Part shown: piece by piece, positions 1 through 64,000 of the stretch | How positions within the stretch are numbered: position 1 is the stretch's first letter | How the letters are laid out: each line of letters starts with the position of its first letter | Assembly (NCBI GenBank): GCA_035507095.1 | Contig: DATJOM010000074.1 | Span: 3,941-67,940 of the forward strand | Length of the DNA stretch: 64,000 nucleotides | DNA from: Candidatus Acidiferrum sp. | Lineage (GTDB): Bacteria; Vulcanimicrobiota; Vulcanimicrobiia; Vulcanimicrobiales; Vulcanimicrobiaceae | Direction of reading: 5' to 3' | Made by a program: the position numbers and the translations under genes | Notes under the pieces: generated by a model | The model's input: the letters and a program-made list of their open reading frames with translations, nothing else | The model's database searches: none | What the model was told of the DNA's origin: nothing

Positions 1-329
1 ACCCAAAGATCGACCTCCTCGGCCGCCGGCGCGGCCGCAAAGGCGCGCGCGACGAGGTCCATCACCTCGCGGTCGAAAGCATTGCGCGTGAGTGTCCCGT
101 GGAATTTCACGCCGTTTACACGCAAGCCAAGCACGATGTGCGTGCCATCCTGATTTGCAAGCACTTGCAAGACCTGCGCCGGCCAGGTCGTGCTGAAAAG
201 TTGTTCGCCGACCGAGGTTGCAATGTCGATGCGGTTGCCGCTCGCGCGCGAATGCGCATCGAGATCGGCCACGCTGGGCATTACGGCGAGCAATGCTACC
301 GCGAGCAGCAGATTAATAGCTTTGGGCAA
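1..329 (-). CDS. hypothetical exported protein, N-terminal part only (gene runs off the left edge of the window)
   Basis: Stop-free minus-strand frame from a TTG at 329 down to base 1 (hand translation LPKAINLLLAVALLAVMPSVADLDAHSRASGNRIDIATSVGEQLF...). Signal-peptide-like N-terminus. Absent from the ORF track because no stop lies in the window. The start overlaps the proS stop by 17 nt, so the start choice is uncertain. Confidence 0.3.
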   Translation of the reverse strand, partial: MPKAINLLLAVALLAVMPSVADLDAHSRASGNRIDIATSVGEQLFSTTWPAQVLQVLANQDGTHIVLGLRVNGVKFHGTLTRNAFDREVMDLVARAFAAAPAAEEVDLW

Positions 330-1800
330 AGTACGCTCTCACAATCGCGGGTTCGCCGCACGCGACGCAGCGCGCGCCGGCCTCGCGTGCAGGCAACGGG
401 TAGGTGTTGCGCGTCGTCGCTCCAGTCTGGGCTTTGACCTCGGCTTCGCACTCCGGACGCCCACACCAGGCAATGTCGATCATGCCGGCGCGCGCCTTGC
501 ACCGGGCGAAGAATTCCTCGCGATCGGTAACGCGGAACGTATGGCTGCGCAGAAAGTCCCTCGCCTGCTCGAAGAGCGACACCTGAATCGCATCGAGTAC
601 GGTACGCAGCGCTGCGGCAAGCTCGCCGAGCGGCACGCTCTGCTTCTGCTCCGGGTCGCCCTTCTCGCGATCGCGCCGCACGAGCACGGCGCTTGCCGCA
701 TCGACATCGCGCGGACCAATCTCGATGCGCACCGGCACGCCGCGCACGTCCCATTCGGCATACTTCCAGCCGGGCTGCTGATCGCGATCGTCGACCTTTA
801 CGCGGAAGCCTGCTTCACGCAGCGATTTCGCCGCGTCGTGGCACGCACCGACCGCGCGCTCGTCGCCCTTGCGCACGATCGGGACGAAGACCGCTTCGAT
901 CGGCGCCATCTTCGGCGGCACGCGAAGCCCGCGATCGTCGCCATGCACCATGATCATACCGCCGAGCATCCGCCACGACATGCCCCACGACGTTGTATAG
1001 GCATACTTGATCTGCTGATCCGCATCGACGAATTTGATGTCATACGCCTTGGAAAAATTCTGTCCGAGATCGTGCGACGTTCCGGATTGCAGCGCTCTGC
1101 CGTCGGGCATCAACGCCTCGATCGAATACGTTTCAACCGCACCCGGGAAACGTTCGCTCGCGCTCTTGATGCCGGCATAGACGGGAACGGCTGCAACGTT
1201 CTCCGCGAAGTCGCGATAGACGCCGAGCATCCGTTCGGTCTCCTCGCGCGCTTCTTGCGCGGTTGCGTGCGCCGTGTGACCCTCTTGCCATAAGAATTCC
1301 ATCGTGCGCAGAAACGGCCGCGTCGCCTTTTCCCAGCGCACCACGTTGGCCCACTGATTGATGAGGATCGGCAGATCGCGATACGACTCGATCCACTGCG
1401 CGTACATCACCCCGATGATCACTTCGGATGTCGGCCGGATCGCGAGCCGCTCGGTCAGCACTTCTTGACCACCCTGGGTCACCCAGGCGACCTCCGGCGC
1501 AAACCCTTCAACGTGCTCGGCTTCCTTAAGCAACAGACTCTCGGGAATCAACAACGGAAAATAGGCGTTCTCGTGACCGGTCGCCTTGAACGCAGCGTCC
1601 AGATGTTTTTGCAGATTCTCCCACAGCCCGTAGCCATAGGGGCGCAAGACGACACAGCCGCGGACGGGCGAATACGACGTTAGTTCAGCCTTTAAGCAAA
1701 CGGCCGTGTACCACGCGGAGAGGTCGGCCGCCTTGGGAGGTATTTCCTTGACGTCCTTCGACAGGGTCAGGATAACAGCGTCGGGAGCTTCCTCGGACAT
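313..1800 (-). CDS. proS: prolyl-tRNA synthetase, archaeal/eukaryote-like type
   Basis: ORF 313..1884 trimmed to the ATG at 1800 (MSEEAPDAVILTLSKD...). Class II ProRS core. No bacterial INS editing insertion is visible. C-terminal Cys-rich module (CGRPECE...CVACGEP), and the protein ends ...FAQSY. Confidence 0.9.
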   Translation of the reverse strand: MSEEAPDAVILTLSKDVKEIPPKAADLSAWYTAVCLKAELTSYSPVRGCVVLRPYGYGLWENLQKHLDAAFKATGHENAYFPLLIPESLLLKEAEHVEGFAPEVAWVTQGGQEVLTERLAIRPTSEVIIGVMYAQWIESYRDLPILINQWANVVRWEKATRPFLRTMEFLWQEGHTAHATAQEAREETERMLGVYRDFAENVAAVPVYAGIKSASERFPGAVETYSIEALMPDGRALQSGTSHDLGQNFSKAYDIKFVDADQQIKYAYTTSWGMSWRMLGGMIMVHGDDRGLRVPPKMAPIEAVFVPIVRKGDERAVGACHDAAKSLREAGFRVKVDDRDQQPGWKYAEWDVRGVPVRIEIGPRDVDAASAVLVRRDREKGDPEQKQSVPLGELAAALRTVLDAIQVSLFEQARDFLRSHTFRVTDREEFFARCKARAGMIDIAWCGRPECEAEVKAQTGATTRNTYPLPAREAGARCVACGEPAIVRAYFAQSY

Positions 1801-1835
1801 GACCGGCCCGGTTTCGCCGCGAACCCGAGGGGACC

Positions 1836-2438
1836 ATGCCCAAGCTGACCCGCATCTATACGCGCACCGGCGACGACGGCACAACCGGCCTCGTCGGCGG
1901 ACAGCGTGTCAAGAAAAACGCGCTACGCATCGAGACGTACGGAACGGTCGACGAGTGTTCGAGCGCGATCGGTATCGCGCGCAGCGCCTTGCGCCCACTG
2001 CTCGGGACGCACGCGCGAGCGGCACGGCTCGACGCATGGCTCGCGTGGACGCAAGACGCGCTCTTCAACCTCGGCTCGGATCTCGCGACGCTGCCCAAGG
2101 ATCGTTGGGAAGGCATGCCGCTCACGACGGCAGCGGACGCGGCCGCGCTCGAACGCGCAATCGATGAGGCGCAGCGCGATCTCGCGCCGCTCAGCAACTT
2201 CATTCATCCCGGCGGTTCGACGGCCGGCGCGCACCTGCACCTCGCGCGCACGATCTGCCGCCGCGCCGAACGCCTACTCCTTACGCTGCGCGAAACCGAC
2301 GACGGCGTTTCGATCGAGACACAGCGCTATTTGAACCGGCTCTCGGATGCGCTCTTTGTTTGGGCGCGCTGGATTAATGCGGACTTAAACGAGCCGGAGT
2401 ATCTTTGGGACGCATGCTCCGCTCCACCGCTGCCATAG
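1836..2438 (+). CDS. PduO-type ATP:cob(I)alamin adenosyltransferase
   Basis: N-terminus MPKLTRIYTRTGDDGTTGL, about 200 aa in length and a helical-bundle-type sequence, typical of the Cob_adeno_trans (PduO/MMAB) family. Divergent from proS with a 35-nt gap. Confidence 0.85.
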   Translation: MPKLTRIYTRTGDDGTTGLVGGQRVKKNALRIETYGTVDECSSAIGIARSALRPLLGTHARAARLDAWLAWTQDALFNLGSDLATLPKDRWEGMPLTTAADAAALERAIDEAQRDLAPLSNFIHPGGSTAGAHLHLARTICRRAERLLLTLRETDDGVSIETQRYLNRLSDALFVWARWINADLNEPEYLWDACSAPPLP

Positions 2439-3064
2439 GCGTCTGCGCAACAGCTCTGCTGGCCGCGGTAAGCGCGCACGTCGGCATTGATGTTCTCGGC
2501 GACTACCTGGTGCGAGACGACAGCTACGATCACGTCGCGCACGGTTCGCGCGTGCTTTTCACCCTATGCGCACTCGGCCTGGCTGCGTTGATCGGCCTCT
2601 ACCTCTTCTCCCACCTGTGCACCGCCGCCGCCTCGCTGCGCGAGCGGGTGCGTATGATCCGGATCCGGCGCTCGCAGATGGCCGCCGCGATCGCCTGCAT
2701 CGCGCTGCTTGCGCTCTTCTTCGTTCCGGCCATGGAGACGCTCGACGCGCTCCGCGCCGGTGCGGACGTCGACTCGCCGGCTGACGCATTCGGCGGATCG
2801 TTGTTGCTCGGCATCAGCACGACACTCGGATGCGCGCTCGCCTGGAGCGGCGCGCTGCTTGGCGTCGTGGCATGGCTCGTGCGGCATCGCGACCGTGTTG
2901 CGCGTCTGCTTTTTGAACTTTTGAACGTCGGGCGCACGCAGGTTGCCGGCGCGCACGAGCGCCTTGCCCCCGCAGCGCTGCTCGCAAGTGCCCCAGCGCG
3001 CCGCACCCGCCATCGTTCGAAACGTGGCCCGCCCGCCACGGCAACTGCACTTCTCGTTCACTAG
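2405..3064 (+). CDS. hypothetical membrane protein
   Basis: 219-aa ORF with several hydrophobic helices (AIGVCATALLAAV, LFTLCALGLAALIGLYLF, AAAIACIALLALFFV, LLLGISTTLGCALAWSGALLGVVAWLV). No family recognised. The start is uncertain because it overlaps the preceding gene's end. Confidence 0.45.
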   Translation: MGRMLRSTAAIGVCATALLAAVSAHVGIDVLGDYLVRDDSYDHVAHGSRVLFTLCALGLAALIGLYLFSHLCTAAASLRERVRMIRIRRSQMAAAIACIALLALFFVPAMETLDALRAGADVDSPADAFGGSLLLGISTTLGCALAWSGALLGVVAWLVRHRDRVARLLFELLNVGRTQVAGAHERLAPAALLASAPARRTRHRSKRGPPATATALLVH

Positions 3065-3086
3065 CAGCTGCCCAAAGGGGTATTTC

Positions 3087-5624
3087 ATGCGCCTATTCGG
3101 CGTGCGCACGATGTGCGCAGCGCTTACGTGTGCGTTTCTTGCGTGCACGCTGCCGGCTCTCGCCCTCGCGCGTTCCAGCATTGCCGGGCAAGTCGTCGAT
3201 GCCGCATCGGGTCTTGCGCTTGCCGGCGCAACCGTCCGCATCACGGGCACGACGCTGCGCACATCGACCGACGCACACGGTGCGTTTCAGTTTGGCGACG
3301 TTGCGCCGGGGACGTACCGGCTCGAGGTGCGCGCCGAGGGATATCAGCCGGCACTTTCAACCCCGATCACAGTCGGTGCACACACTCCTGTCCGCACGAC
3401 GCTTGCGATCCAGCGTGCGGCGGGCAATCTCAACGTCATCGCAGTGACCTCGACAAAACCGAGTTCAAGCCTGCAACAGTCGAGCGTCATCACCGCCACG
3501 CTCAATAGCGAAACGCTCGAGGCGATCGGCGTCGTGCGCGCCGGCGACGCGTTGCGCACGCTGCCCGGCGTGAACAACGGTATCAACGGCGACACCGCCG
3601 CACTCGGCGACGACATCAACGTGAACATCCGCGGCATCGGACAGCCCGAAACGGTCGCGGCAATCGACGGCCACCCGATCGGCTATGGCATCAAAGGCGG
3701 CTACAACTACCAACTCTCGCCGATCTTTCCATTCCGCAACATCCAGGTGCTCTACGGGTCGGGCGGCAGCAATATCCTCGGCGTCAATGCGATCGGCGGC
3801 GTCGTGAATTTTCAGACCCTCGACGCTACGCCGAACGCACACACGACGTTCACCCAAGGCTATGGCTCGTTCCAGCGTCTCGCAAGCAGCCTCACTACAA
3901 CCGGCAACGACGGCAAACTCGGCTATGCGCTGGCCTACGGTGTCGCCGGGCTCGACGGCCCGTTTCGCAACGCGTACTTCTATCAGGCCGGCGCCCAAGC
4001 CAGTTACGTCGACGACTCTTCGGTTACATCGCGTGCAGGCTTGCTCAAGTTCAATTACGCGTTCGATGCGAAAACAAGCGCGACGTTTACCGACGTCAAC
4101 AGCTCCTACTGGGAGAACAAGACCGGTAACGGCGACGGTGACTACCTCCCATACTCGACTGCGCTAGCACGCTGCGAGGCGCAGAATAATTCCGATCCCT
4201 CGCAATGCGCCGCGGCGACGACCGGATGGCAGGGCAGCGGGGCTGCATGGCAAGCGTTCAACTTCGGCTACCAGGATCTCGACGTCACGCACCGTGCCGG
4301 CGCCGGAACGATCGCACTCGACGGTTACACCACGCTCTACGACGACACGCAATATCGCCTGAATCTACCGACTCCGGCAAAAGCAAAGACCACCTACATG
4401 CGCGTACAGTCCAGCGGCACGATTCTCGACGACGACTTCGCCGGCGCGAACAACGACTTCACCGTCGGCTATTCGTATCTCAACAACGCGTACATCTACC
4501 AAACGATCTCGAGCGCGCCGAGCTACGCCGCGCCGTTCGACAATGAGATCGCCTACTTCGTGCGCGATGTCTACCAGCCGCAGCACTCGACACTGACCGC
4601 GTTCTTGAATCTGTGGACAAAGCACGCAAGCGCGACCGACTCGTCATATCTCGACCCGCGCCTCTCGCTCCTCGACCGATTGAGCGCGCGTGACGTCTTG
4701 CGCGCTGCAGTCGGCGCAACGACGACCGAACCGACGTCGGATGAGATCGACGTCCCGTTCACGCCGAGCGCGCTCGCGTTAGGCACACTGCAAGGCGCGG
4801 GCGGCGGCACGAGTTACGTTTGCGGCGGCCTCAACTCGATTGGGACCGCGCCGTCGGCCGATCTCAAACCTGAGCGCGGTGTCGACGAGGAGCTCGCGTA
4901 CGGGCACACGTGGTCCGGCGATTCGATCGCGCAACTCCAACTCTACAATGTCAACGTGTACGACAAGCTGTATTCAACGATCGCACCGCTCGGACAAACC
5001 GGAACGGCCGGCATCAATCCGAGCTACATCACGACGGCTGATTCGCTGCTGACGACGGTGTGCGGCGCCGGGAACTATTCCGTCGGTGTGACCGGTACCG
5101 TGAACGTTGGGACCTTGCAGGCGCGCGGGGGCGATCTCTCGGGACGTTGGCGCGCCGATCGCCGGTTCTACGTCGACTACGACTGGGCGTTGACGTCGAG
5201 CGTGCTCAAGAACGCGCCGCAGCAACTACTCGAGTCGAATCTCACCGACATCATCGACAGCCAAATCAAGGGCGTGCCGCTGCATACCGCGAGCATCGCG
5301 CTGGACGGCACCGTGGGCATCGTCGACACGCGGTACACGCTCTACACCGTTTCGACCAACAACACCAAAAATCTCCCGGCGTATAACTACAGCAATATTC
5401 AGGTCGGCATGCCGGTGGCGCACCTGGGCACATTCACGGTCGCGGTGTTCAACCTGTTCAACCAGTGGGCGAACATTGCTGGGCTCATCGGTGAAGGCGT
5501 TCCCGCACCGCTCAACGGCTACGCGCCGGCCAGTGCGTATACGCCATTGATCGGCACGGCAGCGACCGAACAGTTCGGCCTGCCATACCGCTCGATCTAC
5601 TTCAGCTTCGCTTTTCGGAAATGA
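3087..5624 (+). CDS. TonB-dependent receptor-like outer-membrane protein with N-terminal carboxypeptidase-regulatory-like domain
   Basis: ORF 2943..5624 trimmed to the ATG at 3087 (MRLFGVRTMCAALTCAFLACTLPALALA signal peptide). CarboxypepD_reg-like segment (GQVVDAASGLALAGATVRITG...DAHGAFQFGDVAPGTYRLEVRAEGY). Plug-like segment (LRTLPGVNN...NIRGIG), a long beta-barrel-like region and an aromatic C-terminus YFSFAFRK. Confidence 0.75.
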   Translation: MRLFGVRTMCAALTCAFLACTLPALALARSSIAGQVVDAASGLALAGATVRITGTTLRTSTDAHGAFQFGDVAPGTYRLEVRAEGYQPALSTPITVGAHTPVRTTLAIQRAAGNLNVIAVTSTKPSSSLQQSSVITATLNSETLEAIGVVRAGDALRTLPGVNNGINGDTAALGDDINVNIRGIGQPETVAAIDGHPIGYGIKGGYNYQLSPIFPFRNIQVLYGSGGSNILGVNAIGGVVNFQTLDATPNAHTTFTQGYGSFQRLASSLTTTGNDGKLGYALAYGVAGLDGPFRNAYFYQAGAQASYVDDSSVTSRAGLLKFNYAFDAKTSATFTDVNSSYWENKTGNGDGDYLPYSTALARCEAQNNSDPSQCAAATTGWQGSGAAWQAFNFGYQDLDVTHRAGAGTIALDGYTTLYDDTQYRLNLPTPAKAKTTYMRVQSSGTILDDDFAGANNDFTVGYSYLNNAYIYQTISSAPSYAAPFDNEIAYFVRDVYQPQHSTLTAFLNLWTKHASATDSSYLDPRLSLLDRLSARDVLRAAVGATTTEPTSDEIDVPFTPSALALGTLQGAGGGTSYVCGGLNSIGTAPSADLKPERGVDEELAYGHTWSGDSIAQLQLYNVNVYDKLYSTIAPLGQTGTAGINPSYITTADSLLTTVCGAGNYSVGVTGTVNVGTLQARGGDLSGRWRADRRFYVDYDWALTSSVLKNAPQQLLESNLTDIIDSQIKGVPLHTASIALDGTVGIVDTRYTLYTVSTNNTKNLPAYNYSNIQVGMPVAHLGTFTVAVFNLFNQWANIAGLIGEGVPAPLNGYAPASAYTPLIGTAATEQFGLPYRSIYFSFAFRK

Positions 5625-6150
5625 TGAGGTAGCGCAGCAGGGCGACGAGCGTGACGGCATCATCGATCCTTCCATCACGCGCCGCTCGATATGCATCGTC
5701 GATCGGAATACGAACGGGATCGATTGCTTCGACACGCTCGGGCGCGGTTGCGACCTTGCGCAAGCTGCGCGCAACGAAGAGCGAGACCGGATGTTCGACG
5801 ATCGAGGGAATTTCGTACGCGACGCCGAGCGGCATCCAATCGGTTGCGACGAGCCCAAGCTCTTCGCGCAGTTCGCGTTGCGCACAGGCGAGCGCGGTCT
5901 CGCCTTCGTCCGCACCGCCTTTGACGATCTCGAGCATCGGCGCATCGGCTGCGAATCGCGCTTGGCGTGCCAGCACGAAGGCCTCACCGTCGACGACCAA
6001 TACGCCTGAGGCGCGCCCGGTCGCGATCGCGATGTGCTCGCCCGCGGCGCCGGTGGGGTGAACGATCTCGTGGACATGTACCGCGACCCACGGGTTACGG
6101 TAGAGCTCGCGTTGCGCGAGCCGGCGGTACGGAGCGCTAGGGGGACGCAT
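5602..6150 (-). CDS. Nudix hydrolase (ADP-ribose pyrophosphatase-like)
   Basis: Nudix box GGADEGETALACAQRELREELGL. 182 aa. The 3' end overlaps the convergent receptor gene by 23 nt. Confidence 0.85.
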   Translation of the reverse strand: MRPPSAPYRRLAQRELYRNPWVAVHVHEIVHPTGAAGEHIAIATGRASGVLVVDGEAFVLARQARFAADAPMLEIVKGGADEGETALACAQRELREELGLVATDWMPLGVAYEIPSIVEHPVSLFVARSLRKVATAPERVEAIDPVRIPIDDAYRAARDGRIDDAVTLVALLRYLIISEKRS

Positions 6151-6176
6151 GGCCCCTCCTTGCGAACCTGCGCGAA

Positions 6177-7706
6177 ATGTCCTTTGTCTCCCAGCTCTTT
6201 GCGACGACCAACGTCGACAAACTTCGCGCGCTCTCGCAACAGAAAATCCTCAAACGTGCGCTGACCGCAAAAGATCTCGTCGCAATCGGTTTGGGAACGA
6301 TGATCGGCGGTGGCATCTACACCACCATCGGCACCGCGGTTGTCGGCGCGGGACCCGCCGTCATCATTTCGTATTTGCTCGCCGGCGTTACGTCGTTCTT
6401 CGCAGCCTTATGTTACGCCGAACTCGGCGCAATGGTGCCGGTCGCGGGCAGCGCGTATACCTACACATACGCTACGATGGGCAAGCTTTTCGCGTGGATC
6501 ATCGGCTTCGCGTTGCTCTTCGAATATGGGATCAGCGTTGCGCCGGTCGCGCAGCAGTTCTCCGCGGCAATTCAAGACGTCCTCAAGCCGATCGGCATCG
6601 CGCTGCCCACCTGGGCACAGCAATCGAACCTCGCGATCAACGGACCGTGGTGGCTGCCGGGAAGCTGGGATCTCGCGCACTCGCAATGTGACGTGCTCGG
6701 AGCCGTCTTTGTCATCGCGCTTGCCGTGTTGCTTTCGATCGGTATCCGTGAATCGGCGACGGCCAACAATATCTTCGTCGTGCTCAAGATCTCGGCGCTG
6801 ATCGTCTTCATCTTTGCCGGCATCACGCTCTTCCATGCCGAGCACTTCGCGCAGTTCTCGCCCTATGGATGGGGATCGCTCCGACCGTTTGGCGGCATGG
6901 CCGACTTTTCATCGACCGCACAGCCCTACGGCATCGTCGCGATCGGCGCATTCGTCTTCTTCAGTTACATCGGCTTCGACACCGCGACGACGACCGCCGA
7001 AGAGTGCAAGAAGCCGCAGTTCGATATTCCGGTGGGTGTGCTGGGCGCGCTTGCGATCGGCACGCTCCTCTACTGCGCGACGGCGATCGTCTTGATCGGC
7101 GCGGTGCCCTGGAGCAAGGTGCCGGTGAAAGACCCGCTCGTGTACGCGCTCGCGCCGTTGCACCAGCCCTGGCTTACGTGGATCATCACGATCGGCGTCC
7201 TGGCCGGCACGACCAGCGTCGCGCTAAGCTCGCTGCTCGGACAGACCCGCATCTTTTATGTGATGGCGCGCGACAAGATGCTGCCACCCTGGGTCGCGGC
7301 GATCAACCCGCGCTTCAAGACCCCGGTACGGACAACGATGCTGACCGGCGTCGCGGTCGCGATTCTGACGCTGATCGTGCCCCTCACCCAGCTGCTCAAC
7401 CTGGTCAACATCGGTACCCTCATCGCCTTCACCGTCGTCTGCGCGGGTGTGCTCTACTTCCGCCGGCGCCGGCCCGACCTGCCGCGCAGCTTCCGTGTGC
7501 CGTTTGTCCCATACTTTCCGCTCCTCGGGATCGTCTGCTCGCTCTTCCTTGCGATCTTCGGCCTCTCACGGACCACCTGGGAGTGGTTCACCGGGGCCCT
7601 CGTCGTGGGGCTCGCGTTCTTCTTCGCCTACGGATTTCGCGCGTCCAAGCCCGAGGAGGTCCAGCCCGTCGTCGAGCCCGAGGGCATTGCCGAGCAGTTT
7701 GTTTAG
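6177..7706 (+). CDS. amino acid permease (APC superfamily, cationic amino acid transporter-like)
   Basis: 509 aa with about 12-14 hydrophobic helices. N-terminal LTAKDLVAIGLGTMIGGGIYT motif typical of APC transporters. Confidence 0.9.
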   Translation: MSFVSQLFATTNVDKLRALSQQKILKRALTAKDLVAIGLGTMIGGGIYTTIGTAVVGAGPAVIISYLLAGVTSFFAALCYAELGAMVPVAGSAYTYTYATMGKLFAWIIGFALLFEYGISVAPVAQQFSAAIQDVLKPIGIALPTWAQQSNLAINGPWWLPGSWDLAHSQCDVLGAVFVIALAVLLSIGIRESATANNIFVVLKISALIVFIFAGITLFHAEHFAQFSPYGWGSLRPFGGMADFSSTAQPYGIVAIGAFVFFSYIGFDTATTTAEECKKPQFDIPVGVLGALAIGTLLYCATAIVLIGAVPWSKVPVKDPLVYALAPLHQPWLTWIITIGVLAGTTSVALSSLLGQTRIFYVMARDKMLPPWVAAINPRFKTPVRTTMLTGVAVAILTLIVPLTQLLNLVNIGTLIAFTVVCAGVLYFRRRRPDLPRSFRVPFVPYFPLLGIVCSLFLAIFGLSRTTWEWFTGALVVGLAFFFAYGFRASKPEEVQPVVEPEGIAEQFV

Positions 7707-7803
7707 GGGTCGCTTGGAAGCTGTAAACCTTGCGTAAGCATGCCACTTTTGACGCTACGAGCACGCAAGACGCGGCAAGTTTATCCGATTACTCAAATCG
7801 GGT

Positions 7804-7822
7804 GTGAATTTAATTAATTCAC
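7804..7822. promoter_or_regulatory. AT-rich palindrome GTGAATT-TAATT-AATTCAC (candidate operator) just upstream of the 7838 gene
   Basis: Perfect 7-bp inverted arms at 7804-7810 and 7816-7822 in a locally AT-rich patch of an otherwise GC-rich window. Lies 6 nt upstream of a GAGG Shine-Dalgarno. Confidence 0.3.
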
Positions 7823-7837
7823 GAAATGAGGCTGTAT

Positions 7838-8488
7838 ATGATGGCCCTGGTTTCTGCACGTCCTGCTCAGCGCTGGCTCTCGCTAGAACACCTTCGTGCC
7901 CGCGCTACCGAGCTCTATGCGGTTCTCGCATGGCTCCACGTTCCCGCGGTTGCGGCCATCGCGCTCGTCGCGCACAGCGCCTGGGTTACACCCACGGTCA
8001 CGTTGGCGGCGATTGCTCTCGTCGCTACCGCTTGCGCCCGCTACATGAAAGACGGCATCGCGCTTCGTTCTATCATGGCGCTCGCAATCACGCTTGGCCC
8101 GATCGCATTCGGCTGGGCCGGCTTCGCGACGGTCGACACCTCGCTCTACTTCTTCGCGGTGATCGCGATGCTGGTCGGCTACGTCGACTGGCGCCCGATC
8201 ATCATCTCGGCCAGCGCGGCCGCGTTCAACGCGGTGCTGCTCTCCCTCGCCGCCTCGGATATCGTCTTCCCCGCTGAAGGCATGAACAGTTTTGTGATCC
8301 AGGGCATCTGCCTGCTCGCCGAACTCATCGTGCTCATCAGCATCACGAACACGCTGCAACGGCTCTTCTCGAACGTCGATGACTTCATGGAATTCACCAT
8401 GAAGGAAACGGCGGAGGCCCTTGCCGGCGAGATGCACGAAAAAGCTCGCCTCCAAGCCGAACTCAGCAAACTCCGCGCTACCGCCTAG
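7838..8488 (+). CDS. hypothetical polytopic membrane protein with C-terminal coiled-coil tail (paralog A)
   Basis: ORF 7826..8488. The ATG at 7838 is preferred (GAGG 6 nt upstream). About 6 hydrophobic helices, then ...DDFMEFTMKETAEALAGEMHEKARLQAELSKLRATA. Both ends are shared with the next gene. Confidence 0.6.
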   Translation: MMALVSARPAQRWLSLEHLRARATELYAVLAWLHVPAVAAIALVAHSAWVTPTVTLAAIALVATACARYMKDGIALRSIMALAITLGPIAFGWAGFATVDTSLYFFAVIAMLVGYVDWRPIIISASAAAFNAVLLSLAASDIVFPAEGMNSFVIQGICLLAELIVLISITNTLQRLFSNVDDFMEFTMKETAEALAGEMHEKARLQAELSKLRATA

Positions 8489-8511
8489 CGCGCACCACCA
8501 CCCGCACATTT

Positions 8512-8549
8512 CAGGATTCAACGCAGCTTACGAGCCGTGTTGAGTCCTG
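8512..8549 (+). terminator. hairpin (11-bp stem with one G-U pair), possible terminator/attenuator between the two paralogs
   Basis: CAGGATTCAAC (8512-8522) pairs with GTTGAGTCCTG (8539-8549). Followed by AACCATTTAT, so only a weak T tract. Confidence 0.35.
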
Positions 8550-8571
8550 AACCATTTATGAGGAGAGGGTC

Positions 8572-8910
8572 GTGAGGCTCGCCGATATTCGCTCGCGTGC
8601 AACGCAGCTCTATATGTTGACCTTGTGGCTATATGTGCCGGCCGTGGCACTGATAGCGTTTACCTACGCAGCTCTAACCGCCCATCATTTTTTGCTCGGC
8701 CTAACGCTACCCACCGTCGTGTTCGCGATTTGCGTTGTTGCCGAATGCTGGGCGCTCTTGAGGATCACTACGACGACGAAGGCGCTCTTCGCGCGGGTCG
8801 ACGACGTCATCGAACGCACGACGCAAGCATCTGCCGAAGCAATCGCCATGGAGCTGGACGAAAAGGCCGCGCTTCATGCCGAGCTCAACCGTCTGAGGCG
8901 AAGCGCCTAG
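8572..8910 (+). CDS. hypothetical membrane protein (short paralog B of 7838..8488)
   Basis: GTG start preceded by GAGGAGAGGG. N-terminus RSRATQLYMLTLWLYVPAVALIAF matches RARATELYAVLAWLHVPAVAAIAL of paralog A. C-terminus AMELDEKAALHAELNRLRRSA matches AGEMHEKARLQAELSKLRATA. Confidence 0.6.
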   Translation: MRLADIRSRATQLYMLTLWLYVPAVALIAFTYAALTAHHFLLGLTLPTVVFAICVVAECWALLRITTTTKALFARVDDVIERTTQASAEAIAMELDEKAALHAELNRLRRSA

Positions 8911-8912
8911 TT

Positions 8913-9386
8913 CTATTGCGTTTGCGCGGGTTGCGCGGGTGAGGCTTCGCCGATACCGGGCGTCATCACCGCGATCCGCGCGTTGCGCGCGTCGTACGAG
9001 GCATGCACGCTAAACGCGCGCGCGATTGCGCGCAAGCCGATCATCACGCGGCCACGCACGCGGAACGGCGCGTGCTCGAGGGTGAGCGGCATCCCGTTGA
9101 CCGTTGCATGCACGTCGCCGACACGTAACCGCACCGATTGCCCACCACGCACGACGACGATATCTTGCCCTTCGATGCTCGTTTGCGCACCCAGCGCGTC
9201 CGCAAGCGTGCGCACCGGGACGTAGATGTGATTGCCCGGCGTCGCAACCGGCGGCACATCGCTCGCCACGGATTCGCCGTCGACGACCATATCGATCGGC
9301 CGCGAAAAGGCTACGAACGTCGACGCCGTCATCGCAATGGCGGCGGTGAGGACGAACATGCGCAGCGACGGCCGGCGATAGGTCAT
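8913..9386 (-). CDS. exported protein with copper amine oxidase N-terminal-like (stalk) domain
   Basis: N-terminal anchor or signal LRMFVLTAAIAMTASTFVAF. Body resembles the Cu_amine_oxidN1 fold pattern (VPVRTLADALGA...V..G....L.VGD..ATVNG.P..L...P....GRVMIGLRAIARAF). Confidence 0.55.
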   Translation of the reverse strand: MTYRRPSLRMFVLTAAIAMTASTFVAFSRPIDMVVDGESVASDVPPVATPGNHIYVPVRTLADALGAQTSIEGQDIVVVRGGQSVRLRVGDVHATVNGMPLTLEHAPFRVRGRVMIGLRAIARAFSVHASYDARNARIAVMTPGIGEASPAQPAQTQ

Positions 9387-10525
9387 GAGAGGCTCGTAAT
9401 CTCGTCGGCGTAGGCGGGATACTTCTCAGCGATCACTTTTTCTATTTCCAAGCGTAGCATGCCCAACAATTCATTTTCGGGATAGGTGCCGACCAGCTCG
9501 CCCGCCCGATAGATCGCGCCCTTGCCTTTGCCGCCGGCAACGCCCACGTCGGCCATCTTCGATTCACCCGGTCCGTTGACCACGCAGCCCATCACGGCGA
9601 CCTTGACCGGTGCGCTGTATTCCTTCGCGATCGCCTCGACGGCGCGGCCGAGTTCGAGCACCGAGATCTCGGCGCGCCCGCACGACGGACACGCGGTGAT
9701 CTCAAAGCCTTTTTCACGCAGGCCCAGCGACTTGAGGATCGACCAGCAGACCGGCACTTCTTCAATCGGATCGTCGGCGAGCGAGACGCGGATCGTGTCG
9801 CCGATGCCTTCATACAGCAAGATGCCGAGGCCGATCGACGACTTGATCGTGCCGTCGCGCAGCAAACCCGCTTCGGTGATCCCGAGGTGCAGTGCGTAGG
9901 GCGTGTTGCGCTCGCGGAGTTTCTTATCCGCGAGACGATACGCGTCGACCGTGGTGTTCACGTCGTGCGCTTTGAGCGAGATCGCAATGTCGGTATGGCC
10001 ATGCTCTTCGAGCATCTCGACGTGACGAAGCGCCGAAAGCACCATCGCTTCGGCGGTGTGGCCGAGCGTCTTCTCGAGATCAGGCGCAAGCGATCCCATG
10101 TTGACCCCGACGCGAATCGGGATGCCGCGCATTTTCGCGGCGGTGACGACTTCGGCGACCTTCTTGGGATCGCGGATGTTGCCCGGGTTCAAACGCAATT
10201 TCGCGACGCCGGCTTCGATCGCCGCCAGCGCCATCTTGTGATCGAAGTGAATGTCGGCGACGATCGGCACGGGCGAACGGTAGACGATCGACGGCAAGCC
10301 GGCGGCGTCGGGCGGATCCTTGACCGTCACGCGCACGACCTCGCAGCCTTCCATCGCGAGCGCGTAGATCTGCGTCAGCGTCGCATCGGCATCAGCCGTG
10401 TCGGTCGTCGTCATCGACTGCACCACGACCGGATTGTCGCCACCGATCCAGACGCTCTTGGCGTCGGACTTGCCGGTCTTGTTCTGCAGGAAGATCGGGT
10501 TCGATTTGCGCCGCAAGCGAATCAC
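9383..10525 (-). CDS. ispG: 4-hydroxy-3-methylbut-2-en-1-yl diphosphate synthase
   Basis: GcpE/IspG signature regions (NPVVVQSMTTTDT, the C-terminal Fe-S Cys triad ITACPSCGR...GCVVNGPGE). ORF track start is 10579 (TTG). I prefer the GTG at 10525, which gives (M)IRLRRKS... and removes the overlap with rseP. The start remains uncertain. Confidence 0.9.
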   Translation of the reverse strand: MIRLRRKSNPIFLQNKTGKSDAKSVWIGGDNPVVVQSMTTTDTADADATLTQIYALAMEGCEVVRVTVKDPPDAAGLPSIVYRSPVPIVADIHFDHKMALAAIEAGVAKLRLNPGNIRDPKKVAEVVTAAKMRGIPIRVGVNMGSLAPDLEKTLGHTAEAMVLSALRHVEMLEEHGHTDIAISLKAHDVNTTVDAYRLADKKLRERNTPYALHLGITEAGLLRDGTIKSSIGLGILLYEGIGDTIRVSLADDPIEEVPVCWSILKSLGLREKGFEITACPSCGRAEISVLELGRAVEAIAKEYSAPVKVAVMGCVVNGPGESKMADVGVAGGKGKGAIYRAGELVGTYPENELLGMLRLEIEKVIAEKYPAYADEITSLS

Positions 10526-10529
10526 GGTG

Positions 10530-11666
10530 TCAGAAGACTCCTTGCCCTGAGAAGATGCGGGCGATGTCATGGAAAGCAACCATCAGCATGAGCGCCATCA
10601 GCGCGGCGAACCCGGCGAGATGCACGAGTGCTTCTTTGTCGGGATCGACCGGTTTTCCGCGCAGCAGCTCAGCAATGATGAACGCCGCGCGTCCACCGTC
10701 GAGCGCGGGAATCGGCAGCAGATTGAAGAGGCCTAGCGCAAACGAGATCGTTGCCGCTAGCGAAAGATACGGCCCCCATCCAAAGTCTTGCACGATGCCC
10801 GCAACTTGCCCCATTCCAACGACGCCCGACACTTGTCCCGCGTATTTCGTAAAGTGCGTGAAGAGCAGGCCCAGCGACATGAACGTTGTATCCGCGATGT
10901 TCTGGTATTCGATCGCGCTGTCGCGCACCGCGACCCCGAACGGCACGCGCTCGAAAGCTTGTACCGGTGAGAAGCCGATGCACCCGAGCTTTTGACCCGG
11001 TGACGGACACGGCTTCGGTTGCGTGACGAACATGCTTTGCTGGCCGTCGCGCACGTAGGTCACTTCAATGGTCTTGCCGAGCGAGCCGTGGATCGTGTCG
11101 ACAAGTTTGCTTGCATTGGTGACGTCACGCCCATCGACACGCACGCCGACGATACGGTCGCCGGGACGCAAACCGTGCGTCGCCGCCGGATAGCCTTGCA
11201 CCACCGTGTAAACGATCGCGCGGTCGACACGATCGCTCGGCACGCCGAAGACGACCGCACCAAAAAGCAAAATGACGTAGGCAAGGATAAAGTTCATCGC
11301 CGGTCCCGCGAGGATGATCGCTAATCGCCGCCAGGGATTCTTGCCTTGGAAATTGTTCGCTGCGTCGCTCGGCGCGGCACGAAATTCGCGCTGCTGCTCG
11401 GCTTCAGAGGTCTTGTTGTCCTCGCCTTCCATCGCGCAGTAGCCGCCGATGGGCAACAGGCGCAGGGAGTATTGGGTGCCGGTGCGCGGACTCACCCACG
11501 CAAAGAGCTTCGGCCCGAAGCCGACCGCGAACTCCATCACGTGCACGCCATTACGCCGCGCCAGGATGTAGTGACCAAATTCGTGCAGCACGATCAACAG
11601 CGAGAGCATCACGAGGAACGTGATGACCTTGTCGATCGAGACGAGCGTAATCGCTGCTAACAACAC
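10530..11666 (-). CDS. rseP: RIP site-2 metalloprotease (M50, RseP-like)
   Basis: HEFGHY zinc motif in the first TM helix. Internal PDZ-like region. C-terminal NLLPIPALDGG motif. GTG start. Confidence 0.88.
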   Translation of the reverse strand: MLLAAITLVSIDKVITFLVMLSLLIVLHEFGHYILARRNGVHVMEFAVGFGPKLFAWVSPRTGTQYSLRLLPIGGYCAMEGEDNKTSEAEQQREFRAAPSDAANNFQGKNPWRRLAIILAGPAMNFILAYVILLFGAVVFGVPSDRVDRAIVYTVVQGYPAATHGLRPGDRIVGVRVDGRDVTNASKLVDTIHGSLGKTIEVTYVRDGQQSMFVTQPKPCPSPGQKLGCIGFSPVQAFERVPFGVAVRDSAIEYQNIADTTFMSLGLLFTHFTKYAGQVSGVVGMGQVAGIVQDFGWGPYLSLAATISFALGLFNLLPIPALDGGRAAFIIAELLRGKPVDPDKEALVHLAGFAALMALMLMVAFHDIARIFSGQGVF

Positions 11667-12796
11667 CTGATGTCCTCTACAAACTCCGCGGCCGCCAGGC
11701 GCGCGTCCGAATCCGCTTCCCGAATGTACGCGAGGGTTGCATCCCGGTGTGCCACCCGTCCGAGCGTGGTTTCGATGATGCGCGCGATCTCACCGAACCG
11801 CACCCTTCCTTCGACAAATGCCTTCACGGCGACTTCGTTGGCGGCCGAGAGGACCGCCGGCGCCGTCCCGCCCCGGGCGAGCGCCTGGTACGCCAGCCGC
11901 AAGCACGGAAACCGCTCGAAATCGGGCTCTTCGAAGTCATACTGTAGCGAGTCAGTCTGGGCTTTACCCCCGAGCAGGGAGAGAACCGACCCTTCGACAG
12001 GCGCAGAGGGACCGAGACGGTCGGGATAGCTCAGGGCGTAGCCAATCGGGATTTTCATGTCGGGGTGGCAGAGCTGGCCCTTGACGCTGCCGTCGGTGAA
12101 GAGCACAAAGCCGTGCGCGATCGACTGCGGGTGGACGACGATCACGACGCGCTCGCCGGGCTGACCGAACAGATGGCTTGCCTCGATCACCTCGAGCCCC
12201 TTATTCATCATCGTCGCCGAATCGATCGTATTCTTCGTGCCCATACGCCACGTCGGATGGGCGAGCGCGTGCTCGAGCGTAGCTTCGCGCATCTCGTCCG
12301 CGCTCGCAGTGCGAAACGGGCCACCGGAGGCCGTCAACACGAGCGCCGCGACGTGTGCCGGATCTTCGCCGACGAGGCACTGAAAGAGCGCGCTGTGCTC
12401 GGAATCGACCGGCAAAATGGTACTGCCACTTTGCGCGGCCGCGGCGAGCATCACCTCACCGGCGGCGACGATCAATTCTTTGTTGGCGACCGCAATGCTC
12501 GTGCCGCGCTCGATCGCGGCGAGCACGGCGTCGAAGGCGACCGCGCCATCCGTTGCTGCTAGTACGATATCCGGTCGCGACTCGATCGCGACGCGCATCA
12601 AGCCGTCCGGCCCATCGACCGCGGAGGTCGCGATCTCCGGTGTAAAGCGCGCATACTGATCGCGCAGGCGTTCGAGATTGCGGCCCGCCGCCAGACCGAC
12701 AACCTGAAAGCGATCGGGATGCGCGGCAATGACGTCGAGCGCTTGCGTGCCGATCGAACCCGTGGAACCGAGAATCGCGACGCGTTTTCGGCTCAT
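11657..12796 (-). CDS. dxr: 1-deoxy-D-xylulose 5-phosphate reductoisomerase
   Basis: ORF 11657..13399 trimmed to the ATG at 12796 (MSRKRVAILGSTGSIGTQALDVI...). Canonical Dxr N-terminus and NKG/HPxW motifs. ATGA overlap with the cdsA stop. Confidence 0.93.
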   Translation of the reverse strand: MSRKRVAILGSTGSIGTQALDVIAAHPDRFQVVGLAAGRNLERLRDQYARFTPEIATSAVDGPDGLMRVAIESRPDIVLAATDGAVAFDAVLAAIERGTSIAVANKELIVAAGEVMLAAAAQSGSTILPVDSEHSALFQCLVGEDPAHVAALVLTASGGPFRTASADEMREATLEHALAHPTWRMGTKNTIDSATMMNKGLEVIEASHLFGQPGERVVIVVHPQSIAHGFVLFTDGSVKGQLCHPDMKIPIGYALSYPDRLGPSAPVEGSVLSLLGGKAQTDSLQYDFEEPDFERFPCLRLAYQALARGGTAPAVLSAANEVAVKAFVEGRVRFGEIARIIETTLGRVAHRDATLAYIREADSDARLAAAEFVEDIRCC

Positions 12797-13638
12797 TGCG
12801 TCACCGTCAGCAATCCGATCACATGCAAGACGGCGAAGTAGGCCATACCGCCAAACAGATATGAATCGAAACGATCGAGCACGCCGCCGTGCCCTTGGAT
12901 AAGTTGCCCGGTGTCCTTGACGCCCGCATCGCGCTTGAGCGCCGACTCCGCGAGATCGCCCGCCTGCGCGGCGATCGACGTCGTCGCGCCGAGAACCATG
13001 CCTTGCCACCACAGCAGGTGCAGCTGCGGAATGTACGCCGCCGCGGCCGCGCCGGCCACGCTCACGATAAGCAACGCGCCGATCGAGCCCTCGACGGTTT
13101 TCTTCGGCGAGATCTTCGTCAGCTGGCGCCGCCCGATCAGCGAACCCACAACCATGCCGAAAATGTCCGTGAGCGCAATCAGCACGATCACGTCGTACGT
13201 CCACCAGATGCCGAGTTGCGGGACGCTGCGCAAGAATATGAAGTAGGTGAGCAATTTCCCGATATAGAGCACGGCCAGCAGCGTGTAGGCGGTGCGGGCG
13301 AAGTAGCCCTTTTCCCCGCCGTACATCCCGATCGAGAAGCTGGCGATCGTAATACCGGCAAGCAAGACGCCTTCCCATTTGTGCAGCAGGTCGAACCACG
13401 CGAGCACGATGTAGGCGACAACGCCGACCATCGCGACCTGATACTCGAGCGGTTGGCCTTTGATCTCACACAAAGCGTTGAGTTCGTAGAGCATCAAGAC
13501 GCCCAGGACGAGCACGAGCGCATCGAAGGCCCACTGATTTGCGACAAGCGTCAGCCCGACGACCGCAAGGAGCAAGCCGACGACGACCCGGCGCGTAACG
13601 CTAGTGGTCTGCGATGGGGAGATGCGTGACGCCGTCAT
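12793..13638 (-). CDS. cdsA: phosphatidate cytidylyltransferase
   Basis: Polytopic membrane protein with the C-terminal CTP_transf_1 signature (SALKRDAGVKDTGQLIQGHGGVLDRFDS). ATG at 13638 preferred; the ORF maximum is 13734. Confidence 0.85.
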   Translation of the reverse strand: MTASRISPSQTTSVTRRVVVGLLLAVVGLTLVANQWAFDALVLVLGVLMLYELNALCEIKGQPLEYQVAMVGVVAYIVLAWFDLLHKWEGVLLAGITIASFSIGMYGGEKGYFARTAYTLLAVLYIGKLLTYFIFLRSVPQLGIWWTYDVIVLIALTDIFGMVVGSLIGRRQLTKISPKKTVEGSIGALLIVSVAGAAAAAYIPQLHLLWWQGMVLGATTSIAAQAGDLAESALKRDAGVKDTGQLIQGHGGVLDRFDSYLFGGMAYFAVLHVIGLLTVTQ

Positions 13639-13746
13639 GGGCACCACGGGTGCGAATGGCGAGGCGCGAGGAGGGAGCATAGCCGTACCTCTGTGACCGA
13701 CGAGCAACGACGCCAGCGCACCGGTGCTGCCCATGACCCTTTGGGC

Positions 13747-13840
13747 TGTGCATGTTCGAGCGAACCGCTTCGTCGTTCCTCACTCGCAAAGCTCACTTTT
13801 GTCGTTCGTCACTCCTACCGGTTCATCTCGAACATGCACA
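13747..13840. repeat. perfect 14-bp inverted repeat enclosing two 14-nt direct repeats, intergenic between uppS and cdsA
   Basis: TGTGCATGTTCGAG (13747-13760) and its exact reverse complement CTCGAACATGCACA (13827-13840). Inside are GTCGTTCCTCACTC (13772-13785) and GTCGTTCGTCACTC (13801-13814), matching at 13 of 14 positions. Confidence 0.6.
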
Positions 13841-13872
13841 GCGGCATTACGTATCTCCCCATCGCAGACCAC

Positions 13873-14595
13873 TCACTCGCCGAAGCGTCGCTGACGGTGT
13901 GCAAACTCACGGACGGCCTGCGCAAGATGTTCGCCCGAGAAGTCGGGCCAATAGACGTCGCTCATGACGAGTTCCGCATACGCGGCCTGATACAGCATAA
14001 AATTCGAGAGCCGCTGTTCGCCGCCGGGGCGAATCAACAGATCGGGGTCGGGCACGCCGGCTGTATAGAGATACGACGAGATCAGCTCGTCGTCGATGCG
14101 CTCGAGCGTAAGCTCCCCGCTCTGCACGTGAGCTGCAATCGCGCGGACCGCGTGCTCCAACTCACTGCGCGAGCTGTAATTCACCGCGAGGTTCAAGATC
14201 AAGCCGGTATTGGTAGCCGTGCCGCGTTGCAAATCATCAAGCGCGTTGCGCGAGCGTTCCGGCAGGGCCTGCCAATCGCCGATCACGCGAACACGCACGT
14301 TATTGCGCTGCAACTCGGCAAGCTCGCTCTTGGCGAAATACACGCACAGATCGAAGAGAAACGCGATCTCCTGCGCATCGCGCCGCCAGTTCTCGGTGGA
14401 GAAGCCGTAGACGGTGACGATTTCGATGCCGAGATCGCGGGCAGCCTGCGTCACGCGCCGCAGCGAGATGATGCCCCGCCGGTGGCCTTCGAGCGCAGGT
14501 AAGCCGCGTTCGCGCGCCCACCGGCGGTTGCCGTCCATGATGATTGCAACATGGCGAGGCACGCGCTGCTCAATCGGCTCGATCATACGATTCAT
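13873..14595 (-). CDS. uppS: undecaprenyl (isoprenyl) diphosphate synthase
   Basis: HVAIIMDGNRRWA and FSTENW...RPGGEQRLSNF motifs of cis-prenyltransferases. Confidence 0.93.
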   Translation of the reverse strand: MNRMIEPIEQRVPRHVAIIMDGNRRWARERGLPALEGHRRGIISLRRVTQAARDLGIEIVTVYGFSTENWRRDAQEIAFLFDLCVYFAKSELAELQRNNVRVRVIGDWQALPERSRNALDDLQRGTATNTGLILNLAVNYSSRSELEHAVRAIAAHVQSGELTLERIDDELISSYLYTAGVPDPDLLIRPGGEQRLSNFMLYQAAYAELVMSDVYWPDFSGEHLAQAVREFAHRQRRFGE

Positions 14596-14769
14596 ATCCG
14601 CAGACGAGATCGATCAGATCGTCGCGCTCGATCACGCGCAAGACGCGAAGGGTTCCGACCCCGAGCGCTGGACCGACCGGTGCAAGGACCGAGAGATGCA
14701 CGCGGCGTCCGGCCAAGGCCGCGCGCGCCGCCACTTCGGGCATCAGCGTGAGATCCAAGAGATCTCCAC

Positions 14770-15324
14770 CTAAACTTCCATGATGTCTTTTTCTTTGGCC
14801 GCAACGAGCGCGTCGATCTCTTTGACAAACCTATCGGTCAGCTTCTGGAGTTGGTCCTGCATGCGCTTGTTGTCGTCTTCGGTGATAGCATGCTTCTTGA
14901 GCTGATCCTTGAGATCGTCGTGCGCCTTGTGGCGCACGTTGCGTACCGCAATCTTGCCGTCTTCGGCTTTCTTTTTTACGACCTTCACCAAGTCTTTGCG
15001 ACGCTCTTCGTTGAGCGGCGGAATCGTCAGACGAATGGTCGACCCGTCGATGTTGGGCGTAATGCCAAGATCGCTTTTTTCGATCGCTTTGCGGATGTCG
15101 CCGACGACGTTCTTGTCGAACGCTTGGATGACCAGCGTGCGCGCGTCGGGCGTACCGATCGAGGCGACTTGCTTCAACGGCACGGCCGAACCGTAGGCTT
15201 CCACGTGTAGTCGATCCAGCAGTGCCGGCGTCGCCCGGCCGGTGCGGATCGAGGCAAACTCCGAACGCGTAGCCTCCACGCATTTGGTCATCTTCGATTC
15301 GAGGTCTTTGAAGAGGTCGGACAT
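14770..15324 (-). CDS. frr: ribosome recycling factor
   Basis: ORF 14770..15345 trimmed to the ATG at 15324 (MSDLFKDLESKM...), one base after the pyrH stop. RRF sequence pattern throughout. Confidence 0.93.
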   Translation of the reverse strand: MSDLFKDLESKMTKCVEATRSEFASIRTGRATPALLDRLHVEAYGSAVPLKQVASIGTPDARTLVIQAFDKNVVGDIRKAIEKSDLGITPNIDGSTIRLTIPPLNEERRKDLVKVVKKKAEDGKIAVRNVRHKAHDDLKDQLKKHAITEDDNKRMQDQLQKLTDRFVKEIDALVAAKEKDIMEV

Positions 15325-15325
15325 G

Positions 15326-16078
15326 CTAGTTGCCTGCTCCAACAATTACGTTTGATTCGCGCTCGACGACCGTCCCGATCGGATCGCCGTAGATCACACG
15401 GCGAATATTCCCGGGAACGGACATATCGAACACGATAATCGGAAGCTTGTTGTCCATGCAAAGCGCCATCGCGGTCGAATCCATGACCTCGAGGCCGCGC
15501 TGCAGCACTTCCATGTAGTCGAGGCGCTCGAAACGCGTCGCGGTCGGATCTTTCTTCGGATCGGCGCTGTAGATGCCGTCGACCTTGGTGGCCTTGAGAA
15601 TCGCGTCGGCGCCGATCTCGACCGCGCGCAGCGCCGCAGTCGTGTCGGTCGTGAAGTACGGATTGCCGGTACCAGCCGCAAAGATCACAACGCGGCCTTT
15701 TTCCAAGTGCCGCATCGCGCGGCGACGGATGTACGGCTCGGCGATCTGGTGCATTGCGATCGCGGTCTGGACGCGCGACGGAACACCCATGCGCTCGAGC
15801 GCATCTTGCAATGCGAGCGCGTTGATCACGGTCGCGAGCATGCCCATGTAGTCGGCGGTCGCGCGATCCATGCCGGCCTCTTCGTGGACTTTGCCGCGCC
15901 AGATGTTTCCGCCGCCGACGACGACGGCTACGGAGACACCGGCGCGCGCGACGTCGGCGATTTCATCGGCCATGACGCGTGTCGTATTAACATCGACGCC
16001 GGTATCGGTTCCGGCGAACGCTTCGCCGGAGATTTTGAGAAGAACGCGGTTGTACTTGGGTCGACTATTGGGATCCAA
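15326..16078 (-). CDS. pyrH: UMP kinase
   Basis: [13 protein letters not shown]...[11 protein letters not shown]...[20 protein letters not shown], canonical PyrH. Confidence 0.95.
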
Positions 16079-16089
16079 GGGCTAGTGCC

Positions 16090-16701
16090 TCAATTTTCTC
16101 CGAGTGCGTACTTCGTGAAGCGGCGAACCTTGATTTTCTCTCCAAGCGACCCGACCGCCGCGTTGATCAGATCGTTGACCGAGAGCGAATCGTCCTTGAC
16201 GAACGGCTGGTCGAGCAGCACGTGCTCCTCGTACCACTTGTTCAACTTCCCTTCGACGATCTTCTCCGCGACCTCGGGCGGCTTGCCTGCCGGCACCGCG
16301 GCTTTGAACTCCTCACGCGCCTTGGCGACGACGTCCTCGGGGACGCTGGCCCGGTCGAGGTACTGCGGCGACATCGCCGCGATGTGCATCGCGATGTCGC
16401 GGCTGAGCTCCGAAAACTTCGGATTGCGCGCAACGAAGTCGGTCTCGCTATTGACCTCGACGAGTACGCCGATCTTGCCGCCGGCGTGGATGTAGCTGGT
16501 GACGAGCCCTTCGTTTGCCGAACGCTCGGCCTTCTTCTCGGCTTGTGCCGCGCCGCGCTCGAGCAAGAGCGCCTTCGCCTTTGCGAAGTCGCCGTTCGCT
16601 TCGATGAGCGCCTTGCGGCAGTCCATCATCGGCGCGCTGGTCTCTTCACGCAGCGCCTTGATCTCTTCGGCCTTCGGTTGGTAGGACATTGAGGTGGACA
16701 C
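16090..16701 (-). CDS. tsf: translation elongation factor Ts (short form)
   Basis: IKALREETSAPMMDCRKAL UBA-like N-terminus. GTG start preceded by AAGGAGA. Confidence 0.92.
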   Translation of the reverse strand: MSTSMSYQPKAEEIKALREETSAPMMDCRKALIEANGDFAKAKALLLERGAAQAEKKAERSANEGLVTSYIHAGGKIGVLVEVNSETDFVARNPKFSELSRDIAMHIAAMSPQYLDRASVPEDVVAKAREEFKAAVPAGKPPEVAEKIVEGKLNKWYEEHVLLDQPFVKDDSLSVNDLINAAVGSLGEKIKVRRFTKYALGEN

Positions 16702-16710
16702 CAGTTCTCC

Positions 16711-17496
16711 TTACAGCGCGGCTTCGACTTCGGCCATGGTCAGCGGAGCTTCGTCTTCCACGCTCTCCGCATACGGTTGCGCGTACGCGTTTTCCGCATC
16801 GTAAGCGCTCTCGTTCTCGGTCTTCCCCTCGATGATTGCGTCGGCGATCTTGCTCACCATCAGCTTGACCGCACGAATCGCATCGTCATTGCCGGGAATC
16901 GGATAGTCGATCTCGTCGGGATCACAGTTCGTGTCGATCACCGCGATGATCGGGATCTTGAGCTTGCGCGCCTCGAGAACGGCGATCCGCTCTTTCTTCG
17001 GGTCGACGATAAAGACCGCATCCGGGAGACGGTGCATGTCTTTGATACCGCCGAGGAAACGCTCGAGCTTGGCCATCTCGTCTTGGAGCTGCGCGACTTC
17101 TTTCTTGGGCAGGCGATCGAAGTCGCCTTGCATCTTCATACCCTCGAGCTCGCGCAGACGCGCGATGCGCTTCTGGATGGTCGAAAAGTTGGTGAGCGTA
17201 CCGCCCAGCCAGCGCTGATTGATGAAATAGGTGCCCGCGCGTTCGGCCTCTTCGCGCACGACGTCCTGCGCTTGCTTCTTGGTGCCGACGAAGAGGATGA
17301 CTTTCTTTTCACGGGCCATCTGTTTGACGGCCTCGTAGGTCTCACGCAGCTTCTGCACGGTGAGCGCGAGGTCGATGATGTAAATGCCGTTGCGCTCCTG
17401 GAAGATGAAAGGCTTCATCTTGGGGTTCCAGCGACGGGTCTGATGCCCGAAGTGGACGCCTGCCTCGAGGAGTTCGCGCATGGTAACTACAGACAC
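16711..17496 (-). CDS. rpsB: 30S ribosomal protein S2
   Basis: ORF 16711..17634 trimmed to the GTG at 17496, giving (M)[26 protein letters not shown], with GGAGA upstream. Confidence 0.95.
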
Positions 17497-17700
17497 AAGG
17501 TTTCTCCTTCTGGCCTCGGTTCGCGTGCCGTCATGGCGGTGCGATCCGTGTCGAGAGGCCATATACCACCAGCCGTCCGTGGCGGGCGTAGTAAAGTAGC
17601 GCCGCCCATACGGACAGCCGTCCGAGTATACCATGGCCCCGGGGGCGGGTCCAGCGGGCGAAGGGTCTTCACCGCTAAGGCTCTCGGGCGAAGATACCGA

Positions 17701-18717
17701 ATGTCAAAAACGATGCGGTGGTTAGTTACCGGCGGCCTCGGTTTCATCGGCTCGAATTTCGTCCGCCTCGCCCTCACCGAGCGGGCCGGCCTCGAAATCG
17801 TCAACCTCGATGCGATGACCTACGCCGGCAACCCGGCCAACTTGCGCGATGTCCAGACCGACAAGCGGTACCGCTTCGTCCATGGCGATATCTGCGATCC
17901 TCGCGCCGTGCGCGCGGCAATCGGCGAGGGCGTGGACGCCATCGTGAACTTCGCCGCCGAGACGCACGTCGATCGTTCGATCCTCGACCCCGAGCAGTTC
18001 TTGCGCACCGACATTCTCGGCACGCACGTCTTGCTCGAAGCGGTGCGCGAACGTTCGATCCCGCGTTACCTGCAAGTGTCAACCGACGAAGTCTACGGCG
18101 ACGTCGCCGAAGGTGAATCGACCGAGAACGACGCGCTGCAACCGCGCAGCCCGTATTCCGCGAGCAAGGCCGGCGGCGATCTCCAGGTGCTCGCCTATTG
18201 GACGACGTTCGGCACACCGGTGCTCATTACGCGCGGTAGCAATACGTACGGACCGTATCAATATCCCGAGAAGCTGATCCCCCTCTTCATCACCAACCTC
18301 ATCGACGACCAGCAGGTCCCGGTCTACGGCGATGGTCTGCAAGTGCGCGATTGGTTGCACGTCGAGGATCACGCGCGCGGGATCATGCACGTGCTCGAAC
18401 ACGGTGAGACCGGCAACATCTATAATGTCGGCGGCGGCAACCCGCATACGAACCTCGAGATTACGCGCCGTCTGGTTGGCGGTTGCGGTCGCGCGATGGA
18501 TACGCACGTGCGTCATGTGGCCGACCGTGAAGGGCACGACCGGCGCTACGCCGTGTCATGCGAGAAGGCCAACGCGATCGGGTGGACGCCGCGCGTCGGC
18601 TTCGAGCAGGGGTTGCGCGACACGATAGCGTGGTATCAAAAGCATGAAGACTGGTGGCGACCGCTCAAGTCCGGCGAATTTTTGGATTATTATAAAAGAC
18701 AGTATGCGCATAGATGA
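17701..18717 (+). CDS. rfbB: dTDP-glucose 4,6-dehydratase
   Basis: Real gene is the 3' part of the 646-aa ORF 16777..18717. ATG at 17701 ([22 protein letters not shown]). YSASKAGGD catalytic motif. Typical RmlB length. Confidence 0.92.
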
Positions 18718-18880
18718 GTAGTGCCGTCGACGTGGTCCCGATACCAAGTAACATGACGACCCTGACGTTCAATGGGCGCGCCCCAGGGGAACCTTTCGCT
18801 TACCAAGTTGTGTCGCGCGCCATGGTTTGGGGGCCCCACGAAGTGGGGGGCGCTGAGCCTCGGGCGGAGCGCCTTTCCAA

Positions 18881-19624
18881 ATGAAAGGCGTTATATTAGC
18901 GGGCGGCCTTGGGTCGCGGCTTCGGCCACTAACGAAAGTTACGAACAAACATCTCTTGCCGATCTACGACAAGCCGATGATCTACTATCCGATCGAGACG
19001 CTGTGCAGGGCCGGCATCAAAGACATCATGATCGTTACCGGCGGAAACTCGGCCGGCGACTTCCTGCGCTTGCTCGGGAACGGCAGAGACTTCGGCCTCA
19101 AGGATATCTACTACACGTATCAAGAGGGCGAGGGCGGCATCGCCGACGCGCTCAAGCTGTGCGAGCACTTTGCCGAAGGCCAGCGCATCGTCGTGATCCT
19201 GGGTGACAACATCATTCAAGACGACATCGGACCCTACGTACGCAAGTTTGAAGCACAAGATTCGGGAGCGCGCATCCTATTAAAGGAAGTCGACGATCCC
19301 GAGCGCTTCGGCTGCCCCGAACTCGACGGCGACCGGATCGTGCGCATTGAGGAGAAGCCTACCTCGCCCAAGAGCCGTTACGCCGTAACCGGCATCTACA
19401 TGTATGACCGGCGCGTTTTCGATCTCTGCAAGCGCCTCAAGCCTTCGGCGCGTGGCGAGCTCGAGATCACCGACGTCAACAATGCGTATATCAAGGAAGG
19501 CGATCTTTACTACGACGTGCTCGACGGCTGGTGGACCGACGCGGGACAGTTCGAGAGTCTCTACCGCGCCGCGCAACTCGTCGCGGAGAGCAAACTCTCG
19601 TTAGTCCCCGACGACCGCGTATGA
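18881..19624 (+). CDS. sugar-1-phosphate nucleotidyltransferase, short-form glucose-1-phosphate thymidylyltransferase-like
   Basis: MKGVILAGGLGSRLRPLT...NKHLLPIYDKPMIYYPIE... NTP_transferase fold. 247 aa (short RmlA-like form). Confidence 0.8.
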   Translation: MKGVILAGGLGSRLRPLTKVTNKHLLPIYDKPMIYYPIETLCRAGIKDIMIVTGGNSAGDFLRLLGNGRDFGLKDIYYTYQEGEGGIADALKLCEHFAEGQRIVVILGDNIIQDDIGPYVRKFEAQDSGARILLKEVDDPERFGCPELDGDRIVRIEEKPTSPKSRYAVTGIYMYDRRVFDLCKRLKPSARGELEITDVNNAYIKEGDLYYDVLDGWWTDAGQFESLYRAAQLVAESKLSLVPDDRV

Positions 19625-20401
19625 GATACGCGGTTCGAAAGGGAAACGCCGGAGGCGCCAACCCTGCAGCGAACCGCTTTTCTCCAATAGCGCAATCGTC
19701 TCGCCCGGGAACGTCTCTTCGTTGAGCTCGTCGAACACGACGACACCCCCCTTGGGCACGCGCGGCAAAAAACGCTCGAGCGCGATTCGCGTCGGTTCGT
19801 ACACGTCAAAATCCAAGTAGAGCAGACTAATGACGACGTGCGGATGCTCCTCGAGGAACCGCGCGCTCGTTTCGGCAAAATCGCCACGAACCAGCTTTAC
19901 TTTCGGGAAGTGGTTGAGCAAACGGTTCTGGTCGTAGAGATCGATCCAATTCAGCAAATCGGCGTGCGAATCGGGAGCAGCGAAGCCGCCGGGCTTTAAG
20001 TGGCCCGACTTGCGCTGCGTTCCGCGCAGATCTTGCTCCGACACCGACGTGAACCCGGTCCACGTATCGAATCCAAAGAGACGGCGCTGAAAGTTGTAGG
20101 GTTCGAGAATCGCGCTCAGTTGCGCGAATCCCATGAGGCCGCCACCCTGCAGCACGCCACACTCAACGATCGATCCCTGCACATCCTGGACGAGCTTGAA
20201 GAGTTCGTAGCGGGTTAGAAAGCGCGCAAGCGTTTGCCGCGGAACGTATTTGGCGAAATTCTCGAGCTTCTCGACATTCGAGCCCGGCGCGCTCTCGAAA
20301 GCCTCCTCGATGCGCATCCGCCACGTCACATCGCCGGGGGCTTGCGTTCCGGGATCGTGACTGTTCGCGGCCGGGTCGAGGGCGCCGTTTGCAGGACGCA
20401 C
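19601..20401 (-). CDS. TylF/MycF-type SAM-dependent sugar O-methyltransferase
   Basis: GSIVECGVLQGGGLMGF and LYLDFDVYEPTRIALERFLPRVPKGGVVVFDE resemble the macrocin-O-methyltransferase (TylF) family pattern. The 3' end overlaps the convergent rfbA-like gene by 24 nt. Confidence 0.72.
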   Translation of the reverse strand: MRPANGALDPAANSHDPGTQAPGDVTWRMRIEEAFESAPGSNVEKLENFAKYVPRQTLARFLTRYELFKLVQDVQGSIVECGVLQGGGLMGFAQLSAILEPYNFQRRLFGFDTWTGFTSVSEQDLRGTQRKSGHLKPGGFAAPDSHADLLNWIDLYDQNRLLNHFPKVKLVRGDFAETSARFLEEHPHVVISLLYLDFDVYEPTRIALERFLPRVPKGGVVVFDELNEETFPGETIALLEKSGSLQGWRLRRFPFEPRISYAVVGD

Positions 20402-20404
20402 GCG

Positions 20405-21292
20405 CTACGCTCCCGCCGCGGCCAAGACGCGTTCGCGCACGTCGTCCGGGATGGGTGAAAAATCTCGCGCCGAGATAAAATCGACGATCGTCGAACCCGT
20501 CGATGCGCTATCGATGTTCGGTGCACCGCGTTCGGCACGTACGTCGTCCAAGTTGACCGTGCGAAAGTCGATCGAAAACCGCGTCGCGTTCGTCGTGTTC
20601 GGAGCGGTCGCGTGCAACTGCGCGGACGAGAAGGCGACCATCGTTCCGGCGCTGGTCACAAAGCGTAAGCCTTCGCCTCGCAACGAGGCTTTCGGCACCG
20701 GATGGTTGCGCGTGTCCTTCGAGATTTGGCTCGTCGCCGCCGTCCGTCCGTTGTTTTGCCAGTCGGTGTAGTCGAACGAGGCCGATGAGTTCTCGAGCGG
20801 CACGTCCCAGTGTTCGGGGTGAAACACGAGCGCCTGGTCCGGTTGCAGCGCGTACACGGGGAACCACCAGTTGATTTGCTCGCTCGGCGCAGCGTACCAC
20901 GTGTCGCGGTGCGGCTTGTATGCGTAGCCAACACCCGAGGTGAGATAGCCCTGTGCGCTCACGACACGTAGACGCGGTACATCGAAGTAGGTCAGCTCGA
21001 TGTCGCAGCCGTGCTCCTCGAGCAGTGCGCGCATGAGTTCCTTCGTACGCAGGTCATTCGTGAAGCGCGACTTCAAGGGGCCCGCGATCTCGACGAACTG
21101 TTCGACCGCCATATCGTGCTGTGCGCTTTGTGGATTGCGCCCACCAAAGGCATCATCGATCAAGGCGATCGCATGTTCGCGAAGCGCCTTGATGGCAGGC
21201 GTCTCGGCAAAAAGGTAGATCCCACCGGCGAAGATTCGCTCGCGGCGGCCGGCGTCGGACGTGCTCCCGTTCAGAAAAATATCGGTCTGCAT
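20405..21292 (-). CDS. hypothetical protein, possible Fe(II)/2-oxoglutarate-dependent oxygenase (PhyH-like)
   Basis: Ordered motif pattern KPHRDTW (HxD) ... SSAQLHATAP (distal His) ... TRFSIDFR (RxS) at spacing compatible with a DSBH oxygenase. Pattern-level only. Confidence 0.4.
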   Translation of the reverse strand: MQTDIFLNGSTSDAGRRERIFAGGIYLFAETPAIKALREHAIALIDDAFGGRNPQSAQHDMAVEQFVEIAGPLKSRFTNDLRTKELMRALLEEHGCDIELTYFDVPRLRVVSAQGYLTSGVGYAYKPHRDTWYAAPSEQINWWFPVYALQPDQALVFHPEHWDVPLENSSASFDYTDWQNNGRTAATSQISKDTRNHPVPKASLRGEGLRFVTSAGTMVAFSSAQLHATAPNTTNATRFSIDFRTVNLDDVRAERGAPNIDSASTGSTIVDFISARDFSPIPDDVRERVLAAAGA

Positions 21293-21331
21293 ACCACCAG
21301 GTTATCGACCGGCCCAGAAGGCCGGTTTAGA

Positions 21332-22102
21332 CTAGCCGATACGCTGCAGCCAGGCCCCCGGCCATTGCGTGACACCGGACCTCAGTCCGGCGCTCTCGTC
21401 GAACGCCCAGGGCGGTTGACCCTCCGTGAACTCCGGGTGGGTGGCAAGAAAATCGCGGGCGGCTTCGTACGGGTTGTCGTGCAGCCAACCGTGCCCGGCG
21501 CGTGGAGAGTCGGCAACGTCGCGCATAATGCCGTCGGTCGCGACGATGTACGATCCCGGCGACACAAACGAGGCATAGGCTTCAAGTTCGGCGAGCACGT
21601 GCTTGCGCGTGTGGTTCGAATCGAGGAACACAATAGCCGTTTCGCCGGCGCGCATCAAAGCCCGAACTTTATCGAGCGTCGGCGCGGCAACCGAGTCACC
21701 CTCGATTAGCTCGATGCGCTTCTTGAGCTCGTGCGCTTCGAGCGCGGCACGGTTGTGCGGTCGAATCTCGACGTCGACACCGATCACTCGTCCGTGCCCC
21801 ATGGCCTCAAAGATGCTCGCGTAATAGACCAACGAACCGCCGTGCGCGATGCCCGTTTCGATCACGACATCAGGGCGCAAACGATAGAGCACCTCTTGCA
21901 CGCGAAACATATCGTCGGGCAACTGAATAATCGGGCGACCGAACCACGTGAACGTATAGAGGTATTTCGTCTCCCACGCACAGCGCATCCACAGTGACGA
22001 AAGGATCTCAAAAGCTTCAGGCGAGTCAAAGGCAAGCGTGCGTGACGCTCCGCCCTCCTCTATGACAACCTGTCGTAGGTTCGTGTCGATGGTAATTGCC
22101 AC
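21332..22102 (-). CDS. CmcI-family (cephalosporin hydroxylase-like) methyltransferase, rhamnosyl O-methyltransferase-like
   Basis: ORF 21332..22660 trimmed to the GTG at 22102, two bases after the upstream stop. Core FTWFGRPIIQLPDDMFRVQEVLYRLRPDVVIETGIAHGGSLVYYA...VFLDSNHTRKHVLAELEAY is typical of the CmcI family. Confidence 0.72.
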   Translation of the reverse strand: MAITIDTNLRQVVIEEGGASRTLAFDSPEAFEILSSLWMRCAWETKYLYTFTWFGRPIIQLPDDMFRVQEVLYRLRPDVVIETGIAHGGSLVYYASIFEAMGHGRVIGVDVEIRPHNRAALEAHELKKRIELIEGDSVAAPTLDKVRALMRAGETAIVFLDSNHTRKHVLAELEAYASFVSPGSYIVATDGIMRDVADSPRAGHGWLHDNPYEAARDFLATHPEFTEGQPPWAFDESAGLRSGVTQWPGAWLQRIG

Positions 22103-22104
22103 GG

Positions 22105-23274
22105 TTACACCGTTACCAACTGCGCGGAGCTTCCTATCTCCTTCAGCATTGCGGCACATTCGGTCAGGTAGTTCGGATTCATCACGTAGATGCGCTCCAG
22201 CTCCATCGCGGCAACTGCGGCCGGCGGGACGATGCGATGCGCGGAGCCGGCGATGAAACAGCCTTGCTTGTTCGGGTTGATATCGACGAGCGCCGCGATA
22301 AGGTTCCTGTTCGGGTCGACGAGATTCGCCATCGTTACGCCCTTCGCCGCCGCACCCCAAAGCGCGACGCGTCCCGCCATCGTGGAGATTTCCGCGTGCA
22401 GCTTCGCGCGACGTTCCGCTTCCTGGGCAGCGAAGACGCTGAGCCGATTGCGCAGTCCCGTATCGCGATCCCGGCGGAACGACTGCCCCGGCGCGTCGCT
22501 TGCGTGACCCTCGACCCAGAGAAATTGATCGCGCCAGATCGTGCGCACGCCGTCGACCGCCAGACCCGAACCCTCGAAAAGCGCGCGCATCGAACGGGCG
22601 CTCCAATAGTTGCAGTGTTCGTAGAAAATGTCCCAGAAGGCGGATTGTTCGAGGATCCAATCGATGCTCGGCGTTTCGAGGAAGAATCGCACCGCCGGCA
22701 TATCCTCGACCGCGCCAACGATCGAAGTGAGAAACGCACGCGGGTCGGGGATATGCTCGATCACGTGGCGGCTGAGCAGCGCGTCAGCATGCAAGTGCTT
22801 AACGGCCGGTCCAAACATCATCTGTTCGATCACGAGCCGGCCGCCGAGCGTTTCGCGCGGACCGGTATAGCTCGGATCGAAGCCGTAGCCGGTGACGCGG
22901 CTCCCAGCGCTGCTCACGAGTTGCCCGAGAAACTCACCTTTGCCGCATCCGACTTCGATGACCCTCGCGTCACGCAGACCACACGTATCGAGCATATAGG
23001 CGACGAGTTCGCCAATATATTTTGCATAGGTAGGCGAGGTCAACTGTGCATTGTCATAACGCTCGTCATACATCACGGCGGCCTCGTCGAACGCCCCGTT
23101 GAACACGAAGTCGCATTCCGCGCAGTGCACGAGCTCGATATCGCGCATCGCGATCGTGGCTGCGTCACGCTCATTCGAGAAGACGATATTTTGGTTGACC
23201 GGCACGCTCCGCCGTTCGAACACAACGGCGATGTCGACGGAATCGCACACGGGGCAGCGCTCGCGACTCGTCAC
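22105..23274 (-). CDS. SAM-dependent methyltransferase of the NDP-hexose C-methyltransferase (TylCIII-like) architecture
   Basis: N-terminal Zn-ribbon CPVCDS...HCAECDF. SAM motif VIEVGCGKGEF. C-terminal Rossmann-like VALWGAAAKGVTMANLV, typical of the C-methyltransferase C-terminal domain. Confidence 0.7.
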   Translation of the reverse strand: MTSRERCPVCDSVDIAVVFERRSVPVNQNIVFSNERDAATIAMRDIELVHCAECDFVFNGAFDEAAVMYDERYDNAQLTSPTYAKYIGELVAYMLDTCGLRDARVIEVGCGKGEFLGQLVSSAGSRVTGYGFDPSYTGPRETLGGRLVIEQMMFGPAVKHLHADALLSRHVIEHIPDPRAFLTSIVGAVEDMPAVRFFLETPSIDWILEQSAFWDIFYEHCNYWSARSMRALFEGSGLAVDGVRTIWRDQFLWVEGHASDAPGQSFRRDRDTGLRNRLSVFAAQEAERRAKLHAEISTMAGRVALWGAAAKGVTMANLVDPNRNLIAALVDINPNKQGCFIAGSAHRIVPPAAVAAMELERIYVMNPNYLTECAAMLKEIGSSAQLVTV

Positions 23275-24137
23275 ACGCCCTCACCCAAGAGGGATCGACG
23301 AAGCTGCGCGATGCCGGCGGGCAACTCGACGTCCGGCGCCCATCCGAGCTTGGAAAGGCGCGCTATGTCACCCACCACGTCGGGTTCGCGTTCGTTCATA
23401 CTGATGGTATCGGCAGGCGCGAGGAGGGCGCCCGCGAGCGACGCGACGTCGCGCAGGGCCGTCCCGGCGCCGCTTGCGACGTTGTATGCGCCGGGCGCTT
23501 CGAGGGCGGCCAGAAGCGCGAGGGCGCGCGCCGCATCATCGACGTGCACGAAATCGAGCCGCCGCTCCGGCTCGCGCAGCCGTGCCGGTTCGCCGTCGAT
23601 GCCGCTTCGAACCAGCGATGTCACCAATTTGTCGGGATCCTCGCCCGGGCCGTACACGAAGAACATGCGCGCCCAGGTAAAGCAGGCGCCATAGTGTTCG
23701 CAGGCAGCCGTGAGGTCGGACCAAAGCGCGGCTTTGGCCAAGCCGTACGCGGTTCGGGGACGAATCGCGGTGCGGTCTTCCACGAGCGTGCTGCCGTCCC
23801 AGTCGTATTCCGCGCACGTGCCCACGCCCAAAATAGCCTTGCCGCCCGTCACCAGAAACCGCTCGGCCAAGCTACTGCTGGCCACATGCCATGCTTGGTT
23901 GGCGGGGTCGCTCCAAAAGACGCCGTGTTCGGTCGTCCATGCCAAGAGCGCCAAATGCGTCGGAGCAATCGTCTCGAGCACGTCGCGCATACGGCGCGCA
24001 TCGAAGATGTCGCCCACAATCGTGTCGTTGGCCTCGGACCGCGAAAGGCAAAAAATCTCGTCGCCGCTACCGCGAAGTTGCTTGACGAAGCGCTTTCCGA
24101 TGAAGCCGGTTCCTCCCGCGACCAACCACCTTCGCAT
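23271..24137 (-). CDS. NAD(P)-dependent sugar epimerase/reductase (SDR, likely 4-ketoreductase)
   Basis: ORF 23271..24377 trimmed to the ATG at 24137 (MRRWLVAGGTGFIGKRFVKQL). YGLAKAA catalytic YxxxK. ATGA overlap with the next gene. Confidence 0.75.
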   Translation of the reverse strand: MRRWLVAGGTGFIGKRFVKQLRGSGDEIFCLSRSEANDTIVGDIFDARRMRDVLETIAPTHLALLAWTTEHGVFWSDPANQAWHVASSSLAERFLVTGGKAILGVGTCAEYDWDGSTLVEDRTAIRPRTAYGLAKAALWSDLTAACEHYGACFTWARMFFVYGPGEDPDKLVTSLVRSGIDGEPARLREPERRLDFVHVDDAARALALLAALEAPGAYNVASGAGTALRDVASLAGALLAPADTISMNEREPDVVGDIARLSKLGWAPDVELPAGIAQLRRSLLGEGV

Positions 24138-24139
24138 GA

Positions 24140-24733
24140 TTAGGGGTCGGGAAGTTCCGTTGCGTCGAGATACGGCAGGGTTTTGTCGCGCGGCGAAATC
24201 GACGTCACCGGCAACGGCCACGGAATCGCGAGCCGCGGATCGGCCCAATTGATGCCGCGCGCGGCCGATGGCGCGTACGGCGCTGAAATCATATATGCAA
24301 CGACTACGTGCGATTCCAATGTTTGATAGCCATGTGCGCAGCCCGGCGGAATATAGAGCGCCCGGTATGCTTCCCAATCGAGCGTGAAAGCCTCCCAGGC
24401 ACCGAAGGTCGCGCTCGAGCGACGCAGGTCGACGACGACGTCGTAGACGCTACCGTACGTGCATCGAACGATTTTCGCCTCGGGGGGATACCCGATTTGA
24501 TAGTGCAGACCGCGTAGCGTTCCGGCTAACGTGTTCGTCGCAATGCTGTGCTCCGGAAAATCTGCAATCAGACCGGCCTCTCGAAATAGCGCGCCGTCGT
24601 AGGTGCGCGCGAACGCGCCGCGATCGTCCGCGACCGGTTCCGACTCGACGATCGTAACCCCGGCGATGCGGGTGGCCGTAAGAATCAAAAGATCTCCAGC
24701 GCGGGCATCGCGCACACGAAGCGACCGCGCCAC
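24140..24733 (-). CDS. NDP-4-keto-6-deoxyhexose 3,5-epimerase (RmlC-like cupin)
   Basis: DDRGAFARTY...LRGLHYQ...AKIVRCTYGSVYDVVVDLR pattern of dTDP-4-dehydrorhamnose 3,5-epimerases. The start may lie downstream of 24733, because the ORF overlaps the upstream gene by 49 nt. Confidence 0.8.
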   Translation of the reverse strand: MARSLRVRDARAGDLLILTATRIAGVTIVESEPVADDRGAFARTYDGALFREAGLIADFPEHSIATNTLAGTLRGLHYQIGYPPEAKIVRCTYGSVYDVVVDLRRSSATFGAWEAFTLDWEAYRALYIPPGCAHGYQTLESHVVVAYMISAPYAPSAARGINWADPRLAIPWPLPVTSISPRDKTLPYLDATELPDP

Positions 24734-25914
24734 GAGCGCACGTTTGCGTTCTGCGCCACGATTTCATCGCGAATGTTCCATGGAAGAATCATCACAAAGT
24801 CGGGCTTGGCTTGGCCGAGGTACTCGGGACCGTAGACGGGGATGCGCGATCCAGGTAAGAGCGTACGCTGCTTCTCAGGATTGCGGTCGACGGTAAACGG
24901 CATCATGTCGGTACGAATCCCGCAATAATTGAGCAAGGTGTTGCCCTTGGCCGGCGCGCCGTATCCGGCGATCGTTTTTCTCTCGCCCGCCGCGCGCAGA
25001 AAGAATGCAAGGACCTCGCGCTTCTTGGCACGCACGCGCTCTTCGAACGACCGATAGATGTCCGGCTGATGCAAGCCGCGTTCGCGTTCTAGCGTGCGTA
25101 GCATCGCGACCGCGGGCAACTCCTCGCGCGCATCCGCCTCACGAACGATCCAATAGCGTAGCGAGCCCCCGTGCGTGGCCAGGCGATCGACGTCCCACAG
25201 GCGCAAGCCGTGCCGTCGCAGCACGTCTTCCATCGTTAGTAACGAGAAATACGAGAAATGCTCGTGATAGATCGTATCGAATTGCACGCCGTCGATGAGC
25301 GCGAGCAGATGCGGGATCTCGACCGTAATCGTGCCCTGGGGAGCCATCAGCGCTTCGAGCCCATCGATGAAATCGTGAAGGTCCGGCACATGCGCGATAA
25401 CGTTATTCGCTGCGACGAGCGCAGCCGCGCCGCGCGAATCCCGGATGCGCCGCCCGGTCTGGGCTCCCAAAAACGCTACTTCAGTCGGCACGCCCCGCTC
25501 CCGCGCAATCGCGGCCACGTTCGCGGCCGGCTCCACGCCATACGCCGTGAAGCCGCGCTCCACGAAGTATTGCAGCAGGTAGCCGTCGTTGCTCGCCGCC
25601 TCGGCAACGATGGCATCGGCCCGCAACGCCAGTCGTTCGATCGCACGATCGACATAGGCTCGGGAATGCGCGAGCCATGAGTCCGAGAACGAAGAAAGAT
25701 ACGCATAGTGCGAAAAGATATGCTCCGGCGGCTCGAATGCCGGCAATTGCACGAGGAAGCACACGTCGCAAACGCGTGGGTGGAGCGGATAGAACGGTTC
25801 CATCTCGCCCGCGCGATCCAATGGTATGTACGAGTTGGAAAGTGGCGAGACGCCCAGATCGACGAACGTTGTGGAAACCGGGGCGTCACAATTGCGGCAG
25901 CGAAAGTCGCTCAT
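24685..25914 (-). CDS. NDP-hexose C-methyltransferase (TylCIII-like)
   Basis: ORF trimmed to the ATG at 25914 (MSDFRCRNCDAPVSTTFVDLGVSPLSNSY... Zn-binding N-domain). SAM domain, and a C-terminal AGYGAPAKGNTLLNYCG domain. ATGA overlap with the rfbG stop. Confidence 0.8.
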   Translation of the reverse strand: MSDFRCRNCDAPVSTTFVDLGVSPLSNSYIPLDRAGEMEPFYPLHPRVCDVCFLVQLPAFEPPEHIFSHYAYLSSFSDSWLAHSRAYVDRAIERLALRADAIVAEAASNDGYLLQYFVERGFTAYGVEPAANVAAIARERGVPTEVAFLGAQTGRRIRDSRGAAALVAANNVIAHVPDLHDFIDGLEALMAPQGTITVEIPHLLALIDGVQFDTIYHEHFSYFSLLTMEDVLRRHGLRLWDVDRLATHGGSLRYWIVREADAREELPAVAMLRTLERERGLHQPDIYRSFEERVRAKKREVLAFFLRAAGERKTIAGYGAPAKGNTLLNYCGIRTDMMPFTVDRNPEKQRTLLPGSRIPVYGPEYLGQAKPDFVMILPWNIRDEIVAQNANVRSWRGRFVCAMPALEIF

Positions 25915-26981
25915 TGCTGCAAATATTCGCCGATCTGTGCGAGCGTCGTAGCGCGAACGTCGCCACCGGATAGCTGCGCTTTGTACCACACGGAAGTCCA
26001 CGCTACCGTCATATCGAGATCCAATTTCCCGCGCCATCCCAGAAGCTCATGCGCCTTGGTCGAGTCGAGGCGCAGTTGCGCAGCCTCATGCGGTCGTTCG
26101 TCGCCGTCGACCTCGATGCGCGCGGGCTTGCCGAGTCCTTCGAAGATCGCTGTGGCCAATTCTCGCACCGTGACGTGCGCCGAGCCGTCCGGACCGAAGT
26201 TCCACGCTCCACTGTCGCCGCGGTCGAGCGACATCGCGAGCATGAGGTACCCCACGAGCGGTTCGAGCACGTGCTGCCACGGCCGAACGGCGTTTGGAAA
26301 GCGCAATACGAGCGGCCGACCTGCCGCAACCGAGCGGATGATATCGGGCACTAAGCGATCGCTGGACCAATCGCCGCCGCCAATCACGTTCCCGGCGCGA
26401 GCGCTCGCGATACGCAGCTCAGAGGAGCCGTAGGACGCAGCATACGCATGCGTGACGAGTTCGGCCGCCGCCTTGCTACTACTATATGGGTCCTCGCCGC
26501 CGAGCGGCTCGTCTTCGCGGTAGCCCCAGATCCATTCACGGTTGCGGTAACACTTGTCGCTGGTAACGACAACGACGCCACGAACGCTTGGGGTCGAACG
26601 CGCAGCCTCGAGCAGGTGGGCCGTGCCGAGCACGTTCGTCGCGAAGGTCTCCACCGGCCGTTCGTAGCCGGCCCGAACCAGCGATTGCGCGGCAAGGTGA
26701 AAAATATATTCCGGCTTGACGCTTGCGATCCAACCTGCGACCGCGCTCTCGTCGCGAATGTCGTTGATGCGCGATTCGACGTCCGCGCTTAGATCAAGCA
26801 GGTCGTGGAGATTCGGTTGTGTAGGCGGAACCAACGCATACCCGCTAACCCGGGCTCCAAGATGCAACAGCAGCTCGCAAAGCCAGGCCCCTTTGAAGCC
26901 GGTGTGTCCGGTCACGAGAACGCGGCGGCCTTTCCAATACCCGGGAAGGTCCGCGCCGCGATTGGGACGATAGGATGGCAT
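25911..26981 (-). CDS. rfbG: CDP-glucose 4,6-dehydratase
   Basis: ORF trimmed to the ATG at 26981 (MPSYRPNRGADLPGYWKGRRVLVTGHTGFKGAWL...). YSSSKAAAE catalytic motif. Confidence 0.88.
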   Translation of the reverse strand: MPSYRPNRGADLPGYWKGRRVLVTGHTGFKGAWLCELLLHLGARVSGYALVPPTQPNLHDLLDLSADVESRINDIRDESAVAGWIASVKPEYIFHLAAQSLVRAGYERPVETFATNVLGTAHLLEAARSTPSVRGVVVVTSDKCYRNREWIWGYREDEPLGGEDPYSSSKAAAELVTHAYAASYGSSELRIASARAGNVIGGGDWSSDRLVPDIIRSVAAGRPLVLRFPNAVRPWQHVLEPLVGYLMLAMSLDRGDSGAWNFGPDGSAHVTVRELATAIFEGLGKPARIEVDGDERPHEAAQLRLDSTKAHELLGWRGKLDLDMTVAWTSVWYKAQLSGGDVRATTLAQIGEYLQQ

Positions 26982-26982
26982 T

Positions 26983-27753
26983 ATGCAGGCCGTGATTCTA
27001 GCCGGAGGCCTCGGTACCCGCATCTCCGAGGAAACGCACCTTCGCCCGAAACCGATGATCGAAATCGGTGGCGAACCCATTTTGTGGCATTTGATGAAGC
27101 TGTATTCGCACTACGGAATCAACGATTTCATCATCTGCCTCGGATACAAGGGCTACTTCATCAAAGAGTATTTCCATAACTACGCCCTTCACATGTCCGA
27201 TGTCACCATCGATCTGCGAGATAGTTCACTGACGGTCCACGAATCGACCGCGGAACCCTGGCGCATCACACTCGTCGATACCGGCGCCGAAACGCTGACG
27301 GGTGGCCGCCTTCGGCGTGTGCGCTCGTATCTGCAAGATGGTCCGTTTTGTTTTACGTACGGCGACGGCTTGAGCGATGTGAACATCGCCGAGCTGGTTG
27401 CGTACCATCGCAGCCAACGCCGCCTCGCAACGCTGACCGCGGTGCAACCACCGGGACGTTTCGGCGCAATCGTCCTTAACGCGGGCCGCGTCACGTCATT
27501 CCGGGAGAAGGCCGACGCCAGCGACGCCTGGATCAATGGCGGTTTCTTTGTGCTCGAGCCCGGCGTGATCGACTACATCCAGGGTGACGACACCGCGTGG
27601 GAAGCCCAGCCGCTCGAACGGCTGGCTGCCGAGGATCAACTCTCGGCATTTCAGCATCGCGGCTTCTGGCATCCGCTCGATACGCTGCGAGACAAAACGA
27701 TACTCGAGGCGCTTTGGGCAAGCGGCTCGCCGCCCTGGCGCCCCTCCGACTAG
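26983..27753 (+). CDS. rfbF: glucose-1-phosphate cytidylyltransferase
   Basis: MQAVILAGGLGTRISEETHLRPKPMIEIGGEPILWHLMKLYSHYGINDFIICLGYKGY, canonical RfbF. Its start codon is back-to-back with divergent rfbG (1-nt spacer). Confidence 0.92.
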   Translation: MQAVILAGGLGTRISEETHLRPKPMIEIGGEPILWHLMKLYSHYGINDFIICLGYKGYFIKEYFHNYALHMSDVTIDLRDSSLTVHESTAEPWRITLVDTGAETLTGGRLRRVRSYLQDGPFCFTYGDGLSDVNIAELVAYHRSQRRLATLTAVQPPGRFGAIVLNAGRVTSFREKADASDAWINGGFFVLEPGVIDYIQGDDTAWEAQPLERLAAEDQLSAFQHRGFWHPLDTLRDKTILEALWASGSPPWRPSD

Positions 27754-27769
27754 TGCCGATATATCAAGG

Positions 27770-30667
27770 GTGACCTCGCCGCACGCTGCGCCGATAGACG
27801 GCGTCAGCATCCTGATTACCTCGTACAACTACGCAAGCTATCTCCCGCGGGCGATCGCGAGCGCGCGCGCGCAAGAGGCCCCCAATCTCGAGATCGTCAT
27901 CGTCGACAATGCGTCGACCGACGCATCGTGGGATATAATTCAAGCTTCCGCAGCCGAAGACGCGCGAATCCGGCCGTTTCGTAACGATACGAACGTCGGC
28001 CCGCTCGGCAACCATATGCGCGCCGCCGAGCACGCCCGTCACGAGCGCCTCTTGTATCTGGCCGCCGACGACGTCTTCTTCCCCGGACATCTCACGACGT
28101 TGCTCGGCGCGCACGCGGCGCAACCCGACATCGATTATTTCTTCACGTCCTATGTAAAGATCGATGATGACGACCGGTTTCTCGCGTTCTTTGGCCATAC
28201 CGGGCACTTGCGGGCACCGTACGCAGGCGGTCGAAACGAATTCGCCGATCTGCTGACCTACGATTGCTACGCGTGCTTTCCCACGACGCTCTGCCGGCGT
28301 AGCGATCTCCTCGCGCATCCTTTCGGTGACGAGATCCTCGCAGCCGACCTTGACTACTATCTGCGCCTTGCATCCGAAGGCAAGCGCTTTGGTTTCATCA
28401 ATCGCGCGGGCATGGCGATCCGTCTCCACGAGAATGAGCTCTCCGGACACGAGCGTTACGTGACAACCGGGCGGCAACTCACCGATCATGTGCTGCTTCT
28501 CGAACGGCACCTCGTTCCCAGCAACAACCACCTCATCGCAGGGCGCGAAGACGGCATCCTTCGGCTGCTCAAAGCAAAGATCGACAATCTCGTCGCCTAT
28601 CCAGCGCGCTTTAACGAGCTTGCCGCGGACCTCGCACCGCGGATCAAAGTGATTGAAGAACGGCTTCTCGCTTCACGCGCGCGCACGCATCGCGGTGCGC
28701 TTTCCAATCCAACGGTCAGCGTCGTCCTGTTGTGCGACGACGACGTCCAGGCTTGCGTCGCGGCCGCACAGGCGCTGGCCGCGCAGGATTACGAACGCAA
28801 AGAGATCATCGCGGTCCATCGCGGTCACGTCGACACATCGAAGCTACTCGCGGGCGCGCTGCGCCACGTAAGCGCGAACATCATGGTCCAAGGTCCGGCC
28901 TATTCACAAGCCGTCTCGTGGAACGACGCGCTGCGGCTCTGTAACGGTGAGGTCGTCGTCTACGCGGATCGCTTGACGTCGTGGCAACCCGGCCACCTTC
29001 GGCGCCTTGCGGGACATTTCGAAAAAAACGACATTGACGTTGTGTTGGTCCGTGGGGACGCGCTGTTCACGCGCGGCGGCCTCGATGCAATACGTTTCGA
29101 CCACTTCTACGGCGGTGCGTTCGCCGAGGACGCCGCCGTCGGCGAAGGCGTTCCACTTGCAACCGTGGCACACCGTCGTTCGCTCGTCGACGAGGTCGGA
29201 GGGATTGAAGAACAGCTCCCAATGCTCGCAGAGTTCGATTTCGTCGCGCGTCTGGTTACCGGTCGCAAGATCGGCGTTGATACCGAGCTGACCGTCACGC
29301 TTCGCAAACCGCTCGAAACGCCGCATCCCGCGATTGCGAATCCGAATGCGTACCTTTCGGCACTACAGCAGCTCTTTAAGGCGAGGCAAATCGCCGGACC
29401 GATCGGCGAGCGACGCGCGCTGCACCTGCGGCGCGTGCAAGCGTCGCTCCAAGCCTTCGTTGCGAACAAGACGAACGACGCGGCGACCGCGTTCTTGCGC
29501 ACGGCGCGCGGTCTGGTCGAGCCGGCAACCCGGCACGAAGGTGACCGGCCGCGCATCCTCGTCATCGATGACCTCGTACCATACGACGAACTCGGGCGGG
29601 GGTATCCGCGGGCGCGCAAGCTGCTCGAGAGCCTGCGCGACGGCGGCTACGACGTGCTCTTCTATCCGCTGGTTACGCCAAAAGATACACCGCCACTCGA
29701 CTATGGCATCCCGGGCATCGAACCACTCTACGGCCGGGGCCCGGAGCTGCTCGCACTTACGCTCGCCGAGCTCTTGCCCACGCTCGACGCGCTGTGGGTC
29801 AGCCGCCCGCATAATATGAAGTCGGTGCTCGAATCGCTTGCGTCGCTGGGCATCACCGAGCGTCGCTGGGGCTTCATCTACGATGCCGAGGCGATCTATG
29901 TCGAGCGTCACGCCGTGCAGGCAGAACTCGCCGGCAGACCGATACCGAAAACCGAGTACGAAGCATATCTCACCGAAGAGCTGCGCCTCACCGACGCATG
30001 CGACGCTGTCTCCGTCGTCTCCGCAGCCGATCGCGCGACGTTCGGGCAACGCTTTAAGGGACCGATCGAGACGATCTCGTTTTCAAACGCGGCTGCGCCG
30101 ACGAACGCGCCCTTCGCGCAGCGCGACGGCGCGCTCTTCGTCGGTGCCGTCGAACCGGGCAGTCCGAACGAGGATTCCCTGCTGTGGTATTGCGAGCACG
30201 TTGCGCCGCGTGTCGCGGCGACGCTCGGCTCGCCCGTGCGACACGCCGGCGTCATGGCCTCCGAGCGCGTGCGCGCCTATTCGCCCGAACGCGTCACACT
30301 TCTCGGTCTCGTGCCCGACCTGCGACCCGTCTACGAGCGCGCGCGCATCTTCATCGCGCCGACGCGTTTCGCTGCGGGACTTCCGCAAAAAGTGTACGAG
30401 GCGGCGGCGCACGGCGTCCCCGTGATCGTCACGCCGCTGCTCGCTCGCCAACTCGGCTGGAAAGACGGCGAGGAGTTACTCGTTGCGGAGACACCCGACC
30501 AGTGGGTCGCGGCGATCGAGCGGCTTTATACCGACGCAGCGTTGTGGCAGCGGTTGCGCGAGCGGGCGCTCGAAGCCGTGCGCCGCAGCGTCGCACCCGA
30601 TGCGTTTTCGGCAAGCGTCCTTCGCGTCGTCAGCGAAGCGCTTTCGGCCAGAAAGGCCTCAGCCTAG
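27770..30667 (+). CDS. three-domain glycosyltransferase (GT2 - GT2-like - GT4/GT1-like)
   Basis: ORF 27584..30667 trimmed to the GTG at 27770. Domain 1: VSILITSYNYASYLPRAIASARAQ...IVIVDNASTD...AADD. Domain 2: VSVVLLCDDDVQACVAAAQALAAQDY...IIAV. C-terminal RILVIDD...GLPQKVYEAAAHGVPVIVT is a GT4-type segment. Confidence 0.8.
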   Translation: MTSPHAAPIDGVSILITSYNYASYLPRAIASARAQEAPNLEIVIVDNASTDASWDIIQASAAEDARIRPFRNDTNVGPLGNHMRAAEHARHERLLYLAADDVFFPGHLTTLLGAHAAQPDIDYFFTSYVKIDDDDRFLAFFGHTGHLRAPYAGGRNEFADLLTYDCYACFPTTLCRRSDLLAHPFGDEILAADLDYYLRLASEGKRFGFINRAGMAIRLHENELSGHERYVTTGRQLTDHVLLLERHLVPSNNHLIAGREDGILRLLKAKIDNLVAYPARFNELAADLAPRIKVIEERLLASRARTHRGALSNPTVSVVLLCDDDVQACVAAAQALAAQDYERKEIIAVHRGHVDTSKLLAGALRHVSANIMVQGPAYSQAVSWNDALRLCNGEVVVYADRLTSWQPGHLRRLAGHFEKNDIDVVLVRGDALFTRGGLDAIRFDHFYGGAFAEDAAVGEGVPLATVAHRRSLVDEVGGIEEQLPMLAEFDFVARLVTGRKIGVDTELTVTLRKPLETPHPAIANPNAYLSALQQLFKARQIAGPIGERRALHLRRVQASLQAFVANKTNDAATAFLRTARGLVEPATRHEGDRPRILVIDDLVPYDELGRGYPRARKLLESLRDGGYDVLFYPLVTPKDTPPLDYGIPGIEPLYGRGPELLALTLAELLPTLDALWVSRPHNMKSVLESLASLGITERRWGFIYDAEAIYVERHAVQAELAGRPIPKTEYEAYLTEELRLTDACDAVSVVSAADRATFGQRFKGPIETISFSNAAAPTNAPFAQRDGALFVGAVEPGSPNEDSLLWYCEHVAPRVAATLGSPVRHAGVMASERVRAYSPERVTLLGLVPDLRPVYERARIFIAPTRFAAGLPQKVYEAAAHGVPVIVTPLLARQLGWKDGEELLVAETPDQWVAAIERLYTDAALWQRLRERALEAVRRSVAPDAFSASVLRVVSEALSARKASA

Positions 30668-30672
30668 CACCC

Positions 30673-31686
30673 GTGCGGACCTGTATCGTTCACATCGGCA
30701 CGCATAAGACCGGAACGACCTCGCTCCAGGTGTTCATGGCGCAGAATCGCACGACATTAGCGTCCGCCGGCCTGTACTTGCCCGACGCCGGCCGGCCTGC
30801 GCAAATCCCGATTGGGAATCATCAGTTGGCCTGGGATCTCCTCATGCGGGGCGAGAGCAAGGATCTGCCGTTGCTGACCGATGAGTTACGGAAGAACACG
30901 ATCGAGGGCGCCCTGATTACATCCGAAGATTTCGATCGTCTTCACGTCCGCCCCGAGACGATCGAACGTCTTGCCGAGGCGATCCGGTCCGCGGGTTACG
31001 TGCCGAAAGTCGTGGTCTATTTTCGACCGCAAGCCGGTTATGCAGAGTCCATTTACGTCGAGATGATCAAGCACGGCCACGTTCATCCGCTCGCAAACTT
31101 CCTCGAGCCTAGCATCTCGAACGGAATGTACCGACAGGGCGACTCACCGGTCGTCATGGATTTTTTGTATACGCGAATTCTCGAGCCCTGGGTTCGAGTG
31201 TTCGGGAAAGAACATGTAATCGTCCGAGCCTACGATCCCGCACGCGCGAGCGAGCACATCTTCCAGGATTTCTTCAACGTGCTCATGCAGGCCGTTCCCG
31301 GCTTCGGCCGCAAGCCCTTAGAGCTCGCAGTCAGTCAACCGCGCGCAAACGACAGCCTGACATTCGGTGCCTTGCTCGACACAGCGTTTGCGAAGCTATT
31401 CCCCCATGGCCGTCCGGAAGCCGAGCCGCGCGGACTACTGCGTTCCAAGCTTCCAGACTTTCCGGCCGATCTTTTAAATGCGCGCTACGCGCTCTTCTCG
31501 CGCGATGAGACGCTCAAGCTGCTCGCAGCGCTGGGTCCCGACAATGCGGTCATCGAGCGAGAGTACGGCGCACATATCGGCTTTCAAAACGAGCGCGATA
31601 TTGCTCCGCAAGACGATCCTGTCTGGCGAAAAGCAACGGTAGAACGCGCGATCTTCGATCAATTCCTTGCGCTCTGGACGTCCTAG
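30673..31686 (+). CDS. putative PAPS-dependent sulfotransferase
   Basis: ORF 30184..31686 trimmed to the GTG at 30673, 6 nt after the GT stop. (M)RTCIVHIGTHKTGTTSLQ resembles the 5'-PSB loop, and VVVYFRPQAGYAES sits in the 3'-PB position. About 337 aa. Confidence 0.62.
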   Translation: MRTCIVHIGTHKTGTTSLQVFMAQNRTTLASAGLYLPDAGRPAQIPIGNHQLAWDLLMRGESKDLPLLTDELRKNTIEGALITSEDFDRLHVRPETIERLAEAIRSAGYVPKVVVYFRPQAGYAESIYVEMIKHGHVHPLANFLEPSISNGMYRQGDSPVVMDFLYTRILEPWVRVFGKEHVIVRAYDPARASEHIFQDFFNVLMQAVPGFGRKPLELAVSQPRANDSLTFGALLDTAFAKLFPHGRPEAEPRGLLRSKLPDFPADLLNARYALFSRDETLKLLAALGPDNAVIEREYGAHIGFQNERDIAPQDDPVWRKATVERAIFDQFLALWTS

Positions 31687-32444
31687 AAAAATAGACGGAC
31701 GCCCACGATCACCAATATCAGCGAAAGCCCGACGCGAAAGGCACGTTCGGGGAGGCGCTTCGCAAGCGGCGTCCCGACGAGCACGCCCGGAATCGAACCT
31801 GCAAGCAGCAGCCCCGCGAGCCGCACGTTTACATCGCCCAGTTTGAAGTGACCGATAATCGCCGGCACGAGCAAGACCACGGCAAAGGCCACATCGGTAC
31901 CGACCAGCGTGCGTAGCTGAGCTTGCGAGAGCACGAGCAAGAGCAGCGGCAGGGTCAGTGACCCGCTGCCGATCGAAGTGATACTGACCAGCGTCCCGAC
32001 CACGAAGCCCGTGACCACGAGCGGCACGTGCGGCAGCGCCTGCGGCGGCGCGTCTTTGTCGGCCGCGATCGATTTCGTGAACGCGACCGCGGCAGCGGCA
32101 ACGAGCAAGGCGACGCCGAGCGCGATACGTAGCACGTGATTTACCGTGCCGAGCGGGAGATGCGCATGCAGCCATCCGGTGATCAAGACGCCAACGATCG
32201 CGCCGGGTACGCCACCCAGCGAGAGAAAGAGCAGCGCACCGTAATGCACGGTTTGCGCGCGCATGTGCGTAAGGAATGCAACGATCTTCGTGCCGAGGCT
32301 AAAGAGCAGGTCCGAACCGATCGCGGTGCTCGCGTTGTAGCCGAGAAACAAAACGATGAGCGGCGTCGTAAGCGAGCCGGCTCCGACGCCCGAATATGAG
32401 ATGCACAAGCCGACGATGAACCCGACGAGAATCGTCTGAATCAT
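31683..32444 (-). CDS. TSUP (TauE/SafE) family anion permease
   Basis: 253 aa and about 8 hydrophobic helices, with the two-repeat pattern typical of the TauE/SafE family. 4-nt overlap with the cysNC stop. Confidence 0.78.
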   Translation of the reverse strand: MIQTILVGFIVGLCISYSGVGAGSLTTPLIVLFLGYNASTAIGSDLLFSLGTKIVAFLTHMRAQTVHYGALLFLSLGGVPGAIVGVLITGWLHAHLPLGTVNHVLRIALGVALLVAAAAVAFTKSIAADKDAPPQALPHVPLVVTGFVVGTLVSITSIGSGSLTLPLLLLVLSQAQLRTLVGTDVAFAVVLLVPAIIGHFKLGDVNVRLAGLLLAGSIPGVLVGTPLAKRLPERAFRVGLSLILVIVGVRLFF

Positions 32445-34273
32445 CGCGTCCTCACGTGCGATTCGATGTACTCTAACAACAACGCTGCGGACTCCTCGAT
32501 ACGATGGGTCGCCGTATCAACGATCAGTTCAGGACGTTCGGGCACTTCGTACGGCGAGGAAACGCCCGTGAAATGCGCGAGTTCGCCGCGCCGCGCACGT
32601 CCGTAGTGGCCCTTGACGTCTCGGCCTTCCGCCGTGACCAGATCGCACGAGACGTAAATCTCATGAAAGCCGTTCGGATAGGCGGAGCGCGCGAGTTCGC
32701 GATCGGCGGCGAACGGCGAGATCAGCGCGCAGATAACGATCATGCCGGCATCGGCAAAAACGCCGGCGACGGCCGCGGTGCGCCGCACGTTCTCCGAGCG
32801 ATCCTCGTCGCTGAACCCGAGATCGACGTTCAGCGACGTGCGCAGCGTATCGCCGTCAAGCACGTAGACTTGGCGACCGCGTTCGAAGAGCATGCGTTGC
32901 GCGGCCATCGCGACCGTAGATTTGCCCGCGCTCGGCAATCCGGTGAGCCAAAACACGCCGCCGGCGTGGCCGTTGCGAACCGTGCGCTCCACCCGCTCGA
33001 CCGACGACGTCATCGCAACGACGTTGGTTGCGCCCTCGCCACGTGCATGACCGAGCACCGCGTCGATGCGACCGCCGGCTACTATTGCACCGCCGCGCAG
33101 CAGCACAAAACGGCCGAGGCTCGACTCGGAAAGATGCGGGTCACCGGCGATCAGCTCGCGTGAGACCAACGACACCACGCCGACGTCGCCGCTGCACAGC
33201 TCTTCCGCTTCGCGCGGTTCGAGCGTGTCCGGATCGATCATCTCCTCGATCTTCTGCAGTGTCACCGGGATCTCGCGCGTACCCAAGCGCATGCGCAGTG
33301 CTTCGCCCGAGCCGACGGGATCGCGGCCGAGCCAGACAACCGTCGTTTGCACGACGTGGCCGAGCTCGGGCGCGTCCGTCGCGCGGCTGCCCACGGCACC
33401 GCGGTCGACAAACACTCGCGCGTCGAGTTCGACCGCGACCGACGATCCCGCCGACGCACGTTCGACTTCGCGCGGCCACTGGTGGACGGTGACGACGCGC
33501 GCGCCGGTCTGCAGGGGCCAAAAGGTAAGAAACTCGCCGCGCTCGAGCGTGCCGCTTTCAACCCGACCCGCGATCAGACGTTTGCCGTCGCGCCGATAGA
33601 CGTCTTGCACGACGAAGCGCAGGGGACCGTCCTGGCGCACGTCGGTGCGCTCGAGCGTTCCGAGCGCCTCGAGCAAGGTCGGCCCGCGCCACCATGCCGT
33701 CAGCGGACCGGGCTTCACGATGCCGTCGCCGCTGCGCGCCGCCACCGGCACGATCGCGCGCGCGTGCATCCCGAGCTGTTCGAGAAACGCGCGCACCTCG
33801 CTCGCACGCTGCTCGTAGGCAGCCTGCGGGTCTTTGGCGAGATCGAGCTTGTTGATTGCCACGAGTACGTTGGCAAACCCGAACCAACGCAAGAAGAGCG
33901 CTTGCCGCCGCGTTTGCAACGTGATGCCTTCGTCGGCGGCGACGACCATTATCGCAGCGTCGACTTCGGATGCGCCGCTGAGCAGATTGCGAATGAGCTC
34001 GCGATGGCCGGGCGCGTCGACAAAAACGAACTCGGCGTCGGGCGTGCGCACCCAGATGCGCGTGAGATCCAGCGTGATCGCCTGATCGCGTTCCAATTGG
34101 AATGCGTCGAGTAGAAACGAGTACTCGATCGGAACGCCGCGCTTGGCACTGGAGCTTTCGAGCTCTTCGAGTTTTGCCGGCGTCACAAGTCCGAGATCGA
34201 CGAGGAGGCGGCCGAGGATCGTGGACTTGCCGGCATCCACGTCGCCGACCATTACAATGCGAACGTTCTTCAC
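32441..34273 (-). CDS. cysNC: bifunctional sulfate adenylyltransferase subunit 1 / adenylylsulfate kinase (CysN-CysC fusion, NodQ-like)
   Basis: N-terminal GTPase (GDVDAGKSTILGRLL, DAPGH, NKLD). C-terminal APS kinase P-loop (FWLTGLPSAGKSTVA). 610 aa. Confidence 0.92.
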   Translation of the reverse strand: MKNVRIVMVGDVDAGKSTILGRLLVDLGLVTPAKLEELESSSAKRGVPIEYSFLLDAFQLERDQAITLDLTRIWVRTPDAEFVFVDAPGHRELIRNLLSGASEVDAAIMVVAADEGITLQTRRQALFLRWFGFANVLVAINKLDLAKDPQAAYEQRASEVRAFLEQLGMHARAIVPVAARSGDGIVKPGPLTAWWRGPTLLEALGTLERTDVRQDGPLRFVVQDVYRRDGKRLIAGRVESGTLERGEFLTFWPLQTGARVVTVHQWPREVERASAGSSVAVELDARVFVDRGAVGSRATDAPELGHVVQTTVVWLGRDPVGSGEALRMRLGTREIPVTLQKIEEMIDPDTLEPREAEELCSGDVGVVSLVSRELIAGDPHLSESSLGRFVLLRGGAIVAGGRIDAVLGHARGEGATNVVAMTSSVERVERTVRNGHAGGVFWLTGLPSAGKSTVAMAAQRMLFERGRQVYVLDGDTLRTSLNVDLGFSDEDRSENVRRTAAVAGVFADAGMIVICALISPFAADRELARSAYPNGFHEIYVSCDLVTAEGRDVKGHYGRARRGELAHFTGVSSPYEVPERPELIVDTATHRIEESAALLLEYIESHVRTR

Positions 34274-35073
34274 ATGTACCCCGTGGTGCGCAAACGTTCG
34301 AACGCGTCTTCGCTCTCGTTGTCCATGGCACGGCCGGCGCGTTCCGGTTCGCGCGTCACTTCCAACTCAGCGATGATCTTCTCGAGCGTGTCGGCATTGC
34401 TCGCAATCGGAAACGTGATGTTGCTTTCCCCGAGCGAGCGAAAGCGCTTCCCCGCCTTCGCAAGATACAGCGGAACGTATGGAATCTGCTCGCGCAACGT
34501 GTAGCGCCAGATGTCCAGCTCGGTCCAATGCAAGAGCGGATGGATTCGCACGTGTGCGCCATCCGGCACGTCGTATGCATAGTAATCCCACAGTTCGGGC
34601 GGTTGTCCGCGCGGATCCCACGAACCGTCGGCGTTGCGCGGGCTGAAGATCCGCTCTTTCGCGCGAATCGCCTGTTCGTCGCGCCGAATGCCGAGAATGA
34701 TACCGCGATAGCCTTCACGCGCGAGCAGCGCGCGCAAACCCGCCGTCTTGCGCGCGGCGTGACGCGCTGCCGGCGGCAAGGTTTGATCGACACTGCTCTC
34801 CGGCGGACATAGTTCATTTGCGACCGGGAGATTCCACTGCGTAACCAAGCGGTCGCGGAACGCGTAGACCTCCTCGAACTCCATGCCCGTGTCGAGCAGC
34901 ACGACCGGAAACGGCACCTCGCCGAGGAAGGCCTTACGGACCATCCACAACAGTGCGGTCGAGTCTTTGCCGATCGACCACAGCATCGCAAGCGGTGAGA
35001 CGCACGAGAAGGCTTCACGCAGGATGAAGATCGTGCGTGCTTCGAGTTCGTCGAGGTAGTCGAGGCGGGACAT
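34270..35073 (-). CDS. cysD: sulfate adenylyltransferase subunit 2 (NodP-like)
   Basis: PAPS_reduct-fold CysD pattern (SIGKDSTALLWMVRKAF...; C-terminal ...DNESEDAFERLRTTGYM). 4-nt overlap with the cysNC start. Confidence 0.92.
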   Translation of the reverse strand: MSRLDYLDELEARTIFILREAFSCVSPLAMLWSIGKDSTALLWMVRKAFLGEVPFPVVLLDTGMEFEEVYAFRDRLVTQWNLPVANELCPPESSVDQTLPPAARHAARKTAGLRALLAREGYRGIILGIRRDEQAIRAKERIFSPRNADGSWDPRGQPPELWDYYAYDVPDGAHVRIHPLLHWTELDIWRYTLREQIPYVPLYLAKAGKRFRSLGESNITFPIASNADTLEKIIAELEVTREPERAGRAMDNESEDAFERLRTTGYM

Positions 35074-35170
35074 CGGTCCTAACTCTCGACCTTGGCTTTG
35101 TAAGGTCCTCGTTTGTTAGAGCGAGTACACAATGACTTTGCGCTTGCGGGTCTAACCTATCGGTGGCGTT

Positions 35171-36109
35171 ATGTCACGGTACTTCGAGTTTTTCGGCCTC
35201 GAACGCGACCCGTTCTTGGATACGGCCGACCCGTTTTTCTATTGCGAGTTCGGCGCGTTGCGTAAGGCGAAGGAGCGGCTTTACGCCTCGGTCGACGCGT
35301 CGCGCGGCCTCACCGTGATTTTGGGTGACCCAGGCACCGGAAAGACCAGCCTCTCGGGCGCGCTCGAGCAGGAGCTCCTTGCCGACGACCGGGTCGTGCT
35401 CGCGAAGATTCTCGATCCCGCGTTCGCGACCGAGATCGAGTTTCTGATCGCTATCGGGCGCGTCTTCGGCCTCGCGCTGCCGCCGCGATCGAGCGCCGCC
35501 CTCAAGAATGCGCTCAAGAACTTCTTCTTCGAGACGGCGATCCTCGAGAAGCGCAACCTCGTGCTGACGATCGACGAAGCGCAGAACCTCAGTGACGAGA
35601 ACCTCGAAGCACTGCGCTTGCTCTTGAACTATCACGTGCCGCAGCGAAAGCTGCTCAATATCTTGCTCTTTGGGCAGAGCGAGCTAGCCGACCGCATCCG
35701 CGCCAAGGGGAACCTCGAAGATCGCGTCGATGGGTGGATTCGGCTCGCCCGGCTCGATCCGGGAATGGCCTCGGCGGTGCTCGATTTCCGCCTTTCCAAG
35801 GCGGGCTTGCTGCCCGAGCGCCAACTCTTCACGCCGGACGCGCGCACCCAGCTGGTCGACGCCGCAGACGGCCTGCCGCGCCGGCTCACGATGCTGGCGC
35901 ACGCCGCGATGCAAGAAGCGGCTGACCGCGCGAGCACCCTGGTCAACGAAGATCACGTCCGCTCGGCGATGCTGGCGCGCGGCATCGCGCCGCACGCGCC
36001 CGCGTCCCCCGTACGGACCGAGAACGGGGTCGTCGAAGCCGGCGAGGCCATTGCGACGCAGCCGGCGCGTGGGCTCCTTGGCCGCCTCTTTGCACGCCGC
36101 TCGTCATGA
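35171..36109 (+). CDS. ExeA/MshM-like AAA+ ATPase
   Basis: N-terminal FFGLERDPF motif. Walker A GDPGTGKTS and Walker B LVLTIDEAQNL. Overall layout of ExeA-type (AAA_22) secretion/EPS-associated ATPases. Confidence 0.75.
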   Translation: MSRYFEFFGLERDPFLDTADPFFYCEFGALRKAKERLYASVDASRGLTVILGDPGTGKTSLSGALEQELLADDRVVLAKILDPAFATEIEFLIAIGRVFGLALPPRSSAALKNALKNFFFETAILEKRNLVLTIDEAQNLSDENLEALRLLLNYHVPQRKLLNILLFGQSELADRIRAKGNLEDRVDGWIRLARLDPGMASAVLDFRLSKAGLLPERQLFTPDARTQLVDAADGLPRRLTMLAHAAMQEAADRASTLVNEDHVRSAMLARGIAPHAPASPVRTENGVVEAGEAIATQPARGLLGRLFARRSS

Positions 36110-37545
36110 ATCGCGAGCCGGACTTTGAGTCCAGCGCCGACATGCGACTGCTCGAGCTGCAACGCTCGTCGCTCGGGCTCGTGGCGCCGGAGCGCGCGGC
36201 GTGGGAATCTCGCTACGCCGTAGACTCCACCCCCGGTGTCGACGTCACGCTGGAAACGCCGGCCCCGAGCAGCGCGGTGCTCGCGGTAACGCTGACGGCA
36301 ACCCCGCCGGGGGACGTGATCCCCGGCACGGTCATTACGTACGCGCTGAGCCTGGTGAACGACGGAGCCGCGGCGGCGACCGCGGTGGTCGCGGCGGTGC
36401 CGCTCCCTGCCGGCGTCTCATACCGGCTCGGCTCGCTGCAAATCGACGGCAGGCCAGCCGACGACAGCAGTGCCGATCGCCTCTTCGCAAGCGGGTTCGA
36501 GCTGCGCACCGTGGCCCCGGGAAGTCGCGCGACGCTGCTCTGGAAAGTCGGCGTCCGGATGGGCACCAAGCCCCTGATCGTCATTCCGCAGGTGCGCGCG
36601 CGCGCGACCGCGATCATCGGTGGCGGCCCGGTGGTCGTCGAACGCAAGGGCGCAACCGGCGCCTTCGCCGGAGAACTCGCCGCAGCCGATCGCGTCATGT
36701 TTGAGCCGCAACCCTTGATTCCGGTCGAGATCCCGGCTGATGAGCTCCCCATCTACGAACTCGACGCCGAAGAGCAAATCGTCTACGAGGCCGCCGATGC
36801 AGCGCTGTCCAGCGCCGCCCCGCCACCCGAACCGCTCGCCGAGCCGGAACCGCAGATCATCCCCGAACCGGCAACGGAGCCGGCACCGCCGCGCGAGGCC
36901 GTCGTCCTGTACGGCGCGCTCGAGCGTCCTACACTCGCCTTCTTCGAGCGCGTTTTCAATGGGTCGAAAGATCCGACGATCTTACAGCATTGCATCTTTG
37001 CAAGCGCGCTGGCGTGCGCCGTTGACGTCGACGGCACCGACGCCGTCGGCTTGCGGGCGCACCTCTCGGCGCAGTCGCAGATTCTTCATCGCGCCTCTTT
37101 GCATGAAAAGCTCGGCAAGAAAGAGCCGATCAGCGAGTACGCCGGCCAGTTGCTCGCCAAGATCGACGCGATCGCGCCGGTCCCGGTGCATCCCGTCGCG
37201 CAATTTAGCACGGATCGTCTGGTGCTCGCGAACGAACTTCACGAGCCCGCACTCGTGGTCGTGCGCAAGATCGCCGAAGAACGGGAGCGTTGGGACTTCA
37301 TCAAAGCGCGTCAACTCACGCTCGCGTTGCAGGCACAGCGCGTCGTGCTGGCGGACGACGCAAAGGCTGCCAACATCGACAACGCACTTCGGGCCTACGC
37401 ACAACACGCGATGACGGTCTTACAGAAGCTCTTCGTGCGCTTGCGACTGGATAAAACCACGGGCGTGCTCTTCCAGACCGAGCCGTCGCTCGATAACGCC
37501 GCGCGCGCGCTGCTCGCCGCGTGCGCCGCCGCAATGCCGAGTTGA
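36106..37545 (+). CDS. hypothetical protein: DUF11-like beta domain, proline/glutamate-rich linker, helical C-terminal domain
   Basis: ATGA overlap with the upstream gene. LTATPPGDVIPGTVITYALSLVNDGAAAATAVVAAVPLPAGVSYRLGSLQIDG resembles the conserved-repeat (DUF11) fold pattern. Linker PPPEPLAEPEPQIIPEPATEPAPP. No signal peptide seen. Confidence 0.55.
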   Translation: MNREPDFESSADMRLLELQRSSLGLVAPERAAWESRYAVDSTPGVDVTLETPAPSSAVLAVTLTATPPGDVIPGTVITYALSLVNDGAAAATAVVAAVPLPAGVSYRLGSLQIDGRPADDSSADRLFASGFELRTVAPGSRATLLWKVGVRMGTKPLIVIPQVRARATAIIGGGPVVVERKGATGAFAGELAAADRVMFEPQPLIPVEIPADELPIYELDAEEQIVYEAADAALSSAAPPPEPLAEPEPQIIPEPATEPAPPREAVVLYGALERPTLAFFERVFNGSKDPTILQHCIFASALACAVDVDGTDAVGLRAHLSAQSQILHRASLHEKLGKKEPISEYAGQLLAKIDAIAPVPVHPVAQFSTDRLVLANELHEPALVVVRKIAEERERWDFIKARQLTLALQAQRVVLADDAKAANIDNALRAYAQHAMTVLQKLFVRLRLDKTTGVLFQTEPSLDNAARALLAACAAAMPS

Positions 37546-38309
37546 AACTCCTTCTCGGCATTCCCAGCGCCGGTGCACCCGCCGCCCCATTTCTCGAGAG
37601 CCTCGCAAAGCTCGAACTCCCGCCGTCGGCCGAGCAATTCACGCGCTGCGTGATCACCGGTAACTATGTGCCGGCGCAACGCGATCTCATCGTTGAACGC
37701 GCGCTCGAATCGAGCGCCGACATCCTCATCATGTGTGACGACGATATGGTGTTACCGCCGCATGCGGTCACCCGGCTCTGCGCAACGCTCGAAGCAAACC
37801 CGCGAGCTGCAATCGCCGGCGCGCTCTACTATTCGCGCGATGGCTTCCGGCCTATGGTCGTCGATAAGTGGAACGAGCACGACACGCGGACAGCCATCAT
37901 CCCCGCCTTCGATCGCGAGCCGGTGGCCGTCGACGGTGTCGGCTTCGGATGCGTCGCCTTGCGGGTTAGCGCGTTACGCGAATTGATGCCACCGTACTTC
38001 GCAGCGCACATCTTCGTGGAACGCGAAGCCGGCCGCGTTCGGGTATGCGACGAGGACTATCTGTTTTGCGCGAGAGTGCGGCGAGCGAGATGGTCGGTCG
38101 TGCTCGACCCAAACGTTCGCTGCGGGCACTACAACCGCCAGCTCCAGCGCACGATGCCGGATGTATGGGAAGGACCTGAAGTTACCGCGCAGGCGCGCAT
38201 CGCCGCGCTCGTTGACGGACGCCCGACGCTGATTCCGGAACAAGACGTCCGGGAAAGCACGGCGGAATCGCAGGTTCAGGCCGATTTGCGGTACATCATC
38301 GTACCGTAG
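37521..38309 (+). CDS. GT-A (family 2-like) glycosyltransferase-like protein
   Basis: ILIMCDDDMVLPP (DxD-type) and VCDEDYLFCARVRRARWSVVLDPNVRCGH (GT2 ED..L/F.C.R motif). Alternative TTG start at 37542 forms a TTGA overlap with the upstream stop. Confidence 0.55.
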   Translation: MRRRNAELKLLLGIPSAGAPAAPFLESLAKLELPPSAEQFTRCVITGNYVPAQRDLIVERALESSADILIMCDDDMVLPPHAVTRLCATLEANPRAAIAGALYYSRDGFRPMVVDKWNEHDTRTAIIPAFDREPVAVDGVGFGCVALRVSALRELMPPYFAAHIFVEREAGRVRVCDEDYLFCARVRRARWSVVLDPNVRCGHYNRQLQRTMPDVWEGPEVTAQARIAALVDGRPTLIPEQDVRESTAESQVQADLRYIIVP

Positions 38310-38315
38310 AAAAGT

Positions 38316-38693
38316 TCAGCGAGCGTCGTTGAGGATTGCGCCGTTCTGCTGGCGCCTGCCGATAACCGACCGCGCATACGCTTTCCAGCGCGAAATTAAC
38401 TGCAAGCGGCCACCCGACTCATCTTGAAAGCGCTGCAAGCGCTTGAGCTGCCATTCGCGGTACTCAAGAATGCGGCGCACACGCGTGGCGATCTCGTTGT
38501 CGAATTCGGCCGTCCGCTCGGCCTGCGCTGCCTCCCATGCGTTCATCACCGCATGACGTGCACGGCCCATGTCGGAGAGCAGGTGTTCGAAGGCCGTCCA
38601 GTCGCGTCGATCGATCAAGGGACCAAGCTCGCGACACTGGACCTCGAGTTCGGTAACGCCGGTTCGAACGTCTTCGAGTGCCGACCTAGCCAA
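38316..38693 (-). CDS. hypothetical helical protein in the FliT position downstream of fliS
   Basis: 125 aa, helical and charged sequence. 8-nt overlap with the fliS stop. Assignment by position only. Confidence 0.4.
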   Translation of the reverse strand: MARSALEDVRTGVTELEVQCRELGPLIDRRDWTAFEHLLSDMGRARHAVMNAWEAAQAERTAEFDNEIATRVRRILEYREWQLKRLQRFQDESGGRLQLISRWKAYARSVIGRRQQNGAILNDAR

Positions 38694-39144
38694 CGGCCGC
38701 GAATGTCGACGTCATACCGTCGCCTCCAGCAAGCCCCGTCTGTCCTCGCTTTTGCGCCTTGAACTGCGTCACGGCGACGTTCCAGGTGTCGCGGTATTCG
38801 CGCGCGTACCCGAGGATGCGCTCGACCCGCGTCGGGTCTTTGCGCATGTTCGCCATCACCAACTCGCGATGCCAGAAGCCATACACGCGCAGCAGATTCT
38901 CCGAGAGCTCGCCGCCAATTTCCATGTTCAGTGAGCTCATCAACACGGTGCAAGCACGCTGCCCACGTAACAGCGCCTTGTGGATGCCTTCGATGTCGTC
39001 GCGCTCGTTCACCAGTTTCTCGTGCGCCTGTTGCGTCGCAATTATCAGGACATCGAAGATCTTCACGATGAGATCCTCGGGCGCCGCAGTGAGAATCGAC
39101 GTCTCGAGATAGGTCTGCTGCTCGTTGTTCTTCCGCGTCGCCAT
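38686..39144 (-). CDS. fliS: flagellin-specific export chaperone FliS
   Basis: YLETSILTAAPEDLIVKIFDVLI...GELSENLLRVYGFWHRELVMAN, typical FliS four-helix pattern. Confidence 0.9.
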   Translation of the reverse strand: MATRKNNEQQTYLETSILTAAPEDLIVKIFDVLIIATQQAHEKLVNERDDIEGIHKALLRGQRACTVLMSSLNMEIGGELSENLLRVYGFWHRELVMANMRKDPTRVERILGYAREYRDTWNVAVTQFKAQKRGQTGLAGGDGMTSTFAAVG

Positions 39145-39146
39145 TA

Positions 39147-41147
39147 CTAGCTGCCCGATCCCGACGTGCTACTGGTAGTCGAGAATCCGAAGACCGACGC
39201 GAGTTCTTGCTGTTCGGCTTGAAGGCCCGCGATCGCGGTTTCACTCGCGACGAATCCCGTGCGCAGCGAGTTCGCCTGCGCGTTAGCTGCATCGGTAATC
39301 TGCGTCACCTGCTGCTGCAGGTTTGTAATCGTATCGTTGTTGCCGTTCTCGTCGTTCTGTATTAGCGAGACCGACGGTACCGTACCGACCGGACCCGCGT
39401 TGAGCAAGGTGGGTGCTCCGGTCACGGTTGCCAGGTACGAGCCCAACTGCGTGGTCAAGCTATTCGCGCCGACGAGTAATGCTTGCACGGCGCTCGGGTT
39501 CGCCTGCAGCGCCGCGAGGAATGAGTTCACATCGAGCGGCGCGAGCAGCCCGCTCGTTCCGTCAATGGTTTGCTGCTGCACGGGTGAATTGCCCGGGCCC
39601 TGATCGTCGATGCTCGTCGCTTCAACCGTCGCAAAGGAACTATTGAGCAACAAGCCGGCCTGCGAGAGGGAATTGTAGGTTGGGTTGTTGCCGAGGAATC
39701 CACCGACGATGTCTTCGAGTTGCGGAATAATCGTCGAGACCGACGGGTCGCCCCACAACACGCCGCCCGGTACCGACTGCGCGATCGAATTCGTGCCGGG
39801 TTGAATCGCGAGCACGATCGGCGGAGCCGTCGCATTGTTGATCTCGTTGACCGCGGCATTATAGACCGAGACGAAGTTTTGCACCGCCGACACCAGCAAC
39901 GAATTGTTCTGCGTCACATTCAACGTGAACGGCGTCGTGGTATTCCCGGAGATTGAAAGCGAAATGCCGGGGATCGCATTGGTAACCGTGTTCGAGTTAT
40001 TGTAGTAGGTGCTCGACGAGCCGTCAGGATTCTCGACCGTGATCGCCGACTGCTGACCAACCGTCGTCGTGGCGCCGCTCGCCGCCGTCAATCCGGCCGC
40101 GGCCAAGAAATTGCTCGTGTCGCCGGACGCGCCGAGCACGATGCTCTGCGGTCCGGAGTTCGTATTGGTCAACTCGATCTGCCCGGTGATCGCATTGAAG
40201 ACCGCGGTCACGCCGGCGGAGCTACTGTTGATCTCGTTCAGAATGTCGTTGAGATTCTGACCGCTGGTGACCTGAATCTTCACGCCGTTGATCGTGAAGG
40301 TTCCGGCCGTCACCGGCGTTACGAAGCCCGCGTCGTTGGTCGAGTTGAAGTCGGCATCCGGGTTGATGCCACCGACGTCCGCGGTGCCTTCGATGAACCC
40401 GCCGCTGCCGCTGTTAATCAACTGCGCGTTGCTCAACTGGAACACGCTCAGCAAATTGCCCTGGTCTTGCACGCTGCCGAGCGAGATCTGCTGATCGCTC
40501 GACGTGAATTCGACCTTGCCGTTCACCAGCGTCGCCAAGAACCCCGCGTCGGCTTGCGAGTCGACCTGTGAGGTAATGTTGTTCAGGATTTGGTTGAGCG
40601 ATTGCCCGTCGACGTTGTATGAGATCGACACGCCGTCAACCGTGACCGACCCGTCGCCATTCGTTCCGTTCGAGGGAACCACGCTCGCGTAAGAGTATGC
40701 GAGCGGTACGGTGTTCGACGCCTGACCGGCATACGGACCGCTCGTGAGCGTGTCGGTGATCGAATGGCCCGCGGTCGCGCTCGAAAGAATCGACGTGTTC
40801 GTGGCGGCCTTCACGCTCTCGATCGTGTACAGTCCCGGCGTTGCGCTCACGCCGGGAACGCCGGAAGCCGAAAGCGCCGAGCTGCTCGACGTCGCTTGAT
40901 ACGTGTCGAAGAGGTCGGGGTTCGAAAGATTCCCGAGCGCGTTCTGCACGCTGCTCAGCAAGTTGCTGATCTTGATCAGCTCGGCGTTTGCGTTGTTTAG
41001 CGTCGCGATCTGCGCGTTGAGCTGCGTCGTCGGCGCGAGGCTCAGCTGCGTCAGCTTTTCGATGATGGAATTATAGTCGATGCCCGAGACGATCCCCGGG
41101 AACGAGATCGGCGCAGCGTTGGTGCCGAGAGTACCGCCAGTTGACAC
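39147..41147 (-). CDS. fliD: flagellar filament cap protein (hook-associated protein 2)
   Basis: N-terminal ISFPGIVSGIDYNSIIEKLTQLSLAPTTQLNAQI and a C-terminal FliD_C-type coiled coil (...LRTGFVASETAIAGLQAEQQ). 666 aa. Confidence 0.9.
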   Translation of the reverse strand: MSTGGTLGTNAAPISFPGIVSGIDYNSIIEKLTQLSLAPTTQLNAQIATLNNANAELIKISNLLSSVQNALGNLSNPDLFDTYQATSSSSALSASGVPGVSATPGLYTIESVKAATNTSILSSATAGHSITDTLTSGPYAGQASNTVPLAYSYASVVPSNGTNGDGSVTVDGVSISYNVDGQSLNQILNNITSQVDSQADAGFLATLVNGKVEFTSSDQQISLGSVQDQGNLLSVFQLSNAQLINSGSGGFIEGTADVGGINPDADFNSTNDAGFVTPVTAGTFTINGVKIQVTSGQNLNDILNEINSSSAGVTAVFNAITGQIELTNTNSGPQSIVLGASGDTSNFLAAAGLTAASGATTTVGQQSAITVENPDGSSSTYYNNSNTVTNAIPGISLSISGNTTTPFTLNVTQNNSLLVSAVQNFVSVYNAAVNEINNATAPPIVLAIQPGTNSIAQSVPGGVLWGDPSVSTIIPQLEDIVGGFLGNNPTYNSLSQAGLLLNSSFATVEATSIDDQGPGNSPVQQQTIDGTSGLLAPLDVNSFLAALQANPSAVQALLVGANSLTTQLGSYLATVTGAPTLLNAGPVGTVPSVSLIQNDENGNNDTITNLQQQVTQITDAANAQANSLRTGFVASETAIAGLQAEQQELASVFGFSTTSSTSGSGS

Positions 41148-41155
41148 GGTGTTGG

Positions 41156-41551
41156 CTACGCTTTCTTGTCGAGAGTGACGCCGTCGATCTGATCGAAGAA
41201 TTCGGCCAAACCAATGAGCTCTTGCGGGGGAAATTGTGCGACCTCTTCACCTGTCTCCGGATTGGTGAAGACGGTCACGACGAGTTGGAGTTCGCTGACG
41301 TACTTGTAGGAAATCGCGAGCTGCGGCGAAGTAGCCGACGATCCGGACGTGCTTCCGACGTTGTAGAGTTTGGCAACCACCGATGCAATCGTCGAGGATT
41401 CGCCGGCTTGATGGGGAGGCGGTGCAGCGGCAGAGGAACTAGAAGAGGTCGCCGGCGCCTGTTGCGCTGCAGCAACCTCCGTTGTTTGGGGTGTTTGCGG
41501 CACCCCTTCGCCTTGACCGGTACCAGCCGCGGCGACGGTCTGAACGTCCAT
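41156..41551 (-). CDS. flaG: flagellar protein FlaG
   Basis: C-terminal LQLVVTVFTNPETGEEVAQFPPQELIGLAEFF matches the FlaG family pattern. Sits immediately upstream of fliD. Confidence 0.8.
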   Translation of the reverse strand: MDVQTVAAAGTGQGEGVPQTPQTTEVAAAQQAPATSSSSSAAAPPPHQAGESSTIASVVAKLYNVGSTSGSSATSPQLAISYKYVSELQLVVTVFTNPETGEEVAQFPPQELIGLAEFFDQIDGVTLDKKA

Positions 41552-41579
41552 GTTTACAATCCTTCTCCCGCTTCTTCCG

Positions 41580-41607
41580 TTTTCGACCTACACGGCCGCC
41601 TATTTTA
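41580..41607 (-). promoter_or_regulatory. sigma-28 (FliA/SigD)-like promoter candidate for flaG-fliD-fliS
   Basis: Minus strand TAAA-N16-GTCGAAAA (6 of 8 to GCCGATAA). Same 16-nt spacing as the fliC candidate. The leader then has three GGA motifs (cGGAagaagcgGGAgaaGGAtt) before the ATG. Confidence 0.4.
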
Positions 41608-43578
41608 GGCCCGGACCCCGGCCGCCTCGGCATAGGCGCCCAAAACCGTTTGGAGCGCCCGCAGCGGGTCGGCAATTTCGGCCGTCCGCTCGGCGATCTG
41701 GTGCCCGATCGCGGGGGCCCGCATCCAGGCCTGGCGCAGTGCCGTTGTCGCGCTTTCGAGCGAGGCAGGGTCAACCCCGCCCATAGCCTCCGGCCACAGC
41801 TGCGCGTAGGGCAGCGTCCGCGACATCACCGGGGGCACGCCGTGCGCCGCGGCGCGCGCCGCCCGCGAGGCGCCGTGGCCGGCCCAGGAAAGGTCGGCGT
41901 AGACCCGTGCACCCGCGTAGAACGCTGCCAGCTGCTCTGCCGTGAGCGCGTCTTCGGGAAGACAGACGAATTGGCTGCCCCCGATGCCAAGCAGCGCGTA
42001 ATAGTAATCAACCTCGACAACGGTCCCGACAAGGACGGCGGGCAGGCCGGCGGCCGCCAACGCGCGGGCTGCCAGAAACTGATTCCCGCGTGGATCGATG
42101 ATGCCATGGAGCAGGACGTATTCGTCGAGTCCGCTGATCGCGCCGATTGGATCGGTGGCCACCGGGCTCGCCGGTACACACGGGACCACACGCGACGCAC
42201 CGGTGAATGTGAAGAGCGCGCGAACGCGCGTTTCCTCTTCCGTGCTTGCGAAAATCACCGCGCGCGCCTGTTCCAGCAGGCGGCTTACCGCGCTCCGATC
42301 GTACGCCGGCGTCCCGCGCTCGTGTCCACCGCCCACGAGCAGCCGCCGCGCGATCAATCCGCGTTCGATTGACGCTTGCGCCATGTCATCGCGAACGCCG
42401 GTGAGCATCGTGCGAATCGCGCTCGAGCCCCAGAGTGCCTCGTGATCGAAATCATCCAAGAGCGGTGTGCTGACGACCGGCACGGCAAGGCGCTTCGCTT
42501 CTTCCAGCACAGGGCCGAATTGATGGGCGTGGCGATGGCCGAAGACGTGTATCAGATCGAAGCTCTCGGCCCGCGCTGCGGACGCGACACTGAGCTTCGC
42601 GTTGAAACCCTGTACGCAAAGCGCGTTGACCAGGTCGCGTGCCTGATCGACGTCGGCATCGGGCACGGTGAGTCCGTTGTCGCGGATCACGACGAGAATG
42701 TGGCCTTCCGAACCGCCGATGACCGGAGCGCCCACGAGGCGATTCGCGCGCAGGATCGGCTCACGCGATCGAACGCCGAAGCGGCGGATCTCGGGGCCGT
42801 CCTGCAGATCGAACGAACAGGCTACCGATGCAAAGAGTGGACGTGCGACGCCGACGGTTCGCGCGCTTTCACCGTTGTCATCCAAACTCAGCGAGGCTGC
42901 CGCGTCGGCACTGTGCGCGGGCGCGATCGAAACGTCGAACGCCGCGCGTGGCAGATCGCCGTACACCCCCAGGCCATACCAGGCGCGTGCGTGCTCGTTA
43001 CGTGCCGGAGTGCCAAGATCGGCATGCACGCTTGCCGCGATCCCAGCCAGCAATGACGCGCCGAGTCCGCCGTCAGCCGATCGGATTCCAACGCGCCGTC
43101 CCTTGGCAAAGCGCTGCGCGTAGACGTACGGTGCGGCGTCCGCCAGCACAACATCGACCGGTGCCGCACACAGGAAGCGCGACGCACGCGCCGCGGCAAA
43201 CGTTTCGCGCGCCTGCACGCTCTCGGTGAAGTAGCCGATTCGCTCCTCGATGATCCCACCGAGCAGCGCGTGCGAAAGGAGCCAGGGCTCAACGCGTTCC
43301 TCGATTTCAGGCAAGGTCTGTTCTTCGAGCGGCAGCCACGATGGCCAGATCAGCGGGCTCGATTCGCGAACGCTGATCATCGTGGGATCGATTTGTACGA
43401 AGGGAAGGAGCACGATCTCGCCGTCACGCTGAAATACGAGATCCATCCAGCCCTGTGGCCAATTGCAATACGACGGCTGCAGCCGCGCCGCGAGCAAATA
43501 CGGCGCACCGACGACGCGCGCAAATCGTCCAGGCTCGCTGAACGGCGCATAGCGCCCCATCTGCGAATGGCGTCTCAT
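41605..43578 (-). CDS. GT4/GT1-like glycosyltransferase with large N-terminal domain of unknown function
   Basis: ORF 41605..43677 trimmed to the ATG at 43578 (ATGA overlap with the upstream stop). C-terminal half shows a GT-B pattern (HVFGHRHAH..., ...AARAAAHGVPPVMS). Confidence 0.62.
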   Translation of the reverse strand: MRRHSQMGRYAPFSEPGRFARVVGAPYLLAARLQPSYCNWPQGWMDLVFQRDGEIVLLPFVQIDPTMISVRESSPLIWPSWLPLEEQTLPEIEERVEPWLLSHALLGGIIEERIGYFTESVQARETFAAARASRFLCAAPVDVVLADAAPYVYAQRFAKGRRVGIRSADGGLGASLLAGIAASVHADLGTPARNEHARAWYGLGVYGDLPRAAFDVSIAPAHSADAAASLSLDDNGESARTVGVARPLFASVACSFDLQDGPEIRRFGVRSREPILRANRLVGAPVIGGSEGHILVVIRDNGLTVPDADVDQARDLVNALCVQGFNAKLSVASAARAESFDLIHVFGHRHAHQFGPVLEEAKRLAVPVVSTPLLDDFDHEALWGSSAIRTMLTGVRDDMAQASIERGLIARRLLVGGGHERGTPAYDRSAVSRLLEQARAVIFASTEEETRVRALFTFTGASRVVPCVPASPVATDPIGAISGLDEYVLLHGIIDPRGNQFLAARALAAAGLPAVLVGTVVEVDYYYALLGIGGSQFVCLPEDALTAEQLAAFYAGARVYADLSWAGHGASRAARAAAHGVPPVMSRTLPYAQLWPEAMGGVDPASLESATTALRQAWMRAPAIGHQIAERTAEIADPLRALQTVLGAYAEAAGVRA

Positions 43579-46172
43579 TTCGCCGTGACTCCGAGCGCGC
43601 GTCGTAGCGCACTGGGGCTTCGATCGCGCAGCGTGCGCACGTCGATCCAACGCCGATCGCTCTGCTGCGCCATCCATGCCTGCTCGCTATCGTAATCGGT
43701 GATGTCGATGTCGGCACACTGCGCAGGCGCGATCTCCGCCTTCTCGAGAATGCGCTCGACGCGACCACCGATCGTCATCGCGTCCGGTTCGCCGAACGCA
43801 GCGATCGCGAGCGCGACGCGATCATCCAGTTTGAACGCAACGGCGAAGCGGCGCACGAACTGCGCCACTTCCGTCCACTCTGCCTCGTTACGGACGGCTA
43901 CCGCGAAGACCGCGCGCGCGTCTCCCAACGGGTCGGCCGGCGCGACCTCGACGGTTACGGCCTGCGACTCGCGGACAACCGGCAGCGGATGGTAATGTTC
44001 GGCCGTCTTGAACCCGCGCGCATGTGCCTGGTCGGCGCTGTAGCCCGCTGCGGGAAGCGATCCCGAAAATCCCCATTTCTTCGCAAAGCGTTCCCAATTC
44101 GCGTTCATCGTGGCCGAATAGTCGACGTTGTTTGCCACAAACGACCGGCTGCCGAAATGATGGATGAAGACATCGTTGCAGACGTAGATCAAATAGCCCG
44201 CAGCGCGCACGCGCATGCAGTAGTCATCGTCCTCGAAGTTCCCGATCGCGTAGCCTTCGTCGAGGCCTCCAATTTGCTCGAGTACCTCGCGGCTGATGCA
44301 CCAGCAGAATCCGATCGCCCGATCGGTGACGTAGCCGTTCCCCGCGTACGCGCGACGCCGTTCAAGTGCGAATGCTTGCATCTCGTTTTCGTCGCGATAA
44401 CCGGCTTCGGGCAACTGTTGATCGCCCGCTACCAAGTTGCTCCGCGGCGCGGAGATACCGAGGCCGGGGATACGTCGAAACGCATCGACCAGACTGTCGG
44501 CCCAACCCGGCGTTACTATGACGTCATTGTTCAAGAGGATGACGTACTTCCCGAGCGCGTGCGCGATCCCGTCGTTGTTGCCTCCGGCAAATCCGCGGTT
44601 CGTTTTGTTGTAGATAATCCGCACGTGCGGATCGTCGATCGTTGCCAACGCCTTAAGCGTCTCGGGCCCCGAACCGTTATCGACGACGATGACCTCGTAG
44701 GGCTCGGCGGTGTGCTGCCGGATCGACTCGAGCGCCTTCATCGTAAACTCGGGCGCGTTCCAGCTCAACGTGACGATCGAGAGCAGACCGCGCTCGAATG
44801 CCGGCCGGGAACGCAGGACGCGCTCGATCGCTTCGGGTGAACGATCGAGGACCTCGGGAAACGTGCTTGGCGCCAACCGCGCGAGCGAATGCGCAGCCAC
44901 GGTTCCGCGACCGAGCTGCAGCCCGCGCGTGAGGAAATCGACCGTGGCAGCGTCGAGCGAAGAGAAGTCGCCGAGCCTGAGATGTTGAGGGAACATGCGC
45001 AGGCGTAAGAGGACGCAACGCGCATCGCTGGTTGCCATCGGCTCGTGCGTCCCGCGCCGTACGCCGTCGGCGAAGGTTGCAGCCGCGCCATTTGTCGGCG
45101 CGGTAGAACGCGCGAGCAATTCGTCGAGCCAGCCTTCTCCGAGCTGCGTGTCTGCACGGACGAAGGCCACGAAGCGTTCGCCGCGCAGGTCCATGAGTTC
45201 GCGCGCACGCTCGACGGCGTCATTTGCGCTGCACCAGACGATTGCACCGACCGGCGAGCGATTGGCGCGAATGGCTTGCTCGAAGGTGGCGCGATCGAAG
45301 TCCGCGGGAACGCCATGGACGAGCACGTCGATCGGCAAGGTTTTCAAGAGCCCGAGCATCTCGCCGCCATTTCCCGAGCGACGCACGCTTTCGTAAACAC
45401 CGGCGTCGACAAATCGCCGCGCCGCATCAAACTCTACCTTGTTGTGCCAACGATCACCGAGTCGCTGCAGGTTCGGTTGCATGCGACGAAAGCGCTGCGT
45501 GCCGGACTGCGATTCGAAGTGAATCAGCGAGGCAGCGGGTTCGTAGAGCACCCGGAGCCCACGTTCGCGCACCTTCAGGCAAAAATCGACGTCCTCGTTG
45601 CCGTTCCAATAGCCTTCGTCGAGACCGCCTAATTCGAGGTACAGTTCGCGCGGCGTCGCAAGGCACGCCCCCGTTACAACTTGATAATCGCGCGCGACCT
45701 GCGCATCCTTACACGCGTCGTCGAGCTCGCTGTACCAGAAGTGAAATGGCTGCATCCCGATTGCGCTGTACGGCCACCAACGTATTGCCACGCCCGCGTG
45801 CTGAATTGCGCGATTTGGAAAGAGCAGCTTCGCCCCGACGATGCCGATACTCGGGTCCTCGAATCGACGCATGACCGGCGCGAGCCATTGACTGATGGGT
45901 TCGGTATCGTTATTGAGCAAGACGAGGATGCGGCCACGCGCCGCGCGCGCCCCCTGATTGTTCGCGCCCGCGAACCCGAGATTCGTCTCATTACGAATCG
46001 CGCGGATCCACGGAAATTGTGCGAGAACCTCTTGCGTGTGGTCGGTCGACGCGTTGTCGATTACGATCACTTCACCTTCACCGGCACCCTCGAGCGACGG
46101 GCGAAGCTTGCTCAGACAATTTCGCGTCAGGTCCGCCTTGTTGAAGACGGGAATGATGATCGAGTAGTCCAC
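43575..46172 (-). CDS. tandem GT2 glycosyltransferase (two family-2 catalytic domains)
   Basis: Domain 1: YSIIIPVFNKADLTRNCL...VIVIDNASTDHT...NLGFAGANNQGA...LLNNDTEP. Domain 2: LSIVTLSWNAPEFTMKAL...VIVVDNGSGPET...NRGFAGGNNDGI...LLNNDVIV. Confidence 0.85.
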   Translation of the reverse strand: MDYSIIIPVFNKADLTRNCLSKLRPSLEGAGEGEVIVIDNASTDHTQEVLAQFPWIRAIRNETNLGFAGANNQGARAARGRILVLLNNDTEPISQWLAPVMRRFEDPSIGIVGAKLLFPNRAIQHAGVAIRWWPYSAIGMQPFHFWYSELDDACKDAQVARDYQVVTGACLATPRELYLELGGLDEGYWNGNEDVDFCLKVRERGLRVLYEPAASLIHFESQSGTQRFRRMQPNLQRLGDRWHNKVEFDAARRFVDAGVYESVRRSGNGGEMLGLLKTLPIDVLVHGVPADFDRATFEQAIRANRSPVGAIVWCSANDAVERARELMDLRGERFVAFVRADTQLGEGWLDELLARSTAPTNGAAATFADGVRRGTHEPMATSDARCVLLRLRMFPQHLRLGDFSSLDAATVDFLTRGLQLGRGTVAAHSLARLAPSTFPEVLDRSPEAIERVLRSRPAFERGLLSIVTLSWNAPEFTMKALESIRQHTAEPYEVIVVDNGSGPETLKALATIDDPHVRIIYNKTNRGFAGGNNDGIAHALGKYVILLNNDVIVTPGWADSLVDAFRRIPGLGISAPRSNLVAGDQQLPEAGYRDENEMQAFALERRRAYAGNGYVTDRAIGFCWCISREVLEQIGGLDEGYAIGNFEDDDYCMRVRAAGYLIYVCNDVFIHHFGSRSFVANNVDYSATMNANWERFAKKWGFSGSLPAAGYSADQAHARGFKTAEHYHPLPVVRESQAVTVEVAPADPLGDARAVFAVAVRNEAEWTEVAQFVRRFAVAFKLDDRVALAIAAFGEPDAMTIGGRVERILEKAEIAPAQCADIDITDYDSEQAWMAQQSDRRWIDVRTLRDRSPSALRRALGVTAK

Positions 46173-46180
46173 CGGATGGG

Positions 46181-48046
46181 CTACTTCAACACGGCATCGG
46201 CAACGGCTGCCGCGTCGGCGAACCGTTCGTGACGAAGGTAGTAGAGCGAGAGCGCGACGGACGAGCGCACCGGATCGATTTCGCGGGCGCGAAGTAGTGA
46301 CGCCTCAACGCCGGCCGGCGAGGCCAAGAGTTCGAGCGCACCGGCACGCGTCATTAACATATCGAAATCGCTCGGATTGAGCGCAAGCGCCGTTTCGGTT
46401 GCTGCGAAGGCCGCCTCGGCCCGTTTCTGGTCGAGCAGCCGATGCGCTCGGTCCTTCCATCCCTCGAACGTCTGCGGTTCCTGACCGGCACGGAGTGCAT
46501 CGGCTTCACGCGCGCGCCCTTGCGCTTGTAAGAACCGCTCGAGCTGTTCCGCGGCCGCCGTGGAATCCGGATCGCATTCAACGGCAAGACGCAAAAAGTG
46601 TTCTTCCTTCCCGAAGCCGTAGCGTTCCGAGACGCCGGCCGCGCTAACCAGCAATTCGCAAGCCTCAGGTGGCTTCAGCCGTGGATACCACTTCTCCACG
46701 ATCTCGAGGGCTTCGACTGCACGTTTCATGCGCAGTAAGAAATTCACGAAGTGCAGCATCGCATGCGCGCTTTCGTGCGTGTCGAGCACGAGCTTATACG
46801 CATCGTGCGCTTCCGCGAAGCGTTTGAGTCGCTCGAGCGCCTTTGCCCGATTGATCATCAGGGGTTCGACGGTCGGCGCGTTTTTCAACCCTTTTTCGAA
46901 CCACTCGAGCGCCTTACCGTCATCGCCCTCGAGTGAGTAGCTCGAGCCCATCTCCGAATACGCCTTCCATACGTACACCTGGTCGTCAACGATGAACTGG
47001 TTTGCGGCGAACGCACCATCGTCGATCGCCTCGGCGAACGCTTTTCGAGCCTCCTCGTAGCGCGCTTGCGCGATCAACGTCTTGCCCAGCATCATGTGCG
47101 CGTTCGCGTAGTGCGCGCTCCGTCTGAGAGATTGGCGCGCCATTTCTTCACCCTTTACGGGATCCTTGAAATGGTCGCAATAGAGATCGCCAAGCAATGC
47201 GAGCCCGTTGGGCATAAATGCACGCGGCGTGTCTCCGACGAGCTCATACATCTTCAGGAGCGAACTCAGCGCCAGTTCGTAATCTTTGTTGAGGTAGGCC
47301 GTCGTGCCTAGGTTGTACCAGTGGTATGCATTCTCGGAATCCTTTTGCGTCGCGGCGAGCAAGATCTCGAGATTGCGTTGCCCTTTGTTGCGTTCTTCGA
47401 CGACCGAATTCACATATCCATGATGAATCAGCGTGATCGAGCTTCCCACGGCATCGACACTGGTCGCGGTCCCATCGAGGGCCGGATATTCGTGGATCGG
47501 TCCAAAGAATCGGATCCGATCGCTATTCGGGAAAATCCGAATGACGTGGTGTGACACGTCACCCGATCCGCGATAGTCGTCGGTCCGGTTAACGATGCGC
47601 GTGTAGAATGCATCGATGTATGCGGGCACATTCTTGAGCGCGAGCAGGGAGGGACGCGAGTCCTCGGTCAGTTCCTCGTCGGCGTCAATGAACAAGATCC
47701 ACCGCTTCGTTGCGGCTTCGATCGATTTGTTACGCGACCACGAGAAATCGTTGCGCCATGGATCCTCGATCACGGTTGCACCGTACGAGCGCGCGATCTC
47801 GATCGTGCGGTCGGTGGAACCCGTGTCGCAGACGATGACCTCGTCGACGTAATCGCGCACGCTGTTCAAGCACTGCGGCAAGAACTTCTCTTCGTTCTTG
47901 ACGATCATGCACAGGCTCACGCCGGCCGGCTTCTGCGGATACCCGGGTGGAGGCGGCTTAAGCGCCGGCAAGTGAGCGCTTCCTTGCTGCGCGGGCTGCA
48001 GCAGCGCCTGCGGCTTCGAACGCTTGGCACGGACGTGGATCGGCAT
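46181..48046 (-). CDS. GT2 glycosyltransferase fused to TPR repeats (GmaR-like architecture; putative flagellin glycosyltransferase)
   Basis: VSLCMIVKNEEKFLPQCLNSV...VIVCDTGSTDRT...FIDADEEL GT2 domain, followed by about 400 aa of TPR-like repeats. Immediately downstream of fliC. Confidence 0.82.
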   Translation of the reverse strand: MPIHVRAKRSKPQALLQPAQQGSAHLPALKPPPPGYPQKPAGVSLCMIVKNEEKFLPQCLNSVRDYVDEVIVCDTGSTDRTIEIARSYGATVIEDPWRNDFSWSRNKSIEAATKRWILFIDADEELTEDSRPSLLALKNVPAYIDAFYTRIVNRTDDYRGSGDVSHHVIRIFPNSDRIRFFGPIHEYPALDGTATSVDAVGSSITLIHHGYVNSVVEERNKGQRNLEILLAATQKDSENAYHWYNLGTTAYLNKDYELALSSLLKMYELVGDTPRAFMPNGLALLGDLYCDHFKDPVKGEEMARQSLRRSAHYANAHMMLGKTLIAQARYEEARKAFAEAIDDGAFAANQFIVDDQVYVWKAYSEMGSSYSLEGDDGKALEWFEKGLKNAPTVEPLMINRAKALERLKRFAEAHDAYKLVLDTHESAHAMLHFVNFLLRMKRAVEALEIVEKWYPRLKPPEACELLVSAAGVSERYGFGKEEHFLRLAVECDPDSTAAAEQLERFLQAQGRAREADALRAGQEPQTFEGWKDRAHRLLDQKRAEAAFAATETALALNPSDFDMLMTRAGALELLASPAGVEASLLRAREIDPVRSSVALSLYYLRHERFADAAAVADAVLK

Positions 48047-48072
48047 CCTAGTGGTTATCGGCAGAATGCAAC

Positions 48073-48096
48073 GAGGGCCCGCCGGAGCGGGCCCTC
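48073..48096 (-). terminator. GC-rich perfect hairpin downstream of fliC (probable terminator/attenuator)
   Basis: GAGGGCCCGC-CGGA-GCGGGCCCTC (10-bp stem), about 50 nt after the fliC stop. The U tract is poor (GTTGCATTCT), so termination efficiency is uncertain. Confidence 0.5.
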
Positions 48097-48143
48097 GAGG
48101 AACGGTCGTTGGGAGACGGCCTTTTGGCCGCCCACGAGACCAA

Positions 48144-49418
48144 TTAACGGAACAGCGTGAGAACCGATTGCGCGTTCGCGTTCGACTGCGCCAAGACGGA
48201 CGTACCGACTTGGACGAGCAGTTGCAGCTTCGTGAACTCGGTCGTCGCTTGACCCACGTTGAGGTCGGCGATGTTCGATTCCGAGGCTTGCAGGTTCACC
48301 GCGGCCGTGTCGTCGTTCTGCTGGTCGATACCGAGCCGGACTACGACTGCACCAAGGTTGGCTTGCTGCGTGGTCAACGTCTGCAGCGCGATGTCGATCT
48401 GGCCGATCGCATCTTCCGCCGCAAGCGACGGGTTCTGCGCCGAGCTGACGGCGAGGTTGATGTTCGAGATGCGCAGCGTGTTCGTGTTGGTCGCTGCGAT
48501 ACCGAGCTGAATCACATCGCCTTCGTCCGCGCCCGATTGGAAGTTGAACGCCGGGGCGGTTGCGAAGTTCGACGGACCGACGTACTGCGAGATCTTGACG
48601 TACGCGCTCTGCCCGACGTCGCCGAGGGTCGGCGTGCTGAAGAACAGCGTAACGCCGTCGTTCGCGCCGGCACCGGCCGTACCGAGCACGAACTTGCCGG
48701 TCGTACCAAGCGAGATGAACGTGGTCGAGACCGTAGCCGTCGAGCTGATGAATTGCGTGACTTTCAGCTCCGGGGTCGCCGTGGTCGGGTTCGCCGTGTT
48801 GGCGATAACCTGCACTTCGACCGTTTCATCGGCAGTATTCGCCGACGTGTAGAAGCTGTTGTTCGCAACGCCGACGCTGGCGATCAGGAAGCCCGTCGAC
48901 GAGCCAATCGATTGCGCGCCGCTCGAGAGCAGCGCCGCGTTCGCCGTGATCGTGTAATATGCTTCCGCGCCGCCTTGGTCGCCCTGGTGGCTTCCGTTGA
49001 GGAGCGCCTGTCCGTTGAAGTTCGTGTTCTGCGCGATGCGATTGACTTCGAGCAGAAGCTGCGAAACTTCGGTTTGCAGGTTCACGCGATCGCTGGTCGA
49101 GTTGACGTCCGACGCTGCTTCGACCGCAAGGGTGCGGATGCGTTGCAGAATGTCGGTCTGTTGGGTCAACGCGCCGAGCGCGACCTGCGCGGCGTTATTA
49201 GCGTTCTGCACGTTTTGTGACGCTTGATTGAACGCTTCGTACTGCGAGGTAAGGTTGGTTGCAATAGCGTTGCCCGACGGATCATCCGCTGCGGTGTTAA
49301 TGCGCAGACCGGATGAAAGCTGGGTAACGACGTTCTGCAGTTGCTTTTGATTGTTGTCGAGGTTCAGCTGAACAGCATTCGACAGCAAGTTTGTGGCAAT
49401 GCTCAGGCCTGTAGCCAT
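48144..49418 (-). CDS. fliC: flagellin
   Basis: Conserved D0/D1 termini (MATGLSIATNLLSNAVQLNLDNNQKQLQNVVTQLSSGLRINTAADDPSG... and ...TTEFTKLQLLVQVGTSVLAQSNANAQSVLTLFR). Ser/Thr/Ala-rich variable centre. Confidence 0.96.
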   Translation of the reverse strand: MATGLSIATNLLSNAVQLNLDNNQKQLQNVVTQLSSGLRINTAADDPSGNAIATNLTSQYEAFNQASQNVQNANNAAQVALGALTQQTDILQRIRTLAVEAASDVNSTSDRVNLQTEVSQLLLEVNRIAQNTNFNGQALLNGSHQGDQGGAEAYYTITANAALLSSGAQSIGSSTGFLIASVGVANNSFYTSANTADETVEVQVIANTANPTTATPELKVTQFISSTATVSTTFISLGTTGKFVLGTAGAGANDGVTLFFSTPTLGDVGQSAYVKISQYVGPSNFATAPAFNFQSGADEGDVIQLGIAATNTNTLRISNINLAVSSAQNPSLAAEDAIGQIDIALQTLTTQQANLGAVVVRLGIDQQNDDTAAVNLQASESNIADLNVGQATTEFTKLQLLVQVGTSVLAQSNANAQSVLTLFR

Positions 49419-49488
49419 TTTTCCTCCATGATGTGGTGCTCAGAGGCACCGATACGCTAGCCTATGGGGGAAGATTTCCTTTCTCCCC
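49419..49488 (-). promoter_or_regulatory. fliC 5' leader with two candidate CsrA binding sites
   Basis: Minus strand hairpin GGGGA-gaaaGGAaatct-TCCCC (49466-49488) presents GGA in its loop. The Shine-Dalgarno AUGGAGGAAAA-AUG (GGAGG at 49423-49427) supplies a second GGA. Confidence 0.5.
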
Positions 49489-49498
49489 TACGTCCAAG

Positions 49499-49525
49499 TA
49501 TCGGCCCCACTTTTACCGGACTTTA
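49499..49525 (-). promoter_or_regulatory. sigma-28 (FliA/SigD)-type promoter of fliC
   Basis: Minus strand TAAA (49525-49522) - N16 - GCCGATA(C) (49505-49499), close to the consensus TAAA-N15-GCCGATAA. Lies between the csrA stop and fliC. Confidence 0.6.
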
Positions 49526-49545
49526 GCCGGAGCCGGGCCGAGGGT

Positions 49546-49782
49546 TTACTTGCGCGGCTTCAGGGTGGCCTTTTCGGCCTTGCCGGCAGCGGCGGGGGCG
49601 GCCCCCAGCGCCTCCTGGTTGGCGCGGCGGATCTCTTCGTAGACCTCGGACCGGTGAACCGGCACGGCGCGCGGAGCTTCAATCCCGAGCTTCACTTGGT
49701 CGCGATCGACCGCGACGATCACAATGCGAACGTCGTCACCAATCATAATCGATTGATTGATCTTACGGCTTAGAACCAGCAT
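49546..49782 (-). CDS. csrA: carbon storage regulator CsrA (FliW-partner type with C-terminal extension)
   Basis: [51 protein letters not shown], plus an approximately 25-aa tail. AAGGAGG Shine-Dalgarno. Confidence 0.95.
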
Positions 49783-49826
49783 CTGCGAAGGCCCTCCTTG
49801 GCGATTAGAACGGCCCTTCGGCAGGG

Positions 49827-50303
49827 TTAAGCGCTCTTACTGCTCGCCGGTACCTTGGACGGGCGTTTGCGCGGGATCGGTTCGCGCGACGAGTAGCTCG
49901 AGCCGTCGAGCATGATCTGACGTGCCTTCTTGGTACGCAGATTGATAACGACCGGAGCCATGAGGTTGATCGTCATCTCCTCCGCGTTCGGGGTCACAAC
50001 CACGACGCAGAGCGTGGCAAAATCACCGGCCTCGCGGATCTCAAGTGACGTGAACGCATAGGCTGGAAGCTTCGGATCGTAGTCTTCGAAGACCAGCCAC
50101 GGATCGATCGATGGAAGGGCGACGGAGTGATCGTCGAGGCTCTGCAGCCACACGAAGCTGGGATGGCTCTCCAGATTGAGCGGAAGCCAGTTACGCAGCG
50201 AAGGAAAACCCGGGAGGCCCCATGGGAACTCCACGACTTCGCTCGGTGTGAACGAGCACGAGCCAAAGCGGGGGAGTTCGACGGTGATCGCTGTTTCTTC
50301 CAT
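49827..50303 (-). CDS. fliW: flagellar assembly factor FliW
   Basis: [17 protein letters not shown]...[11 protein letters not shown]...ALPSIDPW pattern. ATG at 50303 preferred (GGAG 6 nt upstream); the ORF maximum is 50324. Confidence 0.9.
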
Positions 50304-50326
50304 ATATGACTCCGCTAGCTGCATGA

Positions 50327-51652
50327 CTATCCGTTACCGAGGTAGTCAAAGAGATCGTTCTGCTCGAGCCGCGTGGTCGTCTGGTACGCCGCCTCCAGGG
50401 CGGTCTGGCTCAAGCTGAATTGGCTGGTTACCTTAGCAATATCGGTATCTTCCAGGTTCGATTGCACTTGGGTGTCGGTTTCCCCGCGTGTAGCTTCGGT
50501 TGAGGAGAGCGAGGACACCGTCTGGACCGTGGCCCCGATCTGGCCCGCGGCGTTGAGGGTGACGGTCAGGCTGTTGTCGATATCGCCGAGCTGGGTCGAG
50601 AGGTTGTTTACCACGTCCCCGGTCGACGCCAAGAGAAAGGCGCTGGTAAAGTTGCTGGTCGCGAGCATCGACGGCGCCTTTGCGTCGCTGACGTAGAACG
50701 ACTGGTTGGCCACGTCGTTGAGCTGCAGACGCTGCGTCTGATAGTTGAAGCTCGCGACGATCCCGGTCGTATTGGTCGAGCCGTTGATCGACGCGATGAC
50801 GTTCTGCATCGTCGTACCGGTGCTGAAGACGAAGGTCGTTCCCGCCGACGGTGTGAGCGACGAGAACAGCGTAAACGCGACGTTGCCGTTGCCGGTCGAA
50901 GCCAGCGGGACGCTGAGGATCGGCGGCGCGGTCCCTTCGAGTTGGCCGATCGTGGTCGCCGCGGTGATCGCCTGATCCGAGACGTTGACCTGCGAACTGC
51001 TCTCATCGGTCGTCTGACCGTTGTCCAGCGTGTCACGCAGCCGAATCAGCATGTCGAAAACGCTTGGCGAGCCGTTCGAGGCGTCCAGATTAAAGGCTTG
51101 CTGCAGGGTAACGTTCGTCGGCACGAGTTGCCCGTCGGGAAGTTCCTCGTTCTGCTGCACGATGTTGTTCGCAGCGGTCACCGCGGTCGGCGGGTTGCCG
51201 ACGGCCTGGACCAGGCTCGAACCCGGCGGGGCCGCCGTCCCCGAGAAGACGAACTTGCCATCGTACTGCGTGTTGGCCAAACCGATGGCTTGCGCCAGCA
51301 ATTGATTGACCTGTTGCCCGATCTGGGCGCGCTGCGCGGAGGTAATCGCGTCGCTGGCACCCTCGATTGCGAGGTTGCGCGCACTCTGCAAAATACTGGT
51401 CAGACTCGAGAGCGCGCTGTCGCTCGTCGAGAGCAGGTCATTCAGTCCGGTCAGGTTGCTGCTGACCTGGGTGGTAACCGCGGAGTCGTTGCGCACCTCG
51501 ATGTCCTGTGCGATGATCGTCGGATCGTCCGAGGGCTCGTTGAGCGAGATGCCGGTCGAAAGCTCTTGGCCTTGCAGCTGGTATTGCGACTCGATGTTCT
51601 CGATCGCGAGCGTCTGCTCCGAGTAGATCGTGGAAGTTGCGATGCGCATCAT
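50327..51652 (-). CDS. flgL: flagellar hook-associated protein 3
   Basis: Flagellin-like N-terminus (MRIATSTIYSEQTLAIENIESQYQLQGQELSTG) and C-terminus. Position after flgK. Confidence 0.85.
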   Translation of the reverse strand: MMRIATSTIYSEQTLAIENIESQYQLQGQELSTGISLNEPSDDPTIIAQDIEVRNDSAVTTQVSSNLTGLNDLLSTSDSALSSLTSILQSARNLAIEGASDAITSAQRAQIGQQVNQLLAQAIGLANTQYDGKFVFSGTAAPPGSSLVQAVGNPPTAVTAANNIVQQNEELPDGQLVPTNVTLQQAFNLDASNGSPSVFDMLIRLRDTLDNGQTTDESSSQVNVSDQAITAATTIGQLEGTAPPILSVPLASTGNGNVAFTLFSSLTPSAGTTFVFSTGTTMQNVIASINGSTNTTGIVASFNYQTQRLQLNDVANQSFYVSDAKAPSMLATSNFTSAFLLASTGDVVNNLSTQLGDIDNSLTVTLNAAGQIGATVQTVSSLSSTEATRGETDTQVQSNLEDTDIAKVTSQFSLSQTALEAAYQTTTRLEQNDLFDYLGNG

Positions 51653-51673
51653 GGCTAGTTAACCTGCCCCTCC

Positions 51674-53890
51674 TTAGGCTCCGACACCTAGACCGGTGAC
51701 GATCGTGTCAAGTAATTGACTGAGTGTCGAGATGGTCTTTGCTGCGGCTTGATATGCCGTTTGGTATTTGATCAGGTCCTGCGTTTGTTCGTCGATATTG
51801 ATGCCGGCGATGCTCTGGCGCTCCTGATCGATCGTCGACGCGAGATTGGTCTGCGTCGTAGTTCCGGTCGTCGCCGTCTGTGTATCGAGCCCGACTTGCG
51901 TCGAGAGTTGCCCGTACTGCTGCACCAGCGTCTGGGTCTGCGCCGACGTAATCGTAAAATTCGCTGCGTGCGCCTTTTGCACGGTAAAGGTGATCGACTC
52001 TTGGCCGGTTGCAGGATTGAAGCTCACCGACGAAACCGTAACGTTCTCTTGCGCGTTGAGCGAGGTCTCGCCACCCACTTGCGCGTCGAGCGTGAGCTGC
52101 TGGCCGGCTTGAATGTTATTGACGCCCTGCGGAAGCGCGACCGTGACGGTCGAGCCTGCGCCGACGGCACCAAGACCGCTGAGCGTTTCGAGCGCCGGGA
52201 AGCCGACGTTACTCTGAAAGAGACTGGTCAGCGAGTTTGCAACACCGTTGTCGTCTTCGCCGTAGTCGTTGGTCCCATCTTGCAGCTGATTGTTGATGTT
52301 GCCCGCACCGAGCGCACCGAGAATCGACGTACCCGGGGTTGCGGGATTATACAGACTATCGGTGATTGTGAACGAGGCGGTCTGCGCGTTGCCCTGCTGC
52401 GCACCACGCAGCGCCAGGCTCTCGTTCGACGGATCGCGCGCGAAGACGATCTGCTGCGAGGTGGAATCGTACGATGCGGTCACACCCGATCCAAGGGCGT
52501 TAAACGTCGAAACGAAATCCTGGACGTTATCGGCCGAGATCACGCCTGCGGCCGGCGGACTCGCCGGCGGGTTCGACGAGTAGTCGAACGTCTGGTTTAC
52601 GCCGTCGACGTTGATCGTCAGCGTTGCACCTGCCGCGAAACCGGCGACAGGCACCGGGTTTGCGAGCGCGCCGTTACCGATGAGCGGTGCCGAGGTATCG
52701 ACGGTATTATTGGCCGAGTTCATCGGCACGATCCCGGTCGTCGTACTGGTATTCGCCTCGGTATTGATGAGCACGACCGGCAATTCCGCCGCGTCCGAGA
52801 TGCCGCACTTAATGTTTCCGGCCGAGATCGGAAGGTTCGCGTTGATCGGTTGGAAGAGTGCCGTTCCCGCCTCGGCGTTCGAGTCATAACCCGACTGCGT
52901 TACGCGGTTGACTTCATTTGCGAGCGTCGAGGCGAACTGGTCGAGCTGCGTGCCGTAGCTGGTGAGTTTGTTGTTGTAGAGATCTTGCAGCGCGGCGAGC
53001 TGCCCGCTGCCGAGCGGTATGCCCGCCGCATTCGACGCTTGCGGCGGATTGGTGGCGAAATACACGTTGAAACTCGGCGCGCCGTTCGACGACGTGCCGA
53101 TCACCGGAGCCGCGAGATGGTAAGCGACGGTATCATTGACCAGCGCCTGTCCGTTAACCATGATCAGCGCCGAGCCGTCGGGCTGGATCGAGGTTTGCGT
53201 CGAGATGTACTGCGAGAGTTGATCGATGTCGTAATCGCGCTCGTCCTCGAATGTGTTGGGGTTGTCCCCGACCGCCGTCGACGAGCGAATTTGCCCGTTG
53301 AGCGACGCGATTTGATCGAGGAGCCCGTTGACGGTCTGCACGATCGTCGCACCCTGCGAGACGGTCTGACTCTCTGCGTTCTGAATCGCCTGCGATGAGT
53401 TGCCGAGTGACTGCGCCAGCGCTTGCGCCGACGTCAATACGCCGGCCGCCGCTGATGCCGTGTTGCCCGAGGCCGGGGCGTTGACGAGCTGCGTGACCGC
53501 GGTCTGGAAATTGCTGTATGCCGTGCTCACGCCGTCGTCCGGATCGCCCAGCTGCGACTCCACGCTATCGAGGATCTGCTGTTCGGTCGAGTAGTAGTTT
53601 TGCGACGAACTCGCGCCGCGGAAGAGCTCGTCATACGACTGCACGTTGACGCGCTGAATCTGCGAAACGATCACACCTTCGCCGGCGGTTCCCGGCACGT
53701 GCGTTGCGGTGAATGGCGAACCGACGATCGGCGGTGCCTCGGTGAGGACAGCCTGCTGCTGCGTCGCGCCGGGCGTGTCGACGTTCGCGATGTTGTCACC
53801 GGTCACGTTCTCAGCCACTGAGAAGGATTGCAGTGACGTCGACATCAGGTCGAGCCCGAAGAACGTGCTTTGCGGAAAGAAGCTGCTCAT
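51674..53890 (-). CDS. flgK: flagellar hook-associated protein 1
   Basis: N-terminal FGLDLMSTSLQSFSVAENVTGDNIANVDTPG rod/hook motif. C-terminal ...GINIDEQTQDLIKYQTAYQAAAKTIS. Confidence 0.9.
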   Translation of the reverse strand: MSSFFPQSTFFGLDLMSTSLQSFSVAENVTGDNIANVDTPGATQQQAVLTEAPPIVGSPFTATHVPGTAGEGVIVSQIQRVNVQSYDELFRGASSSQNYYSTEQQILDSVESQLGDPDDGVSTAYSNFQTAVTQLVNAPASGNTASAAAGVLTSAQALAQSLGNSSQAIQNAESQTVSQGATIVQTVNGLLDQIASLNGQIRSSTAVGDNPNTFEDERDYDIDQLSQYISTQTSIQPDGSALIMVNGQALVNDTVAYHLAAPVIGTSSNGAPSFNVYFATNPPQASNAAGIPLGSGQLAALQDLYNNKLTSYGTQLDQFASTLANEVNRVTQSGYDSNAEAGTALFQPINANLPISAGNIKCGISDAAELPVVLINTEANTSTTTGIVPMNSANNTVDTSAPLIGNGALANPVPVAGFAAGATLTINVDGVNQTFDYSSNPPASPPAAGVISADNVQDFVSTFNALGSGVTASYDSTSQQIVFARDPSNESLALRGAQQGNAQTASFTITDSLYNPATPGTSILGALGAGNINNQLQDGTNDYGEDDNGVANSLTSLFQSNVGFPALETLSGLGAVGAGSTVTVALPQGVNNIQAGQQLTLDAQVGGETSLNAQENVTVSSVSFNPATGQESITFTVQKAHAANFTITSAQTQTLVQQYGQLSTQVGLDTQTATTGTTTQTNLASTIDQERQSIAGINIDEQTQDLIKYQTAYQAAAKTISTLSQLLDTIVTGLGVGA

Positions 53891-54366
53891 GCTTTGCTGC
53901 TCACCAGCACGCTGTTGGTCGGCGGCGGCACGAATCCGCGACGCTTATACGTACCCGGGGTGTCGGTTGCGGCCTTTTGAAGCGCCGACGTGATCTTGAC
54001 CAATCGTTGCATCCCTGCTTGGATTAGCGCTTTATTGTTGTTATTGGTGATCTTCAACCCGATCGAGGTCGTGGTAAGCTCGACCAAACGCTGATTGAGC
54101 GTTGGCCAGAGTTGGCGTGGGGCGTACAGACACACTTGACGCAGCGTCAACGCGCCGAACCCGCGGATCTGCATCCCGCGACGCTTGCCCGAGGCCGAAT
54201 GATATGCGCGGCGCGCCGAGTCGAGCCCGCGCTCACACTCGAGGATCTCGCTCGCATCGCTCTTGACGAGCGCCTTGGTCAAGAGAAGGGCCGCCTCGTG
54301 CGTGCGCTTGAGCAATTGCGCTTCCTCGCGCAGGGCGCCGGCAAAAGTCTCCCATGAATCGCTCAC
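53887..54366 (-). CDS. flgN: FlgN-like flagellar chaperone
   Basis: 159-aa helical protein directly upstream of and overlapping flgK, the conserved FlgN position. Weak sequence-pattern support. Confidence 0.55.
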   Translation of the reverse strand: MSDSWETFAGALREEAQLLKRTHEAALLLTKALVKSDASEILECERGLDSARRAYHSASGKRRGMQIRGFGALTLRQVCLYAPRQLWPTLNQRLVELTTTSIGLKITNNNNKALIQAGMQRLVKITSALQKAATDTPGTYKRRGFVPPPTNSVLVSSKA

Positions 54367-54731
54367 GGTTCCATCCTCTTATCGACGTCGACCTTCGCTT
54401 CGTGGCTCGCGTCGCTCAGCACTTGATTGCGCATCTGATTCTCGAGCTGCGATGCCAGGCCGAACGACCCGTCCTTCGCGATCGCCTGCGAGCGCTCGTC
54501 GTTGAGCATGCTCTGCCACGTCTGTTCCGCGGAGTTATCGCCGCCGAAGAGCGACTGTTGCGGAACGGTGTCCTGCATCGCATTCATGAGCATCTCGAGG
54601 AACACGCCTTCGAACTGCGTCGCGACGGTGTGCAGCTTCGCAAGCGCGGCTTTCTGGTCGGCAGTGAGATTCTGCGACGCGTTGGCTTGCGCATTGGCCT
54701 GCGGATTGCTTCCGACGGGATCGGTTGCCAC
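54363..54731 (-). CDS. flgJ: rod-binding protein (FlgJ N-terminal domain only, no muramidase domain)
   Basis: ORF 54363..55010 trimmed to the GTG at 54731 (shares one base with the flgI TAG stop). LHTVATQFEGVFLEMLMNAMQ...GGDNSAEQTWQSMLNDERSQAIAK matches the Rod-binding pattern. Confidence 0.75.
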   Translation of the reverse strand: MATDPVGSNPQANAQANASQNLTADQKAALAKLHTVATQFEGVFLEMLMNAMQDTVPQQSLFGGDNSAEQTWQSMLNDERSQAIAKDGSFGLASQLENQMRNQVLSDASHEAKVDVDKRMEP

Positions 54732-55885
54732 TAGATGATCTCCAGGTCGGCCTGCAGCGAACCCGCAGTGCGAAGGGCTTGGACAATTGCGATCAAGTCG
54801 CGCGGCGAGACGCCGAGCGCATTGAGCGCGCGGACCACCGACGCCAGCGTGGTCGCGCCCGCGACGAAGGTGAGCTGGTGGCCCTTCTCCGCCGTGTTTA
54901 CGGTCGTGTTCTGTTGCAGCGCGGTGCGGCCGGTCGCAAACGCGTTCGGCTGTACGACCTGATTGGTGGTCGTGATCTCGATCGTGAGGTCGCCGGATGC
55001 GATCGCGCACGGCGCGAGGCGAATGTCGCCGCCCATGACCACCGTGCCGGTACGCTCGTTCATCACGACCTTGGCGAGCTCGTCCTGGTTGAAGCTCAGA
55101 TCGGACGCGTCGGCGAGAAATTGCACGGTGTTATTCGCGTACTGCGAGGGGAGCTGGATGTGCACGGTCTCGGCATCAAGCGCGGTCGCCGTACGCGCCC
55201 CGAAGTGCGCGTTGAGCAGCGCGGCGAGATTCGCTGCCGTCCGATAATCCGGCGTGGTAAGCACGTAGTTAAAACCGCTCGGCGAATTCTGCAACGGCGT
55301 GATCATATCGCGCGCGATCACCGCTCCGTTGGGGATACGGCCGGCGCCCGTGAAGTTTTTGTTGACGGTTGAACCGCCGAAGCCGGCGACGAAGCCGCCG
55401 ACGGACATTGGGCCCTGCGCCGTCGCGTACACGAGGTTATTCGCCGCGCGCAACTCGGTGAGGACCAGCGTTCCGCCTTGCAAGCTAGTTGCATCGCCCA
55501 TCGCCGAAACGTCGACGTCGACGTTATCGCCCGAGTGCGCGAACGGCGGCAGCGTTGCGGTGACCATTACAGCGGCGACGTCGCGCGTACGCACGTCTTG
55601 CTGCGTAACGGTCAAGCCGAAGGTCTGGAGGATGTTCTGAATCGTTTGGCTCGTGAAAATGACCGAGGTCGAGTCGCCGGTGCCTTGCAAACCGACGACG
55701 ACCCCGTAACCCACCAGCTGGTTGCCGGTGACCCCTTGCACGTGCGCGATGTCTTTTACGAGCACCGGCCGGCCGAAGCTCTGACCGTACTGTTGCGCGA
55801 GCGCGCTCGAACTCGCGCACGCAAACGCGAGGAGCAGCGCGATGAATGAGCGAGCGAATGCGCCAGGGCGCGCTAAAATAGCCAA
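54731..55885 (-). CDS. flgI: flagellar P-ring protein
   Basis: Signal peptide, then VKDIAHVQGVTGNQLVGYGVVVGLQGTGDS. C-terminal ...IVQALRTAGSLQADLEII. Confidence 0.95.
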   Translation of the reverse strand: MAILARPGAFARSFIALLLAFACASSSALAQQYGQSFGRPVLVKDIAHVQGVTGNQLVGYGVVVGLQGTGDSTSVIFTSQTIQNILQTFGLTVTQQDVRTRDVAAVMVTATLPPFAHSGDNVDVDVSAMGDATSLQGGTLVLTELRAANNLVYATAQGPMSVGGFVAGFGGSTVNKNFTGAGRIPNGAVIARDMITPLQNSPSGFNYVLTTPDYRTAANLAALLNAHFGARTATALDAETVHIQLPSQYANNTVQFLADASDLSFNQDELAKVVMNERTGTVVMGGDIRLAPCAIASGDLTIEITTTNQVVQPNAFATGRTALQQNTTVNTAEKGHQLTFVAGATTLASVVRALNALGVSPRDLIAIVQALRTAGSLQADLEII

Positions 55886-56469
55886 CTGATGATCCTCGCT
55901 AGCAACCCTTTGTTCTTCTGATCGTCGCCTTTGAACGAGGCTTGGACGTTCGCCACGTGCGAGGCGAGCACCGTATCCGTAAAGTCGATATCCTCGGGCC
56001 GAATCGTGCCGGTGATGTGCAACGTCTGCTGCCGGCCGTTGACCGACAAACCTTGATCGCCGGTGATCTCGAGCGCGCCACTCGGCAACACGCCGGTTAC
56101 CGTCGCCATCATGGTCGAGGTGAATGAATCAGCGCCACCTGCCGACTGCGCCACGCTGGCCGCGGTCTGTCCCGAAACGCTGTTGTTCAGGCGCACCAGC
56201 GGCAAGTTGAAGATACCGGTACCATTGCCGCCGCTGGCAGATGCCGACTTCGCACTCGAGTAGTTGTTGGTGTGCGAATTGGCATCGGCGATGTCGAACT
56301 GGACGTAGACGAGATCGCCGATCTGGCCCGCACGGTGATCGGCCATCAAGCGCAAGGGATGTCCCGGCGCGGCCGGTGGCGGCGCCGCCTGATAGAGTGA
56401 GTCGGCCGACGCGGCTACCGGCGCAACGAGCGCCACAAGTGCGAACGCGGCAAGCAGAATGCGCATCAT
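55873..56469 (-). CDS. flgH: flagellar L-ring protein
   Basis: LMADHRAGQIGDLVYVQF...LEITGDQGLSVNGRQQTLHITGTIRPEDI pattern. Signal peptide but no cysteine anywhere in the protein. Confidence 0.9.
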   Translation of the reverse strand: MMRILLAAFALVALVAPVAASADSLYQAAPPPAAPGHPLRLMADHRAGQIGDLVYVQFDIADANSHTNNYSSAKSASASGGNGTGIFNLPLVRLNNSVSGQTAASVAQSAGGADSFTSTMMATVTGVLPSGALEITGDQGLSVNGRQQTLHITGTIRPEDIDFTDTVLASHVANVQASFKGDDQKNKGLLARIISWLF

Positions 56470-57179
56470 TGTGTCTCCCCCGACAGGTTCACTTCCACGC
56501 GATCCGGACCGACCACGGTGCCGGTGAGCACCTTGCTGGTTTGCGGATTATAAACGCTGACTTCGTCGCCCAGTCCACCGCTGCTCCGGGCCACGACATC
56601 GGTTGCGATACGCACGCCGTTGCTGTCAACGATCAAGCTGACCGTATTCCCGGCCTTGACGATTTGATCGACGCGCGTGTCTTCGATCGTTACCGGCGTG
56701 CCGGCGCGCACCGCCGCGACGACGCGCCGGCCGACGAGTACGTCGGTCCCGTTGGTGCGTTCACCGGTATAGACCATACGCGCCATCTTGAGATCACTCG
56801 CGCTGAGCACCGCGCCCGGCACGAGATCGTGCGTCGCAACCGCGGTCCGCACGTAGCGCTGGACACGGTAGCCGACGAAGATCTGGCGCAGGAACTTGCC
56901 GTCCAGATCGACTTGAATCGGCACGTTAACGTAGGTGGGCGTCACGATCGCGCTTTGCGCAACCAGTTCGACGTGTCCGGCCGGCACGATTTGGTCCGGA
57001 ACCGGATAGGCCTGCACGAGCTGCGCGTCGCCGCTGAGCCGCACGGCCTTGCCGATTGGCGTCGCGAGCGCTTCGAAGCTGCTGCCCTTGACGGTCTGCG
57101 TCATCGCGGCGCACACGATCCCCGGCACGCACGCGAGGGCGAGCGCGAGAGTGGCGGCGGCGAGCGGCAGACGCTTCAT
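56466..57179 (-). CDS. flgA: flagellar P-ring assembly chaperone FlgA
   Basis: Signal peptide. C-terminal SAF/ChapFlgA region (VKAGNTVSLIVDSNGVRIATDVVARSSGGLGDEVSVYNPQTSKVLTGTV). Confidence 0.82.
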   Translation of the reverse strand: MKRLPLAAATLALALACVPGIVCAAMTQTVKGSSFEALATPIGKAVRLSGDAQLVQAYPVPDQIVPAGHVELVAQSAIVTPTYVNVPIQVDLDGKFLRQIFVGYRVQRYVRTAVATHDLVPGAVLSASDLKMARMVYTGERTNGTDVLVGRRVVAAVRAGTPVTIEDTRVDQIVKAGNTVSLIVDSNGVRIATDVVARSSGGLGDEVSVYNPQTSKVLTGTVVGPDRVEVNLSGETQ

Positions 57180-57190
57180 CGATCAGTATC

Positions 57191-57982
57191 CTATTGGAAC
57201 GGCGACATCGCGATAGCGGTTTGCAGCATGTTGTCGGCCGCGCCGATCGCCTTCGAATTGGCCTCGTACGCGCGCTGCGACACGATCATGTTCACCATCT
57301 CGTTGACGACCGAGACATTGGAATTTTCTAGGTAGCCGCCCTCGAGAATGCCGGCGCCGTTGAGACCCGGTGTCGTCACGATCGGCGGACCACTCGCGCC
57401 CGTTTCGACCAACAGGTTCTGACCCGTCGGCGAAAGACCGGCGTTGTTCACGAAGCGCGCGAGCTGCAGTTGCCCGAGCGTCTGCGGCTGCACGCTACCC
57501 GGAACCTGTGCGGTGACCGAACCATCGCTAGCGATGTTCACCGAGATCGCGTTTTGCGGAATCGTGATCTGCGGCTGCACGAAGTAGCCCTCGGCCGTGA
57601 CGATCGAACCGTTCGCATCTTCTTTGAACGAGCCGTCGCGCGTGTACGCCGTCGTGCCGTCGGGAAGCGTGACCTGGAAGAAGCCGTCACCTTCGATTGC
57701 AACGTCGAGGTTGTTGCCGGTTTGCACGAGCGAGCCTTGCGTGAAGACTTTCTCGGAGTCCGACACGTTGACGCCCAAACCGACCTGTTGGCCAACCGGC
57801 ACGACCGACGCGCCGATCGGTGCGCCCGGAACCGACAGGCTCTGGTACACCAAGTCTTGGAAGCGCGCCTGATTGCTCTTGAAGCCCTGCGTATCGACGT
57901 TCGCGAGGTTGTTGGAAATCGTGTCCATGTTGTACTGCTGGGCCACCATGCCGGTTGCTGCAGTGAAGAGTGCTCGCATCAT
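57191..57982 (-). CDS. flgG: flagellar distal rod protein
   Basis: MMRALFTAATGMVAQQYNMDTISNNLANVDTQGFK... and C-terminal LENSNVSVVNEMVNMIVSQRAYEANSK. Confidence 0.93.
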   Translation of the reverse strand: MMRALFTAATGMVAQQYNMDTISNNLANVDTQGFKSNQARFQDLVYQSLSVPGAPIGASVVPVGQQVGLGVNVSDSEKVFTQGSLVQTGNNLDVAIEGDGFFQVTLPDGTTAYTRDGSFKEDANGSIVTAEGYFVQPQITIPQNAISVNIASDGSVTAQVPGSVQPQTLGQLQLARFVNNAGLSPTGQNLLVETGASGPPIVTTPGLNGAGILEGGYLENSNVSVVNEMVNMIVSQRAYEANSKAIGAADNMLQTAIAMSPFQ

Positions 57983-58003
57983 ATGGGTTTGCTCAGCTCC
58001 TCG

Positions 58004-58834
58004 CTATTGCGTCTTGCCGACCATTGCGATGGCCGTGTTGGTTGCGTCATCTTGGGTCTTGACGGATTTTTCGTTTGCGTCGAACCAGCGCTCGGCCGTG
58101 ATCAAATCGACCATGGATTTCACGACGTTGGCATTGCTCGTTTCGAGATAGCCTTGTTGCACCGTCGCGGCCGTCGTCGGGGTCGGTCCCGCTGCGTTGC
58201 CGCTGATCGCGTAATTGTTCGTGCCTTCGGGGCGCAGATTCAGGAGGCTGTTGAACTGCGTCAACTGCAGCTGGCCGACCGCGATCGCCTGATTGCCCGC
58301 AGTCGCGCTAGCCGAATTCTGATAAATTGTGCCGTCGGCTTGAATCGTGACGGTGCCGCCGGTCGGTTGCAATTGAATCGCCTGGCCCTGCGTGTTCAGC
58401 ACGAGGTTGCCGTCGTGCGTGCGCAAGAAGCCTTGGCCGTCTTCGGCGAATTCACCGTCGCGCGTGTAGCGAATGCCGTTTTGCGTCTGAATCGTGAAGA
58501 ACGCATTCGGGCTGTTGGTGATTGCAACGTCAAGCGGATTACCGGTGCTTTGCAGCGAGCCTTGGTCGAAACTCGTCGGCGTATCATAGACCTGCACGCC
58601 CGTGCCGAGCAGCCCGACCTCTTGCGAGACCGGCTTGCCTTTCAGCGAACCGTCCGGGGCTTTGCCCGGATCGGTTTGAATGCGGTAGACGTCGAGCGAC
58701 GGCGTGGACTCAATCTGGAGCAGCGTCTGTTTGAAGCCGCTCGTGTTCACATTAGCGAGATTGCTCGCAATGTTGTCCGCCATACTCTCCGCTACGAGCG
58801 CTCCGCTCGCAGACGTGTAGAGGCCACGTACCAA
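58004..58834 (-). CDS. flgF: flagellar proximal rod protein
   Basis: TTG at 58834 preferred (GGAGG 9 nt upstream), giving (M)VRGLYTSASGALVAESMADNIASNLANVNTSGFK. C-terminal LETSNANVVKSMVDLITAERWFDANEK. Confidence 0.85.
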   Translation of the reverse strand: MVRGLYTSASGALVAESMADNIASNLANVNTSGFKQTLLQIESTPSLDVYRIQTDPGKAPDGSLKGKPVSQEVGLLGTGVQVYDTPTSFDQGSLQSTGNPLDVAITNSPNAFFTIQTQNGIRYTRDGEFAEDGQGFLRTHDGNLVLNTQGQAIQLQPTGGTVTIQADGTIYQNSASATAGNQAIAVGQLQLTQFNSLLNLRPEGTNNYAISGNAAGPTPTTAATVQQGYLETSNANVVKSMVDLITAERWFDANEKSVKTQDDATNTAIAMVGKTQ

Positions 58835-58993
58835 AAGAAAAAACCTCCGCACGAACGGTTCCGGTTCCCCGGTTGCGCGAGACCGTCAATCAGTCGGGTC
58901 CCACTCGGCCTTCCACCCTTCGTGCGAGGTAGTCCAGGCCGCGAGCACCAGCAATCTCCTGGTACTCAGTCAAAGTGTCGGCTGAACTGGGGG

Positions 58994-59195
58994 AAAATTT
59001 AAGGGCCCGAGCTTGACCCGGCCCCTATTGCTCCATGCCGTGTCGGGCCGTTCGTCGCGCAACCTCCTGTCGCGCTCCTACTGACGCTGCGCTCGCGCCA
59101 CCAGGTGGAGGTTGACCTCCTGTCAATGGCGCTCGCGTCAGAGTCCCCTCCACAGCACGAAGCAACAAGGGCCGCTGTTGCGGCCCTTAAATTTT
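58994..59195. repeat. 202-nt structured intergenic element bracketed by perfect 14-bp inverted repeats (candidate sRNA, leader structure or MITE-like element)
   Basis: AAAATTTAAGGGCC (58994-59007) and GGCCCTTAAATTTT (59182-59195) are exact reverse complements. A strong hairpin AAGGGCCGC-TGTT-GCGGCCCTT lies at 59167-59188 next to a T/A run, just after the fliE stop. Internal inverted repeat CTGACGC (59081) / GCGTCAG (59135) encloses GGAGG-TTGA-CCTCC. On the minus strand there are three AGGAG and two TGGAG motifs. Confidence 0.55.
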
Positions 59196-59215
59196 TCTGG
59201 GGTAGATGGGATCGG

Positions 59216-59563
59216 TTAGAACTGCATCTGCGAGATTTCGGTGTAGGCGGACATGATCTTATTCCGCACCGAGAGGGTCATCTGCATGGCGAGGCCGGCC
59301 TCTTCAACCGCCTTGACGGTGCCCTCGAGATCGTGGCTCTTGCCCGTCGCGTAGTCCTCCGACTGCTGCTGTGCCTCGGTCATCTGATTGTTGACGTTGT
59401 TGAGCATCCCCGAAAGCGTGTCCTTAAAGGACGCGCCGCCGACGGCACCGGTGGCATCCTCGGGCAGCGGCTCAGCCTTCGGCCCTTGCGGGCTGATGTC
59501 GGGAGCGAACGTTCCCGGCGAGACCTTGCTCATCGCGTCGCCGTAGTTGCTGTTGATATCCAT
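59216..59563 (-). CDS. fliE: flagellar hook-basal body complex protein FliE
   Basis: 115 aa. C-terminal HDLEGTVKAVEEAGLAMQMTLSVRNKIMSAYTEISQMQF is typical of FliE. Confidence 0.88.
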   Translation of the reverse strand: MDINSNYGDAMSKVSPGTFAPDISPQGPKAEPLPEDATGAVGGASFKDTLSGMLNNVNNQMTEAQQQSEDYATGKSHDLEGTVKAVEEAGLAMQMTLSVRNKIMSAYTEISQMQF

Positions 59564-59575
59564 CTACTTCTTTCG

Positions 59576-60067
59576 TCAGCTCTTGAGGATCGAGAGGGAC
59601 GAGGCGCCCATATTCTGCGAGGCGGTGATCGCCGCGACGTTGGCCTGATAGGCGCGCGAGGCGGCCATCAGGTCGACCATTTCCTTGACGATCTCCACGT
59701 TGGGATAGTGGACGTACCCACGCGCGTCGGCCTCGGGGTTCGTCGGATCGAACTGCAAACGGTCCGGGCTCTGATCGTTCTCGATGCCGAGTACCTGCAC
59801 GCCTTCGACCTGCGCCGGATTGGAGTTCTGCGGATCGAACGGGTCGGGAGGCGCAAACGGGTCGTCGTCGCCCGAGGCTCCGACTTGGTCGGACCCCGAC
59901 GGCGCAGCCGCCTTTTGCGCAAAAATCACGAGCTGCCGCTTAAAAGCACCGCCCTGCGGCGTACGCGTCGTATTCGCGTTTGCAATATTGTTTGCAATAA
60001 CGTCCATCGCGAGGCGCTCGGCCGAGAGCCCCGACGCGCTGACCTCGACTGAATCGTAATAGCTCAT
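59576..60067 (-). CDS. flgC: flagellar basal-body rod protein FlgC
   Basis: VSASGLSAERLAMDVIANNIANANTTRTP... and YPNVEIVKEMVDLMAASRAYQANV. Confidence 0.93.
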   Translation of the reverse strand: MSYYDSVEVSASGLSAERLAMDVIANNIANANTTRTPQGGAFKRQLVIFAQKAAAPSGSDQVGASGDDDPFAPPDPFDPQNSNPAQVEGVQVLGIENDQSPDRLQFDPTNPEADARGYVHYPNVEIVKEMVDLMAASRAYQANVAAITASQNMGASSLSILKS

Positions 60068-60501
60068 TAGGTCGGCTGCTCCGTAGCCGCTTCGCGGAAG
60101 AATTTGTACTGCTCTTGCAAGAGCTGCGAGACCGTCTGCTGGTAGCTCGTGTTGTCCGAGAGCAGCGCCATCTGCTGATCGATGTCCACGTTAGACTGAT
60201 CCACGCGCATCGTGGTCGTGTCATCGACGATCGCCTTGGGATCGTAGGGCACCGGGGTGGCCGCGTCGAGCGCGAACTGCCGATCGTCATCGGTCGTCAA
60301 TGGGAGCGCGTCGGGATCTGCCGGCTCGCCCAGACTCGCCTGCAGCGCCGAACGGAAATCGACCGAGGACGTCTTGAAGCCCGGAGTGTTGACATTTGCG
60401 ATGTTGTTGGCGATTTGATCGTGTTCGAGCTTCGCGCCCTTGATCGCGTCGCCCATGACCGTCGTCGCTTCCCCGAGCGGAAGTATGCTGAAATCAGCCA
60501 T
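60067..60501 (-). CDS. flgB: flagellar basal-body rod protein FlgB
   Basis: ATG at 60501 (MADFSILPLGE...HDQIANNIANVNTPGFK); the ORF maximum is a TTG at 60507. The stop shares a base with the flgC start. Confidence 0.9.
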   Translation of the reverse strand: MADFSILPLGEATTVMGDAIKGAKLEHDQIANNIANVNTPGFKTSSVDFRSALQASLGEPADPDALPLTTDDDRQFALDAATPVPYDPKAIVDDTTTMRVDQSNVDIDQQMALLSDNTSYQQTVSQLLQEQYKFFREAATEQPT

Positions 60502-60511
60502 CTCCAAAGCG

Positions 60512-60538
60512 TTATCGGCCTACGGCAGTCAGGTCTTA
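60512..60538 (-). promoter_or_regulatory. sigma-28-like promoter candidate immediately upstream of flgB
   Basis: Minus strand TAAG (60538-60535) - N15 - GCCGATAA (60519-60512). The -10 is a perfect 8 of 8 consensus match. It sits in the 40-nt gap between the ABC exporter stop and flgB, which would give a very short leader. Confidence 0.4.
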
Positions 60539-60547
60539 AGGCGCTTG

Positions 60548-62308
60548 CTAAGCTGTAAATTGCGCGGCGTGAAGCCGGGCGTAGGCACCGTTGCGCGCGA
60601 GCAGCGCGTCGTGCGTGCCGGCTTCCGCCACGCGGCCGGCCTCAATATAGAGGATCGTGCTCGCGCGCCGGATCGTCGAGAGGCGGTGGGCGATGATCAG
60701 GGTCGTCCTGCCCGGCAAGAGCCGGTCGAGGGCCGATTCGATCAGCGCCTCCGAGTGACGGTCGAGCGCGCTCGTCGCCTCATCTAGAATCAAGATGCGC
60801 GGATCGCGCACGATCGCACGCGCAATCGCGATCCGCTGACGCTCACCGCCCGAGAGCCGGTAGCCGCGCTCACCGACTTCGGTAGCGTAACCTTCGGGCA
60901 GGGCTTGAATAAACTCGTCGGCATTTGCTTCGATCGCCGCTGCGCGAACCTCCGCATCGCTCGCGTCGAGCCGGCCGTAGCGGATGTTCTCGGTCACCGA
61001 TGCACGAAAGAGCTGCGGATCTTGCGGCACGATCGCAATTTGCGCGCGGAGGTCGGCAAGCCGGACGCCCGCGATGTCGATACCGTCGATCAAGACGGCG
61101 CCGCGCTGGGGCCGATAGAACCGCGGAATGAGATTCACAAGCGTGGTTTTCCCCGCGCCCGACGGACCGACCAATGCGACGATCTCGCCCGCATCGATCG
61201 TCGCCGTCACATCGGCGAGCGCCGGCACTTCTTCGGCATCGTACGCGAACCACACGCGATCGAACTCGACGCGCCCCTCAATGCGCGGCATCGGAGAAGG
61301 GCTGGCGACGGCCTCTTCTTCCACCGGCAGGTCGAGCAATTCGAACGCGCGGCCGGTTGAGACCAATGCCTTGCTCAGGTCGCCGAAGAATGCCGCCATG
61401 CGATTCATCGGATTGACGAGGTTGACGACGAGCAGCCAGTAGGTCCAGAGGAGCCCTTGGTTCAGCCGCCCGACCAGCACCTCGCGTACGGAAAGCCAGA
61501 TGATCACGATGACGCCGCAGGTGAGAATCGACGAAATCACGACCGGCTGCATGTAGACGAACTGATTGACTTTCATGAAGGCGCCGAAATAATCGTCATT
61601 CCGATTTCGAAAGCGCTTCGATTCAAAATCTTCGCGCCCGAAGGCCTTGACGATCCGTTGGGCCGAGAGAATCTCGGTCAACGTCGCCGAGAGATTTGCG
61701 ATACGCGATTGCGAGCGCTGCATGCTCGACGCAATCAACTTCTGAAACCTCGAGACGGCAATCGACATCAGCGGCGCAATCACGATGAGTATCAGCGTGA
61801 GCAGCCAGTCGATGTAGATCATCGCAAAGAACGAGCCCAAGAACGTGAGGAGCGCGTTGATCAACTGCGGCAGCGATACGCTCACCGCGTCGCTCATTAC
61901 TTGCAAATCGCTATTGAAGCGCGCGATCAGTTCGCCCGGGCGCCAGCGGTCGAAGACCTGCAGCGGCAAGCGTAGGAGCCGCTCGTACAGTCCCTGGCGC
62001 AGCTTGGCGAGGAAGCGTTGCCCGGAGAGCGTTGTGAGGTAGTTCGTCCCGTAGGTCGCCAGATTGGAGAGTACGAGCGAGACGTACGTTGCTCCAAGCG
62101 CGACGTAGAGCGCTTGCAGATCGGGCTTCTGGTGGTGGGTCGCCGGATCGACGACCTTGTTGATGATGACGCCGAACGCCCATGGGCCGACGAGCAAGAG
62201 CAGGCTGTTGACCGCGCCGAGCGCGATCGCCAGGAGCAAGCGCGGGTAGTAGGGACGGCCTTCGCGCGCCAGCCGCGCAACCGTGGAACGCGTGGAACCT
62301 TGCGTCAT
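60548..62308 (-). CDS. ABC exporter, fused permease/ATPase (MsbA-like)
   Basis: ORF trimmed to the ATG at 62308. Six-helix TMD, then Walker A GPSGAGKTT, signature LSGGERQR and Walker B ILILDEATSALD. Confidence 0.9.
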   Translation of the reverse strand: MTQGSTRSTVARLAREGRPYYPRLLLAIALGAVNSLLLLVGPWAFGVIINKVVDPATHHQKPDLQALYVALGATYVSLVLSNLATYGTNYLTTLSGQRFLAKLRQGLYERLLRLPLQVFDRWRPGELIARFNSDLQVMSDAVSVSLPQLINALLTFLGSFFAMIYIDWLLTLILIVIAPLMSIAVSRFQKLIASSMQRSQSRIANLSATLTEILSAQRIVKAFGREDFESKRFRNRNDDYFGAFMKVNQFVYMQPVVISSILTCGVIVIIWLSVREVLVGRLNQGLLWTYWLLVVNLVNPMNRMAAFFGDLSKALVSTGRAFELLDLPVEEEAVASPSPMPRIEGRVEFDRVWFAYDAEEVPALADVTATIDAGEIVALVGPSGAGKTTLVNLIPRFYRPQRGAVLIDGIDIAGVRLADLRAQIAIVPQDPQLFRASVTENIRYGRLDASDAEVRAAAIEANADEFIQALPEGYATEVGERGYRLSGGERQRIAIARAIVRDPRILILDEATSALDRHSEALIESALDRLLPGRTTLIIAHRLSTIRRASTILYIEAGRVAEAGTHDALLARNGAYARLHAAQFTA

Positions 62309-62400
62309 CGCAAATTCCCTTGCCGCCCGCCGAGGATGAAACCTGCCCCCGTACCCGACGGTAGTCGAAGGGTGTAGGATTGGAGCGAGACGCAACAACT

Positions 62401-62961
62401 ATGGACTGCTATTTTCACTCGAATGTTCCATCGATCGCGCCGTGCGCGCACTGTGGCAAGGCGATTTGCGCAACCTGCCGTGACGAGCAGGGCGGCTGCC
62501 CGAGCTGCCGGCTGGGACAAAAAATCGAAGCGACCGTCGGCGAGCGAAAGCAAATCCACGGCCAAGTTCCACCCCGCCCGAGCGCTCCGCCCATGCCGCC
62601 ACCGCGCGCTACGGTGACGACGATCTCCGACGACCCGGTCGAATCGCGCGCACTCGCGGCGCTCGGTTATCCGCTCTGGCCGCTCGCGCTCTTGGCGCTG
62701 CTCGACTCAAAGAAATCGAGTTACATCAAGCGCCAAGCCCTGCAAGCGCTCGGGTTCAACGTCGGCTTCGCGGCTTTTTGGGGGTTGCTCGAATTGACGA
62801 CGTTCATTCCGGTGCTCAACTGGTCGTCGTACGTGGTACTGGCTGCAATGGTGCCGCTCTTTATCCTCTCGAGCGTGATCTTCGGCATCAAAGCTTGGCA
62901 CGGCGAACCCGTGCGCGTGCCGGTTATTAGCGACTGGCTCGACGAAAAGATGCCCGCATAG
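62401..62961 (+). CDS. B-box zinc-finger / DUF4870-like membrane protein
   Basis: ATG at 62401 (MDCYFHSNVPSIAPCAHCGKAICATCR...CPSCR). Pro-rich linker, then membrane helices with a YPLWPLALLALL...KRQALQALGFNV pattern. Confidence 0.6.
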   Translation: MDCYFHSNVPSIAPCAHCGKAICATCRDEQGGCPSCRLGQKIEATVGERKQIHGQVPPRPSAPPMPPPRATVTTISDDPVESRALAALGYPLWPLALLALLDSKKSSYIKRQALQALGFNVGFAAFWGLLELTTFIPVLNWSSYVVLAAMVPLFILSSVIFGIKAWHGEPVRVPVISDWLDEKMPA

Positions 62962-62968
62962 CGGCTCC

Positions 62969-64000
62969 TCAATCAGAACGAATCAGCGCTCTATGAAGAT
63001 ACGCCTTGTATTTTTCTAGGAATTTTCGGGCTTCGCGCTCGTGATCGACGACCGGGCGTGGATAGGCGTCGCCGGCAAAAAGCGGCAGTGTGAGTTGAGC
63101 CTCGTCGCGTCCGCCGCTCCATGCGCTCATCGGTAGCTGCGCGAGCTGGGGAATCCAACGTCTGACATAGGCGCCGTTTGGATCGAAGCGGCGCCGCTGC
63201 TTTTCCGGGTTGTAAATGCGCGGGTACTGGGCCATGTCGGCGCCGACGCCTGCAATCCACTGCCAATTCCCGCTTGCAAGCACGGGATCGTCTTCAATCA
63301 GCCAGCGGTCCCACTCGTCACGTCCGATACGCCAGTCGACCCCCAGATCGAAGCAGAGAAACGACGCGACGACGGCTCGCACGTGCGGATGCATCCAACC
63401 GGTTTCGTGCAATTGCCGCACGCCCGCATCGACCAGCGGAAAGCCGGTCTTGCCGCCGATCCATTTGTCGAGCGCGGGATTCGTACGCGCAAACGGAAAG
63501 CCGCGCATCTTCACCTGCAGTGCCTCGTCATCGATCGGCCCATAGAAATGGCCAAGCTGCAAGAAGAAGTCGCGCATCGCAAGCGAGCGCAGAAACAATC
63601 GCAGCGAAATGCGCTCCTCGCTGAGCAAAAATGGATCTTCTAGTCGCGTAAGCGTTGCGCGCAGCACGGTGCGCGCGGCGATCGCGCCAAACGAGAGGTG
63701 TGCCGCGAGGTGTGAAGTGCGGTCGTCGCTCGGAACGTTCATTGCGACGGCATACTGCACGGCGTCGCCGTAAAGGAATCGCTCGAGCAACGCCGCCGCT
63801 ACCGCCGGCCCGGCTTCGACGGCGCGGTCGCTCGCGCCGAATTCGTGCGGCACCGGCAGCGGTTCGCTCTGCAAGTCACTCGGCGCAAAGCGCACGAGTA
63901 ACGGTGCGTCGTAGGACGAAGGGCGCAACGCACGCCACACGTCGTAATACGGTGCAAATGCGCGATACCCGTCGCCGCCGCTCGGGCGCGCTGCAGCGGT
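62969..64000 (-). CDS. deoxyribodipyrimidine photolyase/cryptochrome family protein (C-terminal FAD-binding part; N-terminus beyond the window)
   Basis: GKTGFPLVDAGVRQLHETGWMHPHVRAVVASFL...DWRIGRDEW...ASGNWQWIAGVGADMAQYPRIYNPEKQ. The frame stays open to base 64000. The M at 63940 in the ORF track is an internal GTG. Confidence 0.85.
   Translation of the reverse strand, partial: TAAARPSGGDGYRAFAPYYDVWRALRPSSYDAPLLVRFAPSDLQSEPLPVPHEFGASDRAVEAGPAVAAALLERFLYGDAVQYAVAMNVPSDDRTSHLAAHLSFGAIAARTVLRATLTRLEDPFLLSEERISLRLFLRSLAMRDFFLQLGHFYGPIDDEALQVKMRGFPFARTNPALDKWIGGKTGFPLVDAGVRQLHETGWMHPHVRAVVASFLCFDLGVDWRIGRDEWDRWLIEDDPVLASGNWQWIAGVGADMAQYPRIYNPEKQRRRFDPNGAYVRRWIPQLAQLPMSAWSGGRDEAQLTLPLFAGDAYPRPVVDHEREARKFLEKYKAYLHRALIRSD

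Follow-up and report, generated by a model that had tools for sequence, protein, structure and literature searches.

The question raised by this locus of Candidatus Acidiferrum sp. is which sugar a compact block of eight minus-strand genes at 19601-26981 would make, and for which structure. The window, that is the whole stretch of DNA analysed, is 64,000 nucleotides long and comes from a so far uncultured bacterium of soil, probably one of the Eremiobacterota/Vulcanimicrobiota. The earlier note had read the block as an operon for a branched, multiply methylated 6-deoxyhexose. The eight open reading frames with their stops were confirmed, and the family named for each of them was recovered, for seven by Pfam and NCBIfam profile searches and for G7, which reached PhyH only sub-threshold by HMM, by its residues and fold. 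The genes, closely spaced from G1 at the 26981 end to G8 at the 19601 end, and the neighbouring rfbF are as follows.

25911-26981, minus strand: G1, CDP-glucose 4,6-dehydratase (rfbG); TIGR02622, 440 bits, cutoff 278.
24685-25914, minus strand: G2, NDP-hexose C-methyltransferase of TylCIII/TcaB9/MtmC type; Pfam Methyltransf_13, Methyltransf_23 and Methyltransf_14.
24140-24688, minus strand: G3, RmlC-like 3,5- (or 5-) epimerase, corrected TTG start; PF00908 dTDP_sugar_isom, 1.4e-53.
23271-24137, minus strand: G4, SDR, probable NDP-4-ketohexose reductase; PF01370 Epimerase, 6e-30.
22105-23274, minus strand: G5 (CMT2), divergent second member of the sugar C-methyltransferase fold; Methyltransf_23 and partial Methyltransf_14.
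21332-22102, minus strand: G6, CmcI/rhamnosyl-O-methyltransferase-family methyltransferase; PF04989 RMNT_CmcI, 1.8e-67.
20405-21292, minus strand: G7, Fe(II)/2-oxoglutarate oxygenase of a PhyH-fold family without a name; invariant residues and model fold.
19601-20401, minus strand: G8, TylF-family sugar O-methyltransferase, closest to CalS11; TylF PF05711, 1.4e-11.
26983-27753, plus strand: rfbF, glucose-1-phosphate cytidylyltransferase; TIGR02623, 438 bits, cutoff 300.

Seven of the eight genes kept the coordinates first given to them, and the epimerase start was moved from 24733 to 24688. The former start was rejected as it gives a 49-nt overlap with G2, and both the gene caller and 183-aa homologues favour 24688, from which the TTG-started protein has 182 aa. 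For G6 the gene caller gives 218 aa; the longer start noted earlier is favoured by homologues of 266-267 aa. The described spacing was found again: G1/G2, G2/G3 and G4/G5 overlap by 4 nt (ATGA, TTGA and GTGA, respectively), G3/G4 and G5/G6 are 2 nt apart, G7/G8 are 3 nt apart and a single gap of 39 nt separates G6 from G7. Promoter and terminator scans gave signal no better than in shuffled sequence, and the operon call is therefore based on gene spacing and on the gene order kept elsewhere. The rfbF gene heads a divergent operon that continues with a glycosyltransferase and a sulfotransferase-like gene, with 1 nt between its start and that of G1. This operon as a whole, the PAPS synthesis genes and the flagellar filament genes did not enter the earlier note's reading.

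The sequence of G1 contains the Rossmann motif VLVTGHTGFKG, and rfbF aligns to TIGR02623 over 1-253 of 255. By family membership, rfbF converts glucose-1-phosphate to CDP-glucose and G1 converts this to CDP-4-keto-6-deoxy-D-glucose. G2 gave full-length matches to MtmC (1.6e-82), KijD1 (1e-73) and TcaB9 (2.5e-66), and its zinc Cys4 and the equivalents of TcaB9 Y76, H181, Y222, E224 and H225 are all present. G3 scored 152.4 with TIGR01221, slightly below the cutoff of 155.75. G4 carries GxxGxxG and YxxxK, its closest solved relatives being MoeE5 and GDP-6-deoxy-D-lyxo-4-hexulose reductase. A dTDP activation route had been proposed beside the CDP route; rmlB and rfbF do pass their cutoffs, but the rmlA-like gene does not, and the dTDP genes belong to a conserved frame outside the variable cassette. 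The surroundings of the cassette are listed below.

17713-19624, plus strand: rmlB (17713-18717), a 56-aa open reading frame and a short rmlA-like nucleotidyltransferase (18881-19624); frame.
27770-30667, plus strand: 965-aa glycosyltransferase of three domains (GT2, GT2, GT1/GT4-like); Pfam and NCBIfam, domains at 12-138, 255-497 and 732-938.
30673-31686, plus strand: putative sulfotransferase, 337 aa; N-terminal HKTGTTSL motif.
31683-35073, minus strand: TauE-family exporter, CysN/CysC fusion and CysD (PAPS synthesis); conserved frame; Pfam and NCBIfam.
38686-49418, minus strand: fliS, fliD, a flaG-like gene, a 657-aa unknown, GT2-GT2 (865 aa), GT2-TPR (621 aa) and flagellin (48144-49418); Pfam.

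Among the frame genes, rmlB scored 430.8 with TIGR01181 (cutoff 365), and the rmlA-like nucleotidyltransferase, a short form of 247 aa, scored 247.8 with TIGR01207, below the cutoff of 360.65. CysD gave 302 bits with NF003587 (cutoff 195) and the APS-kinase domain 207 bits with TIGR00455 (cutoff 138.7). Direct Pfam and PDB searches with the 337-aa protein gave no match; its remote homologues have Sulfotransfer_1/_3 or sulfotransferase names, and its gene adjoins the PAPS genes. The adjacent housekeeping operon contains uppS. The cassette, the three-domain glycosyltransferase and the putative sulfotransferase form a variable segment of about 12 kb, set in a frame that has rpsB/rmlBA at one end and the PAPS synthesis genes with fliS/fliD at the opposite end. 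In the relatives L089 and L090 this frame is 71-98% identical (PAPS block 82-93%; rmlB 89% and rmlA-like gene 93% in L090), and the sugar genes are replaced, the glycosyltransferase being 31-45% and the sulfotransferase-like protein 54-59% identical.

We read this unit as the portion that varies within a glycosylation island, which extends from rpsB/rmlBA to the genes of the flagellar filament. Flagellin glycosylation islands are known in Pseudomonas, Campylobacter and Clostridioides, where, as at this locus, genes for sugar synthesis and glycosyltransferases that vary from strain to strain lie next to flagellin, fliD and fliS. Such islands are not known to contain this type of sugar or a PAPS/sulfotransferase module, or to occur in this phylum, and flagellin glycosylation is here a putative function read from the genes, the link to flagellin being a possible one suggested by proximity. 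That the cassette instead serves an envelope polysaccharide (O-antigen-like, capsule or exopolysaccharide), its flagellar neighbourhood being coincidental, is a serious possibility that we place somewhat below even. The Arenimonas and actinomycete versions have Wzx-type flippases and polysaccharide glycosyltransferases alongside, and as the Arenimonas cassette itself includes such a flippase gene, the sugar has no inherent tie to flagella. The 965-aa glycosyltransferase resembles polymerising enzymes, its C-terminal domain and an AAA_16 protein gave weak, below-cutoff matches to PEP-CTERM/XrtA exopolysaccharide families, and the nearby uppS points in the same direction. However, no flippase, polymerase, ABC transporter or initiating phosphoglycosyl transferase was found among the genes called in about 58 kb, and fliS and fliD border the island in three related genomes. 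The GT2-TPR protein adjoining flagellin is moreover like a peptide glycosyltransferase, its best NCBIfam match being SunS at 100.6 bits, below cutoff.

The two riskiest calls made earlier, a second C-methyltransferase-like protein and a 2OG oxygenase, both held, and the interpretation of the enzyme set was supported overall. G5 matched MtmC with an E value of 1.9e-14. Its AF2 model (pLDDT 93.7) has the three-domain architecture, and Foldseek gave a TM of 0.82 to MtmC, KijD1 and TcaB9, the next methyltransferases being below 0.4. The four zinc Cys, Y76, H181, E224 and the proposed base H225 (TcaB9 numbering) are kept in all 19 aligned G5-family sequences. G2 and G5 fall into the same C-methyltransferase fold, not into unrelated families. 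G5 could nevertheless catalyse O- or N-methylation or use another substrate: 18 of the 19 sequences have Phe at the position of TcaB9 Y222, and YDNAQL takes the place of the sugar-binding stretch YPYHSS. A G5 that is an O- or N-methyltransferase or non-catalytic despite its fold, leaving a single C-methyl branch on the sugar, would also agree with its identity of only 18-22% to solved C3-methyltransferases and with the absence of a match to the Pfam zinc-domain model; the conserved catalytic residues and fold speak against this reading, which we hold to be rather doubtful.

For G7, the facial triad (H128-x-D130, H227) and the 2OG-binding R238-x-S240 are invariant in 28 family sequences, and the AF2 model (pLDDT 91.9) matched SptF, AndA, PtlH, EvdO1, FtmOx1 and PhyH with a Foldseek probability of 1.0. 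The PhyH-fold orthosomycin enzymes EvdO1, AviO1 and HygX likewise direct Fe/2OG chemistry to carbohydrate C-H bonds, and KdoO is a Fe/2OG oxygenase that hydroxylates Kdo on lipid A. The solved PhyH-fold members are only 9-15% identical to G7, which belongs to its own family of 1240 clusters, present in at least 579 species genomes and without a Pfam model. Unlike them, this family is genomically tied to nucleotide-sugar C-methyltransferases, one being found near 64 of 79 loci overall (within 10 kb in 48 of the 56 well-flanked loci; directly adjacent in 22).

G6 matched CmcI at 9e-9 and gave only 83 bits with NF045824 (cutoff 400). Members of the CmcI family, among them the rhamnosyl O-methyltransferase of mycobacteria, are known to work after glycosyl transfer, so the eight enzymes need not all share one nucleotide sugar as substrate. 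G8 has as its closest solved relative the TDP-rhamnose 3'-O-methyltransferase CalS11 of calicheamicin (6e-38, full length), which uses a nucleotide 6-deoxyhexose before transfer; it serves another nucleotide and another pathway, and the match does not imply the site specificity of G8. NovP matched G8 weakly (E 4e-4).

The nine-gene set, the eight genes with rfbF, was found again in genomes of Acidobacteriota, Xanthomonadales, Burkholderiales and Verrucomicrobia, carriers being Arenimonas oryziterrae, Chloracidobacterium, Blastocatellia, Acidobacteria gp1, Terriglobia, Burkholderiales and Verrucomicrobia. In three further lineages, Kapaibacterium, Acidimicrobiales and Bacteroidota, part of the set was seen on short contigs. 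The cassette is common to several bacterial phyla and not particular to its source genome. Block order shuffles, but the pairs oxygenase-TylF and CMT2-CmcI, each in this order, are invariant, G8 (59-69% identical across phyla) always lying directly behind the oxygenase.

Among known sugars, CDP-vinelose of Azotobacter vinelandii, 6-deoxy-3-C-methyl-2-O-methyl-L-talose, was described in the 1960s. CDP activation, 6-deoxygenation, the C-methyl branch, L-series epimerisation and reduction, and one O-methyl group correspond exactly to rfbF, G1-G4 and one O-methyltransferase; vinelose would require neither the second C-methyltransferase-fold enzyme of the cassette nor its 2OG oxygenase nor its second O-methyltransferase. 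Neither a vinelose paper nor genes assigned to this sugar were found in the open-access literature searched. In noviose biosynthesis (NovT/W/U/S and NovP) a TylCIII-type enzyme methylates C5 of a 4-keto-6-deoxyhexose before epimerisation and reduction, and a TylF-family enzyme O-methylates later; noviose differs in being dTDP-linked, with one C-methylation and no oxygenase. TcaB9, KijD1, MtmC and TylCIII, to which G2 is a close full-length relative, act on dTDP-2,6-dideoxy or 3-amino sugars, whereas the donor here is CDP-linked and not 2-deoxygenated; G5 shares their three-domain fold, zinc site and catalytic His/Glu pair but belongs to a subfamily of its own, in which Phe replaces Tyr222. Branched 6-deoxyhexoses of surface polysaccharides, namely 3-C-methyl-rhamnose (Burkholderia andropogonis, Azorhizobium) and virenose (Coxiella), are made by TylCIII-type enzymes on NDP-4-keto-6-deoxyhexoses (PMC7203242, PMC3539893). 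Their proposed routes are dTDP or GDP routes, without a second C-methyltransferase, an oxygenase or multiple O-methylations.

It is conceivable, though we judge it unlikely, that G1-G4 and one O-methyltransferase make a known sugar of the CDP-vinelose or 3-C-methyl-rhamnose/evalose type, and that G5, G7 and one of G6 and G8 modify other residues or cap the glycan once it is complete. The 3-C-methyl-6-deoxyhexoses in the O-antigens of B. andropogonis (PMC7203242) and Coxiella (PMC3539893) and the smaller Kapaibacterium sets without CMT2 are in accordance with this. However, in every full-length example, across phyla, both invariant pairs accompany the core while glycosyltransferases and export genes vary, which fits action on a shared sugar and not on lineage-specific glycans. 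Between phyla the oxygenase retains 47-58% identity, which would be expected if its substrate were small and conserved, and the solved relative closest to G8 uses a nucleotide sugar. A sugar for a glycosylated small-molecule natural product is highly improbable: MtmC, KijD1, TcaB9 and CalS11, which among solved proteins are closest to G2, G5 and G8, do come from antibiotic deoxysugar pathways, but genes for a polyketide, a non-ribosomal peptide or another scaffold were found neither in the window nor in the related loci, the transferases alongside are GT2/GT4 polysaccharide types, and the CDP activation is like that of O-antigen dideoxyhexoses.

We infer instead one common sugar for all eight enzymes. 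Beyond the 4,6-dehydratase, the regiochemistry of G2 and G5, the substrate of G7 and the order of steps are proposed by analogy. G2 would methylate beside the 4-keto group, at C3, like TcaB9, KijD1 and MtmC, and G3 would epimerise C5 to the L series. G5, a paralogue with the catalytic base kept, would add a second methyl, most plausibly at C5, the remaining acidic position, where NovU methylates in noviose biosynthesis. G4 would reduce the 4-ketone. G7 would hydroxylate the C-methylated sugar at one of its C-H bonds, perhaps in the new methyl branch, and G8 and G6 would methylate hydroxyl groups. The substrate of G8 is probably the nucleotide sugar and, as its gene always adjoins that of G7, the hydroxyl made by G7 may be its target. 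The 965-aa glycosyltransferase would assemble the glycan afterwards, and the sulfotransferase-like protein would sulfate it with PAPS from the neighbouring CysD/CysNC.

No published sugar tied to this gene set was found in the open-access literature, and the product is probably undescribed; the pathway is of a known kind but in a new form, its chemistry being inferred. With moderate confidence, the eight genes and rfbF are best explained as a self-contained, horizontally shared cassette for a CDP-activated, branched and heavily methylated 6-deoxyhexose, destined for a strain-variable, probably sulfated surface glycan. The acceptor, possibly flagellin, is probably this or another surface structure, whose glycan would vary between strains.

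The cassette and the genes around it were analysed for their structure, family membership and conservation in other genomes. The genes concerned are listed below.

Genes of the cassette and its flanks
19601-26981, minus strand: the eight-gene cassette, G1 (rfbG, CDP-glucose 4,6-dehydratase), G2 (C-methyltransferase), G3 (RmlC-like epimerase), G4 (SDR reductase), G5 (second C-methyltransferase-fold protein, CMT2), G6 (CmcI-type), G7 (PhyH-fold 2OG oxygenase) and G8 (TylF-type O-methyltransferase)
26983-27753, plus strand: rfbF
27770-30667, plus strand: 965-aa glycosyltransferase
30673-31686, plus strand: 337-aa putative sulfotransferase
30673-35073: the 337-aa protein, TauE, a CysN/CysC fusion and CysD, the Cys proteins together making PAPS
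35171-38309: AAA_16 ATPase, 479-aa DUF11-repeat protein and 262-aa GT2-like protein, between the PAPS genes and fliS
41605-49418: GT2-TPR protein, GT2-GT2 protein (865 aa) and 657-aa protein, directly beside flagellin

All eight open reading frames of 19601-26981 are present on the minus strand, and both the stops and the enzyme families that the earlier note had proposed for them were reproduced for every gene. Its start for the epimerase gene G3 at 24733 was rejected, and the TTG at 24688 (182 aa) is the most likely one because the gene caller and 183-aa homologues agree on it. The successive junctions from G1 to G8 measure -4, -4, +2, -4, +2, +39 and +3 nt. The scan of 17000-31800 gave 4 promoter-like sites against 3.0 expected and 19 terminator-like sites against 14.6 expected, neither being better than shuffled sequence, and it leaves the proposed single operon neither backed nor contradicted. 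The GC content over the cassette is 0.60-0.63 without anomaly, and the composition therefore shows no sign of recent transfer. The Rfam search of the whole window gave no family that reached its gathering score. The ATG of G1 at 26981 (minus) and that of rfbF at 26983 (plus) stand back to back with one base between them (26979-26985), and therefore the promoter and ribosome-binding region of each operon must lie inside the coding sequence of the other; in other genomes the two genes are co-directional with rfbF before rfbG, and in the window they are divergent. At the far end, G8 (minus) and the rmlA-like gene (plus) converge, and their 3' ends share 24 nt (19601-19624).

The activation and dehydration steps were assigned with equivalog models. 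G1 passed TIGR02622 for CDP-glucose 4,6-dehydratase (440.2 bits against a cutoff of 278.45) and rfbF passed TIGR02623 for glucose-1-phosphate cytidylyltransferase (438.3 against 300.25 bits), with residues 1-253 of its 255 aligned. Family membership shows rfbF as the predicted enzyme converting glucose 1-phosphate to CDP-glucose and G1 as the one converting CDP-glucose to CDP-4-keto-6-deoxyglucose. G3 passed Pfam dTDP_sugar_isom (181.5 bits) and stayed just below the TIGR01221 equivalog for the RmlC dTDP-4-dehydrorhamnose 3,5-epimerase (152.4 bits against 155.75), and it is therefore termed RmlC-like; a CDP-linked or branched substrate would fit this scoring. G4, an extended SDR, has a GDP-6-deoxy-4-hexulose reductase among its nearest solved relatives. 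For the dTDP route that had been proposed besides the CDP route, RmlB scored 430.8 bits, above its equivalog cutoff of 365.1, and the RmlA-like protein, a short form of 247 aa, fell under its cutoff (247.8 against 360.65 bits). These dTDP genes lie outside the cassette and belong to a constant frame, which has rpsB, rmlB and the rmlA-like gene on one side and TauE, CysNC, CysD, fliS and fliD on the other. A 56-aa ORF at 18714-18884 is located between rmlB and the rmlA-like gene with a 4-nt overlap with each; it had no family match and has no counterpart in L090, a relative sharing the frame genes, where rmlB and the rmlA-like gene are 3 nt apart.

The two C-methyltransferase-type proteins were compared with solved enzymes. 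G2 scored above cutoff with Pfam Methyltransf_13, _23 and _14, giving the complete three-domain architecture of Zn-Cys4 N-domain, SAM Rossmann domain and C-terminal Methyltransf_14. Its four cysteines align with those of TcaB9, its matches to the solved sugar C3-methyltransferases MtmC, KijD1 and TcaB9 are full-length (E 1.6e-82 to 2.5e-66), and it is identical at all five TcaB9 catalytic residues (Tyr76, His181, Tyr222, Glu224 and His225), the names of which were confirmed from PDB mutant entries. G5 matched MtmC with an E value of 1.9e-14 only and did not match the Pfam Methyltransf_13 zinc-domain model. The alignment of TcaB9, MtmC, G2 and G5 with 18 homologues revealed that 19/19 G5-family sequences keep the four zinc cysteines and residues equivalent to Tyr76, His181, Glu224 and His225, and that Phe replaces Tyr222 in 18 of them. 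The AlphaFold model of G5 (pLDDT 93.7) matched MtmC, KijD1 and TcaB9 in Foldseek with a TM of 0.82 over about 410 columns, and the methyltransferases ranked after them stayed below 0.4. Because of this fold match and the conserved zinc cysteines and catalytic residues, G5 represents a genuine paralogous subfamily within the sugar C-methyltransferase fold and is a candidate for carbon methylation.

Among the two further methyltransferases, G6 passed Pfam PF04989 (CmcI / rhamnosyl O-methyltransferase; 227.5 bits against a gathering score of 23.2) and was below the rhamnosyl O-methyltransferase equivalog NF045824 (83.4 bits against 400); by these scores it belongs to the superfamily of that enzyme but is a different enzyme. 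G8 passed Pfam PF05711 (TylF; 44.6 bits against 23), and among solved proteins CalS11, a TDP-rhamnose 3'-O-methyltransferase, is closest to it, with a full-length match at 6e-38.

The oxygenase G7 scored under the Pfam PhyH gathering score (17.8 bits against 22) and gave no meaningful PDB sequence match, and therefore a fold comparison was needed. Its AlphaFold model (pLDDT 91.9) matched SptF, AndA, PtlH, EvdO1, FtmOx1 and PhyH with a Foldseek probability of 1.0, TM of 0.4-0.5 and identity of 9-15%. No variation was seen at H128-x-D130, H227 and R238-x-S240 in 28 sequences, the homologues being 47-58% identical to G7, and G7 has a double-stranded beta-helix fold together with the HxD/E...H facial triad and the Arg/Ser anchor for 2OG. 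At 50% identity the family forms 1240 clusters for E <= 1e-3 and 211 for E <= 1e-30. A C-methyltransferase is located near the G7-type oxygenase at 64 of 79 loci; for the 56 well-flanked loci, having at least 8 kb on each side of the oxygenase, the count is 48, and at 22 of those 48 the two genes are directly adjacent. By this co-location the oxygenase is linked in function to C-methylated nucleotide sugars, and the cassette of the window is one conserved elaboration of a core of oxygenase, C-methyltransferase and RmlC.

A second cassette type with the same core was observed in actinomycetes and cyanobacteria, including Nonomuraea, Streptosporangium, Planobispora, Nostoc and others (L006, L016, L021-L023, L037, L039, L048 and similar loci), and it also carries a Wzx flippase, a PIG-L deacetylase and a DUF4910-DUF2172-HTH_47 protein. 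Among the actinomycetes with a G7-family gene, many belong to genera that contain madurose (3-O-methylgalactose). Madurose is a poor candidate for the family product, since Mycobacteria, Rhodococcus and cyanobacteria are also carriers and the chemistry does not fit.

The distribution of the cassette was studied in other genomes. A relative of G7 was found in at least 579 genomes in a scan of one genome per species, and the neighbourhoods were taken from the best 80 loci among them. In these 80 the full nine-gene set occurs in Chloracidobacterium, Blastocatellia, Acidobacteria gp1, Terriglobia, Burkholderiales and Verrucomicrobia, with partial sets on short contigs of Kapaibacterium, Acidimicrobiales, Chitinophagaceae and Pedobacter; the block order varies, and the pairs oxygenase-TylF and CMT2-CmcI are never separated. 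The order in Arenimonas oryziterrae is rfbF-rfbG-RmlC-CMT-SDR-CMT2-CmcI-Wzx-oxygenase-TylF, and in a metagenomic organism the gene set adjoins the same rpsB-tsf-pyrH-frr operon as in the window, followed by two sulfotransferase-like genes. The carriers are soil and freshwater lineages that span four or more phyla, perhaps as many as seven.

In the proposed pathway, G2 would methylate the carbon next to the ketone, which is C3 if it acts like TcaB9, KijD1 and MtmC, G3 would carry out epimerisation, and G5 may add a second methyl group, perhaps at C5, the position methylated in noviose biosynthesis. G4 would then account for 4-ketoreduction, G7 for C-H hydroxylation, G8 and G6 for O-methylations, the three-domain 965-aa glycosyltransferase for transfer and the 337-aa protein for sulfation. 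The oxygenase is always adjacent to the CalS11-like G8, which suggests hydroxylation by G7 followed by O-methylation by G8. This order echoes the CmcJ/CmcI logic of hydroxylation and then methylation in cephamycin biosynthesis, although the partner here is a TylF-type enzyme. The cassette core resembles the enzyme needs of CDP-vinelose as well as the proposed routes to 3-C-methyl-rhamnose and virenose (PMC7203242, PMC3539893). However, these three sugars need one C-methyltransferase and no oxygenase, whereas the cassette has G2, G5 and G7. In the open-access literature searched on vinelose and on branched or C-methylated sugars of flagellin, LPS and O-antigen, no product tied to the gene set or to the G7 family was found. 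A natural-product sugar cassette was rejected, as no scaffold genes lie in the window or the related loci and the glycosyltransferases are of polysaccharide types.

The window comes from an 83.9-kb contig of a soil metagenome, the source of which is probably an Eremiobacterota/Vulcanimicrobiota soil bacterium. The names within the EF-Ts cluster at 90% identity disagree, with Candidatus Aquilonibacter (Vulcanimicrobiota) beside Candidatus Acidoferrum. The divergent operon headed by rfbF has as its second gene the 965-aa protein, with two GT2 domains and a GT1/GT4-like domain, and as its third the 337-aa protein with an N-terminal HKTGTTSL motif. The latter gave no Pfam match and no PDB sequence match; its remote homologues carry Sulfotransfer_1/_3, and its closest named homologue is from Candidatus Baltobacteraceae. 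The dedicated PAPS supply beside this putative sulfotransferase suggests that the glycan is sulfated. A related cassette in another genome (L007, 10712-12099) has two Sulfotransfer_2-like genes instead of the 337-aa type; tblastn of these two proteins against the window gave no significant match, and therefore the candidate sulfotransferase of the window is of a different family.

The AAA_16 ATPase resembles the XrtA/PEP-CTERM-associated ATPase with 123.9 bits, below the 324.5 cutoff, and this gene together with the DUF11-repeat and GT2-like genes (35171-38309) is kept in L089, a second relative sharing the frame genes. Beyond them lie fliS, fliD, a flaG-like gene, the genes of the 657-aa, GT2-GT2 and GT2-TPR proteins, flagellin, csrA, fliW and hook/rod genes. 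The best NCBIfam match of the GT2-TPR protein is the SunS peptide S-glycosyltransferase, below cutoff, and the 657-aa protein had no family match; these two and the GT2-GT2 protein are candidate flagellin-modifying enzymes. The fliW-csrA pair, a flagellin-feedback regulatory module of Bacillus and other non-enteric lineages, was observed between flgL and flagellin (window 49827-50324 and neighbours; L004, 7744-8501). The short rmlA-like gene, rmlB and the rpsB operon lie on the opposite side of the cassette. The about 58 kb with gene calls contain no flippase, polymerase, ABC transporter or initiating transferase.

The comparison with L089 and L090 revealed that a segment of about 12 kb (19601-31686), holding G1-G8, rfbF, the 965-aa glycosyltransferase and the 337-aa gene, is replaced or strongly diverged, whereas the frame genes around it are 71-98% identical.

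Identity of the frame genes in the relatives
rpsB: 98%
rmlB: 89%
rmlA-like: 93%
TauE: 89-93%
CysNC: 87-88%
CysD: 82-92%
AAA_16: 71-91%
FliS: 87%

The segment of L089 contains a C-methyltransferase, RmlC, a DegT aminotransferase, a hexapeptide acyltransferase and other glycosyltransferases, and that of L090 only rfbG, rfbF, a CmcI-type gene and RmlC. The 965-aa glycosyltransferase is diverged to 31-45% identity and the sulfotransferase-like gene to 54-59%. This replaced segment in a conserved frame follows the pattern of a serotype-like variable glycan locus. As in a flagellin-glycosylation island, the sugar and glycosyltransferase genes that vary lie beside flagellin, fliD and fliS. Because of the position beside flagellar genes and the absence of export genes, a putative flagellar glycosylation island is a reasonable but unproven reading. 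One joint reading, tentative and rather unlikely, is a hitherto undescribed CDP-linked 6-deoxyhexose with C-methyl groups at C3 and C5, two O-methyl groups and an extra hydroxyl, the last from what would be the first Fe(II)/2OG oxygenase family known to act on a nucleotide sugar. This sugar would be sulfated and carried on the flagellin of an uncultured Eremiobacterota-like bacterium, as that part of a flagellar glycosylation island which varies between strains.

All enzyme families of the cassette are already known. What is new is their combination, its conservation across phyla, the link of the oxygenase family to branched sugars and the genomic setting, with the chemistry predicted from sequence. 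Branched methylated deoxysugars are rare and shape the antigenicity, hydrophobicity and phage/host recognition of bacterial surfaces. The gene set has no assigned product and offers a well-defined way to reach a sugar that is probably new, and Arenimonas oryziterrae DSM 21050 is a cultured carrier of it. The G7 family, with at least 579 species genomes and without a Pfam model, would extend Fe/2OG chemistry to nucleotide-sugar tailoring, and, being almost always beside a C-methyltransferase, it would serve as a new genomic marker for branched-sugar pathways. The Eremiobacterota have very few cultured members, and the variable island next to the flagellar genes, with its own PAPS supply, would give a first view of their surface or flagellar glycan diversity.

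Follow-up and report, generated by a model that had tools for sequence, protein, structure and literature searches.

A lineage-wide sulfate-activation cassette beside a predicted sulfotransferase in a flagellin glycosylation island of the Eremiobacterota, and its possible use in glycan sulfation

Does a sulfate-activation operon that converges on a sulfotransferase-like gene, between genes for glycan synthesis and genes for the flagellum, make PAPS for sulfating the glycan built next door, or does it belong to general sulfur assimilation? The question is raised by four genes in a stretch of 64,000 nucleotides, here called the window, from an uncultured, flagellated soil bacterium of the Eremiobacterota (Baltobacteraceae type). 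A preliminary description had read the four genes as a dedicated, NodPQ/NodH-like sulfation module. In this study, we report the annotation of these genes and of their neighbours, the comparison of the locus with related loci, and the readings that the combined evidence allows.

The cassette and the convergent 337-aa gene

The four ORFs were found with the coordinates and overlaps previously claimed for them:

30673-31686, forward strand: sulfotransferase-like gene, GTG start, 337 aa, last gene of the glycosyltransferase operon
31683-32444, reverse strand: TSUP/TauE permease gene, 253 aa, last gene of the cysD-cysNC operon
32441-34273, reverse strand: gene for a CysN-CysC fusion, 610 aa
34270-35073, reverse strand: cysD, 267 aa, first gene of its operon

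As read from the sequence, cysD and cysNC share a 4-nt overlap (GTGA), cysNC and the permease gene overlap by ATGA, and CTAG at 31683-31686 is common to the convergent stop codons of the permease and sulfotransferase genes. The sulfotransferase gene starts 5 nt downstream of the stop codon of the upstream glycosyltransferase gene. The search for sigma-28-type promoters gave none ahead of cysD. Reductases for sulfite, PAPS or APS are also lacking from the window, as had been noted: none was seen when 50 of its 54 called ORFs were compared with Pfam, and tblastn with the CysH and sulfite reductase of a relative returned no match.

CysD matched PF01507 (1e-31) and the curated family model NF003587 (302 bits, cutoff 195), contains the PP-loop SIGKDS and is paired through the overlap with the adjacent CysN GTPase gene; among the matches listed, its orthologues in Eremiobacterota loci are 79-96% identical. 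It is predicted from these features to be the catalytic small subunit of ATP sulfurylase. The fusion protein has the domains GTP_EFTU (113 bits), GTP-eEF1A_C and APS_kinase, and matched the APS-kinase model TIGR00455 at 207 bits (cutoff 138.7). The loops GDVDAGKST and GLPSAGKST were both found in its single chain, and the GTPase motifs G1, G3 and G4, together with the APS-kinase P-loop, DGD, DLGF, ISP, KGxY and FTGxxxPYE, are intact and conserved across its clade. Against the full-length bifunctional model NF004035 it scored 495.6 bits, below the cutoff of 715; it can be described as having the architecture of the bifunctional family, with a sequence outside the curated subfamily threshold. 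The predicted product combines an ATP sulfurylase GTPase subunit with an APS kinase and makes PAPS, and by their domains and motifs the two cys genes encode a complete route from sulfate to PAPS.

The permease (PF01925 at 1.3e-40, 140 bits, cutoff 32.6) has eight hydrophobic segments in a polytopic topology, and is the only polytopic membrane protein within 15.7-49.4 kb. TSUP homologues lie after cysNC in loci L001, L003, L009, L010, L016, L020, L093, L169 and L170. CysZ of Corynebacterium glutamicum, a member of the TSUP family, is a sulfate transporter (PMC5840216, PMC1266029), and the window's permease is a probable sulfate importer, import being the presumed direction of transport.

The 337-aa protein gave no match to Pfam (Sulfotransfer_1-5, Stf0) or NCBIfam models, even at E = 1. 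The GTG start of its gene is supported, because its homologues all begin MRTCIVHIGTHKTGTT. A 5'-PSB-type motif, HKTGTTSL (K-x-G-T-T/S), occupies residues 11-18 and a 3'-PB-type motif, RPQAGYAES (R-x7-S), residues 118-126, and K12, E85, R118 and S126 are completely or almost completely conserved. The family comprises 39,775 representative clusters at E <= 0.001. Sulfotransfer_1, _3 and _4 were each matched by just 4 of 37 distant family members. The family profile matched the sulfotransferase structure PDB 3rnl (8.6e-6) with both motifs aligned, the R-x7-S motif falling on RNPVDRAFS. The AlphaFold model (pLDDT 94.2) has a sulfotransferase fold, its best Foldseek matches being 3rnl (6.9e-5), heparan-sulfate 3-O-sulfotransferase-3 (6xl8, 1t8t), NDST1 and TPST2, with modest TM-scores of 0.48-0.63. 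The profile and structure searches uphold the identity first suggested for this gene, and on its motifs, profile match and predicted fold we regard the protein as a predicted sulfotransferase.

The cassette in related loci

Thirteen informative loci carry the window's cysD-cysNC type, and nine of them are flagellar, the window included. Every one of the nine has at least one sulfotransferase gene (one to three) abutting the cassette. The window's own sulfotransferase family is present at the cassette in the window, L001, L003, L004 (two copies), L013, L169 and L170; it is replaced by an unrelated Sulfotransfer_3-like protein in L009 and L010, a protein of that kind is present as an extra copy in L013, and in L170 a protein with a weak Stf0-type PF09037 match (precomputed annotation) also abuts the cassette. 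At least three unrelated families are represented, those other than the window's having recognisable motifs and weak Pfam matches, and that unrelated sulfotransferases occur in one and the same place argues strongly that they are functionally coupled to the cassette. A PHP gene adjoins the cassette or the sulfotransferase gene in L004, L013, L170, L171, L021 and L095; its best match is a 3',5'-nucleoside bisphosphate phosphatase (6.9e-43, below the cutoff), and this PAP-phosphatase-like match, taken with the position of the gene, points to PAPS turnover.

The cassette might nevertheless be a general assimilatory system that feeds an unlinked PAPS-type CysH and sulfite reductase, the synteny being inherited and sulfation a side use at most, as for cysDNC of Mycobacterium tuberculosis. 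Consistent with this, the window's type is common (65% identity or more in at least 120 protein clusters, from Aquilonibacter, Cybelea, Tumulicola and Baltobacteraceae) and occupies a constant position next to rmlA/rmlB and rpsB. L012, L016, L171 and L172 have kept it without flagellar genes or any neighbouring sulfotransferase; a leftover csrA at the L172 locus indicates that the flagellar cluster was lost there, and the persistence of the cassette under such circumstances implies a function not limited to a flagellar glycan. One cysD per genome was seen among the matches listed, including genomes with contigs of 1.1-2.5 Mb, and in several genomes that are nearly complete the copy in the cassette appears to be the sole one. 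Operons for PAPS-type CysH with a fused CysNC exist in the phylum (L050), and in L074 a TSUP homologue lies inside an assimilatory sir-cysH-TSUP-cysD-cysN operon.

Against an assimilatory role, neither cysH nor sir adjoins the cassette in the window or in any other of the 13 loci of its type. Elsewhere in the CysD subfamily such linkage is common (30 of about 70 loci), and the recurrent sulfotransferases of the flagellar loci also argue against assimilation. Moreover, the CysNC proteins of the window's type form a monophyletic, long-branch clade with the G1 loop GDVDAGKST, whereas sir-linked relatives have GHVDHGKST, and the CysNC of L016, a member of this clade, is separate from the sir-linked CysNC of L050 although both come from the same genus-level group. 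We therefore consider assimilation unlikely as the main explanation. The two roles are compatible, and a dual role is possible.

These comparisons change how the locus should be described. The combination of CysD with a fused CysNC had been taken as a NodPQ-type signature, but it is not diagnostic of a dedicated system, because a single assimilatory operon of L050 combines cysD and a fused cysNC with PAPS-type cysH and sulfite reductase; a fused CysNC also accompanies most of the alphaproteobacterial proteins within this CysD subfamily, in many cases beside sir/cysH. The marks of a NodH system were not seen either: the window ORFs scanned include no nod genes, and no second, housekeeping cysD was found among the matches listed for genomes with the window's type, which are metagenome-assembled. 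This last result tends to favour the cassette as the only sulfate-activation locus of the organism. Rather than a dedicated module wedged into the island, the PAPS cassette is a conserved, lineage-wide locus, possibly the sole CysDN-type sulfate-activation locus, and not an island-specific accessory.

The surrounding island and the candidate acceptor

Pfam annotation of the neighbouring ORFs confirmed that the module lies between glycan and flagellar genes. The features of the island, identified by Pfam except where stated, are:

16777..27753: sugar-nucleotide block, dTDP and CDP 6-deoxyhexose pathways with C- and O-methyltransferases
27584..30667, forward strand: three-domain soluble glycosyltransferase (GT2, GT2, GT4; Glycos_transf_2 in two stretches, Glyco_trans_1_4)
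35171-36109, forward strand: ExeA-like AAA ATPase (Pfam/NCBIfam), in a trio (35171..38309) divergent from cysD
36106-37545, forward strand: DUF11-like protein of 479 aa (Pfam/NCBIfam), member of the trio
37521-38309, forward strand: GT2-like protein (Pfam/NCBIfam), member of the trio
38686-39144, reverse strand: fliS (PF02561)
39147-41147, reverse strand: fliD (PF02465 and PF07195)
43575-46172, reverse strand: double-GT2 glycosyltransferase
46181-48046, reverse strand: GT2-TPR glycosyltransferase, directly after flagellin
48144-49418, reverse strand: flagellin gene
49499..49525, reverse strand: sigma-28-type promoter match (TAAA-N14-17-CCGATA), upstream of flagellin
about 49624-49782, reverse strand: csrA (tblastn, 70% identity), just upstream of the promoter match

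The sugar-nucleotide block contains RmlB-like, RmlA, TylF-like, epimerase and two C-methyltransferase genes, together with CDP-glucose-dehydratase-like and glucose-1-P cytidylyltransferase-like genes, and its products are all soluble. The three-domain glycosyltransferase has no transmembrane segment; its true start probably lies near 27767, since the longest ORF would run into the gene before it. A GT2-type gene also immediately precedes the sulfotransferase gene in L001, L004, L006 and L007. The promoter pattern has a single match in the window, and 7 of 100 shuffles gave one match. The central region of the flagellin is Ser/Thr-rich, and among NCBIfam models the GT2-TPR protein comes closest to the SunS peptide glycosyltransferase family (8.6e-29, below the cutoff). 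Sugar-nucleotide and soluble glycosyltransferase genes are thus interleaved with flagellin, fliD and fliS, as in a flagellin glycosylation island, and the layout is conserved in relatives. No genes for a lipid carrier, flippase, polymerase, exporter or initiating phosphoglycosyl transferase were found in the island. This absence, together with the interleaving with fliS, fliD and flagellin, makes a flagellin O-glycan the most likely acceptor.

The distribution of sulfotransferase orthologues agrees with such an acceptor. Those with at least 38% identity lie in the same flagellar island in all nine informative loci (the window, L001, L003, L004, L006, L007, L013, L094 and L095). A point against the reading proposed below is that in four of these, L006, L007, L094 and L095, no cassette is adjacent.

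Flagellin as the target is plausible, and another acceptor could apply. PAPS and the sulfotransferase may serve a glycan on another protein that is glycosylated in the cytoplasm, such as the DUF11-like one, a general protein O-glycosylation system, or a cell-surface polysaccharide with its export genes at another site. The trio of AAA, DUF11-like and GT2 genes separates the cys/sulfotransferase genes from fliS in every flagellar locus examined, and rmlA/rmlB, a GT2 gene and methyltransferase genes remain next to the cassette in relatives without flagellar genes. In L141, from another lineage, a distant member of the sulfotransferase family (29% identity) is convergent with cysNC-cysD in a polysaccharide cluster. 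These genes immediately follow those for two giant DUF11 surface proteins, and an ABC-2 exporter is encoded next to them. However, the constant presence of the orthologues in the flagellar island, the lack there of export and polymerisation genes, and the peptide-glycosyltransferase-like gene directly after flagellin all speak for flagellin, and the window's DUF11-like protein has neither a signal peptide nor a transmembrane segment; we regard a different acceptor as distinctly improbable. That the 337-aa protein is some other P-loop-like enzyme, for example a kinase, lying beside the cys genes by coincidence, would accord with the lack of a curated family match and with lower-ranked Foldseek matches to gluconokinase and zeta-toxin-type kinases, but is very improbable, since HKTGTT is of the 5'-PSB type K-x-G-T-T and not a Walker A G-x4-G-K-[ST], the 3'-PB motif aligns with 3rnl, the top Foldseek matches are all sulfotransferases, distant family members pass the Sulfotransfer_1 and _3 models, and unrelated sulfotransferase-like proteins occupy the same genomic position.

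We propose the following pathway, with local sulfation as its outcome. The TSUP permease would import sulfate, CysD would adenylate it to APS with the reaction driven by the CysN GTPase, and the fused CysC domain would phosphorylate APS to PAPS. The 337-aa gene would be co-transcribed, and probably translationally coupled, with the three-domain soluble glycosyltransferase gene, and would encode a cytoplasmic, PAPS-dependent sulfotransferase that places a sulfate ester on the methylated deoxyhexose glycan built by the surrounding island. We infer that the acceptor is the flagellin O-glycan or its nucleotide-sugar precursor. Variable flagellar-glycan genes, including sulfotransferases of several families, are clustered around the conserved cassette.

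What survives of the initial proposal, local PAPS production for a neighbouring glycan, is the PAPS route, the sulfotransferase, the island and the recurrent link between them; the private, dedicated module does not. We hold with moderate confidence that a lineage-wide source supplies PAPS for local sulfation of the adjoining glycan, which is most probably that of flagellin. More tentatively, and with some doubt, it may be suggested that flagellated Eremiobacterota of the Baltobacteraceae type sulfate their flagellin O-glycan through interchangeable sulfotransferases docked on a locus for sulfate import, PAPS synthesis and PAP recycling, and that the sulfation pattern would be a surface feature of the filament that diversifies rapidly.

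Sulfate esters are uncommon on bacterial glycoconjugates, the known examples being mainly the Nod factors and LPS of rhizobia, the sulfolipids of mycobacteria and certain exopolysaccharides. If the proposal is true, it would provide the first case of a PAPS-derived sulfate ester on a bacterial flagellum and add a new chemical class to flagellar glycosylation. It would also give a first functional context to a sulfotransferase family that is very large and uncurated, and unrelated sulfotransferases would be seen to swap in and out beside a fixed PAPS source. For annotation, cysD with a fused cysNC and no nearby reductase genes is insufficient for the label 'dedicated'. Since these bacteria are uncultured and the chemistry is so far a prediction, the practical consequences are limited at present.

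Comparison with known systems

The flagellin glycosylation islands of Pseudomonas, Campylobacter and Clostridioides difficile resemble the present one in having sugar-nucleotide and soluble glycosyltransferase genes amid flagellin, fliD and fliS. The type B flagellin glycan of C. difficile bears a taurine sulfonate (PMC5207245), so that a negatively charged sulfur group occurs naturally on such glycans; however, this is a C-S sulfonate added as taurine and not a PAPS-derived ester, and its addition involves neither a sulfotransferase nor PAPS genes. Sulfated N-glycans are known from archaeal flagellins (PMC2952790). The literature searched described neither a sulfotransferase in any bacterial flagellin glycosylation island nor a sulfated glycan on any bacterial flagellin.

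Among assimilatory systems, C. glutamicum has an operon of the cysIXHDNYZ type with a TSUP sulfate permease (PMC1266029, PMC5840216). This operon and the L074 and L050 loci of the Eremiobacterota share with the window cysD, cysN(C) and TSUP genes in one operon and the same short-CysD subfamily, but include cysH and sulfite reductase, which none of the 13 window-type loci does; in the flagellar ones among these, sulfotransferase genes are present instead.

In rhizobia, NodP/NodQ and NodH sulfate the Nod factor (Roche et al. 1991, as cited in PMC4216712). The likeness lies in a CysD homologue, a fused CysN-CysC and a PAPS-dependent carbohydrate sulfotransferase occurring together without reductase genes, with sulfate activated for glycoconjugate modification and not for cysteine, as is predicted here from the genes. 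In contrast, the rhizobial genes are a plasmid-borne extra copy beside housekeeping cysDN, whereas the cassette described here is conserved and possibly the only copy. The NodH acceptor is a lipochitooligosaccharide, and here a protein- or nucleotide-linked deoxyhexose glycan is predicted; the window's sulfotransferase differs further in matching no curated family model, and its partner operon in including a TSUP permease gene.

The Xanthomonas proteins RaxP and RaxQ (ATP sulfurylase and APS kinase) make PAPS for the dedicated sulfotransferase RaxST (PMC4216712). There too a PAPS-making pair serves a sulfotransferase acting on a secreted molecule, but the substrate of RaxST is a peptide tyrosine instead of a sugar, raxPQ lie apart from raxST, and the flagellar and glycan context is absent. 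In Mycobacterium tuberculosis, CysD-CysNC feeds both cysteine synthesis and the Stf sulfotransferases, an example of one locus, with cysD and a fused cysNC, serving sulfotransferases and assimilation alike. There the sulfate goes to trehalose glycolipids and the sulfotransferase genes lie scattered, whereas in the flagellar islands described here one to three such genes abut the cassette; if the cassette is the sole activation system, mycobacterial cysDNC would nevertheless offer the best analogy.

Cassette and flagellar glycan island

The module was read directly from the sequence, where the four open reading frames, their overlaps and the shared CTAG were as the preliminary description had them, and both P-loops that it quoted (GDVDAGKST and GLPSAGKST) were seen in the translation of one CysNC chain.

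Genes of the module and its surroundings (window positions)
30673-31686, + strand: sulfotransferase-like gene (GTG start, 337 aa)
31683-32444, - strand: TSUP/TauE permease (TauE PF01925, 140 bits)
32441-34273, - strand: CysN-CysC fusion, 610 aa (APS kinase TIGR00455, 207 bits against a cutoff of 138.7; EF-Tu-type GTPase domain)
34270-35073, - strand: CysD, 267 aa (NF003587, 302 bits against a cutoff of 195)
Left of the module: housekeeping genes proS, ispG, rseP, cdsA, uppS and frr
Right of the housekeeping genes: sugar-nucleotide block (RmlB-like, RmlA, TylF-like O-methyltransferase, two C-methyltransferases, epimerase, CDP-glucose-dehydratase-like, glucose-1-P-cytidylyltransferase-like)
After this block: three-domain glycosyltransferase GT2-GT2-GT4, with its stop 5 nt before the sulfotransferase start
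35171-38309, right side, divergent from cysD: trio of ExeA/GspA-like AAA ATPase, 479-aa DUF11-like protein and GT2-like protein
Beyond the trio: fliS, fliD, two unknown genes, double-GT2, GT2-TPR glycosyltransferase, flagellin, csrA, fliW, flgL, flgK, flgN, flgIHAGF

Curated models (Pfam and NCBIfam) confirmed three of the four module proteins, namely TSUP, CysNC and CysD. The match of CysNC to the full-length bifunctional model NF004035 was strong (1.9e-148, 496 bits) but stayed under the cutoff of 715, and the protein is thus, judged by its sequence, a divergent CysNC. The cysD/cysNC overlap is GTGA and the cysNC/TSUP overlap ATGA, and the convergent stops of the sulfotransferase and TSUP genes have CTAG (31683-31686) in common. 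A meaning for this palindrome was rejected, as it is merely two convergent stop codons overlapping, and in relatives the overlap is 7-12 nt. The G+C content of the sulfotransferase gene is 58.4% (GC3 68.9%), against 61.6-65.2% (GC3 76-78%) in the adjoining cys genes, which fits a sulfotransferase belonging to the variable island and a cassette belonging to the conserved backbone.

The permease is the only polytopic membrane protein encoded between 15.7 and 49.4 kb, and no flippase, polymerase, exporter or initiating phosphoglycosyl transferase was found in that interval; the island therefore fits cytoplasmic, flagellin-type protein glycosylation rather than an exported polysaccharide. Among NCBIfam models, the GT2-TPR protein comes closest to the SunS peptide-glycosyltransferase family. 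In all flagellar loci examined, the trio is conserved at its place between fliS and the cys/sulfotransferase genes; its 479-aa member combines a single DUF11-type domain with a Pro-rich linker and a helical C-terminal region. The trio may take part in modifying flagellin, or may be a second target of glycosylation. Within the window no cysH, sulfite reductase or PAP phosphatase gene was found, in agreement with the earlier statement that sulfite and PAPS/APS reductase genes are missing from it.

The csrA gene (about 49624-49782, - strand) lies between fliW and flagellin, giving the FliW-CsrA-flagellin arrangement. Membership of cysD in the flagellar regulon through a sigma-28 promoter was rejected, the sole sigma-28-type match in the window (49499-49525, - strand) being located upstream of flagellin; a generic promoter and terminator scan of the window remained at chance level. 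The RmlB-like dehydratase (16777-18717) carries an N-terminal extension of ~310 aa that matches no family. The longest open reading frame of the 1027-aa glycosyltransferase runs 170 nt into the preceding cytidylyltransferase-like gene (27584-27753), and its true start is therefore probably near 27767.

The 337-aa protein and its family

The 337-aa protein gave no Pfam or NCBIfam match, even at E = 1, and a single-sequence search of the PDB found nothing; it was resolved solely by a family profile and a predicted fold. A database search yielded 48 relatives, the distant ones bearing Sulfotransfer_1 or _3 domains, and across 37 aligned family members the sole recurrent Pfam signal was Sulfotransfer_1, _3 and _4. 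The alignment revealed a K-x-G-T-T loop (HKTGTTSL) and an R-x7-S motif (RPQAGYAES), with K12, E85, R118 and S126 invariant or nearly so. With its lysine in the sulfotransferase position, the loop differs from a Walker A motif. The family profile matched the sulfotransferase of PDB entry 3rnl (8.6e-6), and both motifs aligned with the PAPS-binding motifs of that protein. An AlphaFold model built on the alignment was confident (pLDDT 94.2, pTM 0.90), and its best PDB fold matches were sulfotransferases first (3rnl, heparan-sulfate 3-O-sulfotransferase-3, NDST1 and TPST2), with modest TM-scores. From these motifs, the profile match and the modelled fold we conclude that the protein is a predicted PAPS-dependent sulfotransferase of an uncurated family, which bears out the earlier assignment, made before any HMM or structure search.

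The family comprises 39,775 representative clusters at E <= 0.001 and 4,701 at <= 1e-30, among them proteins 640-1680 aa long in which two to four stretches match, probably as tandem domains. That so large a family has a member in the window without a Pfam or NCBIfam match points to a big hole in curated coverage.

By database matches and locus titles, the relatives belong to Eremiobacterota (Baltobacteraceae, Aquilonibacter, Cybelea). Orthologues (38-60% identity) were located in the flagellar island, recognised by the trio and fliS-fliD, in all nine loci informative for context, namely the window and the related loci L001, L003, L004, L006, L007, L013, L094 and L095. The cys cassette adjoins the orthologue in six loci (window, L001, L003, L004, L013 and L093, the last on a contig that stops short of flagellar genes) and is not adjacent in four (L006, L007, L094 and L095). 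More distant members (31-33% identity) were found elsewhere in flagellar islands (L104, L105, L169) or in unrelated contexts (L005, L008). At L141 (1-17918), in a high-GC lineage that is unrelated, a member with 29% identity is convergent with cysNC-cysD, the stop codons overlapping; it directly follows two DUF11-repeat proteins of >1000 aa and has an ABC-2 exporter, a GT2-GT4 fusion and WcbI as neighbours. The pairing of this sulfotransferase family with PAPS genes thus recurs in a polysaccharide or surface-protein context.

Distribution and chromosomal site of the cassette

A CysNC tree and a genome scan for CysD placed the window type in a monophyletic, long-branch clade found in Eremiobacterota only, with identities of 79-96% (CysD) and 64-92% (CysNC) and at least 120 protein clusters at >=65% identity. 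Near-complete relatives with this type include those of GCA_963818925.1 (contig CAWFTN010000001.1), CAVTRC010000001.1, ERZ25039592 (contig_2690) and ERZ25039543 (contig_3436), and contigs of this kind come from peat or soil samples (JGI Ga0335073-75). The G1 loop of the clade is GDVDAGKST, against GHVDHGKST in relatives, and the catalytic motifs are all intact. Nine of the 13 informative loci of this type are flagellar, and in all nine one or more sulfotransferase genes directly abut the cassette. Members of the window's family occupy this position in the window, L001, L003, L004 (two tandem paralogues), L013, L169 and L170; a non-homologous Sulfotransfer_3-like protein (motifs GMHRSGTS and TRHPNEVGGS) substitutes in L009 and L010 and is present as an additional copy in L013, and L170 has an additional protein with a weak Stf0-type (PF09037) match. 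No other evidence speaks as strongly for a use of the cassette's PAPS in sulfation as this exchange of unrelated sulfotransferase families at a single position. Neither cysH nor sir was found near the cassette at any of the 13 loci; one or both are present at at least 30 other loci of the short-CysD subfamily, mostly of Alphaproteobacteria, with L050, L074 and L028 from Eremiobacterota. A PHP-family gene, whose best NCBIfam match is 3',5'-nucleoside bisphosphate phosphatase (6.9e-43, under cutoff), lies next to either the cassette or the sulfotransferase gene in L004, L013, L170, L171, L021 and L095.

Several loci showed further peculiarities. In L003 (11785-14106), a relative with 54% identity, cysNC is in fragments of 274 and 283 aa and cysD in a fragment of 163 aa, which may reflect frameshifts of long-read assembly or real decay of the cassette. 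The Eremiobacterota-type cassette also turns up in contigs and proteins assigned to Candidatus Acidoferrum, Acidoferrales or Binatia (L010, P0337 and P0390), at 88-96% identity and in the same synteny; mis-binning of the contigs is the probable explanation. L020 (8617-13396) holds a third Eremiobacterota cysD-cysNC-TSUP type (CysD 73% and CysNC 42% identical to those of the window), located in another sugar cluster (GT2, DegT, RmlC fusion, RmlD) without a reductase; in its relative L021 the PHP gene is divergent from cysD.

The preliminary description proposed a dedicated module wedged between glycan and flagellar genes, with CysD plus fused CysNC as its NodPQ-like signature. An accessory insertion between the sulfotransferase and AAA genes was hinted at by L006 and L007, and was rejected on the evidence of L012, L016, L171 and L172, where the same chromosomal site holds the cassette without the island. 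L012, L016 and L172 have the recognisable flanks of the window, with photolyase and an ABC transporter at one end and rmlA/rmlB, rpsB, tsf, frr, uppS and cdsA at the opposite end; the flagellar/glycan island has disappeared completely, together with all sulfotransferases, and cysD-cysNC is kept. In L172 csrA, which separates fliW from flagellin in the window, persists alone, a sign that the flagellar cluster of this relative was secondarily lost. L171 retains PHP, cysD and cysNC beside rmlA/rmlB and non-flagellar glycan genes. The fused CysNC likewise fails as a NodQ-like marker, since L050 (Candidatus Cybelea) carries sulfite reductase, a PAPS-type cysH (NF002537, 268 bits against a cutoff of 154), cysD and fused cysNC in one assimilatory operon (7497-12672). 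The CysH of L050 has about five close relatives (76-78% identity), followed by those of Azospirillaceae and other Alphaproteobacteria at 62-69%, and this pattern suggests that the operon was horizontally acquired.

In the list of the 80 best CysD loci no Eremiobacterota genome occurs more than once, even where contigs reach 1.1-2.5 Mb; most of the genomes are metagenome-assembled, and the pattern only hints at one CysD locus per genome within that set. Given the L050 operon, the retention of the cassette without the island and the single CysD listed per genome, the cassette is best seen as a conserved CysDN-type PAPS locus of the lineage, possibly its sole one, around which variable flagellar-glycan genes and sulfotransferases cluster. 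The framing as a dedicated module holds only in part, the insert reading and the NodPQ signature being abandoned.

Proposed pathway and comparison with known systems

In the proposed pathway, the TSUP permease would import sulfate, as suggested by CysZ of C. glutamicum, a sulfate transporter of this family (PMC5840216, PMC1266029), and by a 38%-identical TSUP protein in the assimilatory operon of L074. APS would be made by CysD and the CysN GTPase, and PAPS by the fused CysC domain, in line with established family function and intact motifs. The soluble 337-aa enzyme, presumably co-transcribed with the three-domain glycosyltransferase, would sulfate a sugar of the island-built glycan or a nucleotide-sugar precursor thereof. 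PAP would be removed by an enzyme encoded elsewhere in the source genome, a slot that the PHP phosphatase would fill in relatives. The position in the island, the lack of export machinery and the peptide-glycosyltransferase-like GT2-TPR gene beside flagellin point to flagellin as the most likely carrier. Functional coupling of cassette and sulfotransferase is highly probable, and the full pathway, with flagellin as target, is put forward with moderate confidence. The finding is real and coherent, the sulfation chemistry being predicted and the organisms uncultured; the one cultured member of Eremiobacterota is without flagella.

Literature searches returned nothing relevant on a sulfotransferase in bacterial flagellin glycosylation or on sulfated bacterial flagellin O-glycans, and nothing useful on how Eremiobacterota assimilate sulfur. 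For bacterial flagellins they yielded a single sulfur-bearing glycan, that of C. difficile type B, which carries taurine sulfonate (PMC5207245) and differs chemically and biosynthetically from the predicted sulfate ester. The sulfated glycans of archaeal flagellins are N-linked (PMC2952790). NodPQ/NodH and RaxPQ/RaxST follow the same logic as the module of the window (PMC4216712), and mycobacterial CysDNC with the Stf sulfotransferases would be the better analogy if the cassette is the only activation system. From all three, the window differs in its acceptor context, a flagellar glycosylation island, in its own sulfotransferase family and in the TSUP permease encoded in the operon, and the window type as a whole in its interchangeable, multi-family set of sulfotransferases.

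Follow-up and report, generated by a model that had tools for sequence, protein, structure and literature searches.

What is the function of three overlapping genes that lie between sugar genes and late flagellar genes in a member of the Eremiobacterota? We addressed this question in a window of 64,000 nucleotides (the whole stretch of DNA that was analysed). The first-pass annotation had described three plus-strand genes there and recognised in them no described system. All three open reading frames (ORFs) are present, and neither annotations, which read 'hypothetical' or 'TIGR01451 repeat protein' only, nor our literature search yielded a description of the module. The genes, referred to here as A, B and C, and their surroundings are as follows.

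35128..35155, plus strand: promoter-like two-block motif CACAA[AT]GACTTT-N11-12-G[TC]C[TA]AA, ~40 nt upstream of the A start codon
35171..36109, plus strand: gene A, ORF of 312 aa, predicted cytoplasmic ExeA-type AAA_22 P-loop ATPase
36106..37545, plus strand: gene B, ORF of 479 aa, multi-domain protein, ATGA overlap with A
37542..38309, plus strand: gene C, 255 aa from TTG 37542, predicted short GT-A (GT2-like) glycosyltransferase, optional member
37521..38309, plus strand: gene C from its alternative start, GTG 37521, ORF of 262 aa
38316..38693, minus strand: FliT-like gene (by position), 125 aa, convergent, stop 6 nt from the stop of C
38686..41551, minus strand: filament-stage operon fliS, fliD, flaG (Pfam FliS, FliD_N/C, FlaG), convergent

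Gene coupling and genomic neighbourhood

The sequence contains the ATGA overlap claimed for A and B at 36106-36109, and a TTGA overlap joins B and C at 37542-37545. For the latter junction, the first-pass annotation had left a choice between TTGA and a 25-nt overlap. Among related loci, B and C overlap by 4 nt at 32 of 42 junctions, and C has a modal length of 255 aa; C in the window therefore most likely starts at TTG 37542 and not at GTG 37521. The A–B coupling is conserved as well: 50 of 71 loci have a gap of -4 or -1 nt, and the recurrent overlaps at both junctions (4 nt or 1 nt for A–B and 4 nt for B–C) point to stoichiometric co-production. A search between the genes for RNA elements or terminators gave no signal above noise. 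Among sequencing runs searched for evidence of expression, the stretch was found in three wetland DNA metagenomes only, and in zero RNA runs. The two-block motif upstream of A occurs once in the window and lies at the same distance from A in about 50 of 67 loci, whichever gene is upstream. A sigma-28 (FliA/SigD) promoter for the operon was considered and rejected, as the motif lacks the CGA core of TAAA-N15-16-GCCGA[AT]; flaG in these loci carries a sigma-28-type promoter, CTAAA-N15-16-GCCGA. The A–B–C operon converges on fliDST and is not co-transcribed with it.

We sampled 75 genome loci and five more distant metagenome loci. Gene A lies directly upstream of B in 74 of the 75 genome loci, which are all those that extend far enough. 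The first-pass annotation had named a lack of co-occurrence outside this genome as grounds for refutation; the genes do co-occur, in about 80 loci across deep divergence and always beside fliS and fliD. What is conserved, though, is the A–B pair and not an obligate trio: C is optional, with repeated losses and a presence in 44 of 77 loci. As C is absent from the other 33, the core function must be something other than glycosyltransfer by C. In loci with enough flanking sequence, B or B–C is always followed by the convergent fliT-like gene, fliS, fliD and flaG, and then by glycosyltransferase and flagellin genes, a layout that is the same in distant relatives with B identities of about 27–35%. 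The 125-aa FliT-like gene adjoins fliS in all loci; the copy in the window has no Pfam match, and one orthologue weakly matches PF05400 FliT (E 0.15). The upstream neighbours of the module are always sugar genes, but their content varies, and only about 30 of the 75 loci have sulfation genes next to A. The position originally described, between sulfation and flagellar genes, therefore holds on the flagellar side in every locus that reaches it, whereas the sulfation side is lineage-specific.

The module is set in an island of sugar-synthesis and glycosyltransferase genes interleaved with fliC, flaG, fliD and fliS. We searched this island for Wzx, Wzy, ABC exporter, Wza and Wzc genes and found none, which argues that the acceptor of the glycan is probably cytoplasmic, namely flagellin. 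Neither an exosortase/PEP-CTERM system nor a chain-length determinant was found in the 64-kb window. The B family is restricted to the Eremiobacterota, an abundant soil phylum, to which every named source belongs. A genome scan of the cultured member of this phylum returned no B locus; this organism, the only one in culture, lacks flagella and flagellin (PMC9758169), which provides a phyletic hint of a flagellar link. Part of the synteny seen inside one phylum may be due to shared descent and not to function. We also considered an anti-phage defence system and rejected it: PADLOC gave generic P-loop matches for A only and no match of its models to B, C or the 125-aa gene, and inheritance of the module is vertical and phylum-wide.

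Domain architecture of the three proteins

The domain assignments made at first pass were borne out for all three proteins, with AAA_22 in A, DUF11/TIGR01451 at threshold in B and a marginal GT2 match in C. Gene A matches AAA_22 with an E value of 1e-20. Escherichia coli K-12 GspA, which is matched around Walker A only (E 0.01), proved too divergent as a yardstick, and Aeromonas ExeA was used instead. Residues 4-272 of A (269 residues) align with Aeromonas caviae ExeA at 33% identity (BLASTP, E 8e-28), an alignment that identifies A by sequence as a true homologue of the ATPase domain that ExeA has in the cytoplasm. Its best NCBIfam match is TIGR03015, the XrtA/PEP-CTERM-associated ATPase, and the alignment is full-length (A residues 4-264 against model positions 2-260 of 269), with a score of 123.9 bits (E 7.6e-36) that does not reach the cut-off of 324.5. 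As had been stated at first pass for ExeA-type ATPases, homologues of A (31–34% identity) are found in exopolysaccharide (EPS) and XrtA/PEP-CTERM loci, and those in EPS loci adjoin chain-length determinants and tyrosine kinases. Across 69 orthologues, conservation reaches at least 95% in the N-terminal motif FFGLERDPF, in Walker A (GDPGTGKTS) and in Walker B (IDEAQNL), and the conserved Walker motifs predict that A is probably active as an ATPase. Matches to PF21327 (GspA_C39-like) and PF01471 (PG_binding_1), both of which occur in Aeromonas ExeA, were sought in A and not found. In a hydropathy scan that is too crude for calling transmembrane (TM) segments, since even those of ExeA and ExeB score low, the most hydrophobic 19-residue stretches of A fall within the ATPase core and the hydrophobic maxima lie inside folded domains. 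Gene A ends in a short tail.

36065..36097, plus strand: C-terminal tail of A, RGLLGRLFARR, MinD-like, after a variable linker of 17-38 aa

The motif [FL][FL]xR[LI]FxR occurs within the last 20 residues of 66 of the 69 A orthologues, and a Gly precedes it in 41 of these 66. The resemblance is visible when the C terminus of E. coli MinD, KKGFLKRLFGG, is set beside the A tail RGFLSRLFARR of locus L055. The helical hydrophobic moment of the A tail is modest (0.19, versus 0.45 for MinD). We infer that the tail is a putative membrane-binding helix; alternatively, it may serve to dock A to a partner.

Gene B combines five segments.

36118..36180, plus strand: conserved N-terminal peptide PDFExSADMRLLELQRxxLGL, predicted helix at residues 11-22
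36268..36645, plus strand: DUF11-type beta-sandwich, residues ~55-180
36712..36810, plus strand: acidic motif PLIPVEIPADELPIYELDxEE..YEAADAALS, with invariant P, Y, E, L and D columns
36811..36891, plus strand: Pro/Glu-rich linker, PEPEPQ-type, of variable length
36892..37542, plus strand: C-terminal alpha/beta domain (modelled), 220 residues, no relative in the libraries searched

As claimed at first pass, B has no signal peptide. Its N-terminal peptide is invariant or nearly so in the B alignment and is retained in relatives at about 30% identity; the acidic motif is retained in distant relatives as RPFYE[LS]D..E. The linker spans roughly 20 aa here, compared with hundreds of residues in a 743-aa relative (P0172). 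The DUF11 assignment straddles the thresholds, with TIGR01451 at 25.5 bits (above the cut-off of 24) and PF01345 at 21.9 bits (below the cut-off of 24.6), and the B family profile matches many giant DUF11-repeat proteins. This domain is modelled as a confident beta-sandwich (pLDDT 85-92) with matches to Ig-like folds only. The C-terminal domain, which carries conserved free Cys and His residues, had been described as helical; AlphaFold2, run with 66 sequences, instead models a compact alpha/beta domain (pLDDT 95.2, pTM 0.91). Foldseek searches with this domain gave a best E value of 1.3 (TM <=0.25) against the PDB and 0.8 against viral structures (BFVD), and hmmsearch against PDB sequences gave a non-significant best E value of 0.74. 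Pfam scans of all 66 members returned no consistent or significant match, and a search for stand-alone or out-of-phylum copies recovered Eremiobacterota fragments only. Given the confident prediction and the lack of a structural or sequence relative in the libraries searched, the domain may represent a new fold.

Gene C gives marginal matches to PF00535 (GT2; 23.6 bits, cut-off 23.3) and PF13506 (GT21; 23.7 bits, cut-off 21.7), and no sequence relative of C was found in the PDB. The motifs DDD, YYSRDG, VDGVGFGC, DEDY and GHYNR are conserved across 43 orthologues, among which DDD and DEDY reach at least 95% at most positions. C is predicted to be a short GT-A enzyme with an intact DxD-type motif.

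Candidate roles for the A–B pair

The first-pass annotation had suggested a module for assembly or quality control, acting on the glycan or on the flagellum. Our data make a link of A–B to the flagellum or the flagellin glycan likely; the role itself we infer. The reading that we prefer, with a probability of about 0.4, is that A–B constitutes an Eremiobacterota-specific, cytoplasmic and membrane-proximal ATPase–adaptor pair for flagellin glycosylation or filament-stage assembly. The strict synteny with filament genes, the conserved gene overlaps and the precedent of ExeA speak for it. Three observations tie the pair to the glycan: the coupling of B to the DxD glycosyltransferase gene C, the sugar island without exporters and the homologues of A in EPS loci. 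The most likely job of A–B would be to organise flagellin glycosylation ahead of export. In such a scheme, the MinD-like C-terminal helix of A would anchor the ATPase to the inner face of the membrane, where A would go through ATP-dependent cycles, and the invariant N-terminal helix of B would be the part that docks on A. The beta-sandwich, acidic motif and flexible Pro/Glu linker of B could then serve as a tether, and its C-terminal domain could hold a client, which might be flagellin, a flagellin–FliS complex or a glycosyltransferase. Where present, C would contribute a single sugar to a glycan that varies between strains. Because DUF11 domains are usually extracellular, B fits a cytoplasmic adaptor role poorly. 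The convergent orientation relative to fliDST, an upstream motif unlike the sigma-28-type promoter of flaG and the modest hydrophobic moment of the A tail also count against this reading.

Other readings place the pair elsewhere in the cell's programme. Given the MinD-like tail, A–B might, much as FlhF/FlhG or landmark proteins do, control the number or placement of flagella or a checkpoint of their assembly, unrelated to glycosylation; A would be a membrane-cycling switch like MinD/FlhG and B a scaffold that it positions. The strict co-location with flagellar genes, the dispensability of C and an operon motif that differs from the late sigma-28 class would all suit this idea. We consider it unlikely, as A is an AAA_22/ExeA-type and not a MinD/ParA-type ATPase, the neighbours are filament-stage and glycan genes rather than flhA, flhF or MS-ring genes, and the glycosyltransferase coupling in over half of the loci would be left without explanation. 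The module might also have no flagellar role and serve a general surface glycan of the EPS or LPS type, as TM-less ExeA-type ATPases of PEP-CTERM and capsule loci would, lying beside flagellar genes only by way of the variable glycan island. That the best curated family match of A is the XrtA/PEP-CTERM-associated ATPase, that A homologues in EPS loci lie by chain-length determinants and tyrosine kinases, and that the upstream neighbours are always sugar genes would be expected in that case. This explanation is nevertheless improbable: the fliT-like/fliS/fliD side is invariant and the glycan side variable, the island contains no flippase, polymerase, ABC exporter, Wza or Wzc, the TIGR03015 score of A falls far under the cut-off, and neither B nor its C-terminal domain is known from EPS loci.

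The DUF11 beta-sandwich and Pro-rich spacers, typical of surface proteins, raise the further idea that B is itself exported, for example by the flagellar type III apparatus, and is extracellular or filament-associated; A would then act as an ATP-dependent chaperone or loader of B, which might also be glycosylated by C. Gene B lacks a Sec signal, yet begins with an invariant peptide followed by a disordered stretch, and the export chaperone genes fliS and fliT-like adjoin the module. Flagellar export signals are usually poorly conserved, however, whereas the N terminus of B is nearly invariant. The conserved free Cys and His residues of the C-terminal domain also speak against export, B is not similar to flagellar axial proteins or FliK, and we know of no type III substrate that works with an ExeA-type ATPase. 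We regard export of B as very unlikely.

Returning to the ATPase–adaptor pair, a more specific and rather doubtful version is an energy-dependent checkpoint for flagellin glycosylation, in which A–B would use ATP to pass unfolded flagellin first to a changeable set of glycosyltransferases and afterwards on to FliS and the export gate. If true, this would be a new class of flagellar accessory machine, of a kind known in no other phylum, and an ExeA-type ATPase would have been relocated from the envelope to the cytoplasmic membrane face, where it uses an adaptor with an unseen fold. An ATP-driven adaptor would also give a new answer to the question of how glycosyltransferases reach flagellin before export. 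ExeA-type ATPases are widespread and their role is understood only for the type II secretin; we know of no mechanism for those without a TM segment (MshM and the PEP-CTERM/EPS-locus ATPases). With A tied phylum-wide to a defined partner and to a filament and glycan programme, the pair offers a tractable entry to this ATPase class, and the module is a lineage-specific marker of the Eremiobacterota motility apparatus.

Comparison with known systems

ExeA-type ATPases are accessory factors of envelope machines, acting on the secretin of type II secretion systems and on pilus number in Pseudomonas aeruginosa, and ExeA itself is an ATP-dependent assembly helper of such a machine (PMC6321873). Gene A shares with ExeA the ATPase domain, the N-terminal FFGL..PF and the Walker motifs, and as in ExeA–ExeB, the ATPase gene is followed by an adjacent or overlapping partner gene. 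Gene B also recalls ExeB in its short conserved N terminus, Pro-rich linker and C-terminal globular domain, which in ExeB is a binding domain. Unlike ExeA, A has a MinD-like tail in place of a TM segment and of the GspA_C39-like and PG_binding_1 domains; unlike ExeB/GspB, B lacks a TM segment and T2SSB (PF16537) and adds the DUF11 and unmatched C-terminal domains. Homology of B to GspB or ExeB was rejected at the level of sequence (hhalign probability <1% against both, no PF16537 match), which makes the ExeAB analogy one of layout only. The context also differs, as ExeA/ExeB serve a secretin and the present module lies among flagellar filament and glycan genes.

Like TIGR03015 and the TM-less ExeA-type ATPases of exopolysaccharide loci, A consists of the ATPase domain only, and it also shares with them a setting in a glycan gene cluster and coupling to the next gene (in those loci, sometimes). 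It departs from the TIGR03015 family in its low score, and those loci contain nothing related to B. The tail of A, G-[FL]-[FL]-x-R-[LI]-F at the extreme C terminus behind a flexible linker, resembles that of MinD/FlhG, from which A differs in not being a MinD/ParA-fold ATPase and in its lower amphipathic moment. Flagellin glycosylation islands with TPR-glycosyltransferases include Listeria GmaR, Caulobacter FlmG and the Clostridioides difficile flagellin modification loci. The island described here is like them in mixing glycosyltransferase and sugar genes with fliC, flaG, fliD and fliS and in its strain-level variation. We know of no ExeA-type ATPase or B-like protein in the GmaR, FlmG and C. 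difficile islands; here, in contrast, A–B forms the invariant, non-glycosyltransferase part of the island.

The A–B gene pair and an optional glycosyltransferase

The three plus-strand open reading frames proposed as an operon in the first-pass annotation are present in the window, and encode an ExeA-type ATPase (A), a partner protein with a DUF11-type domain (B) and a short GT-A glycosyltransferase (C). The features of this region are as follows.

35128–35155, plus strand: two-block motif upstream of A, single occurrence in the window
35171–36109, plus strand: gene A, 312 aa
36106–37545, plus strand: gene B, 479 aa
37521–38309, plus strand: gene C, 262 aa counted from GTG
38316–38693, minus strand: 125-aa FliT-like gene, adjoining fliS and found in all loci
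41605–43677, minus strand: gene for a 690-aa protein, with flaG on one side and the double-GT2 gene on the other

A and B are joined by an ATGA overlap at 36106–36109. For the B–C junction, either a TTGA or a 25-nt overlap had been proposed; the TTGA form, made up of the B stop codon and the TTG at 37542, is preferred to the GTG start at 37521. Because B and C overlap by 4 nt in 32 of 42 related loci, and the modal length of C among related loci is 255 aa, the true start of C is most likely 37542. The stop codons of C and of the convergent 125-aa gene lie 6 nt apart (38310–38315), and no terminator-like hairpin was found between the two genes; the two converging transcripts would need either to overlap or to end within the opposite gene.

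The trio had also been regarded as not belonging to a described system, and this still holds: at least 295 close homologues of B are all titled ‘hypothetical’ or ‘TIGR01451 repeat protein’, under the organism names Aquilonibacter, Baltobacteraceae and Eremiobacteraeota. A pattern-based scan that took a single genome for each prokaryotic species yielded 75 loci, which, five TPA-labelled MAGs apart, are labelled Eremiobacterota or Vulcanimicrobiota, with a few ‘bacterium’ or ‘uncultured bacterium’. The five (L002, L009, L011, L026 and L030; TPA SMAG assemblies) are labelled Acidoferrum, Acidiferrales or Verrucomicrobiia; given their 50–76% identity and full synteny, these bins probably belong to Eremiobacterota and have been mislabelled. 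In 74 of the 75 loci A is the gene immediately before B; the remaining contig is cut within B. Distant B-family members, recovered by exhaustive profile search, lie on contigs with the order AAA_22 ATPase, B, C or none, small gene, fliS, fliD; one such subfamily is named Candidatus Lustribacter and another search gave Candidatus Velthaea, both Eremiobacterota. Vulcanimicrobium alpinus, the sole cultured representative of the phylum, has neither flagella nor a flagellin gene (PMC9758169); the scan found no B locus in it, which is weak evidence because the scan was pattern-based.

By contrast, the idea of an obligate trio does not survive, because C was found in only 44 of 77 loci; A and B alone form the invariant unit. 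C is absent even from close relatives of C-bearing genomes and has therefore been lost repeatedly; translational coupling between it and A–B is common.

Some loci are irregular. Whole A–B–fliS–fliD clusters occur on three separate contigs of MAG MFD06092.bin.2.74 (L003, L012 and L014) and on two of MAG MFD04434.bin.1.187 (L005 and L048), with 76–81% identity to the window, which would mean either that the bins mix strains or that the flagellar loci are genuinely duplicated. The B frame is broken, or its best match split, in L029 (around 10817–11518), L041, L050, L061, L065, L066 and L071, probably through assembly frameshifts rather than as pseudogenes.

Architecture of the three proteins

The earlier domain calls (ExeA-like AAA+ ATPase for A, DUF11-like for B and GT-A-like for C) were borne out. 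A matches AAA_22 with an E value of 1e-20, and its best curated match is TIGR03015 (XrtA/PEP-CTERM-associated ATPase), full-length at 124 bits, below the curated cut-off of 324.5 bits. As a yardstick we used the exeA–exeB region of an Aeromonas caviae replicon, in which exeA, encoding a 571-aa protein with AAA_22, GspA_C39-like and PG_binding_1 domains, is followed by the gene for an ExeB that carries a T2SSB domain; E. coli K-12 GspA was dropped as too divergent. Residues 4–272 of A, the N-terminal FFGL..PF motif included, align with the cytoplasmic domain of this ExeA (33% identity, E 8e-28); A is thus a real ExeA-type ATPase without any envelope part of ExeA. Among 69 A orthologues, conservation is at least 95% for FFGLERDPF, Walker A (GDPGTGKTS) and Walker B (IDEAQNL), and 66 end in a [FL][FL]xR[LI]FxR tail, mostly preceded by Gly, after a variable linker of 17–38 residues. 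It is similar to the tail of E. coli MinD, KKGFLKRLFGG, a membrane-targeting amphipathic helix. Since calculation gives the A tail only a modest amphipathic moment, membrane binding by it is a hypothesis.

An alignment of 16 homologues and predicted structures resolve B into the following parts.

N-terminal peptide, PDFExSADMRLLELQRxxLGL: invariant in the 16-homologue alignment, with a helix at residues 11–22, and followed by a disordered stretch
Residues ~55–180: DUF11-type beta-sandwich (TIGR01451, 25.5 bits; pLDDT 85–92)
Acidic motif, PLIPVEIPADELPIYELDxEE: conserved in the alignment
Pro/Glu linker: about 20 to several hundred residues across the family
Residues ~258–479: C-terminal domain, modelled alone

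Foldseek matched the beta-sandwich to Ig-like sandwiches only. B carries no signal peptide, and in a hydropathy scan, a crude test, its most hydrophobic stretches fall inside the beta-sandwich. The C-terminal domain was modelled from 66 sequences with a pLDDT of 95.2 and a pTM of 0.91. No relative of it was found in a fold comparison with the PDB (best E 1.3, TM ≤0.25), in a sequence-profile search of the PDB, among viral predicted structures, or in a Pfam scan of all 66 members. When 5.8 billion proteins were searched by profile for stand-alone copies, only Eremiobacterota fragments came up. Compared with the PDB and viral predicted structures, the modelled domain would provisionally count as a new fold.

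The short GT-A enzyme C scores marginally against GT2 and GT21 and has conserved DDD, YYSRDG, VDGVGFGC, DEDY and GHYNR motifs; no sequence relative of it was found in the PDB.

Genomic setting and upstream signals

The minus-strand genes to the left of A are cysD, a fused cysNC and one for a TauE-type permease; further left come a sulfotransferase-like gene, a GT2-GT2-GT1 giant (Pfam families Glycos_transf_2 and Glyco_trans_1) and deoxysugar-tailoring genes. This sugar island spans about 17.7–35.07 kb and is flanked on its left by the housekeeping genes rpsB, dxr, rseP and ispG. Because no flippase, polymerase, ABC exporter or Wza/Wzc gene was found within the island, its glycan is probably built on a cytoplasmic acceptor. 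The Pfam matches accord with a flagellin glycosylation island.

All genes to the right of C are on the minus strand: the 125-aa gene, fliS, fliD and flaG come first, followed by those for the 690-aa protein, a double-GT2 protein, a GT2-TPR protein and flagellin, and then flgL, flgK and flgI. The 125-aa gene is called FliT-like by position only: the window copy has no match in a Pfam scan, and one of four tested orthologues touched PF05400 FliT at E 0.15. The 690-aa protein, which has no Pfam match, is kept in nearly all loci at 27–69% identity; in locus L081 a 670-aa GT2 protein takes its place.

About 40 nt before the start of A, the motif CACAA[AT]GACTTT-N11-12-G[TC]C[TA]AA recurs in about 50 of 67 loci, whatever gene lies upstream. 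Upstream of flaG, the same loci carry a clear promoter of the sigma-28 type, CTAAA-N15-16-GCCGA. Because the A-upstream motif is conserved and lacks the CGA core of the sigma-28 type, the A–B operon appears to have its own conserved putative promoter or operator. Searches for an Rfam family, a sigma-70 consensus site or an above-background terminator found none. The flaG promoter (41552–41607 in the window; L001–L079) has the form CTAAA-N15-16-GCCGA[AT] and is kept in most of about 70 loci; its window-clade form is GTCGAAAA, and a purine-rich GGAG leader follows it.

A possible role at the filament stage and relation to ExeA-type systems

The invariant A–B unit sits at the seam of a changeable sugar island and invariant filament-stage genes. 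We infer, with a probability of about 0.4, that A and B act as a cytoplasmic, membrane-proximal ATPase–adaptor pair at the filament stage, where their most likely job would be to organise flagellin glycosylation; C would be an optional extra transferase alongside them. It is doubtful that the pair instead assists surface-glycan synthesis in general and plays no part in the flagellum: the Cys genes lie upstream of A in about 30 loci and other sugar genes elsewhere, and downstream, wherever the contig reaches, the FliT-like gene, fliS, fliD, flaG, the 690-aa gene and GT2 genes follow.

ExeA-type ATPases help envelope machines, acting in type II secretin assembly and on pilus number in P. aeruginosa (PMC6321873). 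A role for A–B in flagellar number or placement is unlikely, about as much so as the surface-glycan reading. Still less probable is that B is exported and loaded by A. A defence role is unlikely.

Homologues of A occur in exopolysaccharide loci too, as a 440-aa protein in a Sphingomonas XrtA/PEP-CTERM locus and as a 284-aa ATPase-only protein in a Jannaschia locus, where its neighbours are a chain-length determinant and a tyrosine kinase. In the latter (L085; Jannaschia sp. CCS1 plasmid p1, 6983–9387), the gene for the TM-less ATPase overlaps the start of that for a 517-aa ‘LPS biosynthesis protein’ by 4 nt, and a CpsD/CapB tyrosine kinase follows; here too, within a capsule or EPS locus, an ATPase and a partner form a pair. 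A–B would be an accessory pair of the ExeA type that has shifted to the cytoplasm and become linked to a flagellar and glycan programme, with a partner domain for which the libraries searched hold no matching structure. In layout A–B resembles ExeA–ExeB: in each pair the ATPase is followed by a partner that starts with an N-terminal peptide and continues through a Pro-rich linker to a C-terminal binding domain. B has no detectable homology to ExeB or GspB, and A has only the ATPase part of ExeA, without the envelope parts.
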